The notes beneath the pieces are model-generated. The model worked only from the letters and a program-made list of their open reading frames with translations. It had not been told where the DNA came from and made no database searches. Of a stretch of 64,000 nt of DNA, positions 1-64,000 are shown piece after piece. The position numbers were made by a program, and so were the translations under genes. Positions within the stretch are counted from its first letter, which is position 1. The number at the start of each line of letters is the position of its first letter. Source of the DNA: Paramoeba atlantica (lineage: Eukaryota > Protista > Discosea); NCBI GenBank assembly GCA_977017575.1, contig CDRNVI010000157.1, positions 22,748 through 86,747 on the forward strand, read 5' to 3'.

Positions 1-273
1 AACAACACGTCCTCATTTTAAGGATAGCGGGATAAAAATGCTGGATTGGGGCCCAAATCTCCAGACGTGACACCTATTGAGAATTTATGGTCAATGATAG
101 ATGCCATAAAATGTAGAAAAGAGCCACTGAACCGTGAATTCTTAAAAGAATCCATCCCAGCTTCTTAGAATGAGCTGCTTAATGAAGTCGGTTTCGTGGA
201 ACGCACTCTAAAGAGTGTGCCAAACAGAATGCGTATTGTTATAGAGAGGGAAGGGGGGCACTGTGGGTACTAG
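1..273 (+). pseudogene. C-terminal part of a Tc1-like transposase (DD32E group), inactivated
   Basis: Manual translation gives TTRPHFKDSGIKMLDW-(frameshift at ~50)-PKSPDVTPIENLW...SVPNRMRIVIEREGGHCGY*, with an in-frame TAG at 166-168. It matches the C-terminus of 59337-60461. Confidence 0.85.
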
Positions 274-282
274 GTTTGTCAT

Positions 283-862
283 TGTTTTATCATGCACTTA
301 TAGTGCAGAGATTTACTCACCATGTCCTTATCCCGCATACGACGGGTGGATCATGTGAGGTTTCGTCCTCGCCGGAGGTGTGCGGGTGCGGAGAGCTGGC
401 GTCCCAGGTGCAGAGAGCTCGGTTGTCATGTGCAGGTGCAGAGAGCCGGATGCGTAATCCCCATATTACAGTTTCGGGGGCAATCCGGGTGCAGAGAGCT
501 GCGACAGAGCCGAGGTGCGGAGAGCTGGGCGACCGCCAGGTGCAGAGAACCGAGTCTCGTCGGCGGAGGACACGTCTAGTGGTCCTCAAGGGAGGCCACC
601 GTGACGCATGGCCCTCTCGGAGAGGAAAAAGACAAGTCGAAAAAAGCCGAGAGGGGGAAGCATACTCACTCCAGGGGAGTGAGTCGGGGAGGGGTGAAGG
701 GGTGAAAGCGCGTCCCCTGCTTCAGCGACAAGAGGGACAGTTCCGACCTTAGTGCCGGCCGGCAACGGGCATAAAAATACAGTAAGAGTATGCCCGTTGC
801 CGGGGAAAGAAAGGATTAACTAAGGAAAAAGTACCAACAAGGTACAGAAACTGTATCTTTCA
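283..862 (-). ncRNA. Dispersed spliced-leader (SL) RNA gene repeat unit, copy 1, circularly permuted
   Basis: The minus strand of 860-835 reads AAAGATACAGTTTCTGTACCTTGTTG followed by GTAC (kinetoplastid SL core plus GT donor). There is a 14-bp hairpin at 759-803. It is near-identical to 47611-48189. Confidence 0.75.
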
Positions 863-1096
863 CTTTTTCGCAAATTTCTAGAAAAACTTGCAATTGACGT
901 TGCCACCTACCGTTTTGAGCCACCTACCATTTTACAAAAAATGGCATTTATCCGGGAAACGATATATCCTTCACAGGAGGGTTGTGTAAAAGCTCTCGAA
1001 TGCGCTATTAATTTCTAAAATTTACCAAACATTTGCAAATTTGAGACCCCCCCAGCATTAGCTGATCCCCCCTGTACATGTATTTACACATGTATA

Positions 1097-1550
1097 CAGG
1101 GGTGAAAACTTCCATCTGGGGGGGGGGTCTAAAATTTGCAAAAACTTTTCAATTTCGGAAAATAATACTGCATTCGAGAGCTCTCGAAGAGTTGTATGTC
1201 TTTGCACTGGTGGCTTTTGACATATCAAATTAGAACTCCAAATACCGAATAGGACAAAAAAACAAATTGTCACTTAAAGAAAAATAAAAAATCTCAGATA
1301 TTTTTAGGAAACATTATTTTAAAACCCATGTTGCATCCACAATATGCACCCTTCTTTTCTACGATGATTCTACAACGTTTTCTGAAGTTTTTAAACTTAT
1401 TATCGAACTTATCTTTGTCTTTTGCCTGAAGTTTATCGTAAAAAACATGAATCGTTCCACCCAGAGTTTCACAGTTCCCTAGTGGACCCAAACACTTTGG
1501 TAAGTCCGGGAATAAGACTGTGTTTTCTCGAAGTCGGACACAAGAAGTAA
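1097..1550 (-). mobile_element. Decayed Tc1-like end (TIR plus remnant of transposase C-terminus)
   Basis: TA|CAGGGGTGAAAACTTCCATCTGGGGGGGGG TIR of the local Tc1 family. The minus-strand peptide RCRIIVEKKGAYCG resembles RFDIVVEKKGESCNY of 45518-45985. Confidence 0.5.
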
Positions 1551-1554
1551 TCTT

Positions 1555-1608
1555 TGTACATACACATGTACATACACATGTACATACACATGTACATACA
1601 CATGTATA
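1555..1608. repeat. 12-bp minisatellite (TGTACATACACA) x ~4.3
   Basis: Directly visible tandem repeat. Confidence 0.95.
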
Positions 1609-1846
1609 TAAATGTAATATCCATTTCACAGGGATACTCCCCAATTTTATCTTTTAAGACGTCTCCATTTTTCATTGGCCAGAAGCGTGTTTCCAGATTC
1701 CGTGAAAATGGGATTCTTTATCGCCACCACTATAATGCCTTTACATTTACCCAAGCGCGCCTATAGCACCAGGATCTATTCGAAAACCATCAAACAAATT
1801 AGCAATTTATTGTTAGCATTCTGGACTTTACGGAATCTGCTGCCGA

Positions 1847-2518
1847 TCAAGGGAAGGGAGATTCTGCAGGATCCCACACTTCAACACAAGAAGGGATCTC
1901 TCCCATAGGAAACGTTACTTTTGTGTTATAGAGCGTGAGTGTGTGTAAGCTGTGCGGAAGTTTCGAAAAATCAGGAACACCTTCAATAGGATTGTCATTC
2001 AAACGAATCGAACCCATGGTTCCTGGAAGACCAGCAAAATTTACACTGCCTTGTAGGTTGTTCTCGCTGAGGTCTAACACGCGCAGCGTAGGAGGAAGGT
2101 CATTCACTTCAATGGACCCGCTGATGCCCAGATCAATAAGCAGTAACTCTAATAGAGCTCGTGGTAATAACGAAAAGCTAACGTATGGAATCACGCCTTT
2201 TTTGTACTTGTAGAGTCCGTCGAGGTCTCTATTGTAGGCGGAGCTCAAATTCAAGAGTAATAATGAATTCGGCAAACTAGACCACTGGAAGGCGCCAGAA
2301 AGTCCGAATCCTTTCCATTCTAGCCCTACTACATTATGCGTTTCATCACAAGTCACACCCTCCCAGTCACATGCAGGCGTGTGCGTGGACCATGATTTTC
2401 TAGGGTTCGGAATGTCCTTAATGAAAAGAGCAAGAGAGTACTCCTGTGGTAAACCTGCACTACGAACTCGATGCGCCACACTTTCTGACATACTGTAGTT
2501 GTAAAAGCGAAAATACAA
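1847..2518 (-). CDS. Small LRR protein with plant-type N-cap (first ATG probably 2491)
   Basis: LPQEYSL...SWSTHTPACDWEGVTC cap followed by LxxLxLxxNxLxGx(V/I)xxxxLP repeats; no intron needed. Confidence 0.85.
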   Translation of the reverse strand: MYFRFYNYSMSESVAHRVRSAGLPQEYSLALFIKDIPNPRKSWSTHTPACDWEGVTCDETHNVVGLEWKGFGLSGAFQWSSLPNSLLLLNLSSAYNRDLDGLYKYKKGVIPYVSFSLLPRALLELLLIDLGISGSIEVNDLPPTLRVLDLSENNLQGSVNFAGLPGTMGSIRLNDNPIEGVPDFSKLPHSLHTLTLYNTKVTFPMGEIPSCVEVWDPAESPFP

Positions 2519-2864
2519 GGGATATGCTTCAACAGCAAAAGAATTAAGTGTATAGAATTAAGGTTTAAAAAGAATTTATAGGCACAGTAATCAGAGAGAT
2601 CTTCAATGCGCTAATATTTTCCGAAATTTGGAAAATATTTCAAGCTTTAGACCCCAGCATTCGCTTTGAACTATGATAAAATGATCTGATCTACTTTCCC
2701 CAAAGAAATGTTTTTACCGTTTTTAAAATCTCGGCATAATTACTAGCCTAACTAGATGGAACTCTATCTTTTAATGCACAAATAGCCTAATCGTGAACAA
2801 CTATTCAAAGAACTATTCAAAGATTTCAAATCATTTCGTCTATCTTTCATACGGTCTCACAACA

Positions 2865-3689
2865 CTACGGTGACACAAGTGCAATTTTCGTGTTTCTAAT
2901 GTTAAGATTAAACCCAACCTTGTCGGGAAGCAAACGCTTTTCGATCTCGCCATGCAGCATTACGTTATTTGACAAATCGAGCTGGTGCAATGTACTAGGA
3001 AGGCTTCTTACGTCAATTTTGCCGGAAAACCTATTTGTGTATAGTCGAAGGTGGCATAAGTTTGGGAGATCACGCAAACACACTTTTCCTGATAGCTGAT
3101 TACGGTCGAGAGAGAGATATTGCAAGTCTGAAGGTAATTCGGTTAAGCAAATTTCACCGGTAAATCGGTTAGCAGAGAGGTCCAGATCGCGCATATTTGG
3201 AGGGAGAGCTGTTAAGTCCAATGGTCCACTAAGCTCATTGTCCCGAAGACCTAAAGAAACCAACTTGCAAGACAAAACGTTCAGTGGCACTTCGCCTGAA
3301 ACTTTGGTAATAAAAACATGGAACCTGTGTACGGTCTTTGGGAGATAACCAAAATTCAACGAGCCTGTGAGTTGTTTGTATGACTTATTTGAAAATCCGT
3401 TCCAATTTATAACCGTAGTCTCATTCGCTTTATTACAAATCACGCCGTCCCACTCGCAAGCCGGGGTTGGTGTATTCCACGAGGGATGCGGATTTCCAAC
3501 ATTGCGAACAAGTTGTGCAAGTTCGTATTCTTGTGGGAGATTTGCCATGCTCACTCTTCCTCCACGTGCTCCGCGTATGGGCGTTACTTGTGCAATTTCT
3601 TGACGTACAGCAGAGTTGACTAAAGGCATAATTTTTCGACGCTTCACGGGGGACTCCAAAGTGTCGCGTAAACGTGCAGTCAGCAGCAT
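2865..3689 (-). CDS. LRR protein (274 aa from the likely ATG at 3689)
   Basis: N-terminus MLLTARLRDTLESPVKRRK is paralogous to the gene at 36275; LPQEYEL..SW..PACEWDGVIC cap; ~7 LRRs. Confidence 0.9.
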   Translation of the reverse strand: MLLTARLRDTLESPVKRRKIMPLVNSAVRQEIAQVTPIRGARGGRVSMANLPQEYELAQLVRNVGNPHPSWNTPTPACEWDGVICNKANETTVINWNGFSNKSYKQLTGSLNFGYLPKTVHRFHVFITKVSGEVPLNVLSCKLVSLGLRDNELSGPLDLTALPPNMRDLDLSANRFTGEICLTELPSDLQYLSLDRNQLSGKVCLRDLPNLCHLRLYTNRFSGKIDVRSLPSTLHQLDLSNNVMLHGEIEKRLLPDKVGFNLNIRNTKIALVSP

Positions 3690-4276
3690 ACAAAAACTAA
3701 AATAAATACAAAAAGAGTGAATGATGGTGCACTGCAAGCTTAACAAAGTGAGTCTTTTTAGTGCTTCTTGACGGGCGGTCGAACTAGTTAAGGGGTAATT
3801 TTTTAAACTACCACCGCAATAAAAGTGGTTTAAAAATAACATGAACAATTGTTTCTGCTCATGGAGTTGCGAGAGGCCTCCATACCCCACAGCTACCACC
3901 TTCTGTAGCAGGGGTCGTGAGCGACCCCTGATAAATTGCGGGAAGGTGGTAGTTGTATTGGCGAATATGAGAGGCCGAAACGCACGGAAGGGCCTGTCAG
4001 GCCAATGAACCCAGACCTTGTTTTTCTGTGCTAAAAAACTGAAAAATTATGGGAGAAGTTTAAAAAAATCCCAAATCAACTCCCAGGCCGTTTCGTGAGA
4101 GTTTGGGACCTGATATACGCGTAAAGGCCAAAATTCAACTGGAATCCGCAGAGGAAGGACGCAGAGGAAGGAGAAGAAAAAGGCAGAAGGCGGAGCCTTT
4201 TGTCTCTTTCCCGCGGTGACGACGACTTCCTCGCGTGGGAAGCTGTAAGAAGTACTAGAGAGTGCTGTAAGGAGTA

Positions 4277-4470
4277 ATGTAACCCAGGCTAAAGTGGGCG
4301 AGGGAGATACTAATGGCGCCTTTGGCAAAATACCACAAAATTGGAATGGTATCTCCCGGTTTGTAAAGCAATCTGATGTGTCAAAAAAATCGTTAACGAG
4401 AGATAATGTTCTACTTTTGTGGTGGTTTGCCAAAGGTACCTTTAGCATCTCCCTCGTGCACTTTAGCCTG
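4277..4470. mobile_element. Fold-back MITE (right end clipped), same family as 54316-54513
   Basis: CAGGCTAAAGTGGGCGAGGGAGAT...ATCTCCCTCGTGCACTTTAGCCTG with long imperfect inverted arms. Confidence 0.75.
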
Positions 4471-5158
4471 ACGAAACGTTTTATAGGCGAAAAAGTCCAT
4501 TTATCAAAATTAATCACTGGGGGAAGCTGTCCACCCACAACATTGTCAGCAACATACTATGCTAACGATAACATAACGTCAACATATTGAAAACCTCCTG
4601 TCAATTTCTTCTTTAACATAATGTCAACACAAAATACACTTGTCATTTGACTTTTTGGCTTATAGAAAATATGGGTCATTGAAAAAATAAGGAATTAGCA
4701 ACAATGTATTTCGTCAACTTGATCTCTGTCTCTATGCCTATGTTATTGAATCTGATCTCGAGGACAATACTGAGCACGGCGAGGACGAGGCATCTATTAA
4801 CGTTCGAAAGGCACAAGAAGCCTTGGTTCAAGATATAGAGAATAAACTTGTGCAACTCCGCCGTGAACTCATGAAGCAAAATTATCTTTCTCCCAACTTG
4901 CAAAAGAAAGTTGATGAGGCCGCGCAAAGGATTATTGATTATAAGGAGCAGGTGGGAGAATTAAAATGATATCGCTCCCTATCTGGAAAAGATCTGTCTC
5001 GGTTGCTTGCCGGTGATGAATGAGACAGACAGTGATAATACTCCATGTACAAAATGTAAGAAACTTCTATCCTTACGAGACGACAGAGGTCATTGGGGCA
5101 TTTTTCCTGAATCGCAATTACGTCAGATTCGCTTTGCTGCCTCTATCGCGCGACACAA

Positions 5159-5287
5159 CTTGTTGTACTTTTTCTCCTAGCTCATCTTCTCTCTCCCGGA
5201 AACGGGCATATTTTCACAATCTCAATGCCCATTTCCGGATGGCGCTAGGAGAGGAACTGTCCCTCTTGTCGCAAAGTAGGGGTGCGC
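5159..5287 (+). repeat. Diverged relic of the SL-unit 5' region (last 7 nt of exon, intron-like segment and hairpin)
   Basis: CTTGTTG-TACTTTTTCTCCTAG...CCGGAAACGGGCAT(15 nt)ATGCCCATTTCCGG...GGAACTGTCCCTCTTGTCGC aligns with the minus strand of 283-862 and 47609-48191. Confidence 0.7.
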
Positions 5288-5359
5288 CTCCCTTCCCTTA
5301 TCTCCCACCACCCCGCTCGGAACACGGTTCCGAGTCCCCATGCGCTGCAGGACCCTACT

Positions 5360-6100
5360 ACGGGACCACGCGGCGTGCCTTCACTATCCGGCGACACCGG
5401 TACTTCTGCGCGTAGAAGGCTTCCATATACCGAAAATCTCCCACACGGCGAGCAAACACGTTGTATGCGTGTTCTAGAGGATGTTCCGTGCGCCTCTCTT
5501 GCTCACCAGCCGTGGCGGATTCTCTGGGACCCCGATGCCCATGATACATCATGAATCATGACTCCATTTGTCAGCATGCATCCATGGCCCTGACCATGTT
5601 GTATCATGAACCATGGAAGTCATTTGTAGCATGTACGATGGGAATACCATCCGTGTCCCACGAATCCGTATGTCTTCCCTGGAGCATTGCGCTCACTGAA
5701 CATCTGGGAACACCTTATCTCGATGAGGCCGTCTCTTTTCGCTTTCCTGGGGAGGATATCCCGCGCTTTTCCGTGTTGCCTCGGGAGGCGAAAAGGTCCA
5801 GCAAGGAACATTGATTGCGTTTACCCCTGCTCGACCTAATTATCTCTACAGGTACTGCCCTGTATGAACAAACAACCTCTTGCGCCTACATATCGAATAT
5901 TTTGCAGTCCAGACAACAAACTTCTTCCTCATGCAGAAACTTATTTCTTATCTCGCTTTGTTCTTCGGGGCCCTCCATAAATTTTTGGAGTCGAAGTGCC
6001 AGTGTGAGTGTGGAGGGCAAAATCGTGCCGTTGGATGGAGTCCTGAAGGAACACATCTTGACTTCACTCGTCAGGACGTTGTTCTGGTACTAGGACTAAC
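5360..6100 (-). pseudogene. Possible highly decayed retroelement integrase
   Basis: Weak motifs broken by stops and frameshifts: LVLVP..HD..H.H, CxxC, SR*GVP...VS, GIPIVHAT, FMMYHG.RGPR. Confidence 0.2.
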
Positions 6101-6288
6101 TTATCGATGCAATTCATGCATCGGTGTCGGTTGTCCTATGAGGATACTCTCTTGAGCCGATGGCCCCCGTGCGTGGTAAAATCTTGGCGAATCTTTAATC
6201 TAAAGCACTACATCATGGCAATCGATCTCTGCAACGAGTGGTGTGAGATGTACACAAGCAGTAATTTGACCTACTCTAGAATATCGTA

Positions 6289-6600
6289 CGGTCCCCCCTA
6301 CTTAAGAGTCCGCCGATTTTGGGCTTTTGGACTCTTAAGTAGGGGGGTCACAATTTTCCGGACTCTTAAGTGGGGGGGTCAGCATTTTTTCACAAAATTT
6401 CAATATGACTTTACACAAGCGCGAACGTTTGTCGCCGCCGTGTAAGCGGTTGCGCTCAACTCGTTCCGACAGATGCCGACGAGCGGGTCCGGAACTTTCT
6501 CGAGATGATGAGTCTGATGAACGTCGATCGCAAAGGTTACTCTATCATCCTCACGGCTAATGGCACCGGAGTTGTGTGGAAAACTGTAAGCAGTGCATAA
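6289..6600 (+). mobile_element. pogo-like remnant (TIR-like end plus transposase fragment)
   Basis: TA|CGGTCCCCCCTACTTAAGAGTCC end. Peptide VDRKGYSIILTANGTG resembles SDREGFTCTVLTNASG of the 32164-33789 transposase. Confidence 0.4.
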
Positions 6601-6636
6601 CTGCTGTAATGGTTTTTATGACAATAATTATTAATT

Positions 6637-6712
6637 GCGGTGGTTGTATAACTACCGCTCTACCCTCGATTATTGAAAAAAAAGTGAACAAAAACGGTGA
6701 AAATATAAAGAG
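6637..6712 (+). repeat. 5' fragment of the G-tract repeat family
   Basis: GCGGTGGTTGTATAACTACCGCTCTACCCTCGATTATTG head, as at 17539, 39702 and 63597. Confidence 0.85.
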
Positions 6713-7313
6713 TCCTGCTACTCGTAGTTTTTGCAGAAACTACATGCAGCACGAACGTCGGTAGTGGGATGCAATTTGCGAAGCCCAAGGGGGTGGTATG
6801 GCGAGGGCCAGCGTGAGCGGGCCTGAGTCATACGCGACGTCGTTAGTGGGAAGCAATTTGCGAAGCCCCGTTTAACAACAACCACCGCTTTTTAACGAAG
6901 CAGCTAGCACGCCGATATTTTAAGCTTATGGTGCTGACTATTATTGTATGGGAAAGAACAAAATATCGCGCGTTGAAATAATACAAGTCAAATTTAAGTG
7001 TGGGGAAAAAGTGTAGCTCTAATGGTCCTAAAAAGTATGAGGCAAAGCATGAAAAAAAACCAGAAAATATCCGTATGTTAGAGTAGATGTTATTGCGCGC
7101 CCTGACAAAATAGTAACTGTACAACATTCTCAGAAACAAAATTCTCCGAACACTATATTATTCACACTAACACTATAGTATATAAATTAGACCGTCTAAT
7201 TCTATAATATTTAACTCCCAATTTGAATTATATCCCAGCGCAGCATCAACTATTTATTTGTCAATTATTTTTTGTATGCTGAGGTTCGTCGTGTCTATTT
7301 CCCATTACAGGTA

Positions 7314-8042
7314 TTAACTCACCATCGTCCACGTATTCCTCCTCGGTCTGTAGCGTGTCACCTTACCATTGCTTACCGTAATCTTTGTGTGCGCTACAGT
7401 ATAATACAGATTTTTTAACTCGTCTCTGATTTTTAGGAAGCCTTCAAGTTCTGCATTAAAAGCTAAGCTCATGTTACGCAAGTTTTCGTGCACGAAATCG
7501 AATTCAATATGACCAGACAATTTATTGTCACACATATTAAGATAGACTAGAAAGGGTGGCAAGTGACGAAAATCTGGAGTGCCCGTGAACTTGTTGTTGG
7601 ATATGGTAATGTCTTTCAATTTCGGAGGCAACTGATAGAAGGGAAACTCACCCGATAGAGAATTGGAGGCTAGTTGTAAAGTTTCCAATTCGCACGGCAA
7701 ATAGTTTACATTGAACTGACCTTGTAGTTTCTCGCTAGGGCCCATCATGTGACTCCAGATTATCCAAATCACGTCGCCCTTGTCGTTACATCTGACTCGA
7801 TCCCATCTACATCCCGGGGTATCGGTGGACCATGACGGTGGAGGGTTTTCTACGAGTCTCATCAAATCGTACTCCACGGGTAACGACACGGCACTGACTT
7901 TGGATGGACGAGATGTTCCAGTCACATTAGAACTGCTCGTTGAAGGCGTCGTCTCGGAAGAATTCGTTTCACTGTGGGCTTCCTTCCTTAACGGTTCCGT
8001 TACATCCGCCGAAGGCATAGAGCAAAGCATAGCAATAATCAA
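7314..8042 (-). CDS. LRR protein with Ser/Thr-rich N-terminus
   Basis: PSKVSAVSLPVEYDL..SWSTDTPGCRWDRVRC cap and ~4-5 LRRs. Confidence 0.9.
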   Translation of the reverse strand: MIIAMLCSMPSADVTEPLRKEAHSETNSSETTPSTSSSNVTGTSRPSKVSAVSLPVEYDLMRLVENPPPSWSTDTPGCRWDRVRCNDKGDVIWIIWSHMMGPSEKLQGQFNVNYLPCELETLQLASNSLSGEFPFYQLPPKLKDITISNNKFTGTPDFRHLPPFLVYLNMCDNKLSGHIEFDFVHENLRNMSLAFNAELEGFLKIRDELKNLYYTVAHTKITVSNGKVTRYRPRRNTWTMVS

Positions 8043-9204
8043 TGTTTTAGAAAGACTAGCCTTGAAGTAATGTAAAGAAGTACAATTCCAGGTTGTGTTT
8101 CACGGGTAAAACAACTTTTTATGTGGGAAAAAAGGACCTTATCAAATATTATCTCGCCGCACCTCGTCACGGGCCCCACGTCAAAGGACGAAACAATTGG
8201 GGATCTTGCTAGACAGCACAAGGAAATTCGAGACAGGCATCCGAGATCCATCCACTCTAGCTGGATCTCTCAATCACATAAATTCTCTGGTCAGTACATT
8301 GCCGACTATGGAAAGGAGCAGTAGTTCCGCAGCCTCAAGTTGAGATGTTTTGTCGTCCAAGTACTGTGACCCCCCCCTTTAATATGGACACTTTTTCGGC
8401 TTTTGTCCATAATAAAGGGGGGGGGGCGATGAAAGGGGTGTGAAAAAAAAATTGCCTTATTGGTAGCCAGGGGTTTATTATGTCCCAGCAATCCCCTTAC
8501 GGAGGCATGTACATCGTGAGAGCGGAACCCCAATACACTCGATGGCCAACACAAATGTCAAACTCACGCTAAGCACATCCTCGATCCTACAAAAAATGAC
8601 CAAGGAATAAAACTATGACGAGTGACCAGCTTGTCGCCTGAATCGGAACAAAATGAAAACCCTGTATCGAAGGCATGCTCTAGGAAGCAATGCAGGAAGG
8701 CGTAGCTTTCCGATCGTTTGGAGAACACACGTAATCGAAACGCCCGTTCGCCAACATTTTCTACCAATATTTATGCCCTCAGGTAATGGGCGTGTTCCGA
8801 TCCAAACTAAGATTCATGAAGCATTGCAGGAAAATGTTTTTTGTCGGAACTTGCAGCACGAATTCTTCCTTCAAAGGTGGAGGTGGGAACTCATCCGGAA
8901 TGATTCCTGTCGTGGCACGGTCGGCCGAATCGCTTTTTAGAGGTTTAACCGATCCTGGTGCCTTCTGGCAAATATTGCCAAAAATGAGCAGGTTTAGAAG
9001 GTTAGAAAGATAGCTCTACTTCCCTCTTCACTCATTCTGCTTTTTGACTCCCAAAATCAACAGTTTTGGGATAAATAGCGTATCTGGACAAGTAAAGTAT
9101 CGAAAAATCAATCTCTTTTCAAGGCTGACATACGTACCTTTCCTCAGACATAAACGGACCTCGGGCAATAAATTTACGTACCTTTCCTCTGAGAATAAAG
9201 TTAT

Positions 9205-9333
9205 GGGCTGCGGGTGAGGCCCAAAACGAGATCTCGCGGCAGCGGATTTGCCTCAGGAAGGTGGTTGGGCGGCGCCAAAACGAGATCATGCGAGATCACA
9301 TGAGATCACACGAGATCATACCCGCAGCCCCTC
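9205..9333. mobile_element. Degenerate GAG...CTC-family MITE
   Basis: GGGCTGCGGG ... CCCGCAGCCCCTC ends with internal (C/T)GAGATCA repeats. The left terminus is damaged and no clean TSD is visible. Confidence 0.55.
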
Positions 9334-9453
9334 GAATAATGAACGTATGAATCTATGACCCCAAGTTCAAATTCTCCTCCATAAATCTTCGCAATGCATT
9401 ACACTCTTTCGTACACTCTTTCTTCTATATCCTACCCTGAGAGCATCGGCTAT

Positions 9454-10268
9454 TCAAATAAGCATGATATCCGGGGTCTGCGGTGGATCATACGAACTGA
9501 AACGGTTTGCCATCAACCGAAAAATCACAAAGCCATGCGGTAAATTCCCCCATCGCACAACTCCGGAAAGTTCATTGCAGCTGAGATCCAAGCTGTACAT
9601 AGTTTTCGGGAGCTTCGTTAAATCGATGGATCCGGAGAACGCGTTGCCACGAAGGAGCAAAGACTCCAGCGTGGGTGGGAGCGACGTAAGCACCAAAGGG
9701 CCCGTAAAGCCGCTCTCATTGGCCCAAACCATTTGAAGGGTACGTGGAAGTCGAGTGAGGTCGAATTCCCCGGCTAATAAATTGTTTGAAATGGAGAGCA
9801 GTTCGAGTTTTTGGGATAACGCCTCTAGTTCTATAGGACCTGAAAAATGGTTCTCGTCGAGCTTAAGTGTGGAGACACTCTCAGGAAGTGGATTCAGTCC
9901 TGTGGGAAGAGTACCAGAGAATTTACAGTGTTGCAACTCAAGACAAGTCAGAGCACGTGGCAGTGAGCCCCATGGAATCGTTCCGATCAGCTCCGTACCG
10001 TAAATAATACAAGTTTTGATCGTGTCGGGGAGAAGCTCCCAGCGCAGTTCCCCTTTATCCGTTGGGTAGCGAACTCAATATATCTTGGTCTTCCGTCTTC
10101 GTTTAATTTTACTCCTTCCCACTCGGTTAATGGGGTGGATTCCTTCCACGTAGAATGCGGATTCGTCACATGCTTTAAGAAACAAAGAAGTTGCACATGA
10201 GGGGGCAACAAGGTGTTCCTTACCTTAGCCCCGCGTGAGACGTCCGCGCAAACAGTTCTCCGGAGCAT
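9454..10268 (-). pseudogene. LRR gene split by a 1-nt frameshift in a G run near 10050 (pseudogene or sequencing error)
   Basis: The cap LPPHVQL..STWKESTPLTEWEGV is in ORF 9987-10268. The LRRs (ELRWELLPDTIK...) continue in the frame of ORF 9454-9936. Confidence 0.85.
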
Positions 10269-10374
10269 AAAAACGATAATCTGTAAACAACGTTCAGATT
10301 TTCTTAGATTTTACAGTGCACCAGTAGAGTAGTTAGGAGCTATTTCATGAAATATAGATTTCCTATAAACAAAT

Positions 10375-10422
10375 GAGAGGTTGCGGTGGCGAGATTTCAC
10401 TAGGTTTCACCTGCAGCCCCTC
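10375..10422. mobile_element. 48-bp GAG...CTC mini-element with 4-bp TSD AAAT
   Basis: AAAT|GAGAGGTTGCGG...CTGCAGCCCCTC|AAAT. Confidence 0.7.
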
Positions 10423-10428
10423 AAATTA

Positions 10429-10572
10429 CTGTGAACTTTTATACTTCCGCCGGTTTCAGACTTTTAGAACAACACGTTTAGGAGATTTTGAAGGGCGGAA
10501 CCTGAACTTTTGAAATTTCTTTTATGGCTTATAAAGGGGTTTCACAGCCTGAAGTATAAAGGGGGGTATCAG
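10429..10572. mobile_element. TA-flanked MITE of the CTGTGACCCC family
   Basis: TA|CTGTGAAC-TTTTATACTTC ... GAAGTATAAAGGGGGGTATCAG|TA, related to 26397-26715. Confidence 0.5.
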
Positions 10573-11135
10573 TAACTTGTTTAGGGGGTCCATTCCGCCT
10601 GTCATTAATAATTATAATGATAATCCTGAAGAATGATAATTTCTTTGATATTATTATTACAGTAAATTATTTCAGAATGCTCAGTTGTACGTTGACACAG
10701 AAAAAACGGCTTTTTTGTCGTTTTTCGTCACTATTCTCAGAATTAGTCTGTTGAACGTTGACAGGCACTTTTTTATGAGGTCAAATCCCAATTCTCATTT
10801 TTAAAAAAGAAAACGTTTCGCAAGGAAAACGTTAGCAGCGGAGCAGCTGGCCGCTTTCGGTGCACAAAAATGACCTCCAGAGATCTCCAACTGTCTCCTC
10901 GGTTTACGGAGTTGCCGCTCTATCAGTAGAACACCGCGGTCGAACAGCGCCAGTTTCCTTTTGTGCAATAGCGCTTTGTTTTCAGAAAAACAAAGTTTCA
11001 TTACTCGTAGCCACCTGAATGGGACAACGATAAAATTGATCTCCTGTGATTCCCTGTGACCCCATCTATCTCCACCTACCTATACTCCCTCAGTAATGGA
11101 ATCGATTTTGGACTATAAAGGACAAATCCTTGTTA

Positions 11136-13038
11136 CTGGGGGGTGTATGCCACCCACGGTATACGATACCCCCCCAGTAATAGACCCCCCCGCAACAGAG
11201 ATTGGACGATTTTTCGGCTGACCCCCAGTAACAGAGATTTAGCTCGGGATGGTGGTGGGAGGGGGGAGGGGGTGTTGGGGCGGGTGAGGGTCGCTGGGCT
11301 GGGTGAGGGTGGTTGCGCGGGAGCGAATGGCGTAGTTGCGGGGTTGTCAGGGCAGAAAATTAACGAACTCGTGAGTAAAAAAGGTTTTCCCACCAAAAAA
11401 GCATACCCCCCCAGTAAAAGAGATTTGGCCATTTGGGTCCAAAATCGATTCTATTACTGTGGGGGGATATATAGTATCCCCAGTGATCTCCACTTATCTC
11501 TCGCATACTCTCCAGTGAGTGAAGATGAAGCAGTGAGTTAATCATTGAGAGAACGAAGGCGCTTTTTTTCAATTCTCATTTTTGAGTGTAAAATTGAATT
11601 GAACGTTGACACATGACCGAAGCTCCATTCTCATTTTTCAAGGTGCATTCTCATTTTAGCCAGTTGTACGTTGACAGCCCAATTCTCATTTTTAGCGACT
11701 CTCAGAATAGTGACGTTTACTGTACCATTATCATTATTATTATTAATGACCTAGTGTAGCTTCTGTCTGCCACAGTCCGCTTGGAAGAAGGTCGTCCACC
11801 AAAGCTTGTAAATTTTTCAATGGAGCCCGATTCATCTAATGGGCGCTTCTTTTTCAATGATCGAGAAGTCATGGAAAAATAAATACGAAAATATGGCCCA
11901 AAACATGAAAATAAGTTGATCATTTTTTAGTTCAAAAAACGTACTTTTTAAGACACAAAACCTTTTGTATGAAAATTCTGTATGAAAATAAGTTGATAAT
12001 TTTTTAAGAGTTTTCACCACATAGAATGATAATTTTTTTAAGCTTATCATTATTAATGACAGGGGGAGTATATTTTCCGTGCGGATATGTAGCTAGGGCG
12101 TTTAAGGGACAAAACATCAACATTCATCACGTCAATAGATTCAGGAATATTTTTTCGGTTCAATGTAGCTTGAAAACAAAAAAGTCTGTAAAAATGGGAG
12201 GAAGGCATTGGTACCAAAAGTTGGATTATTCTGGACCTTCGCAAATTCTTCATTTTTAGTCGCTTCGTTCGAAACGCGTTCGAAAAGCGGCAGTTTTCAA
12301 CACGAAGGCAGTGGTGGCTTCAAAGAGGGTTCAAAAAGGTCGGAAGCCCTTGGCGGCACACCTTAGTTATTTTTTACAGGTCAGTCACTATGATGTGGAG
12401 TAGAAATACACCCCTGTCCAGCTTCATTTACCCACCCTCCTTACAGGTCTTGTATTTTGTTCGATTTTAGAAATATTTGATATGGGGCTGTTTTTCGACC
12501 CAATCGTCTCGAATCCGATGTCCTCTTCAATCGAGCGACCTTTTTTTCTTCCGAAACCTTAAAATTTTTGTCGAAACCCCCGATTTTGTTTTGCCCACCC
12601 TAAAAAAATCATTATTTTCAGTTTTTTCCTTAAGAGTTTTCAGTTTTCTCCTTTCAGTTTTTAGTTTTTTCCTTTAGCCAAGAGATAACTGACTTCCTCT
12701 TCTCCCGAATCAGCGTAATCCACCGGAAAGTCGAACCTTGCTCATAGCACGGTACTAGGAACTATAATCCTTGTGTGCTTTAGCTAGAAGGAATAGACAC
12801 GAAATATAAGACGCTATGTTTCAAACATCCTTTAACAGTAGAACATGTTGACAAATTAAGAAATTCATTCAAAAACTATCGCAAATGACTTCAATTTGTG
12901 GTAAAAAAGAAAGGTTATCATATTGGATATTGAATACGTATCTAGTGTCATTTTTGCGTTCTCTAAGCACGATTTTTTCCAAATGCATAAACTTTTTCCC
13001 GAAAGCATGAAAAAAATTACCGTATACCCCCCCCCCAG
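11136..13038. mobile_element. Putative TA-flanked non-autonomous element
   Basis: TA|CTGGGGGGTGTAT ... TATACCCCCCCCCCAG|TA with internal repeats of ACCCCC(C)AGTAA. Pairing of the two ends is uncertain. Confidence 0.3.
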
Positions 13039-14484
13039 TAATAGACTGTGGGTGATGCACACCCGCAGCGCCTCACGTAATATTACTGTGGCTTCCGCTT
13101 TATTATGGACATTTTTTTCCGCTTTTGTCCATAATAAAGGAGGGGGGTGATGGAAAGGGTGTGAAAAAAAGAAGCGGCGCCATGTTTTCTCATACTACGG
13201 CAAAAAAAATCTAAACTGTAAAATGCATTGCCACGAGGGCGGGCGAGGATCTTTGCTTTTCTTTTTTTAAACATGCTCATTGTTCTTTGTTTTATCCAGT
13301 TCCTGGGCACAAAATTCTCTTGATGAGATCTGCAAAATGCAACAAAGTGGGGGGTCACATTTCGTGAGCCGGGGTTCATTAAGCTCGGTTCGTCCCCTTT
13401 TCTCGTTTGTGTGATGTGAAAGCTCGCGAAATTACCGCGCATCAAAACTTCTCCTCTCATGAGAAATTCATTTTTTTAATATTTTTTTGCTTATTTTTAT
13501 TGAAAACGAGAGGTCTCGTTCCCCTAGCAACGAGCTTCGCCGCTATTTTTTAATATTTTTTAATATTGGCCCACTTGTGGCCCTTGGCCGCGGAGTGTTT
13601 GTTTTTTAAAGTTGGTGTGGTATGATGATGCACAAAAATAAAGCAGATTTTTTTTTCGTTTTTTAAAATGATCTAAAAATGGTGGGAAAGTGTAGATCCC
13701 ATGATTTTGAACGAGAAAGTGATATCCTAACCCCCTTAGACCCCTTCAAGAGGAAAATAAAGGGAATTGCTTAAAAAAGTTGAATTTTCACCGTTTCAAG
13801 AAAAAATCAATCAAAGTCAAATATTCCACCACGTGAAAAATTCAATGTTTGTTATCTGTTTTTGCTCATTTTTGTTGCAAACCAAAGATCTCGTTCCCCT
13901 AGCGAAGAGCTGTGACGCCATTTTCATATTGCCCCCCTTCTCCCCCCCTGGCCGCTGAACATGTAATTTTTCTGCTAATATTAGTATGACTCTGTAAAAA
14001 AAATATTGAAAAAGTGTGGTTTTATTTTTTATTCGTGAAGAGGTCTAAAAACAGCGGGAACGTGCAGATCTCAAAATTTTACACGATAAGATGGTGCTAT
14101 AACCTATCCACGTCGCGCTGTGCCAAAAATAAGGTGGGGTGCCTTATTGATGAAGGGGGGTTTATATTCATTATACCAAATGAGTCATTTCGCAGCTTAG
14201 GCACCACCACCAGTGCATCACACAAATGGGAAAAACGTAGGTGCCGCGAAGCGTCGCCGAAATTGTTTTGCCTTTCACTTTCGAATTCTTCCATATTCTG
14301 TCAATCACCACAGATGCGTTGCCCCCTTCTAAGTAGCGGGCTTTGCGAATTTTGGAGAAAAGTGAGGAGAAAAAGGCTGTGAGGCGAAGCGTACAGCATG
14401 CGTGACTTCTATTCCGAAAACAACCATCGCGCTTATCGAATCGATTTTTTTTAAATATTAATCTAGTAGTATAAATTAGTTAGT

Positions 14485-15213
14485 TTATTGATCTACGACT
14501 ACAAGTTTGGTATTCGAAGAACATCTCAATAATTGAATACTTTTTTTTAATCGCGGGTGGAGCTTGCTTGCGACTATTGTACCTTCCAGAAGCGGATTTT
14601 TATCTAAAGTAAGGGTATCTAGCTTCTCCGGAAGGATTAATAAATCTATCATTCCTTCGAATTCGTTTCCAGACAAGTATAAAGCTTCCAGAGTGTCCGG
14701 GAGTGCCCCGAAATCTAATTTTCCAGTCAAGAAATTATCACTAACGTCAAGATGTACCAGATCGACGGGCAACTGTGTAAGGCATATATCACCAGACAAT
14801 TCGTTTGTTTCCATCCATGCGCCGGTAGAAAGCTTCGGGAGTCTTGTCAGATCCGGATTGCCTGTAAATTTGTTTCCTCCCAGAAAGAAATGCCTTAACT
14901 TTACTAATGGGAAAAGGTCACATGGGACGTTTTCCCCTGATATGCTGTTGTATTCAATATCGAACGTCTCAACGGACATTAAAATACATGCAAACTTCAT
15001 GGATCCACTCAACTTTTGACGGCTCCACCTTATTTCAGTAACTTTCTCCTCTGAATTACACTTGATGCCTTTCCATTTGCAAGCAGAAATGTCAGAATTC
15101 CAGCTCTCATGACGAGTGTGCAAACCACTAATGAGCCGCTCAAGATCCATTTCTTGTGGTAAATTCAATGCACCAACCTTCGACGGGAGCGTGGATGGCG
15201 CTTGGGAATCCAT
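14485..15213 (-). CDS. LRR protein, MDSQAP subfamily
   Basis: Close paralogue of 36755-37468; LPQEMDL..SW..DISACKWKGIKC cap plus LRRs. Confidence 0.9.
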   Translation of the reverse strand: MDSQAPSTLPSKVGALNLPQEMDLERLISGLHTRHESWNSDISACKWKGIKCNSEEKVTEIRWSRQKLSGSMKFACILMSVETFDIEYNSISGENVPCDLFPLVKLRHFFLGGNKFTGNPDLTRLPKLSTGAWMETNELSGDICLTQLPVDLVHLDVSDNFLTGKLDFGALPDTLEALYLSGNEFEGMIDLLILPEKLDTLTLDKNPLLEGTIVASKLHPRLKKSIQLLRCSSNTKLVVVDQ

Positions 15214-15798
15214 TGCACATAAATTAGATAAAATATTCAAGGTATTAATTTGCTTTAATGGGTATTAAAGTTATGCAGGGGGAATCAGCTCATATGCAGG
15301 GGGGATCAGCTAATGCTGGGGAATCTAAATTTCGTAAAACTTGGCCTACAAAATTAACGGGGTTCCGGTTTAGCATACCTGTGACCTGTACCATACCGGG
15401 GGGTATGGTATCGACCCAGGGCCGATAGCATACCCCCAACCCCTATGGCAACATATGTTGTGTCAACAAAGGTCGTGTTAATCCCAGAAATTAACACGAT
15501 TCTTTTTTGACACAACATAATTTCTTCCCTGTAATCAGACTTTCAAATGTACGCATTTGGGATTTTGTTGTTCCGTTTCTTAACGCGCAAACTCTTTGTG
15601 TTGAGATCTATAACATGCTACAAAAATTAGCTCAAACGAGCGAAGCATTGAGATTTTGGAGGGAGTGCCTTATTTTGCTCAGGGGTTTATGTAAATTGTC
15701 CTATGTAAAGAATGGGGGATTACTGATACAAGCTCATAAAGTTGTTGAGGTTTATGAAGCTGTGACAATCAAAGCTTGGGCAATATATTTTTTGTATC

Positions 15799-16359
15799 TT
15801 ACTTCTGAATCCAATCAGCCGGAATGCCCCACCAAACAGTTTTAGGTTGAATGCCTTCCGGAATTGATCCTTGGAGATTTGTATTCCCCGTTATATCGAA
15901 TCCAGTAATTTTTGAATCCTTCAGAAAAGAAAGATCAACAAAGCCAGTGAACTGATTTCGAGAGATGTTCAAAATTAGCATGGTAGGCGGCAGGTCCTCA
16001 AGGTGAAGCTCACCTGTAAACCTGTTGCCTTGGAGCCACATTCTTTCAAGTACAGGAGGAAGCAACGCGAAACTTACGCACCCGCTCAATTGGTTGCCGC
16101 TCAGTTCGAGGTATGTTACAGAACGTGGTATCGAACCCCAGTGCAATGTACCGGACAGCCCTCGACCACTCCAAGCAATGCGGCTAACTTCACCCTGCTC
16201 ACTACACGTCACACCAATCCACTCACATGCTGGTGTAGTCGTATTCCATGACTCATGCAGATGTTGAACATCACTAATAAACTTTGTGAGTTCGTATTCC
16301 GGAGGGAGAAACATGCCCCTGACCTTACCTACACGTGTTGTGCTCTTAGGAATATTCAT
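15799..16359 (-). CDS. Short LRR protein (186 aa)
   Basis: LPPEYEL..SWNTTTPACEWIGVTC cap plus ~3-4 LRRs. Confidence 0.9.
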   Translation of the reverse strand: MNIPKSTTRVGKVRGMFLPPEYELTKFISDVQHLHESWNTTTPACEWIGVTCSEQGEVSRIAWSGRGLSGTLHWGSIPRSVTYLELSGNQLSGCVSFALLPPVLERMWLQGNRFTGELHLEDLPPTMLILNISRNQFTGFVDLSFLKDSKITGFDITGNTNLQGSIPEGIQPKTVWWGIPADWIQK

Positions 16360-16701
16360 GACTTTGTAAATCGAATGTAGCCGTAATAAAAATCGAACAT
16401 AGCGTATAAAAACAAACTAATGGATCTCAACAGAGAGAATGCACAATGCATTGAATTATAAGGTTCGTACACTACCGGCTCCCGTTTAAGCACACCCGGG
16501 AAGACCCCTTTTAAGCGCACACTGAGCTAAGGTGTAGTTGTTTTTATGTAGGCGCACTTTTCAACAACAAAAAACGAGGTGCGCAAAAACGGGTGGGGAC
16601 AGCAATTATCACCCGTTCTTTTGAAAGAATAACTCAGCATTTGAATACAACTTCTTTAGTACAACTACATTACAACTAGGTATGTACAACTTCACGCAAC
16701 A

Positions 16702-17481
16702 CTACACCGTTAATAGTGTGATATTAGTGCCGAAAATCATGAATCCGAGGCGCAGGTTTTTAGGAAGATGGTGTTCCTCTATCTCGCCGCACAACTTAGC
16801 GTTCGATGACAAATCGAGGTCCTCTAACGTACCCGGAAGGCTTTTTAAATTAACGTTTCCGGAAAATTTATTATCGTGAAGACGCAGAATATTCAGATTT
16901 GGGAGTGCACTGAAACAAAGTTCACCTGATAATTGATTCCTGTCAAGACAGAGACTGGTTAACCCTAAGGGTAATTTAATTAAACAAACTTCTCCTGTAA
17001 ATTGGTTACCTGAAAGCATCAAAGTCTTCAAATTCAGCGGGAGAGCGGTCAAGTCCAATGGCCCGCTAAATTTATTATTCCGAAGACTGAAAGTGCGCAA
17101 AGTGGAGGGAAGAGTACCCAGTGGTACTTCCCCAGAAAGTTGGTTATTATAGACATAAAAGTTGTATAATGTTTTGGGAAGGTAATCAAACGTGAACGAA
17201 CCTGTCAGTTTTTTCGTGATCCAATTTATGGCCAATATCTCATCATCTTTGTTACAGGACACGCCATCCCACTCACAAGCCGGGGTTGATGTACTCCACG
17301 AGGGATGCGTATTTTCAATTTCATGTATAAGTCGCTTAAGACTATATTCTTGTGGAAGATTAGTTGTGCTCACTTTAGCTGCACGTCGCGTCATGCGTGG
17401 GTCTTCAATATCCGCAACAGAAACCGTGTGCAACATCAGAGAAAAACGTTTAATTTCTTTATCTAGAAATTTCATGGACAT
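16702..17481 (-). CDS. LRR protein, RRAAKVS subfamily
   Basis: LPQEYSL..SWSTSTPACEWDGVSC cap plus ~6 LRRs; paralogous to the genes at 3689, 36275 and 57054. Confidence 0.9.
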   Translation of the reverse strand: MSMKFLDKEIKRFSLMLHTVSVADIEDPRMTRRAAKVSTTNLPQEYSLKRLIHEIENTHPSWSTSTPACEWDGVSCNKDDEILAINWITKKLTGSFTFDYLPKTLYNFYVYNNQLSGEVPLGTLPSTLRTFSLRNNKFSGPLDLTALPLNLKTLMLSGNQFTGEVCLIKLPLGLTSLCLDRNQLSGELCFSALPNLNILRLHDNKFSGNVNLKSLPGTLEDLDLSSNAKLCGEIEEHHLPKNLRLGFMIFGTNITLLTV

Positions 17482-17538
17482 TTTACTTTTGATGCATTGA
17501 AATTCGAAGGTGTTCTCTCCCTCTCATTAATTTTTAGT

Positions 17539-17990
17539 GCGGTGGTTGTATAACTACCGCTCTACCCCCGATTATTGAAAAAAAAATGAACAAAAACAGT
17601 GAAAATATAAAGAGAAACACACAAATATAATAGAAGAAAAAAATATAAGAGTGGGCTCCGGTGGTCCAAAACTGAAAAAAAAAATGAAAAAAATGGGGGG
17701 TCCAGGGGGGGGTCCAGGGGGGGTCCAGGGGGGGGTCCAGGGGGGGTCCAGGGGGGGGGCATACGTCGCGAAATATTTTTTCGAATTTTTTACTTTTCAA
17801 AATCGAGCGCAGGGAAGTGGTAGAGTATGCCGCGGCGATATTTTTCGACCCCCGCCCATGGGGGTACCCCCCCTGGTACGCGCAGGAGGGGTCTGACAAG
17901 GTCAAAAATTCCGAAATTTTTGGGGTGACCAAAAACAAATTGACCCAAAAAAAGTAAAAATATTATTTTTCAAGAACCCTAAAACGTGTT
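17539..17990 (+). repeat. G-tract repeat element with six G6-9 tracts separated by TCCA
   Basis: Head hairpin GCGGTGGT-TGTATA-ACTACCGC; (G7-8 TCCA)n at 17695-17759. Confidence 0.9.
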
Positions 17991-18074
17991 TTAGGAGTTT
18001 GGAACCCCAGCTACCATTCTACGACATTTGTTTCGTCATATTCGCCTCCTATCCCTACTGGTACACAACACCTG

Positions 18075-18623
18075 TTGCCTGGGAGCCTAACATATGAATT
18101 TCGTGGAACCAAGCGCGTCAAGATATGTACAACTGGAAAAGAGCGTAACATCACAACTTGTTGGATGTGGTGTCGTTCTTCGAAAAATTGTGATGACACC
18201 TGGTCGCACCTGATGAACCCACCTCACCTGATTTGGAGCACGCAATCAGAAGTTGGACCCATTGCACAAGAAACCAAGCGAGCCAGCGTGAAATATAAAT
18301 GTACCAGCACTACGTCGAAATCTGGTTGGACGACTGGCGTAACATTTTTACAGTGGGCCAAATTTGAGTTTTGCGACCGATCAAAGTACCCACCTTACAA
18401 GACTTTGTTTGTCCTAGATCTTTACGCAGCACATCGCACTAAGGAACTTCTTCTATACTTGAAGGAAATGCATATCGATATTTTGTTTATTCCTGGCGGA
18501 TGTACCCCATTAGTACAACTTATGGACACAAGCGTTAACAAAACTTTTAAGAAAAACTATATGGACAAGTGCAGCACGCAAGTGCAGCACAAAAACTATA
18601 TGGCGTGCAGCACGCAGCTTTAA
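18075..18623 (+). pseudogene. pogo-like (DDE_1) transposase fragment
   Basis: LFVLDLYAAH...FIPGGCTPLVQLMD, with 35 residues between D and D. Confidence 0.8.
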
Positions 18624-19139
18624 GGGACCGGAACGCATGCTAATTACTACGTTGTATGCTTCATTAAAGATCAGAAACTGTTTTATTAAAAATGATAGCT
18701 GTATTATAATAAAGCAGAATAAATCTAAAGTGTATTTTCTGTTTATATTGTTTTTCCCTTGTAAACAACATTTGTATTCATATACAATGTATTTAATCTA
18801 TTGGTACGTGGGCTCATGTTATCTCTATCGTTCACGGTATATTCGGAAAGCTGCTCAAACGATAGTTACCGTTTCTGTAAAAATCCCAACTTCCTCTGAA
18901 AGTTGGGCACAAAACCGAAATGGGGAAGTAAGGTCGGGACCTCCTCGTGGTCTTCCCTGGCACTGCCATCTCGCTGATGGCACTGAAGCCGACCTAATAA
19001 GTTCGAAAAAGGGTTTTTTCATTTATACGGATGTATACAAAAATGTGTCATACAATTCCTCTTGATGCTACGTGACTTGTCCTACCACGCGACTTATCCG
19101 CCTTTTCCGCTTTTTTGGCCTTTTCGTCGGGACAAGTGA

Positions 19140-19800
19140 GGGGGGGGTGACGGTACGCGGGGGGGTCACCCCCGGGTAGGGGGGTAGAAAATGCGCGCCA
19201 ACACCCCGGCTACCCCTTCTGAGGGTTTTTTTCGAAAAATAGTTTTTTTTACAAAAATTCGTGCGGTATGCGCCCCATAGACCCCCCCATGGACCGGTCA
19301 TTTTTTTCAATTTTTTTTTCAATTTTGGACCACCGGAGCCCCCTTTTATATTTTTTTCTTCTAAGTAATAAACCCCCAGAAGGGGTAGCCGAGGCATTGG
19401 CGCACATTTTCCACCCCTGTACTCGGGGACGACTCCCCCTGGTATCAACAGGCCGGGGCCACCAAGTTCGGTTTTTTCTGAAAAAAACTCAACTTGGCGA
19501 AAAATACAGCTTAAAAAATCGTTCTTCAAAATAGTTACACCTATTGCATTTTGAGAGTTTGGGTCCTATCCTAGCTTTCTAGACCGTTGTTTTCACAAGA
19601 TATCCCTTCTTGAAGCCGTGACATGCCTCCCAAAATGACGCCCCAAAAAATCGGTGTCCTGGCAAAACTCGGCAAAACTTAACAGGTTTCAACCCTCTAA
19701 GTTTCGATTTTGTTTTTGCCTTCTACTTCAAGTAACTAGGCTCCTGTGATGCCGAAAATCAAGGATGGCGATATGCTCATGGAGTGGTGGTTTCTTTGCC
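19140..19800. repeat. Rearranged pieces of the G-tract family (reverse 19140-19375, forward 19376-19800)
   Basis: Matches 39702-40260 and 63597-63980 in both orientations. Confidence 0.8.
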
Positions 19801-20119
19801 ACTCGGAAAACATGTTTTGATTGTGTATGAGGTATCAGAAGGCAAACGAACCCTACGGTTTCAAGCAGATAAAAAAGTCCGCCGAACAATCCCACTCTGT
19901 CCTAATGGAATATGTACAATGTAAGGCATTGGAGATGTAAAGGCATGGAGACTGGAAATAGGCGGTGGGCAATTCGTCTCACAAAGAAGCATATATTGCC
20001 TTCAAAGACATTAGAAAGTTACATGAGCAACATATCGGGAGCAAACGCGCGCTTGCCCAAACACATGTAGTCGAACCTGTCGTGATTGTCGAACCTGCTT
20101 AATTATAATTATAATTATA

Positions 20120-21458
20120 AACCCCGCGTCATGGAAAGTGATCCCCCACTTTTTTTTCGTACAAATGTCCGTTTGAGCTGATTTTTGTTGCGTTTTGCAG
20201 ATCTCAACACAAGGACTTTGCGCGTGAAGAAATGAAACAAAAAGAAGCGAATGCGTATATTTTATTGAGGAATTACCATTTTTTCACTTTTTCGCCTTTC
20301 AATCTTATACACTCCTTAAGGCGTGAGTCAAAGCTTAAGACCGTTTTGTCGATCACATTTTGAGACAAGCGAGACCACGCTTTGCGTACACATCGGATGA
20401 GTGAAGGCTTATCCGATGGGGTCTGTTCGTCCACCGCCCCTTGGACCATAGACCAGACGTTTTCTATTGGGGAAAGATCTGGTGAGTTGGGGGGCCAATT
20501 TTTCAGAAGTTCACTCATTGCGCTTTCAATGTACTCCTTTGAGGCACGAGCAGTGTGAGCCGTTGCCCCATCTTGCTGAAAAATACGATTAGGGGGAAAA
20601 TCTACCTCTTTTAATGTTTCTATGTACGTCTCACTTGTAATAGATGTGTCATTTTGTAGAATTACCGAGTACCTCCACCCCACCCCTACAGCACCCCAAA
20701 CTTGGCATCTTGGTGCCCAACGTACTTTTTGACGCGGGGCTGCTTTTTGACCGCGCCTTTCCCACATTTTTCTTCTGCCATCATTCGTATCAAATATTTT
20801 TTCGTCTGTAAAGATGACACGGGAAATATCCATATTGTAATTCAACGCAAATTGAACTCTTTTTACTTTTCGTCGTTCGGTAAGCCCTTGGCATAGCGGT
20901 CGAGCGGCATAACTGTAATCCAGGGATGATAAGTCTCTCTGTACAGTTCTTTTTGAAACTTGTATATTCTTTTTCTTCAATTGGGCTGCTATGCGCCTTG
21001 ATGAATTGAGTCTCGGTACTCCAGCGGGGTCAAGAGGGGTTATATCTTCTCAATTTTCGTTTTACGAGTTTTCATTATTTTTTTTCGCTCAGGACTCAAA
21101 GTGTATACTGGGGTAGTTTTTTTTTCGTTCAAATATTTTTTAACTATCCTTCTAGAAACGTTGAAATCACGGGCTATCTCTTTTATTGATACTCCTTGTC
21201 CGTGCCTCATCTTTAAAAGAACCTTTCCACTAGAAGTCAGCCCCCCTCTTGGGAGTCGATATGGTGATTTTGGCATTTTTGAAAAAAGGTTGAAAAAATT
21301 AAATTTTTTTTTTACTGAATTTTAAAGTTTTAAAATGAGCTAAAAACAGCGGGAACGTACAGATCTCAAAATTTTGAACGACAACGTGGTATGATAACCC
21401 CCCCACGACCCCCTGTGCTAAAAATAAGGGGGGGGTCACTTATTGGTGACGCGGGGTT
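20120..21458 (-). mobile_element. Tc1-like element, 1339 bp, TA TSD
   Basis: TA|AACCCCGCGTCA...AAGTGA.CCCCC imperfect TIRs at both ends. Confidence 0.85.
20273..21276 (-). pseudogene. Tc1-like DD35E transposase with a frameshift at ~21040
   Basis: HTH in ORF 21040-21276; IFTDEK / QQDGATAH / WPPNSPDLSPIE in ORF 20273-20980; 35 residues between D and E. Confidence 0.9.
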
Positions 21459-21468
21459 TATTATAATT

Positions 21469-22359
21469 GAGGGTCTGCGGGTCGTGGCACACGAGACCGC
21501 GCGAGACCGCGGTTTGGTTTTGGCATGGAGAGACAAAAAAATGCTAGTTTTTGGATGGAGAGTAGAGCATAATTTGAATAAAAAAGAACTTTCACTTCAT
21601 ATACAGGGGGGGCCACGAAAACTGACTAGCTTCGCATTTTAGCCTCGTGAGGCCGTTTGAGCTAATTTTTGTTGCAAACGAGAGATCTCGTTCTGAATAT
21701 CGTGTCTACGCTATTTAGAATACAAAAACTGAAGAAAGCAAGCCTTTCCCATGGGTCGAAAAACTGAAATTTTTGAGACTTTGCAAATTGAAAAAAGAGC
21801 GCAAAATAGCAATTTTTGGCCTTTCGCGGTAGAAACTAAGTCTTAATATCCAGTATTCCCACCTCCACGCTCACGTAGAGTAGCGAGGCGTGTGGGAAGA
21901 CTCTGTAACGTGTTCACATACGCCTCGTGACACTCTGCCAACAAGTAGTCCTTCGCCTTAGGAATAGCAGCTTGCAATTCCGTTCGATTTTTCGGACGAA
22001 GATGGGTGTGGATGTACTTATCCATCATAAATGCGTGGAAACACGCATCGGGTACTTGCTCAAGGAACACATAAATTATGTGCCCTACGAACCTAGGAAA
22101 CCGCGGAAGCGAAAGAAGTAAATTGGTTTAGTTTTATTGATCTTTTAATATCAGTCTTGGTCTGTGTTCAACCTCGCTCTATTTATTCCAATTGAAATTG
22201 CGTAGACGAAATTGCGATTGAAATTGCTTAGACGTATACTATAAACGAAAACTATTTGACAATCTCTAAAATATCATTATACCCTTTTACGAATATGAGA
22301 CCGCGCGAGACCGCGCCGAGACCGTGCGAGACCGCGGTTAACGTCACCCGCAGCCCCTC
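21469..22359. mobile_element. GAG...CTC element with TSD AATT carrying a Tc1 C-terminal fragment (21843-22070, minus strand)
   Basis: AATT|GAGGGTCTGCGGG...CCCGCAGCCCCTC|AATT with subterminal GAGACCGCG repeats; internal peptide ...LPTRLATLRERGGGNTGY*. Confidence 0.8.
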
Positions 22360-22661
22360 AATTATATTGTAACTTTTATATGTAACTGACAGAATTACGT
22401 CGACTATCTTTAGATCAACTACAGTACTAGGATTCGTACATCTTTCTAGTTTTTACTTGAAATAGGATTCGTACGTCTTTCTAGTTTTTACTTGAAATTG
22501 TATGCACACAATCGGACACCTTCCGGTCGGCCACCTGCCGAATATTGTGTCAGTCCGTAAGAAAGAGAAATTTGTTCCGTTTAGATTCATTTTTTCCCGA
22601 AGAAGGCCGCAAATTTGAGCTTTTTAAGTACCACTTTTTGCTTATACGGCTAAAGAGCGTA

Positions 22662-23455
22662 CATTATCACGCCTTCCTAAACACGCTAGGAACCGGTCCT
22701 AAGACGGCGTCGTCCTCATGTACATGAGCGACGAAGTGTGAGGGAGAAGGAAGTAGAGGTACGTGTGAGGGAGAAAGGATATGCCTTTTTCTTTGCTTTT
22801 TGTTATTATATGCTTTTAATTTAATTTAATTTAGTACATGTGAGGGAGAACCAGAGGGAAGAGGGGTGCTTTAACTAATAATCCACTTGATTTTCATTTC
22901 ATTAATTATTTTTGCAAATTGTATTTACAATGTTTATTGTCGTATCGTACTTGTAATTTGGGGGTTGGGATTATTACTATACTATTAATTTTCAGTGATA
23001 CTTGGATGAGCAGCTTTCATGCGTTTTGGCTTCTAGTATCACTGATCCCCTACAGCCGGTCAAGCTGTAGGGTTGCAACTTGTATCTCGTGCATCGTCTG
23101 GCATACAATCTTGGAACTGTACGATGACCGTTCAGGTCAATCGGCCCTTCGATCCCCTATTGACCGTAGGGTTTGAGAACAGTTCGAGTATCACTGATCC
23201 GCCAGTAGGGCGTTTGAAGGGTGCATCGATGGAGGTATGTGCTTGACAGAGACCAGAGTAGTGATTCTAGCCCTTTTTCAACTGAATAAGGCAGTCAATC
23301 CATGTACACGTACAATGACAAAATGTACATGAAGGAACCAAGCTGTTTCGTCGGAAAACAAAAGGAAAAAAGGAGAAAAGGTACGCTACGGCACTTGCAT
23401 GCCTGGCACTGTGCTTGGGAACCGGTTCCTCGGTGCTTAGGAAGGCGTGATAATG
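22662..23455. mobile_element. Non-autonomous TIR element, superfamily unassigned
   Basis: ~38-bp imperfect inverted repeats CATTATCACGCCTTCCTAA..CAC..AGGAACCGGT; no TSD seen. Confidence 0.6.
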
Positions 23456-23461
23456 AGGTCG

Positions 23462-24386
23462 TTGCCCCACTGGCCAGAATACCTGTCCAGTAAGGTCAAC
23501 GACCCATTATCTCAGCGCACGAAACGCGCCAATGCTTGCCTGGCACCGTGACTGCATGCAGAAAAAAAACTAACTTTTTACACTACCTTTGACGTAGTGA
23601 AGCTTTTTGTGACTCGGCTGTGTGTCATGAACCGACGCTTTTGGGGCTCAGCGTCTCAGTGACGATTTCCACTACTTGTTGCGCAGTGAGGTCTTTCGGA
23701 CTTCGTTGTTTCCCGGATTTTATGATCCGAGACCTTTATGGCTCAGCGTCTGAGTGACGCGTTTTCACTACGTGTTGCGTAGTGGGAGGTTTTACACTCT
23801 GTTGTTCTTCTGGATTTTATGATTCGAAGCCTTTGCGGCTCAGCGTCTGAGTGACGCTTTCCACTACGTGGTGTGTAGTGAGGTCCTTTGGACTCTTTTG
23901 CTTTACGGATATTTTGGTCCGTGGAATTTATGATATTTGTTCGGCTGCCATTGACTTTAGATTACCCACAGCACACAGAAAAAAAAACATAGCATTAGTA
24001 TGTTTTTTGAATTAATAAGAACTTTTGAATAAGTTGCATAAGAATAATAGACTGTTTTGTCGGATGTAATACATGCATATATCGCCAAAAATAAGGTACG
24101 CATAACATAATATACCTTTTAAAGAGAAGATCATTTTCATCTGTATTTAATTTTCGCGACTACAAACCAGCCTTCTCGACGCACTTCGGTGCTGCCGGGA
24201 AGATCACTCGCTTGTAGGTGCGGCCCCATGGCTAATTTACTATTGCCAAATGGGATGAACCTGGTGTCAGTGACTTCATTTTTTTTCTGCATGCAGTCAC
24301 GGTGCCAGGCAAGCATTGGCGCGTTTCGTGCGCTGAGATAATGGGTCGCTGACCTTACTGGACAGGTATCCTGGCCAGTGGGGCAA
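23462..24386. mobile_element. Non-autonomous element with ~105-bp near-perfect TIRs
   Basis: TTGCCCCACTGGCCAG...TGCATGCAGAAAAAAAA (23462-23569) is inverted at 24281-24386; no TSD seen. Confidence 0.8.
23581..23933. repeat. ~96-bp tandem array with two hairpins per unit
   Basis: Units start at 23645, 23740 and 23837, with a partial unit at 23581. Each has CACTAC-N7-GTAGTG and GCGTC-N5-GACGC stems. Confidence 0.85.
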
Positions 24387-24673
24387 AGAGAGCAGCGTCA
24401 CACGGGATACTCTCGAAGGCGAATTCCATTGCTTGATTGGCGATTCAGGACGGCAAGTCCAAGAAGTTTACCGGAAGGCTAGTAGAATTTCTAAAAGTAC
24501 AAGTACATCCGTTTGTTTCGTCAGGCCATCAATCGTATTCATTTTTCAGACTCTTCACGTGATGACTTGAAAGCTGCAGATTGCTCCGTGGTGGGAGGAT
24601 AGAAATCATGTATTAAAAACACTGACTTCAAAAGAAAGGAAAAGTTATTGAAGTACTAAAAATCATAAGAAAC

Positions 24674-25467
24674 TTGGACCTAGTGGGAAGCACGTGGTTG
24701 TGCACAAAGCACTGCAGAAGAAGGTACAGCTCTATGGGGCCCTTGTTGCCGGGTAGAAGCCAACGAAGCGCGAAGCAGACCCTGATTTACATTGTGTTGT
24801 ACGCCCGGGGTGGCCGCTACGCATCATCAGTAGAGGAGACAGAGCTGAGCGAGCGAACCGTTATTAAATTGCGCTAATGGTTGGACTCCATTATGGCTAC
24901 AGCTCATGTGCGTCGACGAATTAGACTGCGCGCGCGAGTAAACTCTACGCAATGCGACGAGACTTTTTTTTCTGTCCGAAAGAGGGGCGGATGTCATACC
25001 GCAAGGCGGGTTCGCCAAGCCGAGAGCCAAACAGTGCAGACAATAGCGGTTACGACTAGAGATAATAAATTGACTGAGATCCTCATGGAACCTGCGGAGA
25101 ATCGTACGGCCGATACCCTCATCCCGAATATCACGGAATTGGCTTCAGGAAGTCGTACCAAAATATGGACAGATGGAGCTCGACATAACTTTTCCTTTCG
25201 AGGTAAATACAAGTGGGAGAACGTGAACACAAACGACAGTGGGTTACAGCTCAAGGAGTTCGCACGAACACTGTAGAATGCGCTAATTCCATGGTTAACA
25301 AGCGTTTAAAGCGTGAAGGCAACGTTCTAGGTCACAAATCTGGAAACAGGGGGGACAGAATCCAAGCATTCACAGAGATTTGTACAAGAAGCTTGAAGCG
25401 AAATGGGGGCGATATATTGCTCCAATTATTGCAAAATATGGAGTATTGTATTTGCGTCCATTTGTAA
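24674..25467 (+). pseudogene. Merlin/ISXO2-like (IS1595-related) transposase, frameshifted
   Basis: WLCTKHC...; QCDETFF; KIWTDG; VN(H)KRQWV...GVRTNTVECANS, with a 1-nt deletion at the VNH codon. Confidence 0.8.
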
Positions 25468-26396
25468 GAAGTTGTAAGCAAGTTGAAAGGCTCAAAGTTG
25501 ATGAAGTATGAAAAAATTTTAGAAAAAAAGAAAAAGTGCGGAATTTGGTTCAGTTTAACCAAGAAATCTTAGGTCGTGTGATAATATATAAGAAAAGAAA
25601 GGCACCACAAAGCCCCCTTTACCCACGCCGCCCACCGTCCTGCTCCCCTGAGGCCGCTCTCAGCATCTGAGCGTTGCCGCGTTGGATGGCGACGCCAGTG
25701 GCCGTAATCTCAAGCGGGTAGAGGACCATCCCTCTCTCGTTTGCCATCTCCCCGTATCAGAAATGAATCGAACTCTATTTCTTAATATATTTTTTCAAAA
25801 TCAAAGAATTTTTTCCTTTACTCTATTTATACCTATGGATTATTTTGTGAACGTGGATGGATGTCTTTCGAAGAAGTTTCTTATAGAAAAGCGCAAACGG
25901 TTGATTTCTACGTTGAAAGCAGATGGTGAGAAAATACAAACTTTATTTAGCAATTTATGGGAAGATTATCTCCGTTCAACACGGACTGTCATGTTTAATG
26001 CAGGAGAAAGTATGATAGAGGGGATACAATGATACATGGCCAATGCTTTATCGAACAAAGAGAAGCGTTTTGCTCATTGCAGTACAGCGTATATGCCACT
26101 GCATTGTTTGCTAAGGGGGCTGAAGGAGTTCCTGTCTTCTGGGATAAGCACAACAGTCGACTTATGTGGTTTTGCGATGCCAATGGGGCCATTCAATGGC
26201 ATAAACCCACAAAACAATTTCAAATTTTGAGTCCTGATAGCGCAGAGTTAGGTAACGAAGAAGAATCGGACTCCAGCGAAGAGGGGTCGACCCTGTCGTT
26301 AAAAAAACAGTTATCAGTTTCAATTAAACCGGTTTCAATCAAAACAGTTTCAATTAACCGGTACCTTCGCAAAATAATTTGTATAAATTATAAATA

Positions 26397-26715
26397 CTGT
26401 GACCCCCCCCTTTATACTTCGCCCATTTTGAGCAGTAACGAAGTATAAAGGGGGGTCTGAAATTTTGTCCCCGCTGCAAAAAAAATAGCGCGCCGCTTCG
26501 CGGCGCAGCTCATCCAGTTTTCCTGTCTTTCCTTTTATATCACCTTCCATTTCTAGAAGGGAAGGCTTAGAATGTTCTTGTTTTTTTTTAAACTTTTAAA
26601 AAAACTACAAAAAATTAAAAAAAAATCGTCCCCCCTTCGGGGGGGCGCACAAAAAACGAAGTACAAAGTATAAAGGGGGGGTCTGACCAGCGAAGTATAA
26701 AGGGGGGGGTCACAG
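26397..26715. mobile_element. MITE, 319 bp, TA TSD
   Basis: TA|CTGTGACCCCCCCCTTTATACTTCG ... CGAAGTATAAAGGGGGGGGTCACAG|TA. Confidence 0.9.
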
Positions 26716-26799
26716 TATAAATATAAATGCAAAAGTTTTATAATTTATATTTATAAAAATTAATTAGCGGGGGTGTAATTGGGCGAAGGGGGACAGACG

Positions 26800-27586
26800 G
26801 AGTGCAACTTTAGTTGCGTCAATTTCATTGGACGGTAATCTTCTTGTTCCATTTATTATATGGAATAGAAAAGAGTCACACCACGGGGCCAAGGTGCAAA
26901 CTTGTACTCAAGGGGTTCAGTACCAGACAGAAAACCACTACGTTTCAACCAATGCTCTTTTGGAATATATTGATCGTGTTGTTCAGCCTTACTACATTAA
27001 AGTCACTGAAGAGCTGAAAATTAGCGGGAAACCCTTAATTCTTCTCTTAGATTGCTGCAGTGTACATGTTTCTCGCACGACCAACGAACAGATAATTTCT
27101 CAGTGTTGCTCAGGGGGGAAGTATTTTTGGTTGCGATTGGTTTATGTTCCAGCGGGGTGCACTTCGCTTTATCAACCTTGTGATGTTGGGTTTTTTAATC
27201 GACTGAAACCAAAGATCGTGAAGCATCGCACGATGTTAATACTGCAGTATTCCAGACAGCAACGCCAAAAAAGAGAACGCATAGGCACTTCTAAGGCCTT
27301 GGGCGCTAAAATTGCGAAAGGGCAACTATTAGAATGTGTCGAGAAGGCATACAAGGATATGGATGATCCGCTTTCCAAAAACGCAACCACATCTGCACGG
27401 GCTAAATGCGGAATCACGACCGAAACTCTTAAAGATTTAACAAATTCTTTCGAAGCCCAGACTCGTCGACGTGATATATTTTCCTATGTGGTGGAAGATG
27501 CAGATCAGTCAGAGCATGAGGATGCTCTGACTATGCCTGAAGAACTTGACTCACAGCTTCAGATAGGTATTGGTATTCGTTTATAG
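26800..27586 (+). pseudogene. pogo-like (DDE_1) transposase fragment
   Basis: DGNLLVPFIIW; LILLLDCCSVH; YVPAGCTSLYQPCD; 43 residues between D and D. Confidence 0.8.
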
Positions 27587-27728
27587 TACATTACCTCTAT
27601 GTGATTTCTTTTGGTCTAAAAAAAACTGTTAGAAAAAAAACGTTTGCAAACTTTTTTGCATACATACTGTACGTACTATGACCTCGGAGAGTCAATTAAA
27701 TCAAGTAAACAGCATTGCGGACAAGGAA

Positions 27729-28240
27729 ATGGATGCGAAACGCAAACGATACGACTGGGGTTAGCTCAACATGTTAGCTGTCACGCGTTAGCTGAACGTG
27801 TTAGCTAAGAGTTGTTAGCTCAACTCTACGCGTAAGGAGCCTGATAAACGCTCAATCACCATTGAATCACCATTGAACCACCTTCCTTCGTCGGTGACCA
27901 AAGAAGACATAACAAAATATTACTCTCTGTATGGGACTATTGATTTTTTAACAATCGCATCGAAGAAAAGCGCGCATCCAGCGTTTACTGTAAGGAAATA
28001 AAGAACAGAAACTAGAATTTCGCATGAAGTGTGTGAGAATACGTTTTGAAGTGCAAGTTAGCTTTGAATTTTTCCCAGTATAGTTTACAGATAATACCTG
28101 AGCCCACGGCCACAAAGGTTGTCTTCCGATCTCTTAGGAACAGAGAAATAGGTCCTCACCTATTTGGAGAACCATATTTATAGCGCTCTGCCGATTAAAA
28201 TCACCAATGTCCCGCCAGATATGGTGCTTCACTTATTGTC
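27729..28240 (+). pseudogene. Decayed RRM-domain gene, paralogue of 43764-44133
   Basis: MDAKRKR; RSITIE..HLPSSVTKEDITKYYSLYG; a possible second RRM-like segment IKITNVPPD. Confidence 0.55.
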
Positions 28241-29303
28241 TCTTATACCGGAGGGAACATGCACCCTTAAAACGCATAAACCTCGGACCCTTGTATACAT
28301 GCAAAAGGTATTATAATGTAATGCATATTTTAGCCTGATGACGCATCATGTAAAATATTTACGTGGATAATAAAATACTTCTGCCCTTCTTTCACCATGT
28401 TTCAAACACCTAGAATTTCTAGGTAGGTTAATACGTTTCTTAGAAGAAAAAGAAACGTATGACTTCGGAAGACCGCAAACTGATCGGAGTTCTCCACAAT
28501 CAATAAAATTTTCCCAAGCATTGTTGTGTTGCTGTTGTCTTGTTGCAGTTATCCAAGCCAACATGGAATTGCCTCAAAGTTGAAAGCAAATGCCTAAAAC
28601 AATCGTGCATTGCGGGCCAGGAGGGTCGCTCCCAAACCATTGTTTCAGACAGAGGTCGTTTTCAAATCGATTCCCACTCTCTATATTTTAAACTATTCAA
28701 TGTAGCTCTATAATGTTTTTCTTTTGTTCATAGCAACGTATTGGGCTATTTGGAATGTGTTTTTCACCGTTTCAGCATTCGTACGGTAGCGCTGCTACCA
28801 TGGTAGCAATAATGTGTCCCTCCGCCGGTTTACTCCACATTGCTCAATACATATTTTTACTTGCACTTATTACTAAGGAAAATAACATAGCAACGCTACA
28901 CGTTTGCGAACGTTACATGTCTATGTATATCGGTATCCTCAATCAGGAGTCCCAAACGCAGTTTTTGAGAAAGAACATGGCTTTCCACCACTCCGCATAG
29001 CTTGAAATTCTTGGACAAATTAAGGTCTTCTAGTGTATTTGGGAGGCTTCTTAGAGTTAGAGTAGTTTGAAAAATTTACTACAATGTATCAATATTTCAA
29101 ATTCGTCAAATAATTCAAATAACATAGTAAAGAATCGTAATTATAATGTTGAACAAAACTTTTAAATCGAGGTGGTGCGTCAGGGAAAAGAGAAGGTGGT
29201 TTTAACGCAGAGCGCCAGGGTGTTATGGCGTTAGTTCATAGGGATTTGCTGGCGTTGCAGAACGGTATGTTTCATATTTCGTAAAATTGTGTCTTTGATA
29301 TAA

Positions 29304-31635
29304 CATACCCTGGACGGTAATAGGTGGTAATTACCACATGCGTGGTAATAGGTGGTAATTACCACTTTTCTATTACCCAATTACCATGACAGAACGTGGG
29401 CTGAAATTTACATTCAGGAAAAAACCATATGTTTACAGAAACGGTATCTTTAGCTTTAGAGATCGCTTGCCTCTTTTCTCCATAATGCCCCCTTATGCTG
29501 TACTTTGACAAGTCTTGTAACAAGCAACACCTACAGGTATTGTATGGAATGCGATGCAGTGACAAATAGCAAGTACTAATTTAAAAATTTACATGTATGA
29601 GTTTACAAAAGAAAAACAATAAGAAAATTATAGACTGACGGAAAAAAAACTAGGTAAACCTACATGTATTTATTATTTATGTATTTATTATGTATGTATG
29701 TATTATTATGTATGTATTTATTATGTGGTTATTGAATGTATTGAATACAACTTTGCTAAATATAATGTGTACGCTTCGACAAATTATTATCACGATCATA
29801 ACATGACACGCCATCATGCTCGTCTGAAAAATCGAATTTCAAATATAAATAAACTATGAATCGAACAAACAAAAAAGGGATAACTATCAGGGATATTTTA
29901 ATTCATATGCTCAGCTCTGATTCGCTCGTATCTGTATCACTAGGCGAACCATCTAAATCTGGTACTGTTTCGACCCTGCTGGGACCAACATAATCCAATT
30001 TATTTAAATTACCGCGAATAAACATCTGCGTGGCGATTACATCGCTGTCCAGAGAAGCCTGACGTGGGTTGTATTTCCATCCCATTATGGAAAGAAGAGA
30101 ATCGCACGCGGTGACTATGGGTGGGACCCACAAATAGTGCTGAGCGGCACAAAAAATTGAAGGAAACTGGACGGTGCCAACGTCTTCCCACCACTTCTAC
30201 ACCGAGGTATGCAACAAAGGTTTCCAGTGAAAAATTTTGCAACATACATGTGTATATACGAACTCCACTCTTCCTCTGTAATGTGAAAAAGAGGTTGACC
30301 GCTTTGAAAAAGGTCGTTAGCAACTTCGACAGTGATAATTGGCCGTTCTTCCACGCGGATACGTCGACTTGACAATATATGTTTCGGAGAAAAACTCATT
30401 ACACCTTTCCAATAATACATGTAGGCTTTGTTTTCAAGTCGTTGTTTGTGCTTCTTCAGTGATTCCAATAGCGTTGTATTGCCATCCGTATTCTCTCCTT
30501 CTGCTATTAATCCCTGTATTATGGGGTAGGGAATTAAGGCCATTGGTTCATCTGGCATGTCAGACAATTGTTTTAGTGAATTATGAACAATATTCAAAAT
30601 GTGTTAATATTTCATGCGCTTGGTTCATGAGCTCTTGAGTATCATGATCCCTTATAATTTCGGCACATTTCTTGACTGATTCAGATGCACATCCCGAGTT
30701 GACTTCATCGGCAACAAAACGTACGATCGTTGGTAAATTTTCTTCGATGTACTTCAAACTTTCAAAATGTCCAATGCACCATCTTGTAGCCCCTCCCAAT
30801 TTAGGGGCTGGAATTTTGTTCATACGTTTGGCGTGCTCAAGTGCTTCCAGAACTAGCGGACCCTTTTCGACTAATTCAAGATGCTTTTCGTGGAGAGAGT
30901 CAGTTCCACGCAACGTCAAAAGCAGCGATCCCACGGGCTGCAAAGAAAGCGAAGAAAGTTTCTCTAGGGAACGGCAACAAAAAGGATGCAGATCCCTGAC
31001 GATGATCCATTTCCTTAAAGCACAATTTCGAAGAAGTACTGTTAGTATTCTTGAAATCACACAAGACATAATAAAAATAACAGGATAAATCTCCGAATTT
31101 AAGCGGGTCCTCAACGTTCCCAGACTGAACTTTCTTCGTATTGTTTGAAATATCAGTGACCTGTCTCAGTGTGGTCAAGCTTAATTGGCTTGGTCCATCA
31201 GCCACCCGCCGATTAACAGCATCGCGCTGTTCGTTGCTAATACGACGCGCTGCTCGCTTCCGAGACCTTGGAGTATTATCTGCCTCTTCTATGGTCATAT
31301 CAGGATAGTAACTTGATTAATGAACAGTCTAAAGTAACTAACAGTTATGACTTTGATTAAAAGTATACGAGCGTGGGAAAAAGTATGGGGAATAGTAAGA
31401 AGTTGGATAAAAGGTACGAACGCCCTTACGTAGGTCCCAGAGGCACAATAACATCGTATTTTGCGCCACAAGAAAGCAGAAACTCTGTATTAGTAGCGAA
31501 AAAAGCCCCCTGTATCACTTAGAACACAATTAGATAGGATAACGTAGGACTTTTTAGAAGTCACTCTGTAGACTAAAATATGTGGTAATAGGAGGTAATA
31601 GGAGGTAATTACCTCCTATTACCGTCCAGGGTATG
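29304..31635 (-). mobile_element. hAT-like element, 2332 bp, 33-bp TIR, 6-bp TSD ATATAA
   Basis: ATATAA|CATACCCTGGACGGTAATAGG...CCTATTACCGTCCAGGGTATG|ATATAA. Confidence 0.85.
29903..31114 (-). pseudogene. hAT-like transposase remnant
   Basis: PKLGGATRW motif; dimerisation-domain-like PPIVTACDSLLSIMG..PRQASLD..QMFIRGN; several frameshifts. Confidence 0.7.
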
Positions 31636-32032
31636 ATATAATGAACACACACTGTTTTTCTTGAAAAGAAGTGACGGAACGGAGACGTGAACGTGTCTTC
31701 CAACACTTCGGATATGTGCTCCAATGGGCTTGGCAGAGTGAATTTGGCGGGACGCATTACGTTGCGCCAACAGACACTTCTCTGCATATACTTCTGCCTA
31801 TACTTCTGCGCGTACTTCTCTGCGCATACATGGATGGTTCCGTCAGCTCTTTGCACAACATAGCATTCGCAAATACTCTTATGTCTTCTTTGGAGATGAA
31901 ACTGCAGTACTTGTGGATGGCGAAATACGTGTTAGTACGCTTGCGCAATTTGGAACGAAAACTACGAAAATTGCTGAAAACAACGGGCAAGAAACCGTAA
32001 CTATTCTCTTGGCAGGATTACTTATAGGATTA

Positions 32033-34021
32033 CACCCCCGCCAAAAAGTATTGTCCACAAAAATGGCCGACACAAAAAGTATTGTATTTATTAGTATCGA
32101 CCATTTTTTTGAGTTTTGACCAGAATTTTAGTTTTTTTCTCGAATTTTCCAGAAATTTACATAATGAGTTCTGATATACGCGGCCACTTGATCGTGGAGA
32201 GCGTCGTTTCAGAGCTTATCCAAGACGCAACTTCATCTCGAGGGCAGCTGAGTGATGATCACCGCGAATGGTTGTTCGCGCAGACCCGTGGAAACTTCAA
32301 CCGCGACAACGTGAAGGTTACGTTCGAGAAAAAATTCAAGCGCAACGTTTCTGCCTCAACAATAAGTTTCTACAAAGGCTTGGACTCATTAAATAAAGTT
32401 GGAAATCGAGGTCGTGTCCCTATGCTTTCTCCATCTGAAAATGAACTTTTACTCAGTGCTTTTCTAAAGCTTCGAGAAACTGGAACTGCCGTACGTGCAT
32501 CTTTAGTGGCGGGCGCCGCGCGTGGCATCAAAGAAAAGAGCACCCCAGGCTCTACTACAATCGACGGTGGAAGGCTGAAATTTTCTGTCTCGTGGGCTAA
32601 GGAATGGATGCAGCAGAATGGAATACGTATTCTTCATGCTACTACTGATCGAACGGTCACCCCAAAGCAGGTAGTGGACTCATCGGTTGGTTTTTTTTCT
32701 GACCTAGAAAAGTACAAAGGGCAAGTTTCTAAACCGTTTACATACAATGCTGATGAATTTTTTGTCTGTCTCTCTCTTTCGGACAACGGTAGTTCTCAGA
32801 AATGGACTTGGGAAAGAATTCAAAAAGGAGAAAACCGAACTGTTGCGGTACGTTCTGATCGTGAGGGGTTCACTTGCACTGTTCTAACTAATGCTTCCGG
32901 TGATGTAAAGCTCATGCAATTCATCCACAAGGGCACTCAAAAGAAATTTGTTAACGTAGGAGACGACCCTCGAGTGCTCCAATGTTCTCGTAAGGAGACG
33001 CACTTTCAAAGCCAGGAAACGTGGAAAGAATTTATGGACAAATTCATAGGTATTTTGCAGGATGACCGAGAGTCGTCTAATCAATACAATGCCAAGGCTC
33101 TTTTAATCATTGATGAAGCTTCCCAGCACTCAAAAACAACGGAATGGCTCACTGAAAAAAATTGTGGTGTTCTCTTTATCCCTCCAAAAATGACGCACGT
33201 TTACCAACCTGCAGACCAATTTGTCATTTCCGGACTAAAGCAAAGAGCAAAGGCTCTGTACAATGACTATGTGTCTCGTCTGTTCGCCCGTAATTCTATT
33301 GATACTGCTGTCAAAAAGGCGACCGCCGTGTCGAAGCGTGTTTGTCGTGAAAACAAGGTACTTTTTATTATCCAGGCAATGAATGAACTCCGTGCGCGTC
33401 AAGTAACTGCATCTTGGGATGTGACGGAAATTCCTCGTGTCCTCTTTGGAGAAATTTGTACTCGCACGACGCGATTGGGTTCCTTCAAATCTCTGCTAGA
33501 GTCCTCTGATGCAAGCGAAATTGTTGTTACCGTATCTGAAAGCGAAGAAGAAAACAATTCCCCAAACCTCAATGAAGGAACCTCAGTCGAAAAGAAACGC
33601 GGAAGGCCGCGGAAGCTTTCTGCGCAGGAAATTGAGGCACGCAGGGAAGCCATCGAAAAATCAGAAGCCCGCCGTAAAGAGACACTTGGAATGTCGCGGA
33701 AGGCTAAGGCAAGATTTGAACAGGCTCGGAATATGGTTCCTCTCTCTCACTACTTTAGCGTTGAGCAGTCAAAATCATTAAATTACTAATTCCATGGTGC
33801 TATTTTCATTGTGCTAATTTGTGCTATTTCTATGGTGCTAATTTCCATTCGACCTGTTTTTGTGCTTCACTATACGTTTACAAGGATCCCATATGATAAA
33901 GTCCAACTTTTTGGAAGCCAGTAGCAACTCGTGGAAATCGACAAAAAGTATTGTATTTATTAGTATCGACCAAATATTCGTGGTCGATACTAATAAATTA
34001 CAATACTTTTTGGCGGGGGTG
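32033..34021 (+). mobile_element. Intact pogo-like element, 1989 bp, TA TSD
   Basis: Perfect 22-bp TIR CACCCCCGCCAAAAAGTATTGT flanked by TA. Confidence 0.92.
32164..33789 (+). CDS. pogo-like transposase (CENP-B-type HTH, DDE_1, C-terminal AT-hook)
   Basis: YNADE; LLIIDEASQH; PPKMTHVYQPAD (33 residues between D and D); KRGRPRK; uninterrupted ORF. Confidence 0.9.
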   Translation: MSSDIRGHLIVESVVSELIQDATSSRGQLSDDHREWLFAQTRGNFNRDNVKVTFEKKFKRNVSASTISFYKGLDSLNKVGNRGRVPMLSPSENELLLSAFLKLRETGTAVRASLVAGAARGIKEKSTPGSTTIDGGRLKFSVSWAKEWMQQNGIRILHATTDRTVTPKQVVDSSVGFFSDLEKYKGQVSKPFTYNADEFFVCLSLSDNGSSQKWTWERIQKGENRTVAVRSDREGFTCTVLTNASGDVKLMQFIHKGTQKKFVNVGDDPRVLQCSRKETHFQSQETWKEFMDKFIGILQDDRESSNQYNAKALLIIDEASQHSKTTEWLTEKNCGVLFIPPKMTHVYQPADQFVISGLKQRAKALYNDYVSRLFARNSIDTAVKKATAVSKRVCRENKVLFIIQAMNELRARQVTASWDVTEIPRVLFGEICTRTTRLGSFKSLLESSDASEIVVTVSESEEENNSPNLNEGTSVEKKRGRPRKLSAQEIEARREAIEKSEARRKETLGMSRKAKARFEQARNMVPLSHYFSVEQSKSLNY

Positions 34022-35438
34022 TATTTATGTTTATTCCAAATACGTGCCACTACCACCCGCGATTGTCTTCGAATGTCAAGTTGTGCTCCAATTGTCAAGT
34101 CAATTGTGTCCAATCGTCAAGTTGTGCTTCCACTGGATTATCGAATGCAGTTATAGTCTTTGTATCGTCGTTATTAGGATGGGTCAAAAAGGACATTTTT
34201 TCTGAAACACATTCTGTCAAATTCTACAACGGTAGATGGGAATTTTTAAGGACTCCTGATTACCTACCGCTATCGTAGTCGATGATTTTACAGCTCATCA
34301 GTGATTTACCGACGAATTGAGATATGCACGGCGTTCCAGGTGGGTGCACTTATTTGATTCAACTGCATGATCTGTGCATTAGTCTACACTTCAAAGATGT
34401 TAAAAGCATCTTCTCAGTGCGTGGTGCTCTAATGCTCAGATACACCACCCCCTCCCCTTATTTACTATTTAGTACTTTGCCCCCCCTATTTAGAGTTTAA
34501 TTTCAAATCTTCGTAAAGATTGGCGCCGCGAAGCGGTGCCTATTTTTCTTTTACTGTAATATTGAGTACCGGGGGATAACGATTGTGGGTTTCACGTCGT
34601 AAACAAGTTGTATTGTCAACTGTTTTGCGGTAAGCGGAAGCATCAGTACTCGTAAACAACTTCTTGAGGGCTGGGAACCTTGTCTACGAGCAGAAAGAAT
34701 CTCCAATGAAAAGATGTAAGAGCTACTAGACATGTTGGTAACCATAAATACAATTTTATTGATTCGTACTTGTTTTCGTGTACTTGGGCTCTTGTGCGTG
34801 CATTCAGTTGACTTTATTTTTCCCTTGTAAATATTATTCCTCTTCAATCATTTTTCCCCTTCTTTTTTTCAATTTTTACCAGTTTTTCACGTATTTTTCA
34901 TTCATATTCCGCTCCCCTACTTTAAGTCCCATACTTTAAGTTTTAATTAGTGTTTAATTTTGCTCAATTCTACTAAACACCTGTAGTTATTTATACTTGT
35001 AGTTATTTTGCCCCATTTCAAATGGTATGACCGCAACCCCATATTGTCTCTTAAATGCCCATCCCGTAATAACACCAGGGACTCTAACAGCGTCAGATAC
35101 CCACTTTTTTTTGCTTATGATGCCCCTAGTTGTCTGTCACCTTTTTTCTTCACCTTTTGCCAAAAAGGTCTTGAAACGATGCTTGTACTTTTTCAGTTTG
35201 AAAGTGAGCGGTCCTCGGCAGAATGGAATCTTCACAGGCGATAATGATGTCGTTTTTGTAACTTTTGCTTTTTCTAGTTTTTGGTAACAGAACCCCCTAG
35301 GTGAGGGTGTCCTCTTCGTACCCACACATTCTCCTACCCGTACATTCTCCTTTCATCTTGCCACTAGGGGTGACAGATTATCAGAAGATAGGAGGTAGTC
35401 TAGTTTTTATATTGGTGTCGGTCTTTAAAAAGACTACA

Positions 35439-36275
35439 CTATGTTGTTAACAGTGTAATGTTGGTGTTCTCTATCACAAACTCATCGCGCAGAATTTTGG
35501 GAAGAAGACTCTCTTTTATCTTTCCGGATAGGTTTACGTTGTGTGACAGATCAATATGTTCTAGTGTATGGGGAAGGCGTCTCACATTAAGCTCCCCAGA
35601 AAAATTGTTGCCGTCAAGTCGGACAAATGATAATTTAGAAAGTTCGCTGAAACAAAGCTCTCCGAATAACTGGTTCCCATCGAGACAAACACTTGTCAAT
35701 GTTAACGGCAATTTCTTTAAGCATATTTCACCAGTAAATCGGTTACGAGAAAGCGTTAGAGTTTCCAATTTAGGAGGGAGAGCTGTCAAGTCCAATGTTC
35801 CGCTCAACTGATTCTCACGTAGACTCAACGTACGCAAATGGGACGGGAAAGTGTTAAGAGGCACTTTTCCTGAAAGCTTGTTCTCGCACACGTAAAGGGT
35901 GTATAGCGTTTTGGGTAAATAACCAAAATTCAACGAACCTGTTAGCTTTACACGTATCATAGAGAGTGATAATTGTACATTTATCATAGACCAACTAATA
36001 GACGTTACCTCATTCGCTTCGTTACAACACACGCCATACCACTTACAAGCAGGGAGAGATACATTCCACGAGGGATGCCGATATTCAAGATTGTGTACAA
36101 GTTCTGCAAGTTCATATTCTTGTGGGAGATTCTTCATGCTTACTTTTCCTAGACGTACTCCGTGCACGGACTTTGGTATTTCTTGAACTAAAGCAGAATC
36201 AGAAGTATGATTCGTCTTGCGACGCTTCGAGAGCGGTTCCAACGTGTCACGCAAGAATACTGCAGTAAACATCAT
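35439..36275 (-). CDS. LRR protein, paralogue of 2865-3689
   Basis: RDTLEPLSKRRK N-terminus; LPQEYEL..SW..PACKWYGVCC cap; ~7 LRRs. Confidence 0.9.
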   Translation of the reverse strand: MMFTAVFLRDTLEPLSKRRKTNHTSDSALVQEIPKSVHGVRLGKVSMKNLPQEYELAELVHNLEYRHPSWNVSLPACKWYGVCCNEANEVTSISWSMINVQLSLSMIRVKLTGSLNFGYLPKTLYTLYVCENKLSGKVPLNTFPSHLRTLSLRENQLSGTLDLTALPPKLETLTLSRNRFTGEICLKKLPLTLTSVCLDGNQLFGELCFSELSKLSFVRLDGNNFSGELNVRRLPHTLEHIDLSHNVNLSGKIKESLLPKILRDEFVIENTNITLLTT

Positions 36276-36754
36276 TGAAAACGTAAATTGAATAAATAAC
36301 AAAAGAAAATGATCGAACGCTAATTCATCAAAACAGTTATACTGGACCCCCTTAGTTATCTGACATTACTTTTCGTGAAAAGATGACAAACATACTCATA
36401 AATTATATTGAGATATATAAATTATATTGAGTGAGTTAGGTGGTTACTTCTATTCAGTAAGTTAAGTACGTTTTAAGTTCAACCTATGAATTTCAAGAAC
36501 ATTTATAGAACGATAAGCAGCAAATCCAATGACTGCAGCGAATATTATTTATTACAAAACATTTTCAGAAACAAACAGCTTCAAAGTAATCTTAACTCCA
36601 TGCTTCATGCATGTATTTTCTCATTGCTTCATACATGTACTTTCTCTACCATGATCAAAAAAAGGAAACTGAAAATCAAAAATGAGAATGAAAATTTAAA
36701 TTTTAATTTTCTGGATTTTCATTTTTGACCTGGGAAGTAGTGCTTCCTAAATCA

Positions 36755-37468
36755 TTATCTTAATATCACGAGCTTGGTATTCGATACATCAATGCGTTTC
36801 TTTAACCGCGGATGGAGCTCACTCGCAACTACTGTACCTTCCAGAAGCGCATTGTTATCTAATGCAAGGGCATCTAGATTCTCTGGAAGGAGCGATAGGT
36901 CCACCATTCCTTCGAATTCGTTTCCAGACAAGTACAAGGATTCAAGAGTGCGCGGGAGTGCTCCCAAATCTAATTTTCCTGTTAAGAAATTATCACTAAC
37001 GTCAAGATGTACCAGATCGACGGGCAATTGTGTAAGGCATATATCACCAGACAATTCGTTTCTTTCCATCCATACGGCATCCGAGAGCTTCGGCAGTCTG
37101 GTAAGATCCGGATTGCCTGTAAATTTGTTCACACCTAGATAGAAAGCAGACAAATTTACTAATGGGAAAAGGTCACATGGGAGGAGTTCCCCAGATATAC
37201 TGTTGCGTTCAATATTGAGTTCCACAATGGACATTGGAAGGTATGCAAACTTCATGGATCCACTCAATTTTTGACGGTTCCACCTTATTTCAGTAACTTT
37301 CTCCTCTGAATTGCACTTGATGCCTTTCCATTTGCAAGCGGAAATGTCTGAACTCCAGCTCTCATGACGTGAGTGCAAACCACTAATGAGCCGCTCAAGA
37401 TCCATTTCTTGCGGTACATTTACTGCACGAACTTTCGATGGGCGCGTGGATGGCGCTTGAGAATCCAT
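36755..37468 (-). CDS. LRR protein, MDSQAP subfamily
   Basis: Close paralogue of 14485-15213. Confidence 0.9.
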   Translation of the reverse strand: MDSQAPSTRPSKVRAVNVPQEMDLERLISGLHSRHESWSSDISACKWKGIKCNSEEKVTEIRWNRQKLSGSMKFAYLPMSIVELNIERNSISGELLPCDLFPLVNLSAFYLGVNKFTGNPDLTRLPKLSDAVWMERNELSGDICLTQLPVDLVHLDVSDNFLTGKLDLGALPRTLESLYLSGNEFEGMVDLSLLPENLDALALDNNALLEGTVVASELHPRLKKRIDVSNTKLVILR

Positions 37469-38889
37469 TGCACGTAAGTTAGATAAAATGCTAAGGGTAG
37501 TTTTTGGCAGTATAAACCAACTTCGAACGAAATTTGTTCTCTTTCGTTTTACAACGGAATAGATTCTTTATTATTTTTGTGATTCTAGGAATAGCAAATT
37601 ATGGAGTAAAGGTGAGGTACGTCTATTGTTGGCAATCATATATTGTTGACATTTGATCAATCTTGATTTTTTTTACCCAAAGCCATGTATGATGAATAAA
37701 CTCCTGGAATCTGCTAAGGTCAAAATTGAAGAATGATTTCTCAAGTTATGGTGTCTCACGCAGCAAACTGCATATTTCAGGAAAACTTGGTATAACACTA
37801 TCCGTAGCACCACTATCCGGGGTGTGACCGGGGAAAAAAGTGTACCTTTGTGCTCGAAAGCCCGAAAGATAAAATCGCTTTAAATTAAGTGTAATAGAAA
37901 AAAATCACACTCGAAGTTGGTACTAAGTGATCTACAGTACATGTATCTACAGTACATGTATTCGCTCGTGAGTTACATGTAACTCACATGTATCCGCTTG
38001 TGACCGTTTTTTTCGACTTTTTCGAGTTTTTTCGAGTGAGTCATAAAAGTAGTCTAAGTTGTTTTGATTGCCAACAATAGATGATTTTATTGCCGTTCCA
38101 TCTATTGTTGATTAAGGGGGATATTGTATCATCTATTGTTGGCAATCGGCTATTGTTGGCCAAAAAAAGTTGCCAACAATAGACGAGCCCCCCCTTTATG
38201 TACTCCCCCTCTCATTAATTTTTATAAATGGATTTCGAGTCATAAAAATTCGTTTTATGCGCTCTCATTAATTTTTATAAATCAAACAAATTCAACTATT
38301 CTTTTTAAATTTTATTTCGAAGCAAACAAAAATCACTCTTTTGTTCTACTGAAAATGAATTACTTCATGGGCGTAGATGGTCGTCCTTCACAGCGGTTTC
38401 TTTCAGAGAAGAGAAAGTGGTTGATTTCTGTGGTGGACAATAACGGTAGGAAAATTACGATAAATATATCGTTTTCGTGCATGTATGGGCGTTCTCATCG
38501 CAACATGCTTGGAGTACCAAGGATGTTTCAAATAAGCCATGAAAAGTATCATGATAATATCGTTTTTGTAAAGAAGCAACTTTCTCTAAAAGTCGGATGC
38601 AAACTCGATACCGAGAAGTAAGGTCAGAACCTCCTCGTAGTCTTCCCTGGAATTACCATCTCACCCCATCAGCACATTTATAATGCATATTAAGGCACAT
38701 TTATAATGCATATAGCACATTCATAATGCATATTGCACAAAAAAATTCCAACAGGCGAACTAACCGAAAAATTCATTTAGCCAGGGATGCAAAGGGGTTT
38801 CACCTTTGCTCCCGGTGAGGCCCCGGAGTTGCGAGAGGCCTCCATACCCCACAACTACCACCTTCCCCCCTATTTAGCGGGGGTCGCGT

Positions 38890-39450
38890 GAGCATTGAAC
38901 AATCGGTTCAATGTGAAATCCAGTCTTAACATCCCAGACGGGAGAGCAGTAAGGTCCGGCGTCCCCGTGAGTTCATTTTGGTAAATCCTAAGCTCTTCAA
39001 CGTGGAGCGGAAATGCAGTAAGGCATACCTCAAGGAAAACTGATTTCGGGTGAGATTTACTATTTTCAGTGTTCTGGGAAGCGATTCCAATTCTACGGGG
39101 GCGAAAACGTGGTTGTTTTCTAAGATCTAGGTGTGTAGTTTAGGGATCAATGCATGCAAAGGTAATTTTTGTTGTACGTTATTGAAATTTAAGTCAAGCA
39201 ATTGTAGACTACAGGGAAAGTAAGAAAAATCTAATTTCCCATGCAGATTCAGTTCGTCCCAATCAAAAGACTAATCTATTTTGCATATATGATGGTGTGC
39301 ATCATATTTGACACCATGCCAAGTACACTAGTGCTGCGACAGGCTCCAGGACGAATGCTAACATTCGACGTTTTCTAAGACTTTCTCTAATTTGTAGTCT
39401 TGTGGAAGAACAGCATGACTTACTTTAGCGGGCCGAGACCTGCTAATCAT
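38890..39450 (-). pseudogene. LRR pseudogene not shown in the ORF track
   Basis: Manual translation: MISRSRPAKVSHAVLPQDYKL...HSSW..CTWHGV...LHGKLDFSYFP...ELTGTPDLTALP, with 4 TAG stops and a frameshift. Confidence 0.8.
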
Positions 39451-39701
39451 TCCCAAGGAATCTGTCAAAGAAAGTTAGCCTTATTTGAAAGATCGTTGAG
39501 TTCTATACAGCTTATAGTAGAGTTGGGAAATTATAGTCTGATTCGCGTTTGGCGAGTGTGCGAACAGAAAATAGCTGCTCAAAGGTACTCCTGTAAAAGA
39601 CTTTGACTTTGTAAAATAGTTAGTAAAAAAAACTAGCAACTAAATTCGGTCACTTTGAAGGCTACAGCATAAATACGCTACTTCTCCCTCTATCGCTAAT
39701 T

Positions 39702-40500
39702 GCGGTGGTTGTAAAACTACCGCTCTACACTCGATTATTGAAAAAAAAGTGAACAAAAACAGTGAAAATATAAAGGGGAACACAGTAATATAATAGAAGA
39801 AAAAAATATAAAAGGGGGCTCCGGTGGTCCAAAACTGAAAAAAAAAATTGAAAAAAATGGGGGGTCCATGGGGGGGTCCAGGGGGGGGGTCCAGGGGGGG
39901 GGTCCAGGGGGGGGGGGCATGGTCGAGCAAATTTTTTCGAAAAAATTAGTTTTCAAAAAAAAACCGCAGAAAGGGTAGCCGGGGTCTTGGCGCGCATTTT
40001 CCACCCCCCTACCCGGGGGTGACCCCCCCGCGTATCCGCAGGACGGGTCCGCCAAGTTCGGATTTTTTCGGAAAAAAATTTTTGAAAAAAATTTCAACTT
40101 GGCGAAAAAAATGACAAAAAAAATATTTTTCCAAAATCGTTTCCCCTATTGTATTTTGATAGTTTGGGACCTACACTAGCTTTCTACGCAGTTGTTTTCG
40201 CAAGGTATCACTTCTTCGAACCGTGGTGCGCCCCTCGAAATGACCCATTTTTGACTAAAAAAGGTGAAAAAGTATTTTTCGGACCTAAAGGGGCATTTTT
40301 GTGTCGAAAGAATGGTATGGTTGGAGTCGCATTCTCTACCCAATACGTTCGGTAGGCTTTCATTCATGCCTGCGAGTGATTTCCCACGCGCAAATGTCGG
40401 ATTTAGTGCTCTGAGAGCAAAAATATGCGAAAATGACCCCATTTGTACCCGAAATTCGGCTATTTTTGGCTATAATCTTTCCGTTTTCCATGCTAAATTT
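39702..40500 (+). repeat. Longest copy of the G-tract repeat element
   Basis: Head hairpin; five G tracts at 39859-39917; downstream part shared with 19376-19800. Confidence 0.85.
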
Positions 40501-40509
40501 TCTTTTTTA

Positions 40510-40604
40510 GGCTCTTCGTTAAACGCGGCGGTAGTTTTCAACGCGAAGCGCGCAGCATGAGTGACTTCTAAGTTGAAAGCAACCACCGCGTTTAACGAAG
40601 AGCC
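40510..40604. mobile_element. 95-bp MITE, TA TSD
   Basis: TA|GGCTCTTCGTTAAACGCGG ... CCGCGTTTAACGAAGAGCC|TA; relatives at 44393-44480 and 55483-55564. Confidence 0.85.
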
Positions 40605-40720
40605 TAAAAAAGAAAATTTTAATAATCATCTAAAAAAATATTATTGTGCATGGTGAAAACTCTAAATTATCGAAAACTCTAAATTGTCAGCCTGTTTTCA
40701 CGTAGGCAATATTTTCTAAA

Positions 40721-41064
40721 ATTTTCTTGAGGCGAAAGCGACTTTTTCGCCAAAAGCAATCTATTTAAGCAAAGATAAAGAATAAATAACAAAAGTAAAT
40801 AAATAAGGTTCTAAGATGTTTTTAAAGACCATTAACAATGATAATGATATTGAGACTCAGAAAATTATTATCATTCTTGAAGTTTATGGCAATTTTCTTG
40901 AGACGAAAGCGACTTTTTCGCCAAAAGCAATCTATTTTTAAACAAAGATAAAGAATAAATGACAAAGGTAAATAAATAAAGTTCTAAGATGTTTTTAAAG
41001 ACCATTAACAATGATAATGATAATGATAATCAGAAAATTATTATCGTTCTCGAAGTTTATGGCA
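40721..41064. repeat. Tandem duplication, 2 x ~171 bp
   Basis: ATTTTCTTGAG.CGAAAGCGACTTTTTCGCC starts at 40721 and 40892. Confidence 0.9.
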
Positions 41065-41159
41065 TTGAAGTTTATGACATAGATCTCTTGAACGGAGGCT
41101 TGTATCTGCCGGGAAATGTTGTGTAAGATCATCAACAATCGTTTACAATAGTAGCAATA

Positions 41160-41849
41160 TTAATAACCCCACCCAAGGTTCATCAAGTTTTCTATATCAC
41201 ATCGACTTAACGGGCCATTGCTAACAATGATTTGAGTTCCGTTAACGTCATAAAATATGTCTTTCGGCAAATCTATGACATCCAGTTTTCCTTGCAACAT
41301 TTCATTACCACTTATATACGCAAACCTCAACGAGGCTGGAAGGGCAAAGAAGTCAACGTATCCTGAAAATCGGTTTTTCTCAATGTTCAAAACTTCCAAC
41401 AACGGAGGCAAATCGTAAGAATTGAAGGTTCCATGAAAGTTGTTCTCCTGTATTAATAGCGTCTCTAACGTTTTAGGCAAAACGTCGAACGGAAAATCTC
41501 CGGAAAGCTTGTTGTGGAAAGCGCGAAATGCTTTTAACTGAGAAGGAAGATATCCGAGGTCTAATGAGCCGCAAAGAGTGTTATACGTCCACCTGATATC
41601 TGTCACAGTTTCATTCTTGTCACACTTAACTCCTTCCCACAGACATCCAGGACACTCTGTCGTCCAGGATTTACGAGGGTTTTCTATGCCTCTGACAAGC
41701 CGCGCTAAATCATACTCGATGGGAAGATCGGTGCCGCGTATCTTAGACCCGGGATAGAGTGCACTCTTTTTTGTACCGTTTTCCTTCAAATCCTGGTCAG
41801 CACAGTGCAAAAGACCCATTACATGAGACATCATGTGTAAAATCAGCAT
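41160..41849 (-). CDS. LRR protein, intact paralogue of the SL-interrupted gene at 47254-48502
   Basis: LPIEYDL..SWTTECPGCLWEGVKC cap plus LRRs. Confidence 0.9.
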   Translation of the reverse strand: MLILHMMSHVMGLLHCADQDLKENGTKKSALYPGSKIRGTDLPIEYDLARLVRGIENPRKSWTTECPGCLWEGVKCDKNETVTDIRWTYNTLCGSLDLGYLPSQLKAFRAFHNKLSGDFPFDVLPKTLETLLIQENNFHGTFNSYDLPPLLEVLNIEKNRFSGYVDFFALPASLRFAYISGNEMLQGKLDVIDLPKDIFYDVNGTQIIVSNGPLSRCDIENLMNLGWGY

Positions 41850-41859
41850 TCTTAGATGT

Positions 41860-41862
<3 letters not shown>

Positions 41863-41942
<80 letters not shown>
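41863..41942. repeat. (AG)40 microsatellite, read as (CT)40 just upstream of the LRR gene on its coding strand
   Basis: Directly visible; the paralogous site at ~48523 has only about (AG)5. Confidence 0.95.
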
Positions 41943-41945
<3 letters not shown>

Positions 41946-43763
41946 GCGATACTCCGTTTGAGAAAAAAGCTATTATGCGTAACAAACTAGTATCCAAGAA
42001 TCAAACTTAGACGTAAGAATCACTTTAAAATTGGCTCAACGGGGAAATCTACACGCAAAAGCCCAAAGCATACGTAAATAATGTCACGTATGGAAATAAA
42101 AAGTATAAACGCGTTGCGCCAGTGAAACGAGTCAATTTTATAATACTTTTGGAATTACCAAAACTAGAATTACTGTCAAAGTACTTATTAACGGAATAAA
42201 AATTATTGGAATAAAAATTAACGGAATAATAATTAACAGAATACTTTTTCGTTTTTTTGATTTTCACCAAACTCTTCCCAAAAATAGTCAGTGGTTAATC
42301 TTTTCATCAAAATTCAAAACATTTCTCCTGAGAAAGAAAAACGACGTCACCGCGAAAGGATGAATCGATTAAGACGTATCCGCAGAAGTTACAAGATAGA
42401 TCTCTTGACGCTTAAATTTTGTTAGGAATTTAGTAAAAATCATTGGAATAATAATTAACGGAATAATTTCGGTCCAAAAAAACATTCCGTTAATCATTAT
42501 TATTGTTAATAAGTACTTTGACGGTAGTCACTATTCTGACACCCACCGTCACTATTCTCGTTATGCCTTTACTTTGACAAAGAAACAGTGTTTTAGTCCT
42601 TCTGAATCGCTATTCCCAGAATTAGGTATCGAACGTTGACCCATCTAACGTTGAGAAAATGGCTGCTTAAAGATACTCCTGTAAAAGATTGCTGAGAATC
42701 TCGAACGACTTTGTAAAATAGTTAGTAACTACATTCCGCCACTTTGAACGCTATTATAAATACGCTATTATATTAATACGCTACTATTATACTCCTGGCA
42801 TCACAACTGCTATTGTGATTTAAGGAATACACACACCCTGGAGTAAGTGGCTTGTAAGTTACAACAGCCCGTTTACAAGGCTGTAAGTTACAATTTTAAC
42901 CTACAACTTACAAGTAACCTTCAGGGGGTGGTAGGGATATGTAACTTTCGTAAAACTCCAATATTGGAAATTAATAGCGCATTCGAAAGCTCTCGCAATG
43001 CCATAAACCAATGCAAACCATGTTCATAGAAAATCAAAAAGAAGTGATGCACACAACAGATGTGATGCATACATACACCATTATTTTGTTTTATCCAGTC
43101 TTTTGTTCTTGCAAATATCTCCCCATGGAGCGGCACAGAATCCAAGTTCCTGCGAGATCTATTTCAACTAGTGTCCCTGTGGTCGGTGAACTTGCGCTCG
43201 AGGAACGTGGAAAGGCTGAAAATGGAACCCGTCATCTTTACATCGCAGAAGAAATTTTCTTCATCCTTGACAGAGCTTGTCAGCATCAATTGACTACAGA
43301 ACAAGAAGATTTCGAGCAACGATATTGTCATAACCAACGTCATAACCAATCTATCCTCATCATACCGCTGTCAAAAAAGAAGTCTTCAACGTGCTCTGGT
43401 AAAGATTCTCCGAAACGAAGTAAATCACATCCCTGCGTCAGCGGGCCAAAAACCCCTCTGAAGGGCCCGCTGGAACGGTCCCTTCGAAAAAAAGAGGTCT
43501 CCACCGTACTTCATTATAAGTTTCGGAAACAAAGTAAAGCACATGCCCGCGTCAGCGTGTCTCGAAGTTCGAACATCGAAGTTGCAAAATTGTAGAATCT
43601 GATTCACTTTTATTCACCTCATCTCTTTTACTCTTCATCGCACCTACTTTGTTTACCTACTCATTTAGTATACCTACTAGGTATACATGTACTATCCTGG
43701 AACATGGTTTAGTATCTGATTCAGTTTTTTAATCACCTTATCTTTTTCACCCTTCCTCCCAAT

Positions 43764-44133
43764 ATGTCTACTCTTCCGGAGAATGTCTCCACCGAAGAAT
43801 ACGATATATCGCTTAAGATTAGTGATGCTAAGCGCAAGCGGGATGACTTGCACGAACCAGAGATGAACTTGAGTTCAGCTCTGGGCGAGCGTGACGAGCG
43901 CTCGATCACTGTGGAGCATATTCCGCCGGAAATGACAAAGGAAAATTTAAGTGAGTATTATGCTTTCTTCGGTGACGTAAAACTTGTCACAATACAAAAT
44001 AATCAAAAAGTACAAACGTGCGTATATTTGTTTTGCCACGACAGAACAAGCGAAACATGCATGTAGCACGTATCGTAAGAGCAAGGGAATGCGAAAGGAA
44101 CAGCCAACAAAGCAGACGAAAAAGAAGTTTTGA
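43764..44133 (+). pseudogene. RRM-domain gene with a frameshift
   Basis: RSITVEHIPPEMTKENLSEYYAFFGDVKLVTI, then after the shift RAYICFATTEQAKHAC (RNP2/RNP1-like). Confidence 0.7.
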
Positions 44134-44392
44134 AAGGCGAAGAATTACTGACAAAGAAAAGTGATTACAGGACAAAGAAAGTGTTTTTGCTTGTCGAAGA
44201 AGTTAATTTTTAGAACGTAGTTTTCCGGGGCTTTTTCAGTGCACGTTTTCATGTTTTTCTTCTCCAATTTTTCTCCTCTAAAAGCCTATACTGTTCTGTT
44301 TAGCAAGTAAAGTACTACTTAACACGCAAAGTTGATATACACGATTGTATGCGATCATTGTCCCTTTAGTATCTCCAATTTTTTCTTTTCTA

Positions 44393-44480
44393 GGCTCTTC
44401 ATTCAGGTAGTTTTTAACGCGAAGCGCGCAGCTTGAGTGACTTCTATGTTGAAAACAACCACCTCGTTTAACGAAGAGCC
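44393..44480. mobile_element. 88-bp MITE, TA TSD
   Basis: TA|GGCTCTTC...GAAGAGCC|TA; same family as 40510-40604. Confidence 0.8.
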
Positions 44481-44600
44481 TAGATTAGTTACAGGGGGGA
44501 TCAGCTACATCTGGGGGGGTCTAAAATTCGTATAACTTGGCCGATTTTAGAAAATAATAGCGCACTCGAGAGCTCTCACATAGCCCTCTGGTGGAATATA

Positions 44601-46184
44601 CAGGGGTGCAAATCAGATGCTGGGGGGGTCTAAAATTAGCAATGTTTGCGCAATTTTGGAAAATAATAGCGCATTCAAGAGCTCTCGCAGAGATCTATGT
44701 TTGGGCGCTATTATCACGTTAAAAGAAAACAAATTTGAAAAAGATAATTTTTTTAAAGGTTTTTTACCCCCCTAAAAGTTGCAGATTTTTCAATTTTTGC
44801 AGTTTTTTCCGTGTTTTTTTTGTTTTCCAGCTCACTATTATGCCGCAAAAGCGATCCCTCTCTAAGCAAAACAGTAAAAGCTTATCTGATAGATCACATG
44901 AACCCCCGGGGCACACAAAATATTCACACAGGATGCTTCTCGTTAAAGATTACGAGAATACAAACTCCTACAGTGCCACTTGCCAAAGACAAGGCGTCCA
45001 CGACAGCACTGTTAAGTTGTGGGTTAAGCGATTTGAGGAAACCGGGGATGTTGAACGTGCTACGCCTCCTCGCGAACGCACTGTAACAACGCCGGAACTT
45101 CTTGAGGCATGCCGCGAAATTATTGACGCGTCCAACGCGACAAGTGCGCGAGGTTGTCCCTCGTGGAGTTTTATTCTTCGAGAGGTTAGGAAAAGGAGTT
45201 TCTCCTGCAGCAGGCCGACCCTAGTAAATTTTTTGAAGGACGAAGGGATGATCCAACGATCTTTTTCTAAAGGCCTGTTCTTAACTGAAGTTCACAAGGC
45301 CAAGCGACTAACATTTGCACTGAAAATGCAGAAGTGGTCCGTCGCACAGCTCCGTCACATTATTTGGTGTGACGAAAAAAAGTTTACTTGTCAACTTGGG
45401 CGCGAAAGCCGTTCTTACATTTGCCGAGCGAGTGACCCCCCCAAGCCACCCCTAAAAGCTGCGCAAAAATGGTTTGGAGGGGATGGAGTAAACGTTTGGA
45501 TGGGTATTTTATAACGTTTGCGGTTTTTTTATTTTATAACGTTTGGAGTTTTTTATCACGTCTTTCCCGACAGGGACAGAAATGGGAAAGTTACGATTAC
45601 TTCAAATGTTTTTAAAGCAGCTTTGACAAAAAGGGGGGGTTTCTTAAGTTACTTGAAGCGTCATAGCGATACTAGAGTTGCAATGGATAATGCTCCTGGT
45701 CACAATGGCACCTTTAAAACCTTTCGAGAAAACCAAGTCTTTGTTTTAGACTTTCCCCCAAAATCCCCAGATCTTAACCCTATTGAAAACATTTGGGACA
45801 TCATGGACACCTTTATTAAAGACGGTACAAACCCAGAAAATAGGACTGAACTTTTGTATTCTATTGAAAAGGCGGTTGATTACATTAAAACAGATGGTCA
45901 TGACATGCTCATAAACACTTTAAGCAGCATGCCGCGGCGTTTCGACATAGTAGTAGAAAAAAAAGGGGAAAGTTGTAATTATTGAACGTACAAAATTTTT
46001 CTTTCACTTTTTGCATTTTGACGTTTTTGGGCTTCTCCTCAGTTGATCACCCCCTTACACCCCGGGAAACCGCCTATCCAAATACATAGATCTCTGCGAG
46101 AGCTCTGGAATGCGCTATTATTTTCCAAAATTGCGCAAACATTGCTAATTTTAGACCCCCCCCAGCATCTGATTTGCACCCCTG
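44601..46184 (+). mobile_element. Tc1-like element, 1584 bp, ~100-bp TIRs, TA TSD
   Basis: TA|CAGGGGTGCAAATCAGATGCTGGGGGGGTC...GACCCCCCCAGCATCTGATTTGCACCCCTG|TA. Confidence 0.95.
44840..45985 (+). pseudogene. Tc1-like DD32E transposase broken by an in-frame TAA at 45512-45514
   Basis: IWCDEKKF / AMDNAPGH / PKSPDLNPIE. The stop lies inside a short duplication of TATTTTATAACGTTTG. Confidence 0.9.
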
Positions 46185-46248
46185 TATATTGTTTCCCGCA
46201 TTTTTACTTCAAACGCATTTTGTCAAAAAAATATTTTTTTTGTGTATA

Positions 46249-46430
46249 AACCTAGGGACACGATAAGTTACCCCCCTCTAAAATTTGTGTAAAGTCTTCG
46301 TTTGGGCTAATTTTTGTTGTATTTTGCAGATCTCGGTGACGCTTGTTTGCGCATATCATATAGAGAATAATACTGGGAACCAATAAAATATGAATTTAGT
46401 ATTACCATTTTTTCACTTTTTCGCCACCAA
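46249..46430 (-). mobile_element. Solo end of a Tc1-like element related to 20120-21458 (also at 54034-54140)
   Basis: TA|AACCTAGGGACACGATAAGT..CCCCCTCTAAAATTTG and the transposase terminal codons GEKVKKW*. Confidence 0.7.
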
Positions 46431-46560
46431 TTTTTTTTGATTTTCGATTTTCCGAAAACAATAATTTTGGTATAAAAAATATGAAAAATTCACCCCCAAA
46501 AAATGCAAAAATACAAGAAAAGGTCCCTTTTTTGTCTTTTTGATCTGTTTTTTGTCGAAA

Positions 46561-46970
46561 ATGGGGAAAAGATCCCGTCTAAATCGTCGCCAGCTTTCGC
46601 CGGAGCAAACATCTTATGCCACTAGGGTGGTTTGCGCTCACGAGGTGGACCAAGGGGCCTCTTTGCGCGAGAAAGCTCAAATGCTGAACTGTTCACACAC
46701 TTCTGTATCGCGCTACATTAAGCGTTTTGAAGAAACGGGTGATGTAGAGCGAAGGAAGTACACACGCGAAAACATCTGTGATACTGACGAGTTTCGACAG
46801 ATGCTTGCTTGCCTCGTGGACGAAAAGAATTTGGTTGCCCGGGGTTTAAATGGGTGTTCCGAACCATTGATAAAAATGTATTCCCGTGCAGCTTGAAGAC
46901 TGTAAGAAAGATTTTAAAAAGTATGGGATACATTACTAAAGTATTCAGCCGCAAACCAATATCAACTCCA
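46561..46970 (+). pseudogene. Tc1-like transposase N-terminal fragment
   Basis: HTH ending RYIKRFEETGDVER, then after a frameshift CSLKTVRKILKSMGY. Confidence 0.75.
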
Positions 46971-47253
46971 TATACAGCATGTATAACAGGATACCTACTA
47001 CATACATGTATTATACCCCCCCCCCAATTATTTGCAAAACAAATCGGTACTCTTTTTGGTTGTAAGTTGTAACTTACAATTGTAACGTACAAGTCACTTA
47101 CTCCAGGGTGTGAATACATTTCACACATCTACATAGTACGGTATGATGTACTATATCTAGTACGTACTAACTACCGTACTATCCGTACTAGGATAGTAAA
47201 GTCCCAAAAAAGCCCATCGAAACCTAGCCCCTAACCCCTAAATAGTAAACGTA

Positions 47254-48502
47254 TTAAGTATAAGGTACGAACTCGAATGTTTTATATCGACATAACGGGC
47301 CATTGCTAACAATGACTTGAGTTCCACTAGCGGAGTAAAATATGTCTTTCGGCAAATCCATAACATTTAGCTTTCCTTGCAACATTTCATTACCACTTAG
47401 AAACGCAAACCTCAACGAGGCTGGAAGGGCAGAGAAGTCAACGTATCCTGAAAATTGGTTATCCTCAATGTTCAAAACTTCCAATAACGGAGGCAAATCG
47501 TAAAAATTGAAGGTTCCACGAAAGTTGTTCTCCTTTATTAATAGCGCCTCTAAAGTTTTAGGCAAAACGTCGAACGGAAAATCTCCAGAGAGCTTGTTGC
47601 GGAAAGCGAGTGTTTTATCATGCACTTATAGTGCAGAGATTTGCTCACCATGTCCTTATCCCGCATACGACGGGTGGATCATGTGAGGTTTCGTCCTCGC
47701 CGGAGGTGTGCGGGTGCGGAGAGCTGGCGTCCCAGGTGCAGAGAGCTCGGTTGTCATGTGCAGGTGCAGAGAGCCGGATGCGTAATCCCCATATTACAGT
47801 TTCGGGGGCAATCCGGGTGCAGAGAGCTGCGACAGAGCCGAGATGCGGAGAGCTGGGCGACCGCCAGGTGCAGAGAGCCGATTCTCGTCGGCGGAGGACA
47901 CGTCTAGTGGTCCTCAAGGGAGGCCACCGTGACGCATGGCCCTCTCGGAGAGGAAAAAGACAAGCCGAAAAAAAGCCGAGAGGGGGAAGCACACTCACTC
48001 CAGGGGAGTGAGTCGGGGAGGGGTGAAGTGGTGAAAGCGCGTCCCCTGCTTCAGCGACAAGAGGGACAGTTCCGACCTTAGTGCCGGCCGGCAACGGGCA
48101 TGAAAATACAGTAAGGGTATGCCCGTTGCCGGGGAAAGAAAGGATGAACTAAGGAAAAAGTACCAACAAGGTACAGAAACTGTATCTTTATCGAAATGCT
48201 TTTAACTGAGAAGGAAGATATCCGAGGTCTAATGAGCCGCAAAGAGTGTTATACGTCCACCTGATATCTGTCACAGTTCCATTCTTGTCACACTTAACTC
48301 CTTCCCACAGACATCCAGGACACTCTGTCGTCCAGGATTTACGAGGGTTGTCTATGCCTCTGACAAGCCGCGCTAAATCATACTCGATGGGAAGATCGGT
48401 GCCGCGTATCTTAGACCCGGGATAGAGTGCACTCTGTTTTGTACCGTTTTCCTTCAAATCCTGGTCAGCACAGTGCAAAAGACCCATTACATGAGACGTC
48501 AT
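47254..48502 (-). pseudogene. LRR gene interrupted in-coding by the SL-gene unit
   Basis: The 5' half (48192-48502) and 3' half (47254-47608) rejoin as KAFR|AFRNKLSG, matching KAFRAFHNKLSG of the paralogue 41160-41849. Confidence 0.92.
47609..48191 (-). ncRNA. Dispersed SL RNA gene repeat unit, copy 2, circularly permuted, blunt insertion
   Basis: The minus strand starts ATAAAGATACAGTTTCTGTACCTTGTTG|GTAC (48191-48164) and ends ...GATAAAACACT (47609). Joining the ends restores AACACTATAAAGATACAG..., similar to the kinetoplastid AACGCTAT...GATACAG. Confidence 0.8.
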
Positions 48503-49062
48503 GTGTAAAAGCTTTTATTTGCAAGAGAGAGAGTATGCGATACTCCGTAACCTTTGAAAGCAAGCTAATATTCGTAATATTTTAATATCCTCGGAATTAA
48601 ACGTAAACGTAAGGGAATATCCGCCATGGGTTCGGCAAATACTTTCACAAATCATATGTCAATGAATCAACGCATAATTTTTTATAGAACAGTGCTATAA
48701 ATTTCTGTCAAAAAACACGTGGAACGCGAAGCTAAAAGTAAGCACATAAAAAATCACTTTAAAATTGGCTCAACGGGGAAAACTACACGAAAAAGCCCAA
48801 ACCACACGTAAATAATTTCTCATACGGAAATAAAAATATCAACGCGTTGGGTCAGTGAAAAAAATCAATTTCATAATACTTTCGCAACTACCAAAACTAG
48901 AATCCATCACTTGAAATGTATCTTTTTGACTGCTACGAACCTGTTCCATGTCCATTCAAAATCATTTTCTCCTCTCACCACACCATAATCTTCCATGAAA
49001 AACCTAAACGAACCTATAAAATCGGTCAAAAAAAACGTGCCACGCCATAAAAACCCCCGCCC

Positions 49063-50028
49063 CTACATCTCAAAAATCACCTTAATCCGGTCATACGCCA
49101 CCACCACCAGCGACCCCCCGATCCCGCGAAACAGCTCCGGGACCATCCCCTTGTACATCCCCCGCACCCCCTCCCTCCTCACCACCTCCCGCGCACACCC
49201 CCACGCCCCCCCATACCGCCTCATCCCCTTCGGTTTCTCACTCTCCAGCATCATACGACGCCGGATCGTGTCAAACGGGTAGTTCAGCGGCATCACCACG
49301 GTCCGGGCCACCGTGACCGCCGCGAACGCGCTCACCGCCCCCCTCGTCCCCTTGTCCCCGGCCCACGGGTTACTCTCCTGGATCTGCTTGAAGCAGCCCA
49401 GCTGGCCGGCGCGGTACACGAACGCCCCCGCGACCGTCACCCCCCAGCCCGTGTAGAGCCCCCGCAGCCCCTGAGCCCTCACCGTTTGGCTCAGGCAATC
49501 CGCAATCCCCCCAAACTGCGGCCTCCCCGCTTTGACATCACTCGCCAGCCGGGTACGGGCAAAGTCGAAGGGGTAGCAGATCGTGTTCGCGACCCCCCCG
49601 GCCAGGCCCCCGGCGGTGAGTTTCACCGCGAAGCTTTTCCAAAATTCTTTTTTGGAATCCACATGGGGGAACAAATGGGAATTGATCCAATCGTTGAATG
49701 CGAGCGCGCTGCCCTGCTGGGGGGCGTAGCGCAGGCAGTTGACGAGATTGCCCCGCCAGAAGGCTTTGGGGCCCTGCTCGGTGTAGACCCGAGTGGCGCA
49801 GTCGACGATCCCGTTGTAGGGTCTCTGGGACCCGTTGAGGATGTCGGGGTGGCTCTGCATGGTTTGGAGGAGGAGTTTGATGCGCTCGATGGGGGCCATG
49901 AGGGTTTTGGAGAGGGTGCCGACGAGACCGCCGAGGAGGAGGTCGGAGAGGAGCTGGGTGAGGCGGGAGGGTGGGGGAGAGGGGGGTGTGGGGGTTGTGG
50001 ATTCTGAGGGAGACGTTGTGGAGGTCAT
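49063..50028 (-). CDS. AAC: Mitochondrial ADP/ATP carrier (SLC25 family), 321 aa, intronless
   Basis: Three PX[DE]XX[KR] motifs (PIERIK, PFDFAR, PFDTIR) and RRRMML, a variant of the AAC signature RRRMMM. Confidence 0.93.
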   Translation of the reverse strand: MTSTTSPSESTTPTPPSPPPSRLTQLLSDLLLGGLVGTLSKTLMAPIERIKLLLQTMQSHPDILNGSQRPYNGIVDCATRVYTEQGPKAFWRGNLVNCLRYAPQQGSALAFNDWINSHLFPHVDSKKEFWKSFAVKLTAGGLAGGVANTICYPFDFARTRLASDVKAGRPQFGGIADCLSQTVRAQGLRGLYTGWGVTVAGAFVYRAGQLGCFKQIQESNPWAGDKGTRGAVSAFAAVTVARTVVMPLNYPFDTIRRRMMLESEKPKGMRRYGGAWGCAREVVRREGVRGMYKGMVPELFRGIGGSLVVVAYDRIKVIFEM

Positions 50029-50196
50029 GGAAAGGGGAGAAATAGAGGGAGATGAATCCGAGATTAGGTTTATTTTTAAATACAGGTACGTAGATTTTCT
50101 TGGGAAAAAAAAATATTTTTTTTGCGAATTTTTTTTCTTAACGATAATACCACCCTTATTACAAGTCTCACGCCCCCAAAAAAATGAATTTCTTTT

Positions 50197-50550
50197 TTAT
50201 CCGTTTTTGCTCATTTTTGTTGCAAACAAGAGATCTCGTTTCCCCAGTCGCCGTTCTCTCATAGTGATTTCTGGATACCCGTAGTGTCCCGTCCCACAGG
50301 TGTATACTCGAGTAGCGCAGTCGACAATCCCGTTGTAGGGTTTCTGGGACCCGTTGAGGATGTCGGGGTGGCTGTGCATGGTTTGGAGGAGGAGTTTGAC
50401 GCGCTCGATGGGGGCCATGAGGGTTTTGGAGAGGGTGCCGACGAGACCGCCGAGGAGCAGGTCGGAGAGGAGCTGGGTGAGGCGGGAGGCTGGGGGGGAT
50501 GTGGGGGTTGTGGGGGATGTGGATTCTGAGGGAGACATTGTGGAGGTCAT
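50197..50550 (-). pseudogene. 5'-partial AAC copy (117-aa open chimeric ORF)
   Basis: The first ~84 codons of AAC fused to a repeat-derived tail CGTGHYGYP...KMSKNG*. Confidence 0.85.
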
Positions 50551-50750
50551 GGAAAGGGGGGTAGGGAAATGGAGAGAGGGTGAGGAAGGGAGGAAATAGA
50601 GGGAGATGAATCCGAGATTAGGTTTATTTTTAAATACAGGTACGTAGATTTTCTTGGGAAAAAAATATTTTTTTTTGCTAATTTTTTTTCTTAACGATAA
50701 TACAACCCTTATTACAACTCTCACTCCCCAAAAAAAAATGAATTTCCTTT

Positions 50751-51101
50751 TTATCCGTTTTTGCTCATTTTTGTTGCAAACAAGAGATCTCGTTTCCCCA
50801 GTCGCCTTTCTCTCATAGTGATTTCTGGATACCCGTAGTGTCCCGTCCCACAGGTGTATACTCGAGTGGCGCAGTCCATGATCCCGTTGTAGGGTCTATG
50901 GGACCCGTTGAGGATGTCGGGGTGGCTGTGCATGGTTTGGAGGAGGAGTTTGACGCGCTCGATGGGGGCCATGAGGGTTTTGGAGAGGGTGCCGACGAGA
51001 CCGCCGAGGAGGAGGTCGGAGAGGAGCTGGGTGAGGCGGGAGGGTGGGGGAGAGGGGGGTGTGGGGGTTGTGGATTCTGAGGGAGACGTTGTGGAGGTCA
51101 T
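50751..51101 (-). pseudogene. 5'-partial AAC copy (116-aa open chimeric ORF)
   Basis: Same structure as 50197-50550 with independent substitutions. Confidence 0.85.
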
Positions 51102-51267
51102 GGAAAGGGGAGAAATAGAGGGAGATGAATCCGAGATTAGGTTTATTTTTAAATACAGGTGGGTAGATTTTCTTGGGAAAAAAATATTTTTTTTGCGAAT
51201 TTTTTTTCTTAACGATAATACCACCCTTATTACAAGTCTCACGCCCCCAAAAAAATGAATTTCCTTT

Positions 51268-51580
51268 TTATCCGTTTTTGCTCATTTTTGTTGCAAACAA
51301 GAGATCTCGTTTCCCCAGTCGCCGTTCTCTCATAGTGATTTCTGGATACCCGTAGTGTCCCGTCCCACAGGTGTATACTCGAGTAGCGCAGTCCATGATC
51401 TCGTTGTAGGGTTTCTGGGACCCGTTGAGGATGTCGGGGTGGCTGTGCATGGTTTGGAGGAGGAGTTTGATGCGCTCGATGGGGGCCATGAGGGTTTTGG
51501 AAAGGGTGCCGACGAGACCGCCGAGGAGGAGGTCGGAGAGGGGGGTGGGTGGGTTGTGAGGGAGACGTTGTGGAGGTCAT
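51268..51580 (-). pseudogene. 5'-partial AAC copy with deletion and frameshift
   Basis: Outermost and most diverged copy; the frame from the ATG at 51580 is lost. Confidence 0.85.
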
Positions 51581-51828
51581 GGAAAGGGGAGAGAGGGTGA
51601 GGAAGGGAGGAAATAGAGGGAGATGAATCCGACATTAGGTTGTTCTAAATACAGGTGGGTTGATTTTCTTGTAAAATTTGATCTTAACGAGCATACAACC
51701 CTTCTCGTAAGCCTTCGCCCCCCCCCCGGCCCGACTTTGTTCTTTTTCATAAGGGGTAAAATAACTTACACTGTAAAACTTTATAATGATATACTGCTCT
51801 ATAGTATTTCAAAATACATTTTGTTATA

Positions 51829-52579
51829 CTGTACCCCCCCTAGTTATCTGTCACACGTCACCCCCACTAGTTATCTGTCACTTTTTGGGACTTGGATTTT
51901 TTTTCGTCGACTATGCCCCCAGTTAACTGTCACCTTTTAAAAATAGGTACAAAGCGTCACTTCCAAGGCGTCGATACATTCAATACATGGATACAACGTT
52001 TTTTATCAACCCCTCTCTCCCGTCGGACTGGTCAAGATCCCATATGTCTCATTTTGGATGCCTCTACACAGTACCGATTAAGTGAATCTGTACATTCCTC
52101 GGTCCGAAGCAGCAATGTACACATTCCTCGCCTACCTCCAAAGATGACTCATGTGTTTCAGCCTGCTGACCAGCACGTACTACGTTCAATTCGTCAGTTC
52201 AGTGTTACTGCAGGAGCTCGCTGCTAATAAGGGGACTGAGGATGTGCTTAAAAATTTGTTCCTAGGGGGCAAGTACGTAGTCCGACAGCGAAAGTATAAA
52301 TTTCTTTCCGAAGCTATTGGCAACACTCCGCCACGCGTAATTACGAAATCATGGGATGTTACGGGCATTTCTAAATATGTCTACTCGGACGTGATAGAGG
52401 CGGAGGTCAAAAGAACTTTCGACAAAATGAAAGAAGAGGCAGGTAGTACAGCTCAAATCCTTATTCGAATCGAAGTCTTTTCCCCGAAAGAAGTAAACGA
52501 AATCAGCCCGAACGAAATCAAGCGTCGTAACACAGGAAGTTCTTCGAGTTCTTTCAAAAACTGTAACGCTTATTGTTAG
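51829..52579 (+). mobile_element. pogo-like remnant (left TIR plus DDE_1 fragment)
   Basis: TA|CTGTACCCCCCCTAGTTATCTGTCAC; LILDAS...LPPKMTHVFQPAD, related to 32164-33789. Confidence 0.75.
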
Positions 52580-53273
52580 TTTGTATTTACTACTCTAAGT
52601 TTTTTACCTCATCACACGGTAGCTTCGAATGTTCGTTTGTTATTTATGCTACTCTAAATTTTTCACCTCACGGTAGCTGAATACATTTTCATCGGTTTTT
52701 AGAACTTTTCATTTTTCGGCTCTCCGAGAAAGGAGTCGACAAAGGGCAGGCATGGTCCCTTATTATTCCTCCCACCCTTCTCTATCCGACACGCTCTCTA
52801 AAAAAGGTTGAATACAACCCTTTGTAGAGTATCCCCGCTCAGAACAGAACTCCGCTTATCTCTGTCTCATCCTACCGACGGCCATTCTCCCCCACAACGT
52901 GAAGCTTATGAAATAAGAAAGGCTACGTGCCCCCAGTAAAGACTCGTGAAAATACTTGCGCGACTCATGTCGTACACAATATGTATCGTCCTCCGTTTAA
53001 TGCATATCGAAAGGATGTTTTACTTCGTTTGAACCTCAGCAAACAAGAGATTCTCACCGAGACGTGAAAAATAATGATGATTCAGAGAGTCGACTCCTAT
53101 CCAGGCGATTCTAGTCGCTTTCTGTGAACCTCTATAGAGTTCGGACTTGTTAATTTGAAGACACACAACATAAACCCCCTATAGGGGACATGGAGGGTCT
53201 AGGGGCACACACTTTTTTACAGGGTTCGCACAAACTATAATATAGTAAAATATAGTTTTTTCCATTGAATATA

Positions 53274-54022
53274 CAGTCCAGCTCTTGGCTTCCCCCCAGG
53301 CTCCAGAGCGTACCGTAAGAGCTTTTGGCCTAATTCCTTCGGCATTCAACAGATCTCAAAAAACTAGTGCGTTCCCCACCGTTGCTTTGCCTAGGACTCC
53401 CCCTGGGTCCTAGGTGGGCGTGGTGAAAGTTGGGAAATTTTCCCCAATTTGGTTTTTTGAAGGGGGTAAAAACATAAGAAATGTGTATAAATTCCTATGC
53501 ACTAGTACCCACAATGGTCTCCTTTAACGCGCTGCACAATGCGCAGGCGTTTAGGAACAGAATTTATACAATCACTTTTTTAATTTCCATCTAGACAAGA
53601 TATTACGTATAGTTTTTCTGTCTCTGCCAAAATTTTTGGCCAACGCATGAACACTAAGCCCCTTTTTACATTGGAGGACAAGTTCAAGGCGCTCTGGGAG
53701 GGTACATCGCACTATTTTATGAGTGATTGGGGGTGTTTTGTTTTTGGGAGAGTTGGCATATTGTCCTTGTGTAGATTTAACGGGAGTATCCCGCAAATAC
53801 ATTGAATGAGAAACCATTTATGAAGAAAAAAAACTCTGAAAAAATGGAAAAATTGGATTTTGTTTGTAAATTATGAAAAAACACCTATTTTTTCGTTTAT
53901 TTTTTAGCTATGATGCGCATAGGGGTCGGTATGGTCAAAAAGACGGCGGTAAACGCTCCAGTTTTTCGAGATCTGTTGAATGCCGAAGGAAATAGGTCAA
54001 AAGCTCTTACGGTGCTGGACTG
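53274..54022 (-). mobile_element. Internally deleted Tc1-like element, 749 bp, TA TSD
   Basis: TA|CAGTCCAGC...ACCGTAAGAGCTTTTG TIRs. The HTH fragment (53572-53817) lies next to the terminal codons INSVPKRLRIVQRVKGDHCGY*. Confidence 0.8.
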
Positions 54023-54315
54023 TAGTTACTATAAACCTAGGGACACGATAAGTCACCCCCCTCTAAAATTTGTGTAAAGTCTTCGCTTGGACTAATTTTT
54101 GTTGCATTTTGCAAATCTCGGTGACGCTTGTTTGCGCATATTTATAGTACTATTTACTATATTTTACTATAAAACTATAAGAAAACTATAAAGTTTTTTT
54201 TCACTTTACAAGTGATATTTTTTGAGTCCTCTCCGCTTGTGAGGACGTACACATGCCTCTACACGCTTTCTTACACGCTTACATACGTATGATATGACAA
54301 GAAATTATGAAAAAA

Positions 54316-54513
54316 ATGTAACCCAAGCTAAAGTGGACGAGGGAGCTAGTAAAAGCACCTTTGGCAAACCACCACAAAAATGGAAGGGCATGTCCCTTAA
54401 AGATTCTTTTGTCGCATCGGAATCCTTTACAAACCGGAAGAGACCATTCCATTTTTGGGGTTGTTTAAAGATGCTTTTAGAACCTCTCTTGTCCACTTTA
54501 GCCTGGGTTACAT
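54316..54513. mobile_element. Fold-back MITE, 198 bp
   Basis: ATGTAACCCAAGCTAAAGTGGAC...GTCCACTTTAGCCTGGGTTACAT; same family as 4277-4470. Confidence 0.8.
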
Positions 54514-55262
54514 AGCTATCGAAACATGCTTCCTCTTCCCCGAGGTTTCACCGCCGAAAAAAATCATCGACTAGTGCGTTATCTCCTCGGAAATAGCAAT
54601 GAAAAATAGAAATCTGAAATAGCAGTGAAGCGCATGCGAAAGGAGTGACGATAGTAAACACACACTTTCCACCGGACAACACACCGCGTAATTTATTCAA
54701 ACTCATAAGATTATATTTATTCAAATTCATAAAATTGTGAGCCGCGGTTATTCAGTCCCAAGACATAACGTCGGTGGCTCCAGCCAATGCACGGCGACAG
54801 TAATGTAGTGAGATTCGCATAAGGCCATCTGTCAAGGCCACACGATGGGACTGGGGTACGTCCCCTCCTGACATAAGTTACATTCAACCGCTTCTTTACT
54901 TCCCTCCGTGCGCAACACTTCAATAAAATAATCTTTGCAGAAACTAGCCCTCGTACCTTTTATATCGGGCATCAATTTTCGGGTTTAAAAATAGAAAAAT
55001 CGTACACAAATGAATTCTCTGTGTATTTATGGCGTGTTGGTGTGCTTCGGAGTGCTTAAAATGTGAAACAAAAAATATAGTTTCTTATAGTTTTTAAAAA
55101 AAAAGTTTATAGTAACTATATAGTACTATATTGATAGTTTTATAGTTTCTGCGAACCCTGCCTTTTTATATTTTTGTACTTTTTTAAAATCTTGTCCAAG
55201 GAAGTGGCAGATTGTGCCGCAGCTATATCATTTGAGTAGGGTACAACAAGTTGGGTACACAT

Positions 55263-55456
55263 GAGGGGCTGCGGGTCGTGGCATACAAGACCGCGCCTTG
55301 TTTTTGGCTTTGAGGGACAACATAATTCACGTTTCGTGTCCCTGGGTAGAGAGTAGGGCATAATTTGGTAAAAAAAGAATTTTTACTTCGTATACGGGGG
55401 TCAACAATTTCCGGCGGGCCCAAAGAGACCACGGCTAACGTCATCCGCAACCGCTC
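55263..55456. mobile_element. GAG...CTC MITE with TSD ACAT
   Basis: ACAT|GAGGGGCTGCGGG...TCCGCAACCGCTC|ACAT. Confidence 0.8.
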
Positions 55457-55713
55457 ACATGTGTAGTGTAATTTCTTTTTCAGTCGCTTTTATGTTTTCA
55501 ACTTAGAAATCACTGCTGCTGCGCGCTTCGCGTTGAAAACTACCTCCGCGTTTGATGAAGCGACTAAAAATATTTGGAGACGAAAACGATCATACAACTG
55601 ATGTGGAATCATACAACTTATGATATATCAACTTTGCTTGTTAAGTAATACTTTACTTGGTAAACGGAGCAGTATGGGTTTTGTGAGGGGAAAAGGTAGA
55701 GAAGAAAATTATG

Positions 55714-55923
55714 AAAACGTTTTGCGTCACCAAAGAAGGCGTCAGTTAAATCAGTTAAATGATTTTTCTTCATTTCTCACGGAAGATGTTCCACACTGAT
55801 GAAGCGCTTGTCAGGATCGCCCGGAGCTGAACTCAAATTCATCTCTGATTCGTGCAAGTGCTTCCGCTTCTTTAGCGAGGTATCACATTCTTCGGTGAGG
55901 TCATTTTCCAGAAGAGTGGACAT
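55714..55923 (-). pseudogene. Third decayed copy of the RRM gene
   Basis: MSTLLENDLTEECDTSL..KRKHLHESEMNLSSAPGDPDKRFISVEHLP*. Downstream 55483-55730 matches 44230-44480 inverted. Confidence 0.7.
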
Positions 55924-56319
55924 TGTATATTGAGACATTGCGTATTATCGTTAGCAAATATTTAAACCGATCGACACGAATAAGTCACCCCCCTTGGGAG
56001 CTCCGGTGGTCCAGAGTTGGAAAAAAAACGATAGTTCTGTAGGCTAAAAATGTGCAATGAAAAACATGATTGCCGCATCCTCTAACTTAAGCAGAAAAGA
56101 TTAACGAAAAAAACAATAAACAACAATATAATAATTGTATTTCGGTGTGTTAATAAGCGAAATGTGCTATATTAACGAAGCGTAGAACGAAAATTTAAGA
56201 CAAAGGTCCTTGGCGCTTCTAGGCGCTACCAGGAGCTCCCCCCCAGAGTCACCCTTCTCAGTACTACTACTCTAATCTTTAAAAGAAATTGAGATTTTGT
56301 CCACAAAATAAAAGAAACG

Positions 56320-57054
56320 CTACTTTAATAAACGTGCAATCCTTGTGTTCTCAATCTTCAGACCTGCGCGCAGCAGTAGGGGAATATGATATTCTTTCAC
56401 CTTACCGCAAAGATTAATGTTGTTTGCTAAATTTAACTCTTCCAATGAACATGGAATGCTACGAAGATCAATTTTTCCAGAAAAATTATTTTCTTCAAGC
56501 CGGAGTATAACCATATTAGGCAGTTTTCTGAAGCAAAGGTCTCCGGATAGCATATTTCTGCCAAGATAAAGGTATCGAAGCTGCGACGGCAATTTGGTCA
56601 GGCAAACTTCTCCTGTAAATTGGTTACCAGAGAGAACCAAAGTCTTTAAATCAGGAGGGAGAGCTGTCAAGTCCAATGTTCCGCTGAGCTGATTGTTGCG
56701 AAGGCTTAACGTACGCAGCTTCGGAGGAAACGTTTCAAGTGACACTTCGCCGAAGAGTTGGTTAACGTTGGCGTAAAAGATGTGAATCGTTTCGGGCAGA
56801 TGGCTGTAGTTTAACGAACCCTTCAATTCCCTCGACCACCACGATATGGACATTACACTATTGGTGTTGTTGCAATCGACACCACTCCACTTACAGGCCG
56901 GAGTAGATGTAGTCCATGATGAATTCGGATTTTCAACATCGTGTACAACTTGCTCAAGTTGAAATTCTTGTGGAAGATTTGTTATACTCACCTTTGCTGC
57001 ACGTCTTGCTATTTGCGGCGCTGGAATATCCGCGGCATGAATGGGCCGAAACAT
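56320..57054 (-). CDS. LRR protein, RRAAKVS subfamily (244 aa)
   Basis: LPQEFQL..SWTTSTPACKWSGVDC cap plus ~6 LRRs. Confidence 0.9.
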   Translation of the reverse strand: MFRPIHAADIPAPQIARRAAKVSITNLPQEFQLEQVVHDVENPNSSWTTSTPACKWSGVDCNNTNSVMSISWWSRELKGSLNYSHLPETIHIFYANVNQLFGEVSLETFPPKLRTLSLRNNQLSGTLDLTALPPDLKTLVLSGNQFTGEVCLTKLPSQLRYLYLGRNMLSGDLCFRKLPNMVILRLEENNFSGKIDLRSIPCSLEELNLANNINLCGKVKEYHIPLLLRAGLKIENTRIARLLK

Positions 57055-57349
57055 GAAACCAAAAATTATATGTATTTTTTTATGGAATCTTCAATTTGTT
57101 GGTCACATTAATTATTTTACCCTATTTTTCGTTAAAAACATTGGCTATATTGGTACTAATCCTTCCGCTTTCTTCCGCTTTCTTAGCCAATTTTTCATTT
57201 TTAGTCGCTTCGTTAAACGCAGTGGAAGTTTTTAACTTCTGTAGAAGTTGAACGACCTTCTCAACGGGGGGTATGGTAAGCTGGACAGTGGTTTACTTCG
57301 ATGAGAAGTTAGATTATATGTTATTAAGCGCTCTTTTAGCTTTCCGTAA

Positions 57350-58330
57350 AAATGAACAGCAATACTCCGTCACACCGTGAAAGCGAACACATTTCCTTAC
57401 GTTTCGAGGTAGCATTTGAGGCTGAAGCATCACGTGAATTAAACACTGCACCGGAAACGTGGCACAATGCTGAGGTCAGGCCAGTATGCACAGGTTGCCC
57501 TGGGTTCTCTTGCGTCCGATACTGGCGAAGTCTCGGGGAGATCGCGCAAGGGGAGAACGCAGTACACTGTGGAGAGCCACGGCCTTTTGCGTCTTCCCGC
57601 TTGATGTGGCCATAGAATTTTGTACATGGAGGATGTGCCCGGAAAAAGCCACGTGTCGGTTTGTACTTTCGAGGTAATGGAGAGCCGAATCGATTAAAAT
57701 TTAGTCATTAAATGTTCGAAGTACGAACCATACATCAGCGCCCGGACCCATTTAACACCCGGAAATCTCTTACCTCTGCGAGGGGATATAAATAACAATT
57801 TGTGTATGGGTCAAATCGCAAAGGAATCATGGAATACGGCGCAAGACAGTTGAAAAGATACTAAGCCATTTGGGTAATGCGGCTCTTTTCCAAGAAGAAA
57901 CGAGTACGTACAATTTTTCAAAGGTGCAAGCAGACGAGACCTTTATTGGCACAAGGAAATATCATCGGGGGAAACGGACCCGTAAATTTGGATGGTGGTT
58001 CGCCCCTGTGACGGAAGTAAAAGGTCACGACATGGGGCGCACCCACTGGAAACTAGCCAAGTGTCGCGACGCTAAAAATTTCATTCCCCCACACCTCACA
58101 AGTGCAGAGGAACGTTGCGCCCCAGTGTGTTAAGTTTGGCGAGGTACACAGCAACCGAGAGCAATCTTGGCAGACAAGATTTGTGAACGTGATGGATTGC
58201 GTTGTTCAATGGATGTACTGCAGAAGTGTATGGTTTTGCCTGCCACCATTTGCCACCGTCTGCCACTATTTTGCAAAATTTATGCTTTTGTTCATGAGTC
58301 TAAATCAGTTGCTTTACAAATTTCCTCAAT
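57350..58330 (+). pseudogene. Merlin/ISXO2-like transposase remnant
   Basis: VQADETFIGTRKYHRGKR motif with upstream Cys pairs (CTGC, CPEKATC); many disruptions. Confidence 0.7.
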
Positions 58331-58348
58331 CATACTTCAATCAATATA

Positions 58349-58540
58349 CAGGGGTGGGCACGAAAATGTGGGGGGGGAGTCAAATTCGTAGCACGTGGCC
58401 AATTTTGGAAAATAACACCACATTGGAGAGCTCTCGCAGAGTTACGTGTCATGTGATAATGCGTTTCCCGTATCCAGGGGGTAGGTCTCTATGCCAAAGG
58501 GGGTAAAAGTGACGACTGCAACTTCAAAAAATGTTAAAAA
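58349..58540. mobile_element. Solo terminal segment of the 59139-60710 Tc1 family
   Basis: TA|CAGGGGTGGGCACGAAAATGTGGGG... matches 59139-59330. Confidence 0.8.
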
Positions 58541-59138
58541 ACTACGGGTACGGGGGGTGAAAAATACGCGCCAAGACCCCGGCTACCCCTTCTGCGCTTT
58601 TTTCCTAAGCATACAATATGTATATGCGTACAAACCGCATTATCAAATTCAAAAAATGAACCTGAATATTGAATTTTAGACCTTCAACCGGCTTAATAGA
58701 CCAAAAAACAAACCGCTGTTTCGCGCTGTTTCACAAATCTAACCCGCAGCCCCTCACATATTGTATGCTTAGGAATAGCATGTATGAGATTGATAACCTC
58801 GATAAATGATATTTTCTTGACACTTCCCTGTTCATATATCTTTCTTTCGCCTTTTATTGATGTACGGAATAACACATCAACAGGTTAATCAAGTATTTTC
58901 TGAGTTATAGCGCGTTCACGGCCCGTACGTGTAGGAGAAACAGACATTCTGTGCAATATTATCACACAAGCTTAATATTCAACGCGAATACACGCAGGTA
59001 TCGATTCAAATACTTCCTTATACATTCGAGGGGCTGCGGGTGGGTGTGTGAAACCGCACCGAAACCGCGGTTTCTTTTAGTAATTAGTCTTGGGGCACTT
59101 TGCGGTGGCACTTCGATTCATTTTATAGATACTACATA

Positions 59139-60710
59139 CAGGGGGTGGCACGAAAATATGGGGGGGTCAAATTTTTTCTAACTTGTCCAATTTTGGAAAG
59201 TAGCACCGCATTCGAGAGCTCTCGTAGAGATACGTGTCACCTGATATTGCGTTTCCCGTATACAGGGGGGTAGGTCCCTATGCCAAAGGGGCTGAAAACA
59301 GCAATTGCAAGTTTGAAATTTTGAAAAATGTGTCATTTAATATCCATAGTGACCTCCATTTTTTTGGAATGTAATCTTAATACGAGTTGGAACAGTCTTC
59401 AAAGTGTTTAAAAATGTTTTGTTCTGTTCTCCTTTCAACAATTCAATCCCAGATGCGATCGCCAATCGCAATTCTGACCGATTTGTGGGGCATAATGAGC
59501 TTTTGTGGGCATCAATTATCCCCCAAATATTTTCTATGGGAGTCAAATCGGGGGACTTTGCAGGCCAAGGTAGCACCTTAACGTCGTTATCCTGAAAAAA
59601 ACGACGAGTAGTATTGTGAATGGTGCAATTGTCCATTACAACAACAGCACCAGGGTGTCTTCGTAAATAACTATTGAACTCCCCACGCTTGAGCATGGCC
59701 TCTTTGAAGACTTGCCCATTTACTGAAACTTTGTTGTTGCTACTATCACGGTTAGGAAACTCGTGAACCAAAAAACCGTGTTTTATACTCACACCCATCC
59801 ACATCATTATTCCATCACCCCCCAGCCATTTCTCTCGCTCTCCGGCGTGCTCCTTCACGGGGTCCGTACGGCGACAAAGGTAAGTGGCATTCTTGCTCCC
59901 CCCGCAAGTGAACTTCTTTTCGTCTGTCCATACGATGTTCTCAAGTTCACGGGGAGTCCACTTTTCGAGCTCCTTGCAAAACTCCACCCGCTTGCGTTTG
60001 TGTTCTGGAGTGAGAGAAGGTGTGCGGCGGACGGTGCGACACATGATGCCTTCTTTTCGGAGGGTGCGTGTCAATGAACGCCGAGAGAAAGTGAAACCTT
60101 CCCCCCGAAGGAGAAAAACAAGTTTTTCCCAAGAGGGAATTCCACAAGTCTGGACTTTGACCGCATCATCGATTAGATGTAATGCGCGAGTGATGAGCTC
60201 GGGGGTCATTGTCGGGGATTGGCGGTCTTGATAGGGTGACCTCTCAACATCACCAGTCTCTTGATAGCGACTCACCCAGCGTTTCACAGTGTCTTCGTGA
60301 CAGTCAAATTCTCTCGCAACGGCAGAAAAGGACCCAGTTTCTTCATACTTCTTTACTAAAAGTATGCGGTGGGTGACTTTAAGCTGTCCACGAGGACTGT
60401 AACAATGCCGATCACGGTGCTGTACACCCTTGTTATTTGAATAAGCCCGTTTCTGTGGCATAACGCGGTGTAAAGATAAAAAAATAGAAGGAAAATACCT
60501 AAAATTTCGAAAAAATCGGTGAAATTGAAGAAAATTGCAAGTTCCGAAAACGTATTCTTTCGTCCAAAATAAAAAAAAAATAAAAACGCGGGAAACGCAA
60601 TATCAGGTGACACGTATCTCTGCGAGAGCTCTCGAATGCGGTGCTACTTTCCAAAATTGGGCAAGTTATACGATTTTTGACCCCCCCCCATATTTTCGTG
60701 CCACCCCCTG
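59139..60710 (-). mobile_element. Intact Tc1-like element, 1572 bp, ~120-bp TIRs, TA TSD
   Basis: TA|CAGGGGGTGGCACGAAAATATGGGG ... CCCCATATTTTCGTGCCACCCCCTG|TA. Confidence 0.95.
59337..60461 (-). CDS. Tc1-like transposase, DD32E, 374 aa, intact
   Basis: HTH; VWTDEKKF; VMDNCTIH; WPAKSPDLTPIENIW; 32 residues between D and E. Confidence 0.93.
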   Translation of the reverse strand: MPQKRAYSNNKGVQHRDRHCYSPRGQLKVTHRILLVKKYEETGSFSAVAREFDCHEDTVKRWVSRYQETGDVERSPYQDRQSPTMTPELITRALHLIDDAVKVQTCGIPSWEKLVFLLRGEGFTFSRRSLTRTLRKEGIMCRTVRRTPSLTPEHKRKRVEFCKELEKWTPRELENIVWTDEKKFTCGGSKNATYLCRRTDPVKEHAGEREKWLGGDGIMMWMGVSIKHGFLVHEFPNRDSSNNKVSVNGQVFKEAMLKRGEFNSYLRRHPGAVVVMDNCTIHNTTRRFFQDNDVKVLPWPAKSPDLTPIENIWGIIDAHKSSLCPTNRSELRLAIASGIELLKGEQNKTFLNTLKTVPTRIKITFQKNGGHYGY

Positions 60711-61049
60711 TATAACAAAATAGTAAAGTCTTGCGCGTAATAATCATATTTTTGTTTCGTAATAATTGAACACGTTGGTATACAGCTGTTTATAGATGTT
60801 TACAACTCTTTATCGCATGAACCATTGTGTGTATATAAACTTGCTAATTGGACTGACGAAAGGGACGTCCGCATTTGATTGAGGGGAGGCGGGTGGGAAA
60901 AAAAAGTACACAGGTAAGGGGATATCTGTTCTGGTGTTGTTCATTGGAGGATAAGTCGGGTGTGTGCATCCATGCAATCTCCTCGTTGAGCACGTATCTT
61001 GTAGGCCATGAGAACTGCCAGGATATTATCCCCAACAGCGAGATTCGAA

Positions 61050-61530
61050 TCATCCCCATTTCATAGAATTTCGCGACCGCGCGAGGAAAGCCACTAGGAG
61101 ATCATTTTTTCTATGTTTGTCTTGATGGAAACGAGGGGCATTCCGTTCCGCCGCACCGATACCAAAATAGCGGCGTAGATGCAAATCTAGCTCCACGAAA
61201 CTTCGATCACGTGGATCGGGTGGGCAATCAAATAACATCCCATGGGTCATCAGTTCCAGCGGTTCAAATGTGCCCGTCTCGCGCCCTTCCACTCTCTCCA
61301 TCGCAGCGGAGTACGAATCTCCGGGAAGCTTGTCAACAGCGTGTACACTTGCGTTGGTAGGGGGGAAAATGAGATCTCCGAATTTTCCGTAGTCTACGGT
61401 CATCGTAGTCTCGTCTCCGATCGTTTTCACTGTCCCTTTCCACAATTCTCCCCGGGGAACCTTATCAGAGGACCAGGCCACCGCTATTATGTCCCCGACC
61501 TTACACTCAGCTACGAAAGCGGAGACGGCA
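61050..61530 (-). other. Orphan reading frame with a Tudor/KOW-like beta-barrel pattern (probably a fragment)
   Basis: KVGDIIAVAW..KVPRGELWKGTVKTIGDE..MTVDYGKFG..FPP. Confidence 0.35.
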
Positions 61531-61677
61531 GATCAGTCATAGTGCGATAATTTTTGCCTTGAAATTTACGGCTAGGATTATTTAAAATGTACGTATTTAT
61601 CCAACATTATGTTTATAATACCCCCGTCCACAAAATAAGAACTTCAATTATCGTTCTTGCATGAAAATAACGACTTA

Positions 61678-63153
61678 CTGTACCCCCCCTACTTAATTGT
61701 CATCGCTTTTCGGGAAAAAGGACAATTAAATAGGGGGGGTGCAAAATTTGAAGAAAGTAGGGGAAAAAAAGTTGCGCCGCTTCGCGGCGCACGTTTTGCT
61801 CTCTTCTAAACTATCTAAACTTTACTATCTGCTATCTTTGTTCTTGTGTAAGCGTAAGTCTAACGGAGACACTAACATGCAAACGTAAGCCTGTGATTAC
61901 AGAAACAGTATCGTTATCGTTCGTGGGGTATTGTTTTCCCCCGTTTCGACAGACGCACATGATGTATGTATTTTTAACACCTACAGGTATCGTATTAAAA
62001 ATGTAGACTAGTTTCGTAACGTTGTTAAAGTGTTATTTGAGAGGAGCAATAGGTGTCCAATCCTCACAAAGATCTCTACGGGTTTGGATTAGTCTCCGCA
62101 ATTTTCATATTGCTCAGCCCCTTGGGAGCCAGTGATTTAGAGTGAGACTCATTATCTACGATCAATGAAGTTTCATCCCCAAACAGCACATAGGCATAAT
62201 TTCGAACCGAATTCTGGACGTAAAGGCCCCGTGACCAATTTCGAATCCGTTGTTCTATGTCTGATGGGGTAAAACACCTGGTCTTACCAAGAGTTCGCCA
62301 GGACCAGCCAAAGAAAGATTTAAATTTCTTGTAAATTCGTTCCTTTCCTTTTTCGGACAAATTATCATTAAATGCCCCGTGTTGTTCCATCAGCTGTAGA
62401 ACCATTTCCTTTGTAATGACCTTGTGATTTTCTACATGCTCAAAAAGTTTCTCGTCAACTTTTTGCATGCAGAGTTGCCTCTCACTGTTAAAACCCCTCT
62501 CTCGCTTTTTGTCTTGGCCACCATTATTTTATTTGTTGACCTGTTAATTGCGTATGGCATCGTTTATTGGTGTGAGAAGCAATGGGGAAAATAGTGTTCA
62601 CGATGGGCCCCACTAGAGGATTTTCTAGAGGCCCTACCCGAGGGACAGGAGGCCGTATCGTCACCCAACGCCCCAGAGGACCAGTAACACGTTGTTCATT
62701 CGAGGTCGTTCCCGTGTCTGATGAATGGGGCTCAGATGGAAGGTTACCATTTCCAAGAAGGGGGAGAGATGAAGGGTAATCATCGGGAGCGTTGCGTTTT
62801 CCGGAAGAGAGAAATATGAATGGAAGTCAACGGAAGGGTTACCATTTTCCGGGGGAAGAGATGAAAGGGATTGGCTGGGCGGGTTAGTCATCATACCAGC
62901 CCGCAATCGGCTCCTACCTCGGAGAACCATCAGTGGAAAAGAGTAAAAAATGAGTCAAATATTGTGTAACAAGATGTAATAAGGTGCTCGTAGGACATAC
63001 ACATTACACTAGACATATCACATTACACTAGAAAATGAAAAAATGAAAAAAAAAACCGGCGCCGCTTCGCGGCGCCTCGTGCCCATGGCTCTGTCAAAAA
63101 CGACAATTAAATAGGGGGGGTAGAGGGGTGACAATTAAGTAGGGGGGGTACAG
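61678..63153 (-). mobile_element. pogo-like deletion derivative, 1476 bp, TA TSD, 25-bp TIR
   Basis: TA|CTGTACCCCCCCTACTTAATTGTCA...TGACAATTAAGTAGGGGGGGTACAG|TA; internal fragment 62076-62468 (FGWSWR, YVLFGDET). Confidence 0.85.
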
Positions 63154-63381
63154 TACTTCCTTTGTGCCTCGCACAGTGTTGAAACACCGTGAAACAGCGC
63201 TTTACGACATTCGCAGCCCCTCATGTATATGCGTACAAACCGCATTATCAAATTCAAAAATGAACCTGAATATTGAATTTTAGACCTTCAACCGGCTTAA
63301 TAGACCAAAAAACAAACCGCTGTTGCGCGGTGTTTCGCGCTGTTTCACAAATCTAACCCGCAGCCCCTCATATAACATATT

Positions 63382-63980
63382 GCGGTGATTGTATAACTAC
63401 CGCTCCACACTCGATTATTGAAAAAAAAGTAAACAAAAACAGTGAAAATATAAAGAGGAACACAGTAATATAATAGAAGAAAATAATATAAAAGGGGGCT
63501 CCGGTGGTCCAAAACTGAAAAAGAAAATTCAAAAAATGGGGGTCCAGGGGGGGGGGGGCCAGGGGGGGTATAACTACCGCTCTACACTCGATTATTGCGG
63601 TGGTTGTATAACTACCGCTCTACCCTCGATTATTGCAAAAAAAGTGAACAAAAACAGTGAAAATATAAAGAGGAACACAGTAATATAATAAAGGAAAAAA
63701 ATATAAAAGGGGGCTCCGGTGGTCCAAAACTGAAAAAAAAAATTCAAAAAAATGGGGGGTCCATGGGGGGAGTCTAGGGGGGGGTCTAGGGGGGGTCTAG
63801 GGGGGGGTCTAGGGGGGGTCTAGGGGGGGGTCTAGGGGGGGGGCATACCGCACGAAATTTTTTTGAAAAAATTATTTTTCGAAAAAAAAGCGCAGAAGGG
63901 GTAGCCGGGGTCTCGGCGCACATTTTCCACCCCCCTACCCGGGGGTGACCCCCCCGCGTATCCGCAGGACGGGTCCGCCA
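63382..63980 (+). repeat. Head-to-tail copies of the G-tract element
   Basis: Heads at 63382 and 63597 with a partial head at ~63568; eight G tracts at 63754-63843 separated mostly by TCTA. Confidence 0.9.
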
Positions 63981-64000
63981 AGCATAGCTGTATTTCTAGG

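What the first reader, a model, noticed from the sequence alone, without database searches (positions are those of the whole stretch)
283..862. Second, independently located SL unit opened at essentially the same point, inside a Tc1 3' region
Seen: this copy is near-identical to 47611-48189 but has entirely different flanks. It sits 9 bp after a Tc1 transposase stop codon, and the Tc1 3' region and TIR resume at 863. Its ends lack only 2 nt on each side of the junction seen in copy 2 (CT|AT), and no consistent TSD is present. Inference: two insertions with the same opening point argue for a site-specific mechanism rather than random circle integration. Both copies are in the same orientation as the local genes.
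Basis: partly seen in the sequence, partly recalled or inferred. Interest (0 to 1): 0.8.

Follow-up and report, generated by a model that had tools for sequence, protein, structure and literature searches.

The report
Mobile spliced-leader RNA gene copy
This 578-base stretch is one copy of a young, many-copy mobile element derived from the organism's spliced-leader RNA gene. Its uniform ends are the ends of the element family, most likely copied through RNA, and not the opening point of a DNA circle.

Summary
Window 283-860 (not 862) is 98.1% identical to 47611-48189, with unrelated flanks. It lies 9 bp after the stop of a decayed Tc1-like transposase and upstream of that element's 3' inverted repeat. 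An empty version of each insertion site exists.

The two copies are not special. Eight further loci from the same assembly, plus read depth, show a family of roughly 25 or more copies at 97-99.8% identity, in two subfamilies.

In spliced-leader (SL) sense, on the minus strand, each copy has three parts:
- the last 26-28 nt of a euglenozoan-type SL exon;
- a GT donor followed by a covariation-supported SL-RNA fold;
- about 430 nt carrying six copies of a 12-nt motif.

The 3' ends lie within 2 nt of each other in most independent insertions. Most 5' ends lie within 3 nt; some are truncated. Two lineages lack exactly the 15 nt between the donor and the first AG, which points to an RNA intermediate. 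A reverse-transcriptase element with an R2/CRE-type nuclease region carries the same 28-nt head and abuts a unit.

My reading is a non-autonomous, SL-RNA-gene-derived retroposon (confidence about 0.6). First-stage notes record the same unit elsewhere in this genome.

The parts
283..860 (-). Copy 1 of the SL-derived unit (unit nt 3-581, subfamily A), inserted in a Tc1-like element
   Evidence: 98.1% identical to copy 2. 99.8% identical to the spliced variant L008. Empty-site contig joins 281 to 858.
835..860 (-). 3' part of the spliced-leader exon (AAAGATACAGTTTCTGTACCTTGTTG), followed by the GT donor at 833-834
   Evidence: The core ACAGTTTCTGTAC equals that of the Diplonema papillatum leader quoted in the PMC10161547 supplement. 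The same 28 nt is fused to unrelated sequence exactly at this boundary in L006, L002 and L008.
820..825 (-). CCTTAG, the first AG after the donor; used as a splice acceptor in variants L008 and L004
   Evidence: In L008 and L004 the leader is joined directly to the base after this AG.
711..832 (-). Structured SL-RNA body: a 14-bp hairpin enclosed by the CCUUAGU/ACUAAGG stem, followed by a terminal stem-loop
   Evidence: RNAalifold on 5 diverged members gives 4 pairs with compensatory changes. Single-sequence fold z = -7.8.
635..640 (-). T6 run in SL sense; a possible normal end of the SL RNA
   Evidence: Read from the sequence. The terminator role is inferred from kinetoplastid SL genes.
385..550 (-). 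Six copies of a 12-nt motif (GGTGCRGAGAGC on the + strand) at irregular spacing
   Evidence: 12 matches in the window, all inside the two units; 0.24 expected by chance. Also kept in the 90%-diverged copy L004.
283..306 (-). 3' terminus of the unit in SL sense: hairpin GCAC-UAUAA-GUGC, then AUGAUAAAACA(CU). A TATAAG lies 17-22 nt from the full-length end.
   Evidence: The terminus falls at nt 581-583 in most independent insertions; two end at nt 573-574.
1..273 (+). C-terminal remnant of a Tc1-like transposase (frame-broken), stop at 271-273
   Evidence: Sequence reading. Weak HTH_Tnp_Tc3_2 hit in the upstream part seen in L003.
953..1072 (+). 3' inverted repeat of the Tc1-like host element
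   Evidence: Reverse-complement match to L003 1668-1782, 84% over 120 bp.
47609..48191 (-). Copy 2 of the unit (nt 1-583, subfamily B), a blunt insertion that truncates an LRR gene
   Evidence: The paralogue at 41201-41842 is continuous across 41523|41524. The LRR ORF 48188-48502 ends at a stop created by the insert.
41523..41524 (.). Empty target site in the intact LRR paralogue
5143..5300 (+). Old, diverged relative of the SL-RNA body (unit nt about 20-150) without the leader core
   Evidence: 76% blast match. Carries the compensatory stem changes.

Best explanation
The stretch is a dead copy of a non-coding, roughly 583-nt retroposon family derived from the spliced-leader (SL) RNA gene of a euglenozoan-type protist.

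Structure, on the minus strand:
- It starts inside the leader exon, at the A of ATAAAG. This is probably exon nt 11 of 38.
- It runs through the splice donor and the folded SL-RNA body.
- It continues for about 360 nt past a T-run and ends at ..GATAAAACA(CT).

Proposed mechanism (inferred):
- An over-long SL-gene transcript, sometimes itself trans-spliced at its first AG, is reverse-transcribed.
- The reverse transcriptase comes from SL-associated retrotransposons that carry a restriction-like endonuclease of the R2/CRE/NeSL type.
- The copy is inserted at unrelated sites without a target duplication.

The uniform ends are therefore the ends of the template RNA or cDNA. The 5' end coincides with the position where such a retrotransposon joins SL sequence, so a site-specific step by that enzyme (or a block to reverse transcription there) probably sets it.

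Shown here: independence of the copies, family size, termini, spliced variants, and the adjacent reverse-transcriptase element.

Inferred: the RNA template, the enzyme responsible, and how the two termini are formed.
For: 1. Independent insertions. The empty site of copy 2 is in a paralogue. The empty site of copy 1 is in reads. The two copies belong to different subfamilies, defined by 5 diagnostic sites, and all other differences are private to single copies, as expected from a few source genes.

2. A dispersed family. Antisense-ORF relatives lie on about 15 contigs of one assembly. Eight independent loci were read: L001, L002, L004, L006, L007, L008, L009 and L010. L003 and L005 are near-duplicates of the window and of L004. 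Read depth over the unit is about 25-300 times that of its flank.

3. Termini.
- 3' end at nt 581-583 in W1, W2, L001, L002a, L004, L006b, L007, L008, L009 and L010. Three more are inferred from protein N-termini.
- 5' end at nt 1-4 in most copies. Others start at nt 7, 32, 105, 131 and 147.

4. RNA processing. L008 (99.8% identical to copy 1) and the older L004 lack exactly unit nt 29-43, from the GT donor to the first AG.

5. Leader function. The same 28-nt head is joined at the exon boundary to unrelated bodies: a 4.9-kb reverse-transcriptase element in L006, a poly(A)-tailed retrocopy with a target duplication in L002, and a shorter leader fragment (its last 16 or so nt) in L008.

6. Candidate machinery. 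The L006 element has an RVT_1 domain. Its C-terminal region has a CCHC motif and an RPD..E..K motif, and resembles zinc-binding reverse-transcriptase tails with a weak PD-(D/E)XK fold link. Its 3' end abuts ATAAAG of a unit, and the whole 5.5-kb composite sits inside an LRR ORF.

7. Clean insertions. W2 is exact. In L007 the flanks join in frame within a Brr2/SNRNP200-like ORF.

8. Conserved RNA fold. Four compensatory pairs across diverged members.
Against: - There is no poly(A) tail and no target duplication, so the classic retroposition hallmarks are missing. Blunt, slightly nibbled ends would equally fit end-joining capture of a DNA fragment.
- My copy set was found through an antisense ORF that begins at the unit's SL-sense 3' end. 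The contrast between a fixed 3' end and a truncated 5' end is therefore partly an ascertainment effect.
- How an RNA would end exactly at ..ACACU is unexplained. Why cDNA copies start at exon nt 11 rather than nt 1 is also unexplained.
- A TATAAG lies 17-22 nt before the unit's end, and the motif array resembles a spacer or promoter. Both suggest the 3' end may lie just upstream of a transcription start, which favours a whole-repeat (DNA) origin.
- No RNA data could be laid on the region: the one RNA-labelled run gave nothing.
- The 38-nt leader rests on a single locus (L002).
Confidence: 0.6

Rival explanations
1. DNA-fragment capture. An SL-specific endonuclease cuts SL genes in a tandem array at a fixed position. 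This releases unit-length linear DNA, or opens unit circles, which end-joining then captures at breaks elsewhere.
For: - Blunt insertion with no duplication or loss in W2, and 2-nt microhomology in W1.
- Both ends vary by only 0-3 nt in most copies.
- The 5' end equals the point where a reverse-transcriptase element with a restriction-like nuclease region joins SL sequence in L006.
- This is close to the nt 11/12 site used by CZAR/SLACS in trypanosomes (PMC5814959).
- The TATAAG and the motif array at the 3' end look like an upstream promoter region.
- First-stage notes list tandem dimers of the unit.
Against: - The precise donor-to-AG deletion in two lineages with otherwise identical termini needs RNA.
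- No CT|AT tandem junction appeared in contigs of three runs or in the ORF set.
- The unit's 3' end does not carry the (AA)CTTTAACG seen upstream of ATAAAG in L002.
- Large truncations were seen only at the SL-sense 5' end, although this sample is biased.
Confidence: 0.25
2. Segmental duplication: one copy was duplicated from the other together with its surrounding DNA.
For: Only that the two copies lie 47 kb apart in a region with recent LRR duplicates. L003 shows that the copy-1 locus itself exists twice, colinear over 3.7 kb at 98.6%.
Against: - The flanks of copy 1 and copy 2 share nothing.
- Each has its own empty site.
- They belong to different subfamilies.
Confidence: 0.02
3. The dispersed units are working or recently working SL RNA genes. 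On this view the organism keeps its SL genes scattered rather than in an array, and the units are maintained by selection.
For: - High identity among copies.
- Conserved fold with covariation.
- No classical SL array has been noted so far in the scan's other windows.
- Depth of the intron part is no higher than that of the rest of the unit.
Against: - Copies lack the first roughly 10 exon nt and any upstream promoter.
- They interrupt genes: an LRR gene, a Brr2-like ORF, and a reverse-transcriptase ORF.
- Some are truncated.
- Differences between copies are private and scattered, as in neutral decay.
Confidence: 0.08

Closest known systems
SINEs with small-RNA-gene heads (tRNA, 7SL, 5S, snRNA-derived) and non-autonomous derivatives of R2-type elements
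   Same: - Short, non-coding and many-copy.
- The head is copied from a small nuclear RNA gene.
- Subfamilies with private mutations.
- 5'-truncated members.
- Dependence on a reverse transcriptase encoded elsewhere.
- Like R2-type elements, no poly(A) tail and no, or only tiny, target changes.
   Different: - The head is an SL RNA that keeps its intron and starts inside the exon.
- No internal polymerase III promoter was seen.
- No shared tail with a partner element was demonstrated.
- Insertion sites are not specific, unlike R2-type elements.
CZAR / SLACS / CRE site-specific retrotransposons of trypanosomatid SL genes
   Same: - They are tied to the SL gene.
- They cut the mini-exon near its 5' end, between nt 11 and 12 (PMC5814959).
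- Here the unit's 5' end, and the junction of the L006 reverse-transcriptase element with SL sequence, lie at the corresponding place (probably nt 10|11).
   Different: - The unit encodes nothing.
- It lies outside SL genes, at scattered sites.
- It is made of SL-gene sequence itself rather than being inserted into it.
Dispersed SL fragments in Diplonema papillatum and partial leaders on retrotransposon loci in flatworms
   Same: - Leader sequence scattered through the genome.
- Attributed to reverse transcription of leader-carrying RNAs (PMC10161547 supplement; PMC12582326).
   Different: - Those are mostly exon pieces attached to other sequences.
- Here a discrete 583-nt family keeps the unspliced intron plus about 430 nt of downstream sequence.
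- It has fixed termini and 97-99.8% identity among copies.
Orphons (solitary dispersed members of tandem gene families, including mini-exon orphons of trypanosomes; recalled from my own knowledge)
   Same: Single SL-gene-like units away from any array.
   Different: - Orphons are usually few and have ragged ends.
- Here the copies are numerous, have uniform ends and include spliced variants.

Membership tests
SINE-like non-autonomous retroposon | Short, non-coding and multi-copy with dispersed, unrelated insertion sites | tested here: met
   - 578-583 bp.
- The only long ORF is antisense, has no Pfam domain, and is frame-shifted between copies.
- Eight or more independent sites.
- Read depth 25-300 times that of the flank.
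SINE-like non-autonomous retroposon | Passage through RNA | tested here: met
   - Exact loss of the 15 nt from the donor GT to the first AG in L008 and L004.
- 5'-truncated copies with intact 3' ends (L007, L002a).
- This is shown for the family, not for copy 1 itself.
SINE-like non-autonomous retroposon | Target-site duplication and an A-rich or simple-repeat tail | tested here: not met
   - W2 is exact, W1 shows 2-nt microhomology, and L007 is in frame.
- The unit ends in ..AAAACA(CT) with no tail.
SINE-like non-autonomous retroposon | 3' end shared with, or recognised by, a partner autonomous element | tested here: inconclusive
   - In L006 a unit directly follows the reverse-transcriptase element, and the two form a single insertion in an LRR ORF.
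- No second copy of that element was available for comparison.
Functional SL RNA gene | Complete leader exon followed by a GT donor | tested here: not met
   - The donor is present.
- The exon starts at ATAAAG or AAAG, whereas one retrocopy (L002) extends (AA)CTTTAACG further upstream.
- The Diplonema leader is 39 nt.
Functional SL RNA gene | Conserved stem-loops supported by covariation | tested here: met
   Four compensatory pairs in the hairpin and its enclosing stem.
Functional SL RNA gene | Tandem-array organisation, often with 5S rRNA | tested here: not met
   - No Rfam family reached its threshold in the window.
- No tandem junction was seen in the loci or the reads.
CRE/SLACS/CZAR-type SL-specific retrotransposon | Encodes a reverse transcriptase and a restriction-like endonuclease | tested here: not met
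   The unit is non-coding. These features belong to the neighbouring element in L006.
CRE/SLACS/CZAR-type SL-specific retrotransposon | Inserted in the SL exon at a fixed position | tested here: not met
   Host sites are a Tc1-like element, LRR genes, a Brr2-like gene and a reverse-transcriptase ORF.
Orphon or array unit moved as DNA | Sequence equals one period of the source array | not testable with these tools
   The source array, if any, was not in the window, the ten loci or the contig tables. The tools give no DNA search of the assembly.

The most novel reading that the evidence does not exclude
The unit may be a complete SL-gene repeat minus the first roughly 10 exon nt.
- Both of its ends would be set by the two staggered cuts, or by cDNA trimming, of an SL-specific retrotransposon nuclease.
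- It would carry the SL promoter at its 3' end, so that a landing next to another unit, or next to leader-like sequence, recreates a transcribed SL gene.
- In that case the SL genes of this protist spread and renew themselves as a retrotransposon-driven mobile cassette.
Probability: 0.12. Interest if true: 0.8.

Novelty: new variant of a known kind. Interest (0 to 1): 0.5.

Why it matters
- It would add the spliced-leader RNA to the short list of small RNA genes that have given rise to a retroposon family. Here the template keeps its intron and can itself be trans-spliced.
- The family is young. It disrupts genes: an LRR gene in the window, and elsewhere a Brr2-like splicing helicase ORF. It also marks insertion polymorphisms or recent duplicates.
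- Its 5' end coincides with the place where an SL-associated retrotransposon joins leader sequence. This offers a handle on how such enzymes treat leader-containing nucleic acids.
- For annotation, these units should not be mistaken for working SL genes.

Tried and rejected
- Rfam, at gathering thresholds on the whole window and at permissive thresholds on 200-950: no ribozyme, 5S or SL family, only chance-level hits. A self-cleaving ribozyme setting the ends therefore has no support.
- Exact scan of JGI metagenome contigs for the leader plus donor: nothing.
- Paper search for the leader string: nothing relevant.
- Exact look-ups of window ORFs in the contig index: nothing.
- A homology search with the antisense ORF then worked.
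- A search with the short SL-sense ORF, meant to reveal what lies upstream of the leader genome-wide, found no candidates.
- The Atlas search on the ADP/ATP carrier did not identify the organism.
- Other copies of the L006 reverse-transcriptase element were sought among the loci by blastn and tblastn: none.
- A PDB sequence search with its C-terminal region: no significant match.
- The insert acting as an intron of the Brr2-like gene: the only plausible GT..AG pair would break the frame (sequence).
- Helitron, inverted-repeat transposon or CRISPR-like readings: the termini and the motif array do not fit.
- An early idea that the X1 contig with 11 nt between two units shows the intact leader: dropped. 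Its depth is single-copy, and the L002 extension differs from it.

Full report
**1. The observation**

- Window 283-860 and 47611-48189 are 98.1% identical over 579 aligned positions. The alignment stops dead at both edges.
- A 12-nt motif (GGTGCRGAGAGC) occurs 12 times in the window, six per copy, against 0.24 expected by chance.
- The left flank of copy 1 is the frame-broken C-terminus of a Tc1-like transposase, with its stop at 271-273, nine bases before the insert.
- The same locus on a second contig (L003) shows a weak HTH_Tnp_Tc3_2 hit upstream. It also shows an inverted repeat pair, L003 1668-1782 against window 953-1072.
- The insert therefore lies inside the transposon, between the transposase stop and the 3' inverted repeat.

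**2. Which strand matters**

- The reverse complement of the right end reads AAAGATACAGTTTCTGTACCTTGTTG, followed by GTAC.
- The core ACAGTTTCTGTAC is that of the Diplonema papillatum spliced leader as printed in the supplement of PMC10161547. From my own knowledge it is also the core of kinetoplastid leaders.
- All numbering below is in this sense. The full insert of copy 2 (reverse complement of 47609-48191) is nt 1-583. It begins AT AAAG... and ends ...GATAAAACA CT.

**3. Both copies are true, independent insertions**

- An LRR paralogue at 41201-41842 is continuous across 41523|41524, exactly where copy 2 sits. Copy 2 is therefore a 583-bp insertion with no duplication and no loss. It truncates the LRR reading frame.
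- For copy 1, contigs of public runs of the same organism include one that joins 281 to 858. It skips 576 bp, with two ambiguous bases, at about the depth of single-copy sequence. An empty version of the Tc1-like site therefore exists, and the junction involves 2 nt of microhomology or a 2-bp loss.
- L003 carries the same insertion in the same context. It is colinear with the window for 3.7 kb at 98.6%. It is a haplotig or recent duplicate, not a separate event.

**4. A family, not a pair**

- Word depth over the unit is about 1,200-16,000 in run X1, against about 55 for the adjoining unique contig.
- No tool searches the assembly by DNA. I therefore used the long antisense ORF (window 276-749) as a handle.
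- That search returned 12 protein clusters, about 20 sequences, all from one ENA assembly.
- Fetching their contigs gave loci L001-L010.
- Blast of the unit against these loci gave the following copies, in unit nt:

| Copy | Unit nt | Note |
|---|---|---|
| W2 | 1-583 | |
| W1 (and L003) | 3-581 | |
| L001 | 3-583 | |
| L006b | 1-582 | |
| L009 | 3-581 | |
| L010 | 7-581 | |
| L008 | 1-28 joined to 44-581 | spliced variant |
| L002a | 32-583 | |
| L007 | 147-583 | |
| L004 (and L005) | 4-28 + 44-178 + 105-581 | older copy |
| L006a | 131-574 and 4-293 | older copy |

- Protein N-termini add three more sites ending at about nt 581 and one at about nt 573.
- The young copies are 97.4-99.8% identical. 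They fall into two subfamilies at five diagnostic positions, and L007 carries a mixture of the two subfamily states.
  - Subfamily A: W1, L003, L008, L009, L010.
  - Subfamily B: W2, L001, L002a, L006b.
- All other differences are private to single copies. This is the pattern expected from a few source genes emitting copies.
- The two window copies belong to different subfamilies.

**5. What the unit is made of**

- Nt 1-28 is the 3' part of the leader exon.
- The same 28 nt, ending at the same base, is fused to unrelated sequence in three places:
  - at the head of a 4.9-kb reverse-transcriptase element (L006, position 15526);
  - at the head of a poly(A)-tailed retrocopy (L002);
  - as a shorter fragment in L008.
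- That boundary is therefore a working splice donor.
- Nt 29 to about 150 fold into a long hairpin enclosed by a stem that pairs CCUUAGU with ACUAAGG, followed by a further stem-loop. Across five diverged members, four pairs change on both sides and stay paired. The fold of one copy has z = -7.8.
- A T6 run follows at about nt 220.
- The remaining 360 nt hold the six motif copies, then a short hairpin, then the end ..AUGAUAAAACA(CU).

**6. Evidence for an RNA step**

- L008 is 99.8% identical to copy 1, yet lacks exactly nt 29-43. This is the stretch from the donor GT to the first AG, which follows a pyrimidine run.
- The older L004 lacks the same 15 nt.
- The simplest reading is that a leader was trans-spliced onto a unit transcript and the product was copied back into DNA.
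- L007 and L002a keep the exact 3' end but start at nt 147 and nt 32.
- Caveat: my copies were ascertained through an ORF that starts at the SL-sense 3' end. The asymmetry between the two ends is therefore partly built in.

**7. The probable machinery**

- In L006 the unit is directly preceded by a degenerate element with an RVT_1 domain.
- That element's C-terminal region has a CCHC motif and an RPD..E..K motif. Its nearest Atlas clusters are zinc-binding reverse-transcriptase tails, with a weak structural link to PD-(D/E)XK nucleases.
- From established knowledge of R2, CRE and NeSL elements, this is the layout of retrotransposons carrying a restriction-like endonuclease.
- Its 3' end abuts ATAAAG of the unit. 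The whole 5.5-kb composite interrupts an LRR reading frame.
- In trypanosomes, CZAR and SLACS insert between nt 11 and 12 of the mini-exon (PMC5814959).

**8. Where the exon really starts**

- The L002 retrocopy has a poly(A) tail and a target duplication (A-run plus TGAA). Its 5' end extends (AA)CTTTAACG upstream of ATAAAG.
- That gives a 38-nt leader beginning AAC and containing AACGAT, as the Diplonema leader does.
- If this is the true leader, the units start at exon nt 11, and their 3' end (..AAAACACT) is not exon nt 1-10.
- This rests on one locus.
- Against it, a TATAAG lies 17-22 nt before the unit's full-length end, as if a transcription start followed.
- I could not resolve this point. 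The one RNA-labelled run gave no contigs, and a search designed to reveal sequence upstream of the leader genome-wide found nothing.

**9. Mechanism**

- Most likely (about 0.6): retroposition of an over-long SL-gene transcript by SL-associated reverse transcriptases, with blunt, duplication-free integration as in R2-type elements.
- The common 5' end could be set in three ways:
  - by the enzyme's own site-specific cut acting on leader-containing cDNA or duplex;
  - by a block to reverse transcription;
  - by transcription starting there in retrotransposon-modified SL genes.
- The main rival (about 0.25) is release of unit-length DNA from an array by the same nuclease, followed by end-joining capture. 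It explains the blunt junctions and the two fixed ends at once, but not the spliced variants. No array junction was seen.
- Segmental duplication is excluded for copy 1 versus copy 2.

**10. Orientation**

- In the window both units point the same way as the neighbouring genes.
- Across the loci this holds in about five or six of eight cases. L007 is antisense to its host gene. This sample is too small for a test.

**11. Known or new**

- Scattered leader fragments ascribed to retrotransposon activity are reported for Diplonema papillatum (PMC10161547 supplement) and for flatworms (PMC12582326).
- I did not find a report of a discrete, young family made of the unspliced SL RNA plus downstream sequence, with fixed ends and trans-spliced members.
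- I rate it a new variant of a known kind.
- First-stage notes of this scan list the same unit in other parts of this genome: tandem dimers in LRR genes, a copy antisense in a retrotransposon ORF2, and SL-headed elements. Those are unverified leads, but they agree with what I found in independent loci.

Noticed in passing
L007:10000-10437: A 5'-truncated unit (nt 147-583) sits antisense inside a Brr2/SNRNP200-like helicase ORF. The flanks join in frame (..MERIT|YISEALYKGKQVLVFVH..), so this haplotype of an essential splicing gene is interrupted by a clean insertion.
   Followed up: partly
L006:10007-15528: A 4.9-kb degenerate retrotransposon (reverse transcriptase plus a restriction-like nuclease region) is headed by the same 28-nt leader part and followed directly by a full unit. 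The 5.5-kb composite is a single insertion in an LRR ORF.
   Followed up: partly
L002:3605-4290: A leader-headed, poly(A)-tailed, non-coding retrocopy of about 650 bp has a target duplication (A-run plus TGAA). Its 5' end extends the leader by (AA)CTTTAACG. It is the only evidence here for a 38-nt leader.
   Followed up: partly
window 988-1222 (also 44490-44700 and 46079-46188): A palindromic, MITE-like repeat just downstream of the Tc1-like element. Its read depth is as high as that of the SL unit (about 9,000-11,000 in X1).
   Followed up: no
run X1 contig, laid at window 860 back to 280: One contig at single-copy depth has two units head to tail, separated by 11 nt (ATGTGCATTGA in SL sense). 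It is either a dimer or a leader-like locus with a different first part.
   Followed up: no
window 61897-61921 (-), 29433-29448 (-); L001 6299 (+): Short leader-like strings GATACYGTTTCTGTAA. At 61921 the string is preceded by AACGATAAC. They could be relics of a second leader type or part of another repeat.
   Followed up: no
L004:10747-10790 (and L005): A leader head starting at AAG directly follows a truncated older leader piece (..AGTTTCTGTAC). This stacked relic looks like the result of repeated insertion or splicing cycles.
   Followed up: no
P0010 (contig of 232 kb, not fetched): The unit's antisense ORF is fused in frame to a PIF1-type helicase fragment (PF05970). This suggests a unit, ending about 10 nt short, was inserted into a Helitron-like helicase gene.
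   Followed up: no
window 41858-41900: A (GA)n microsatellite immediately upstream of the intact LRR paralogue.
   Followed up: no
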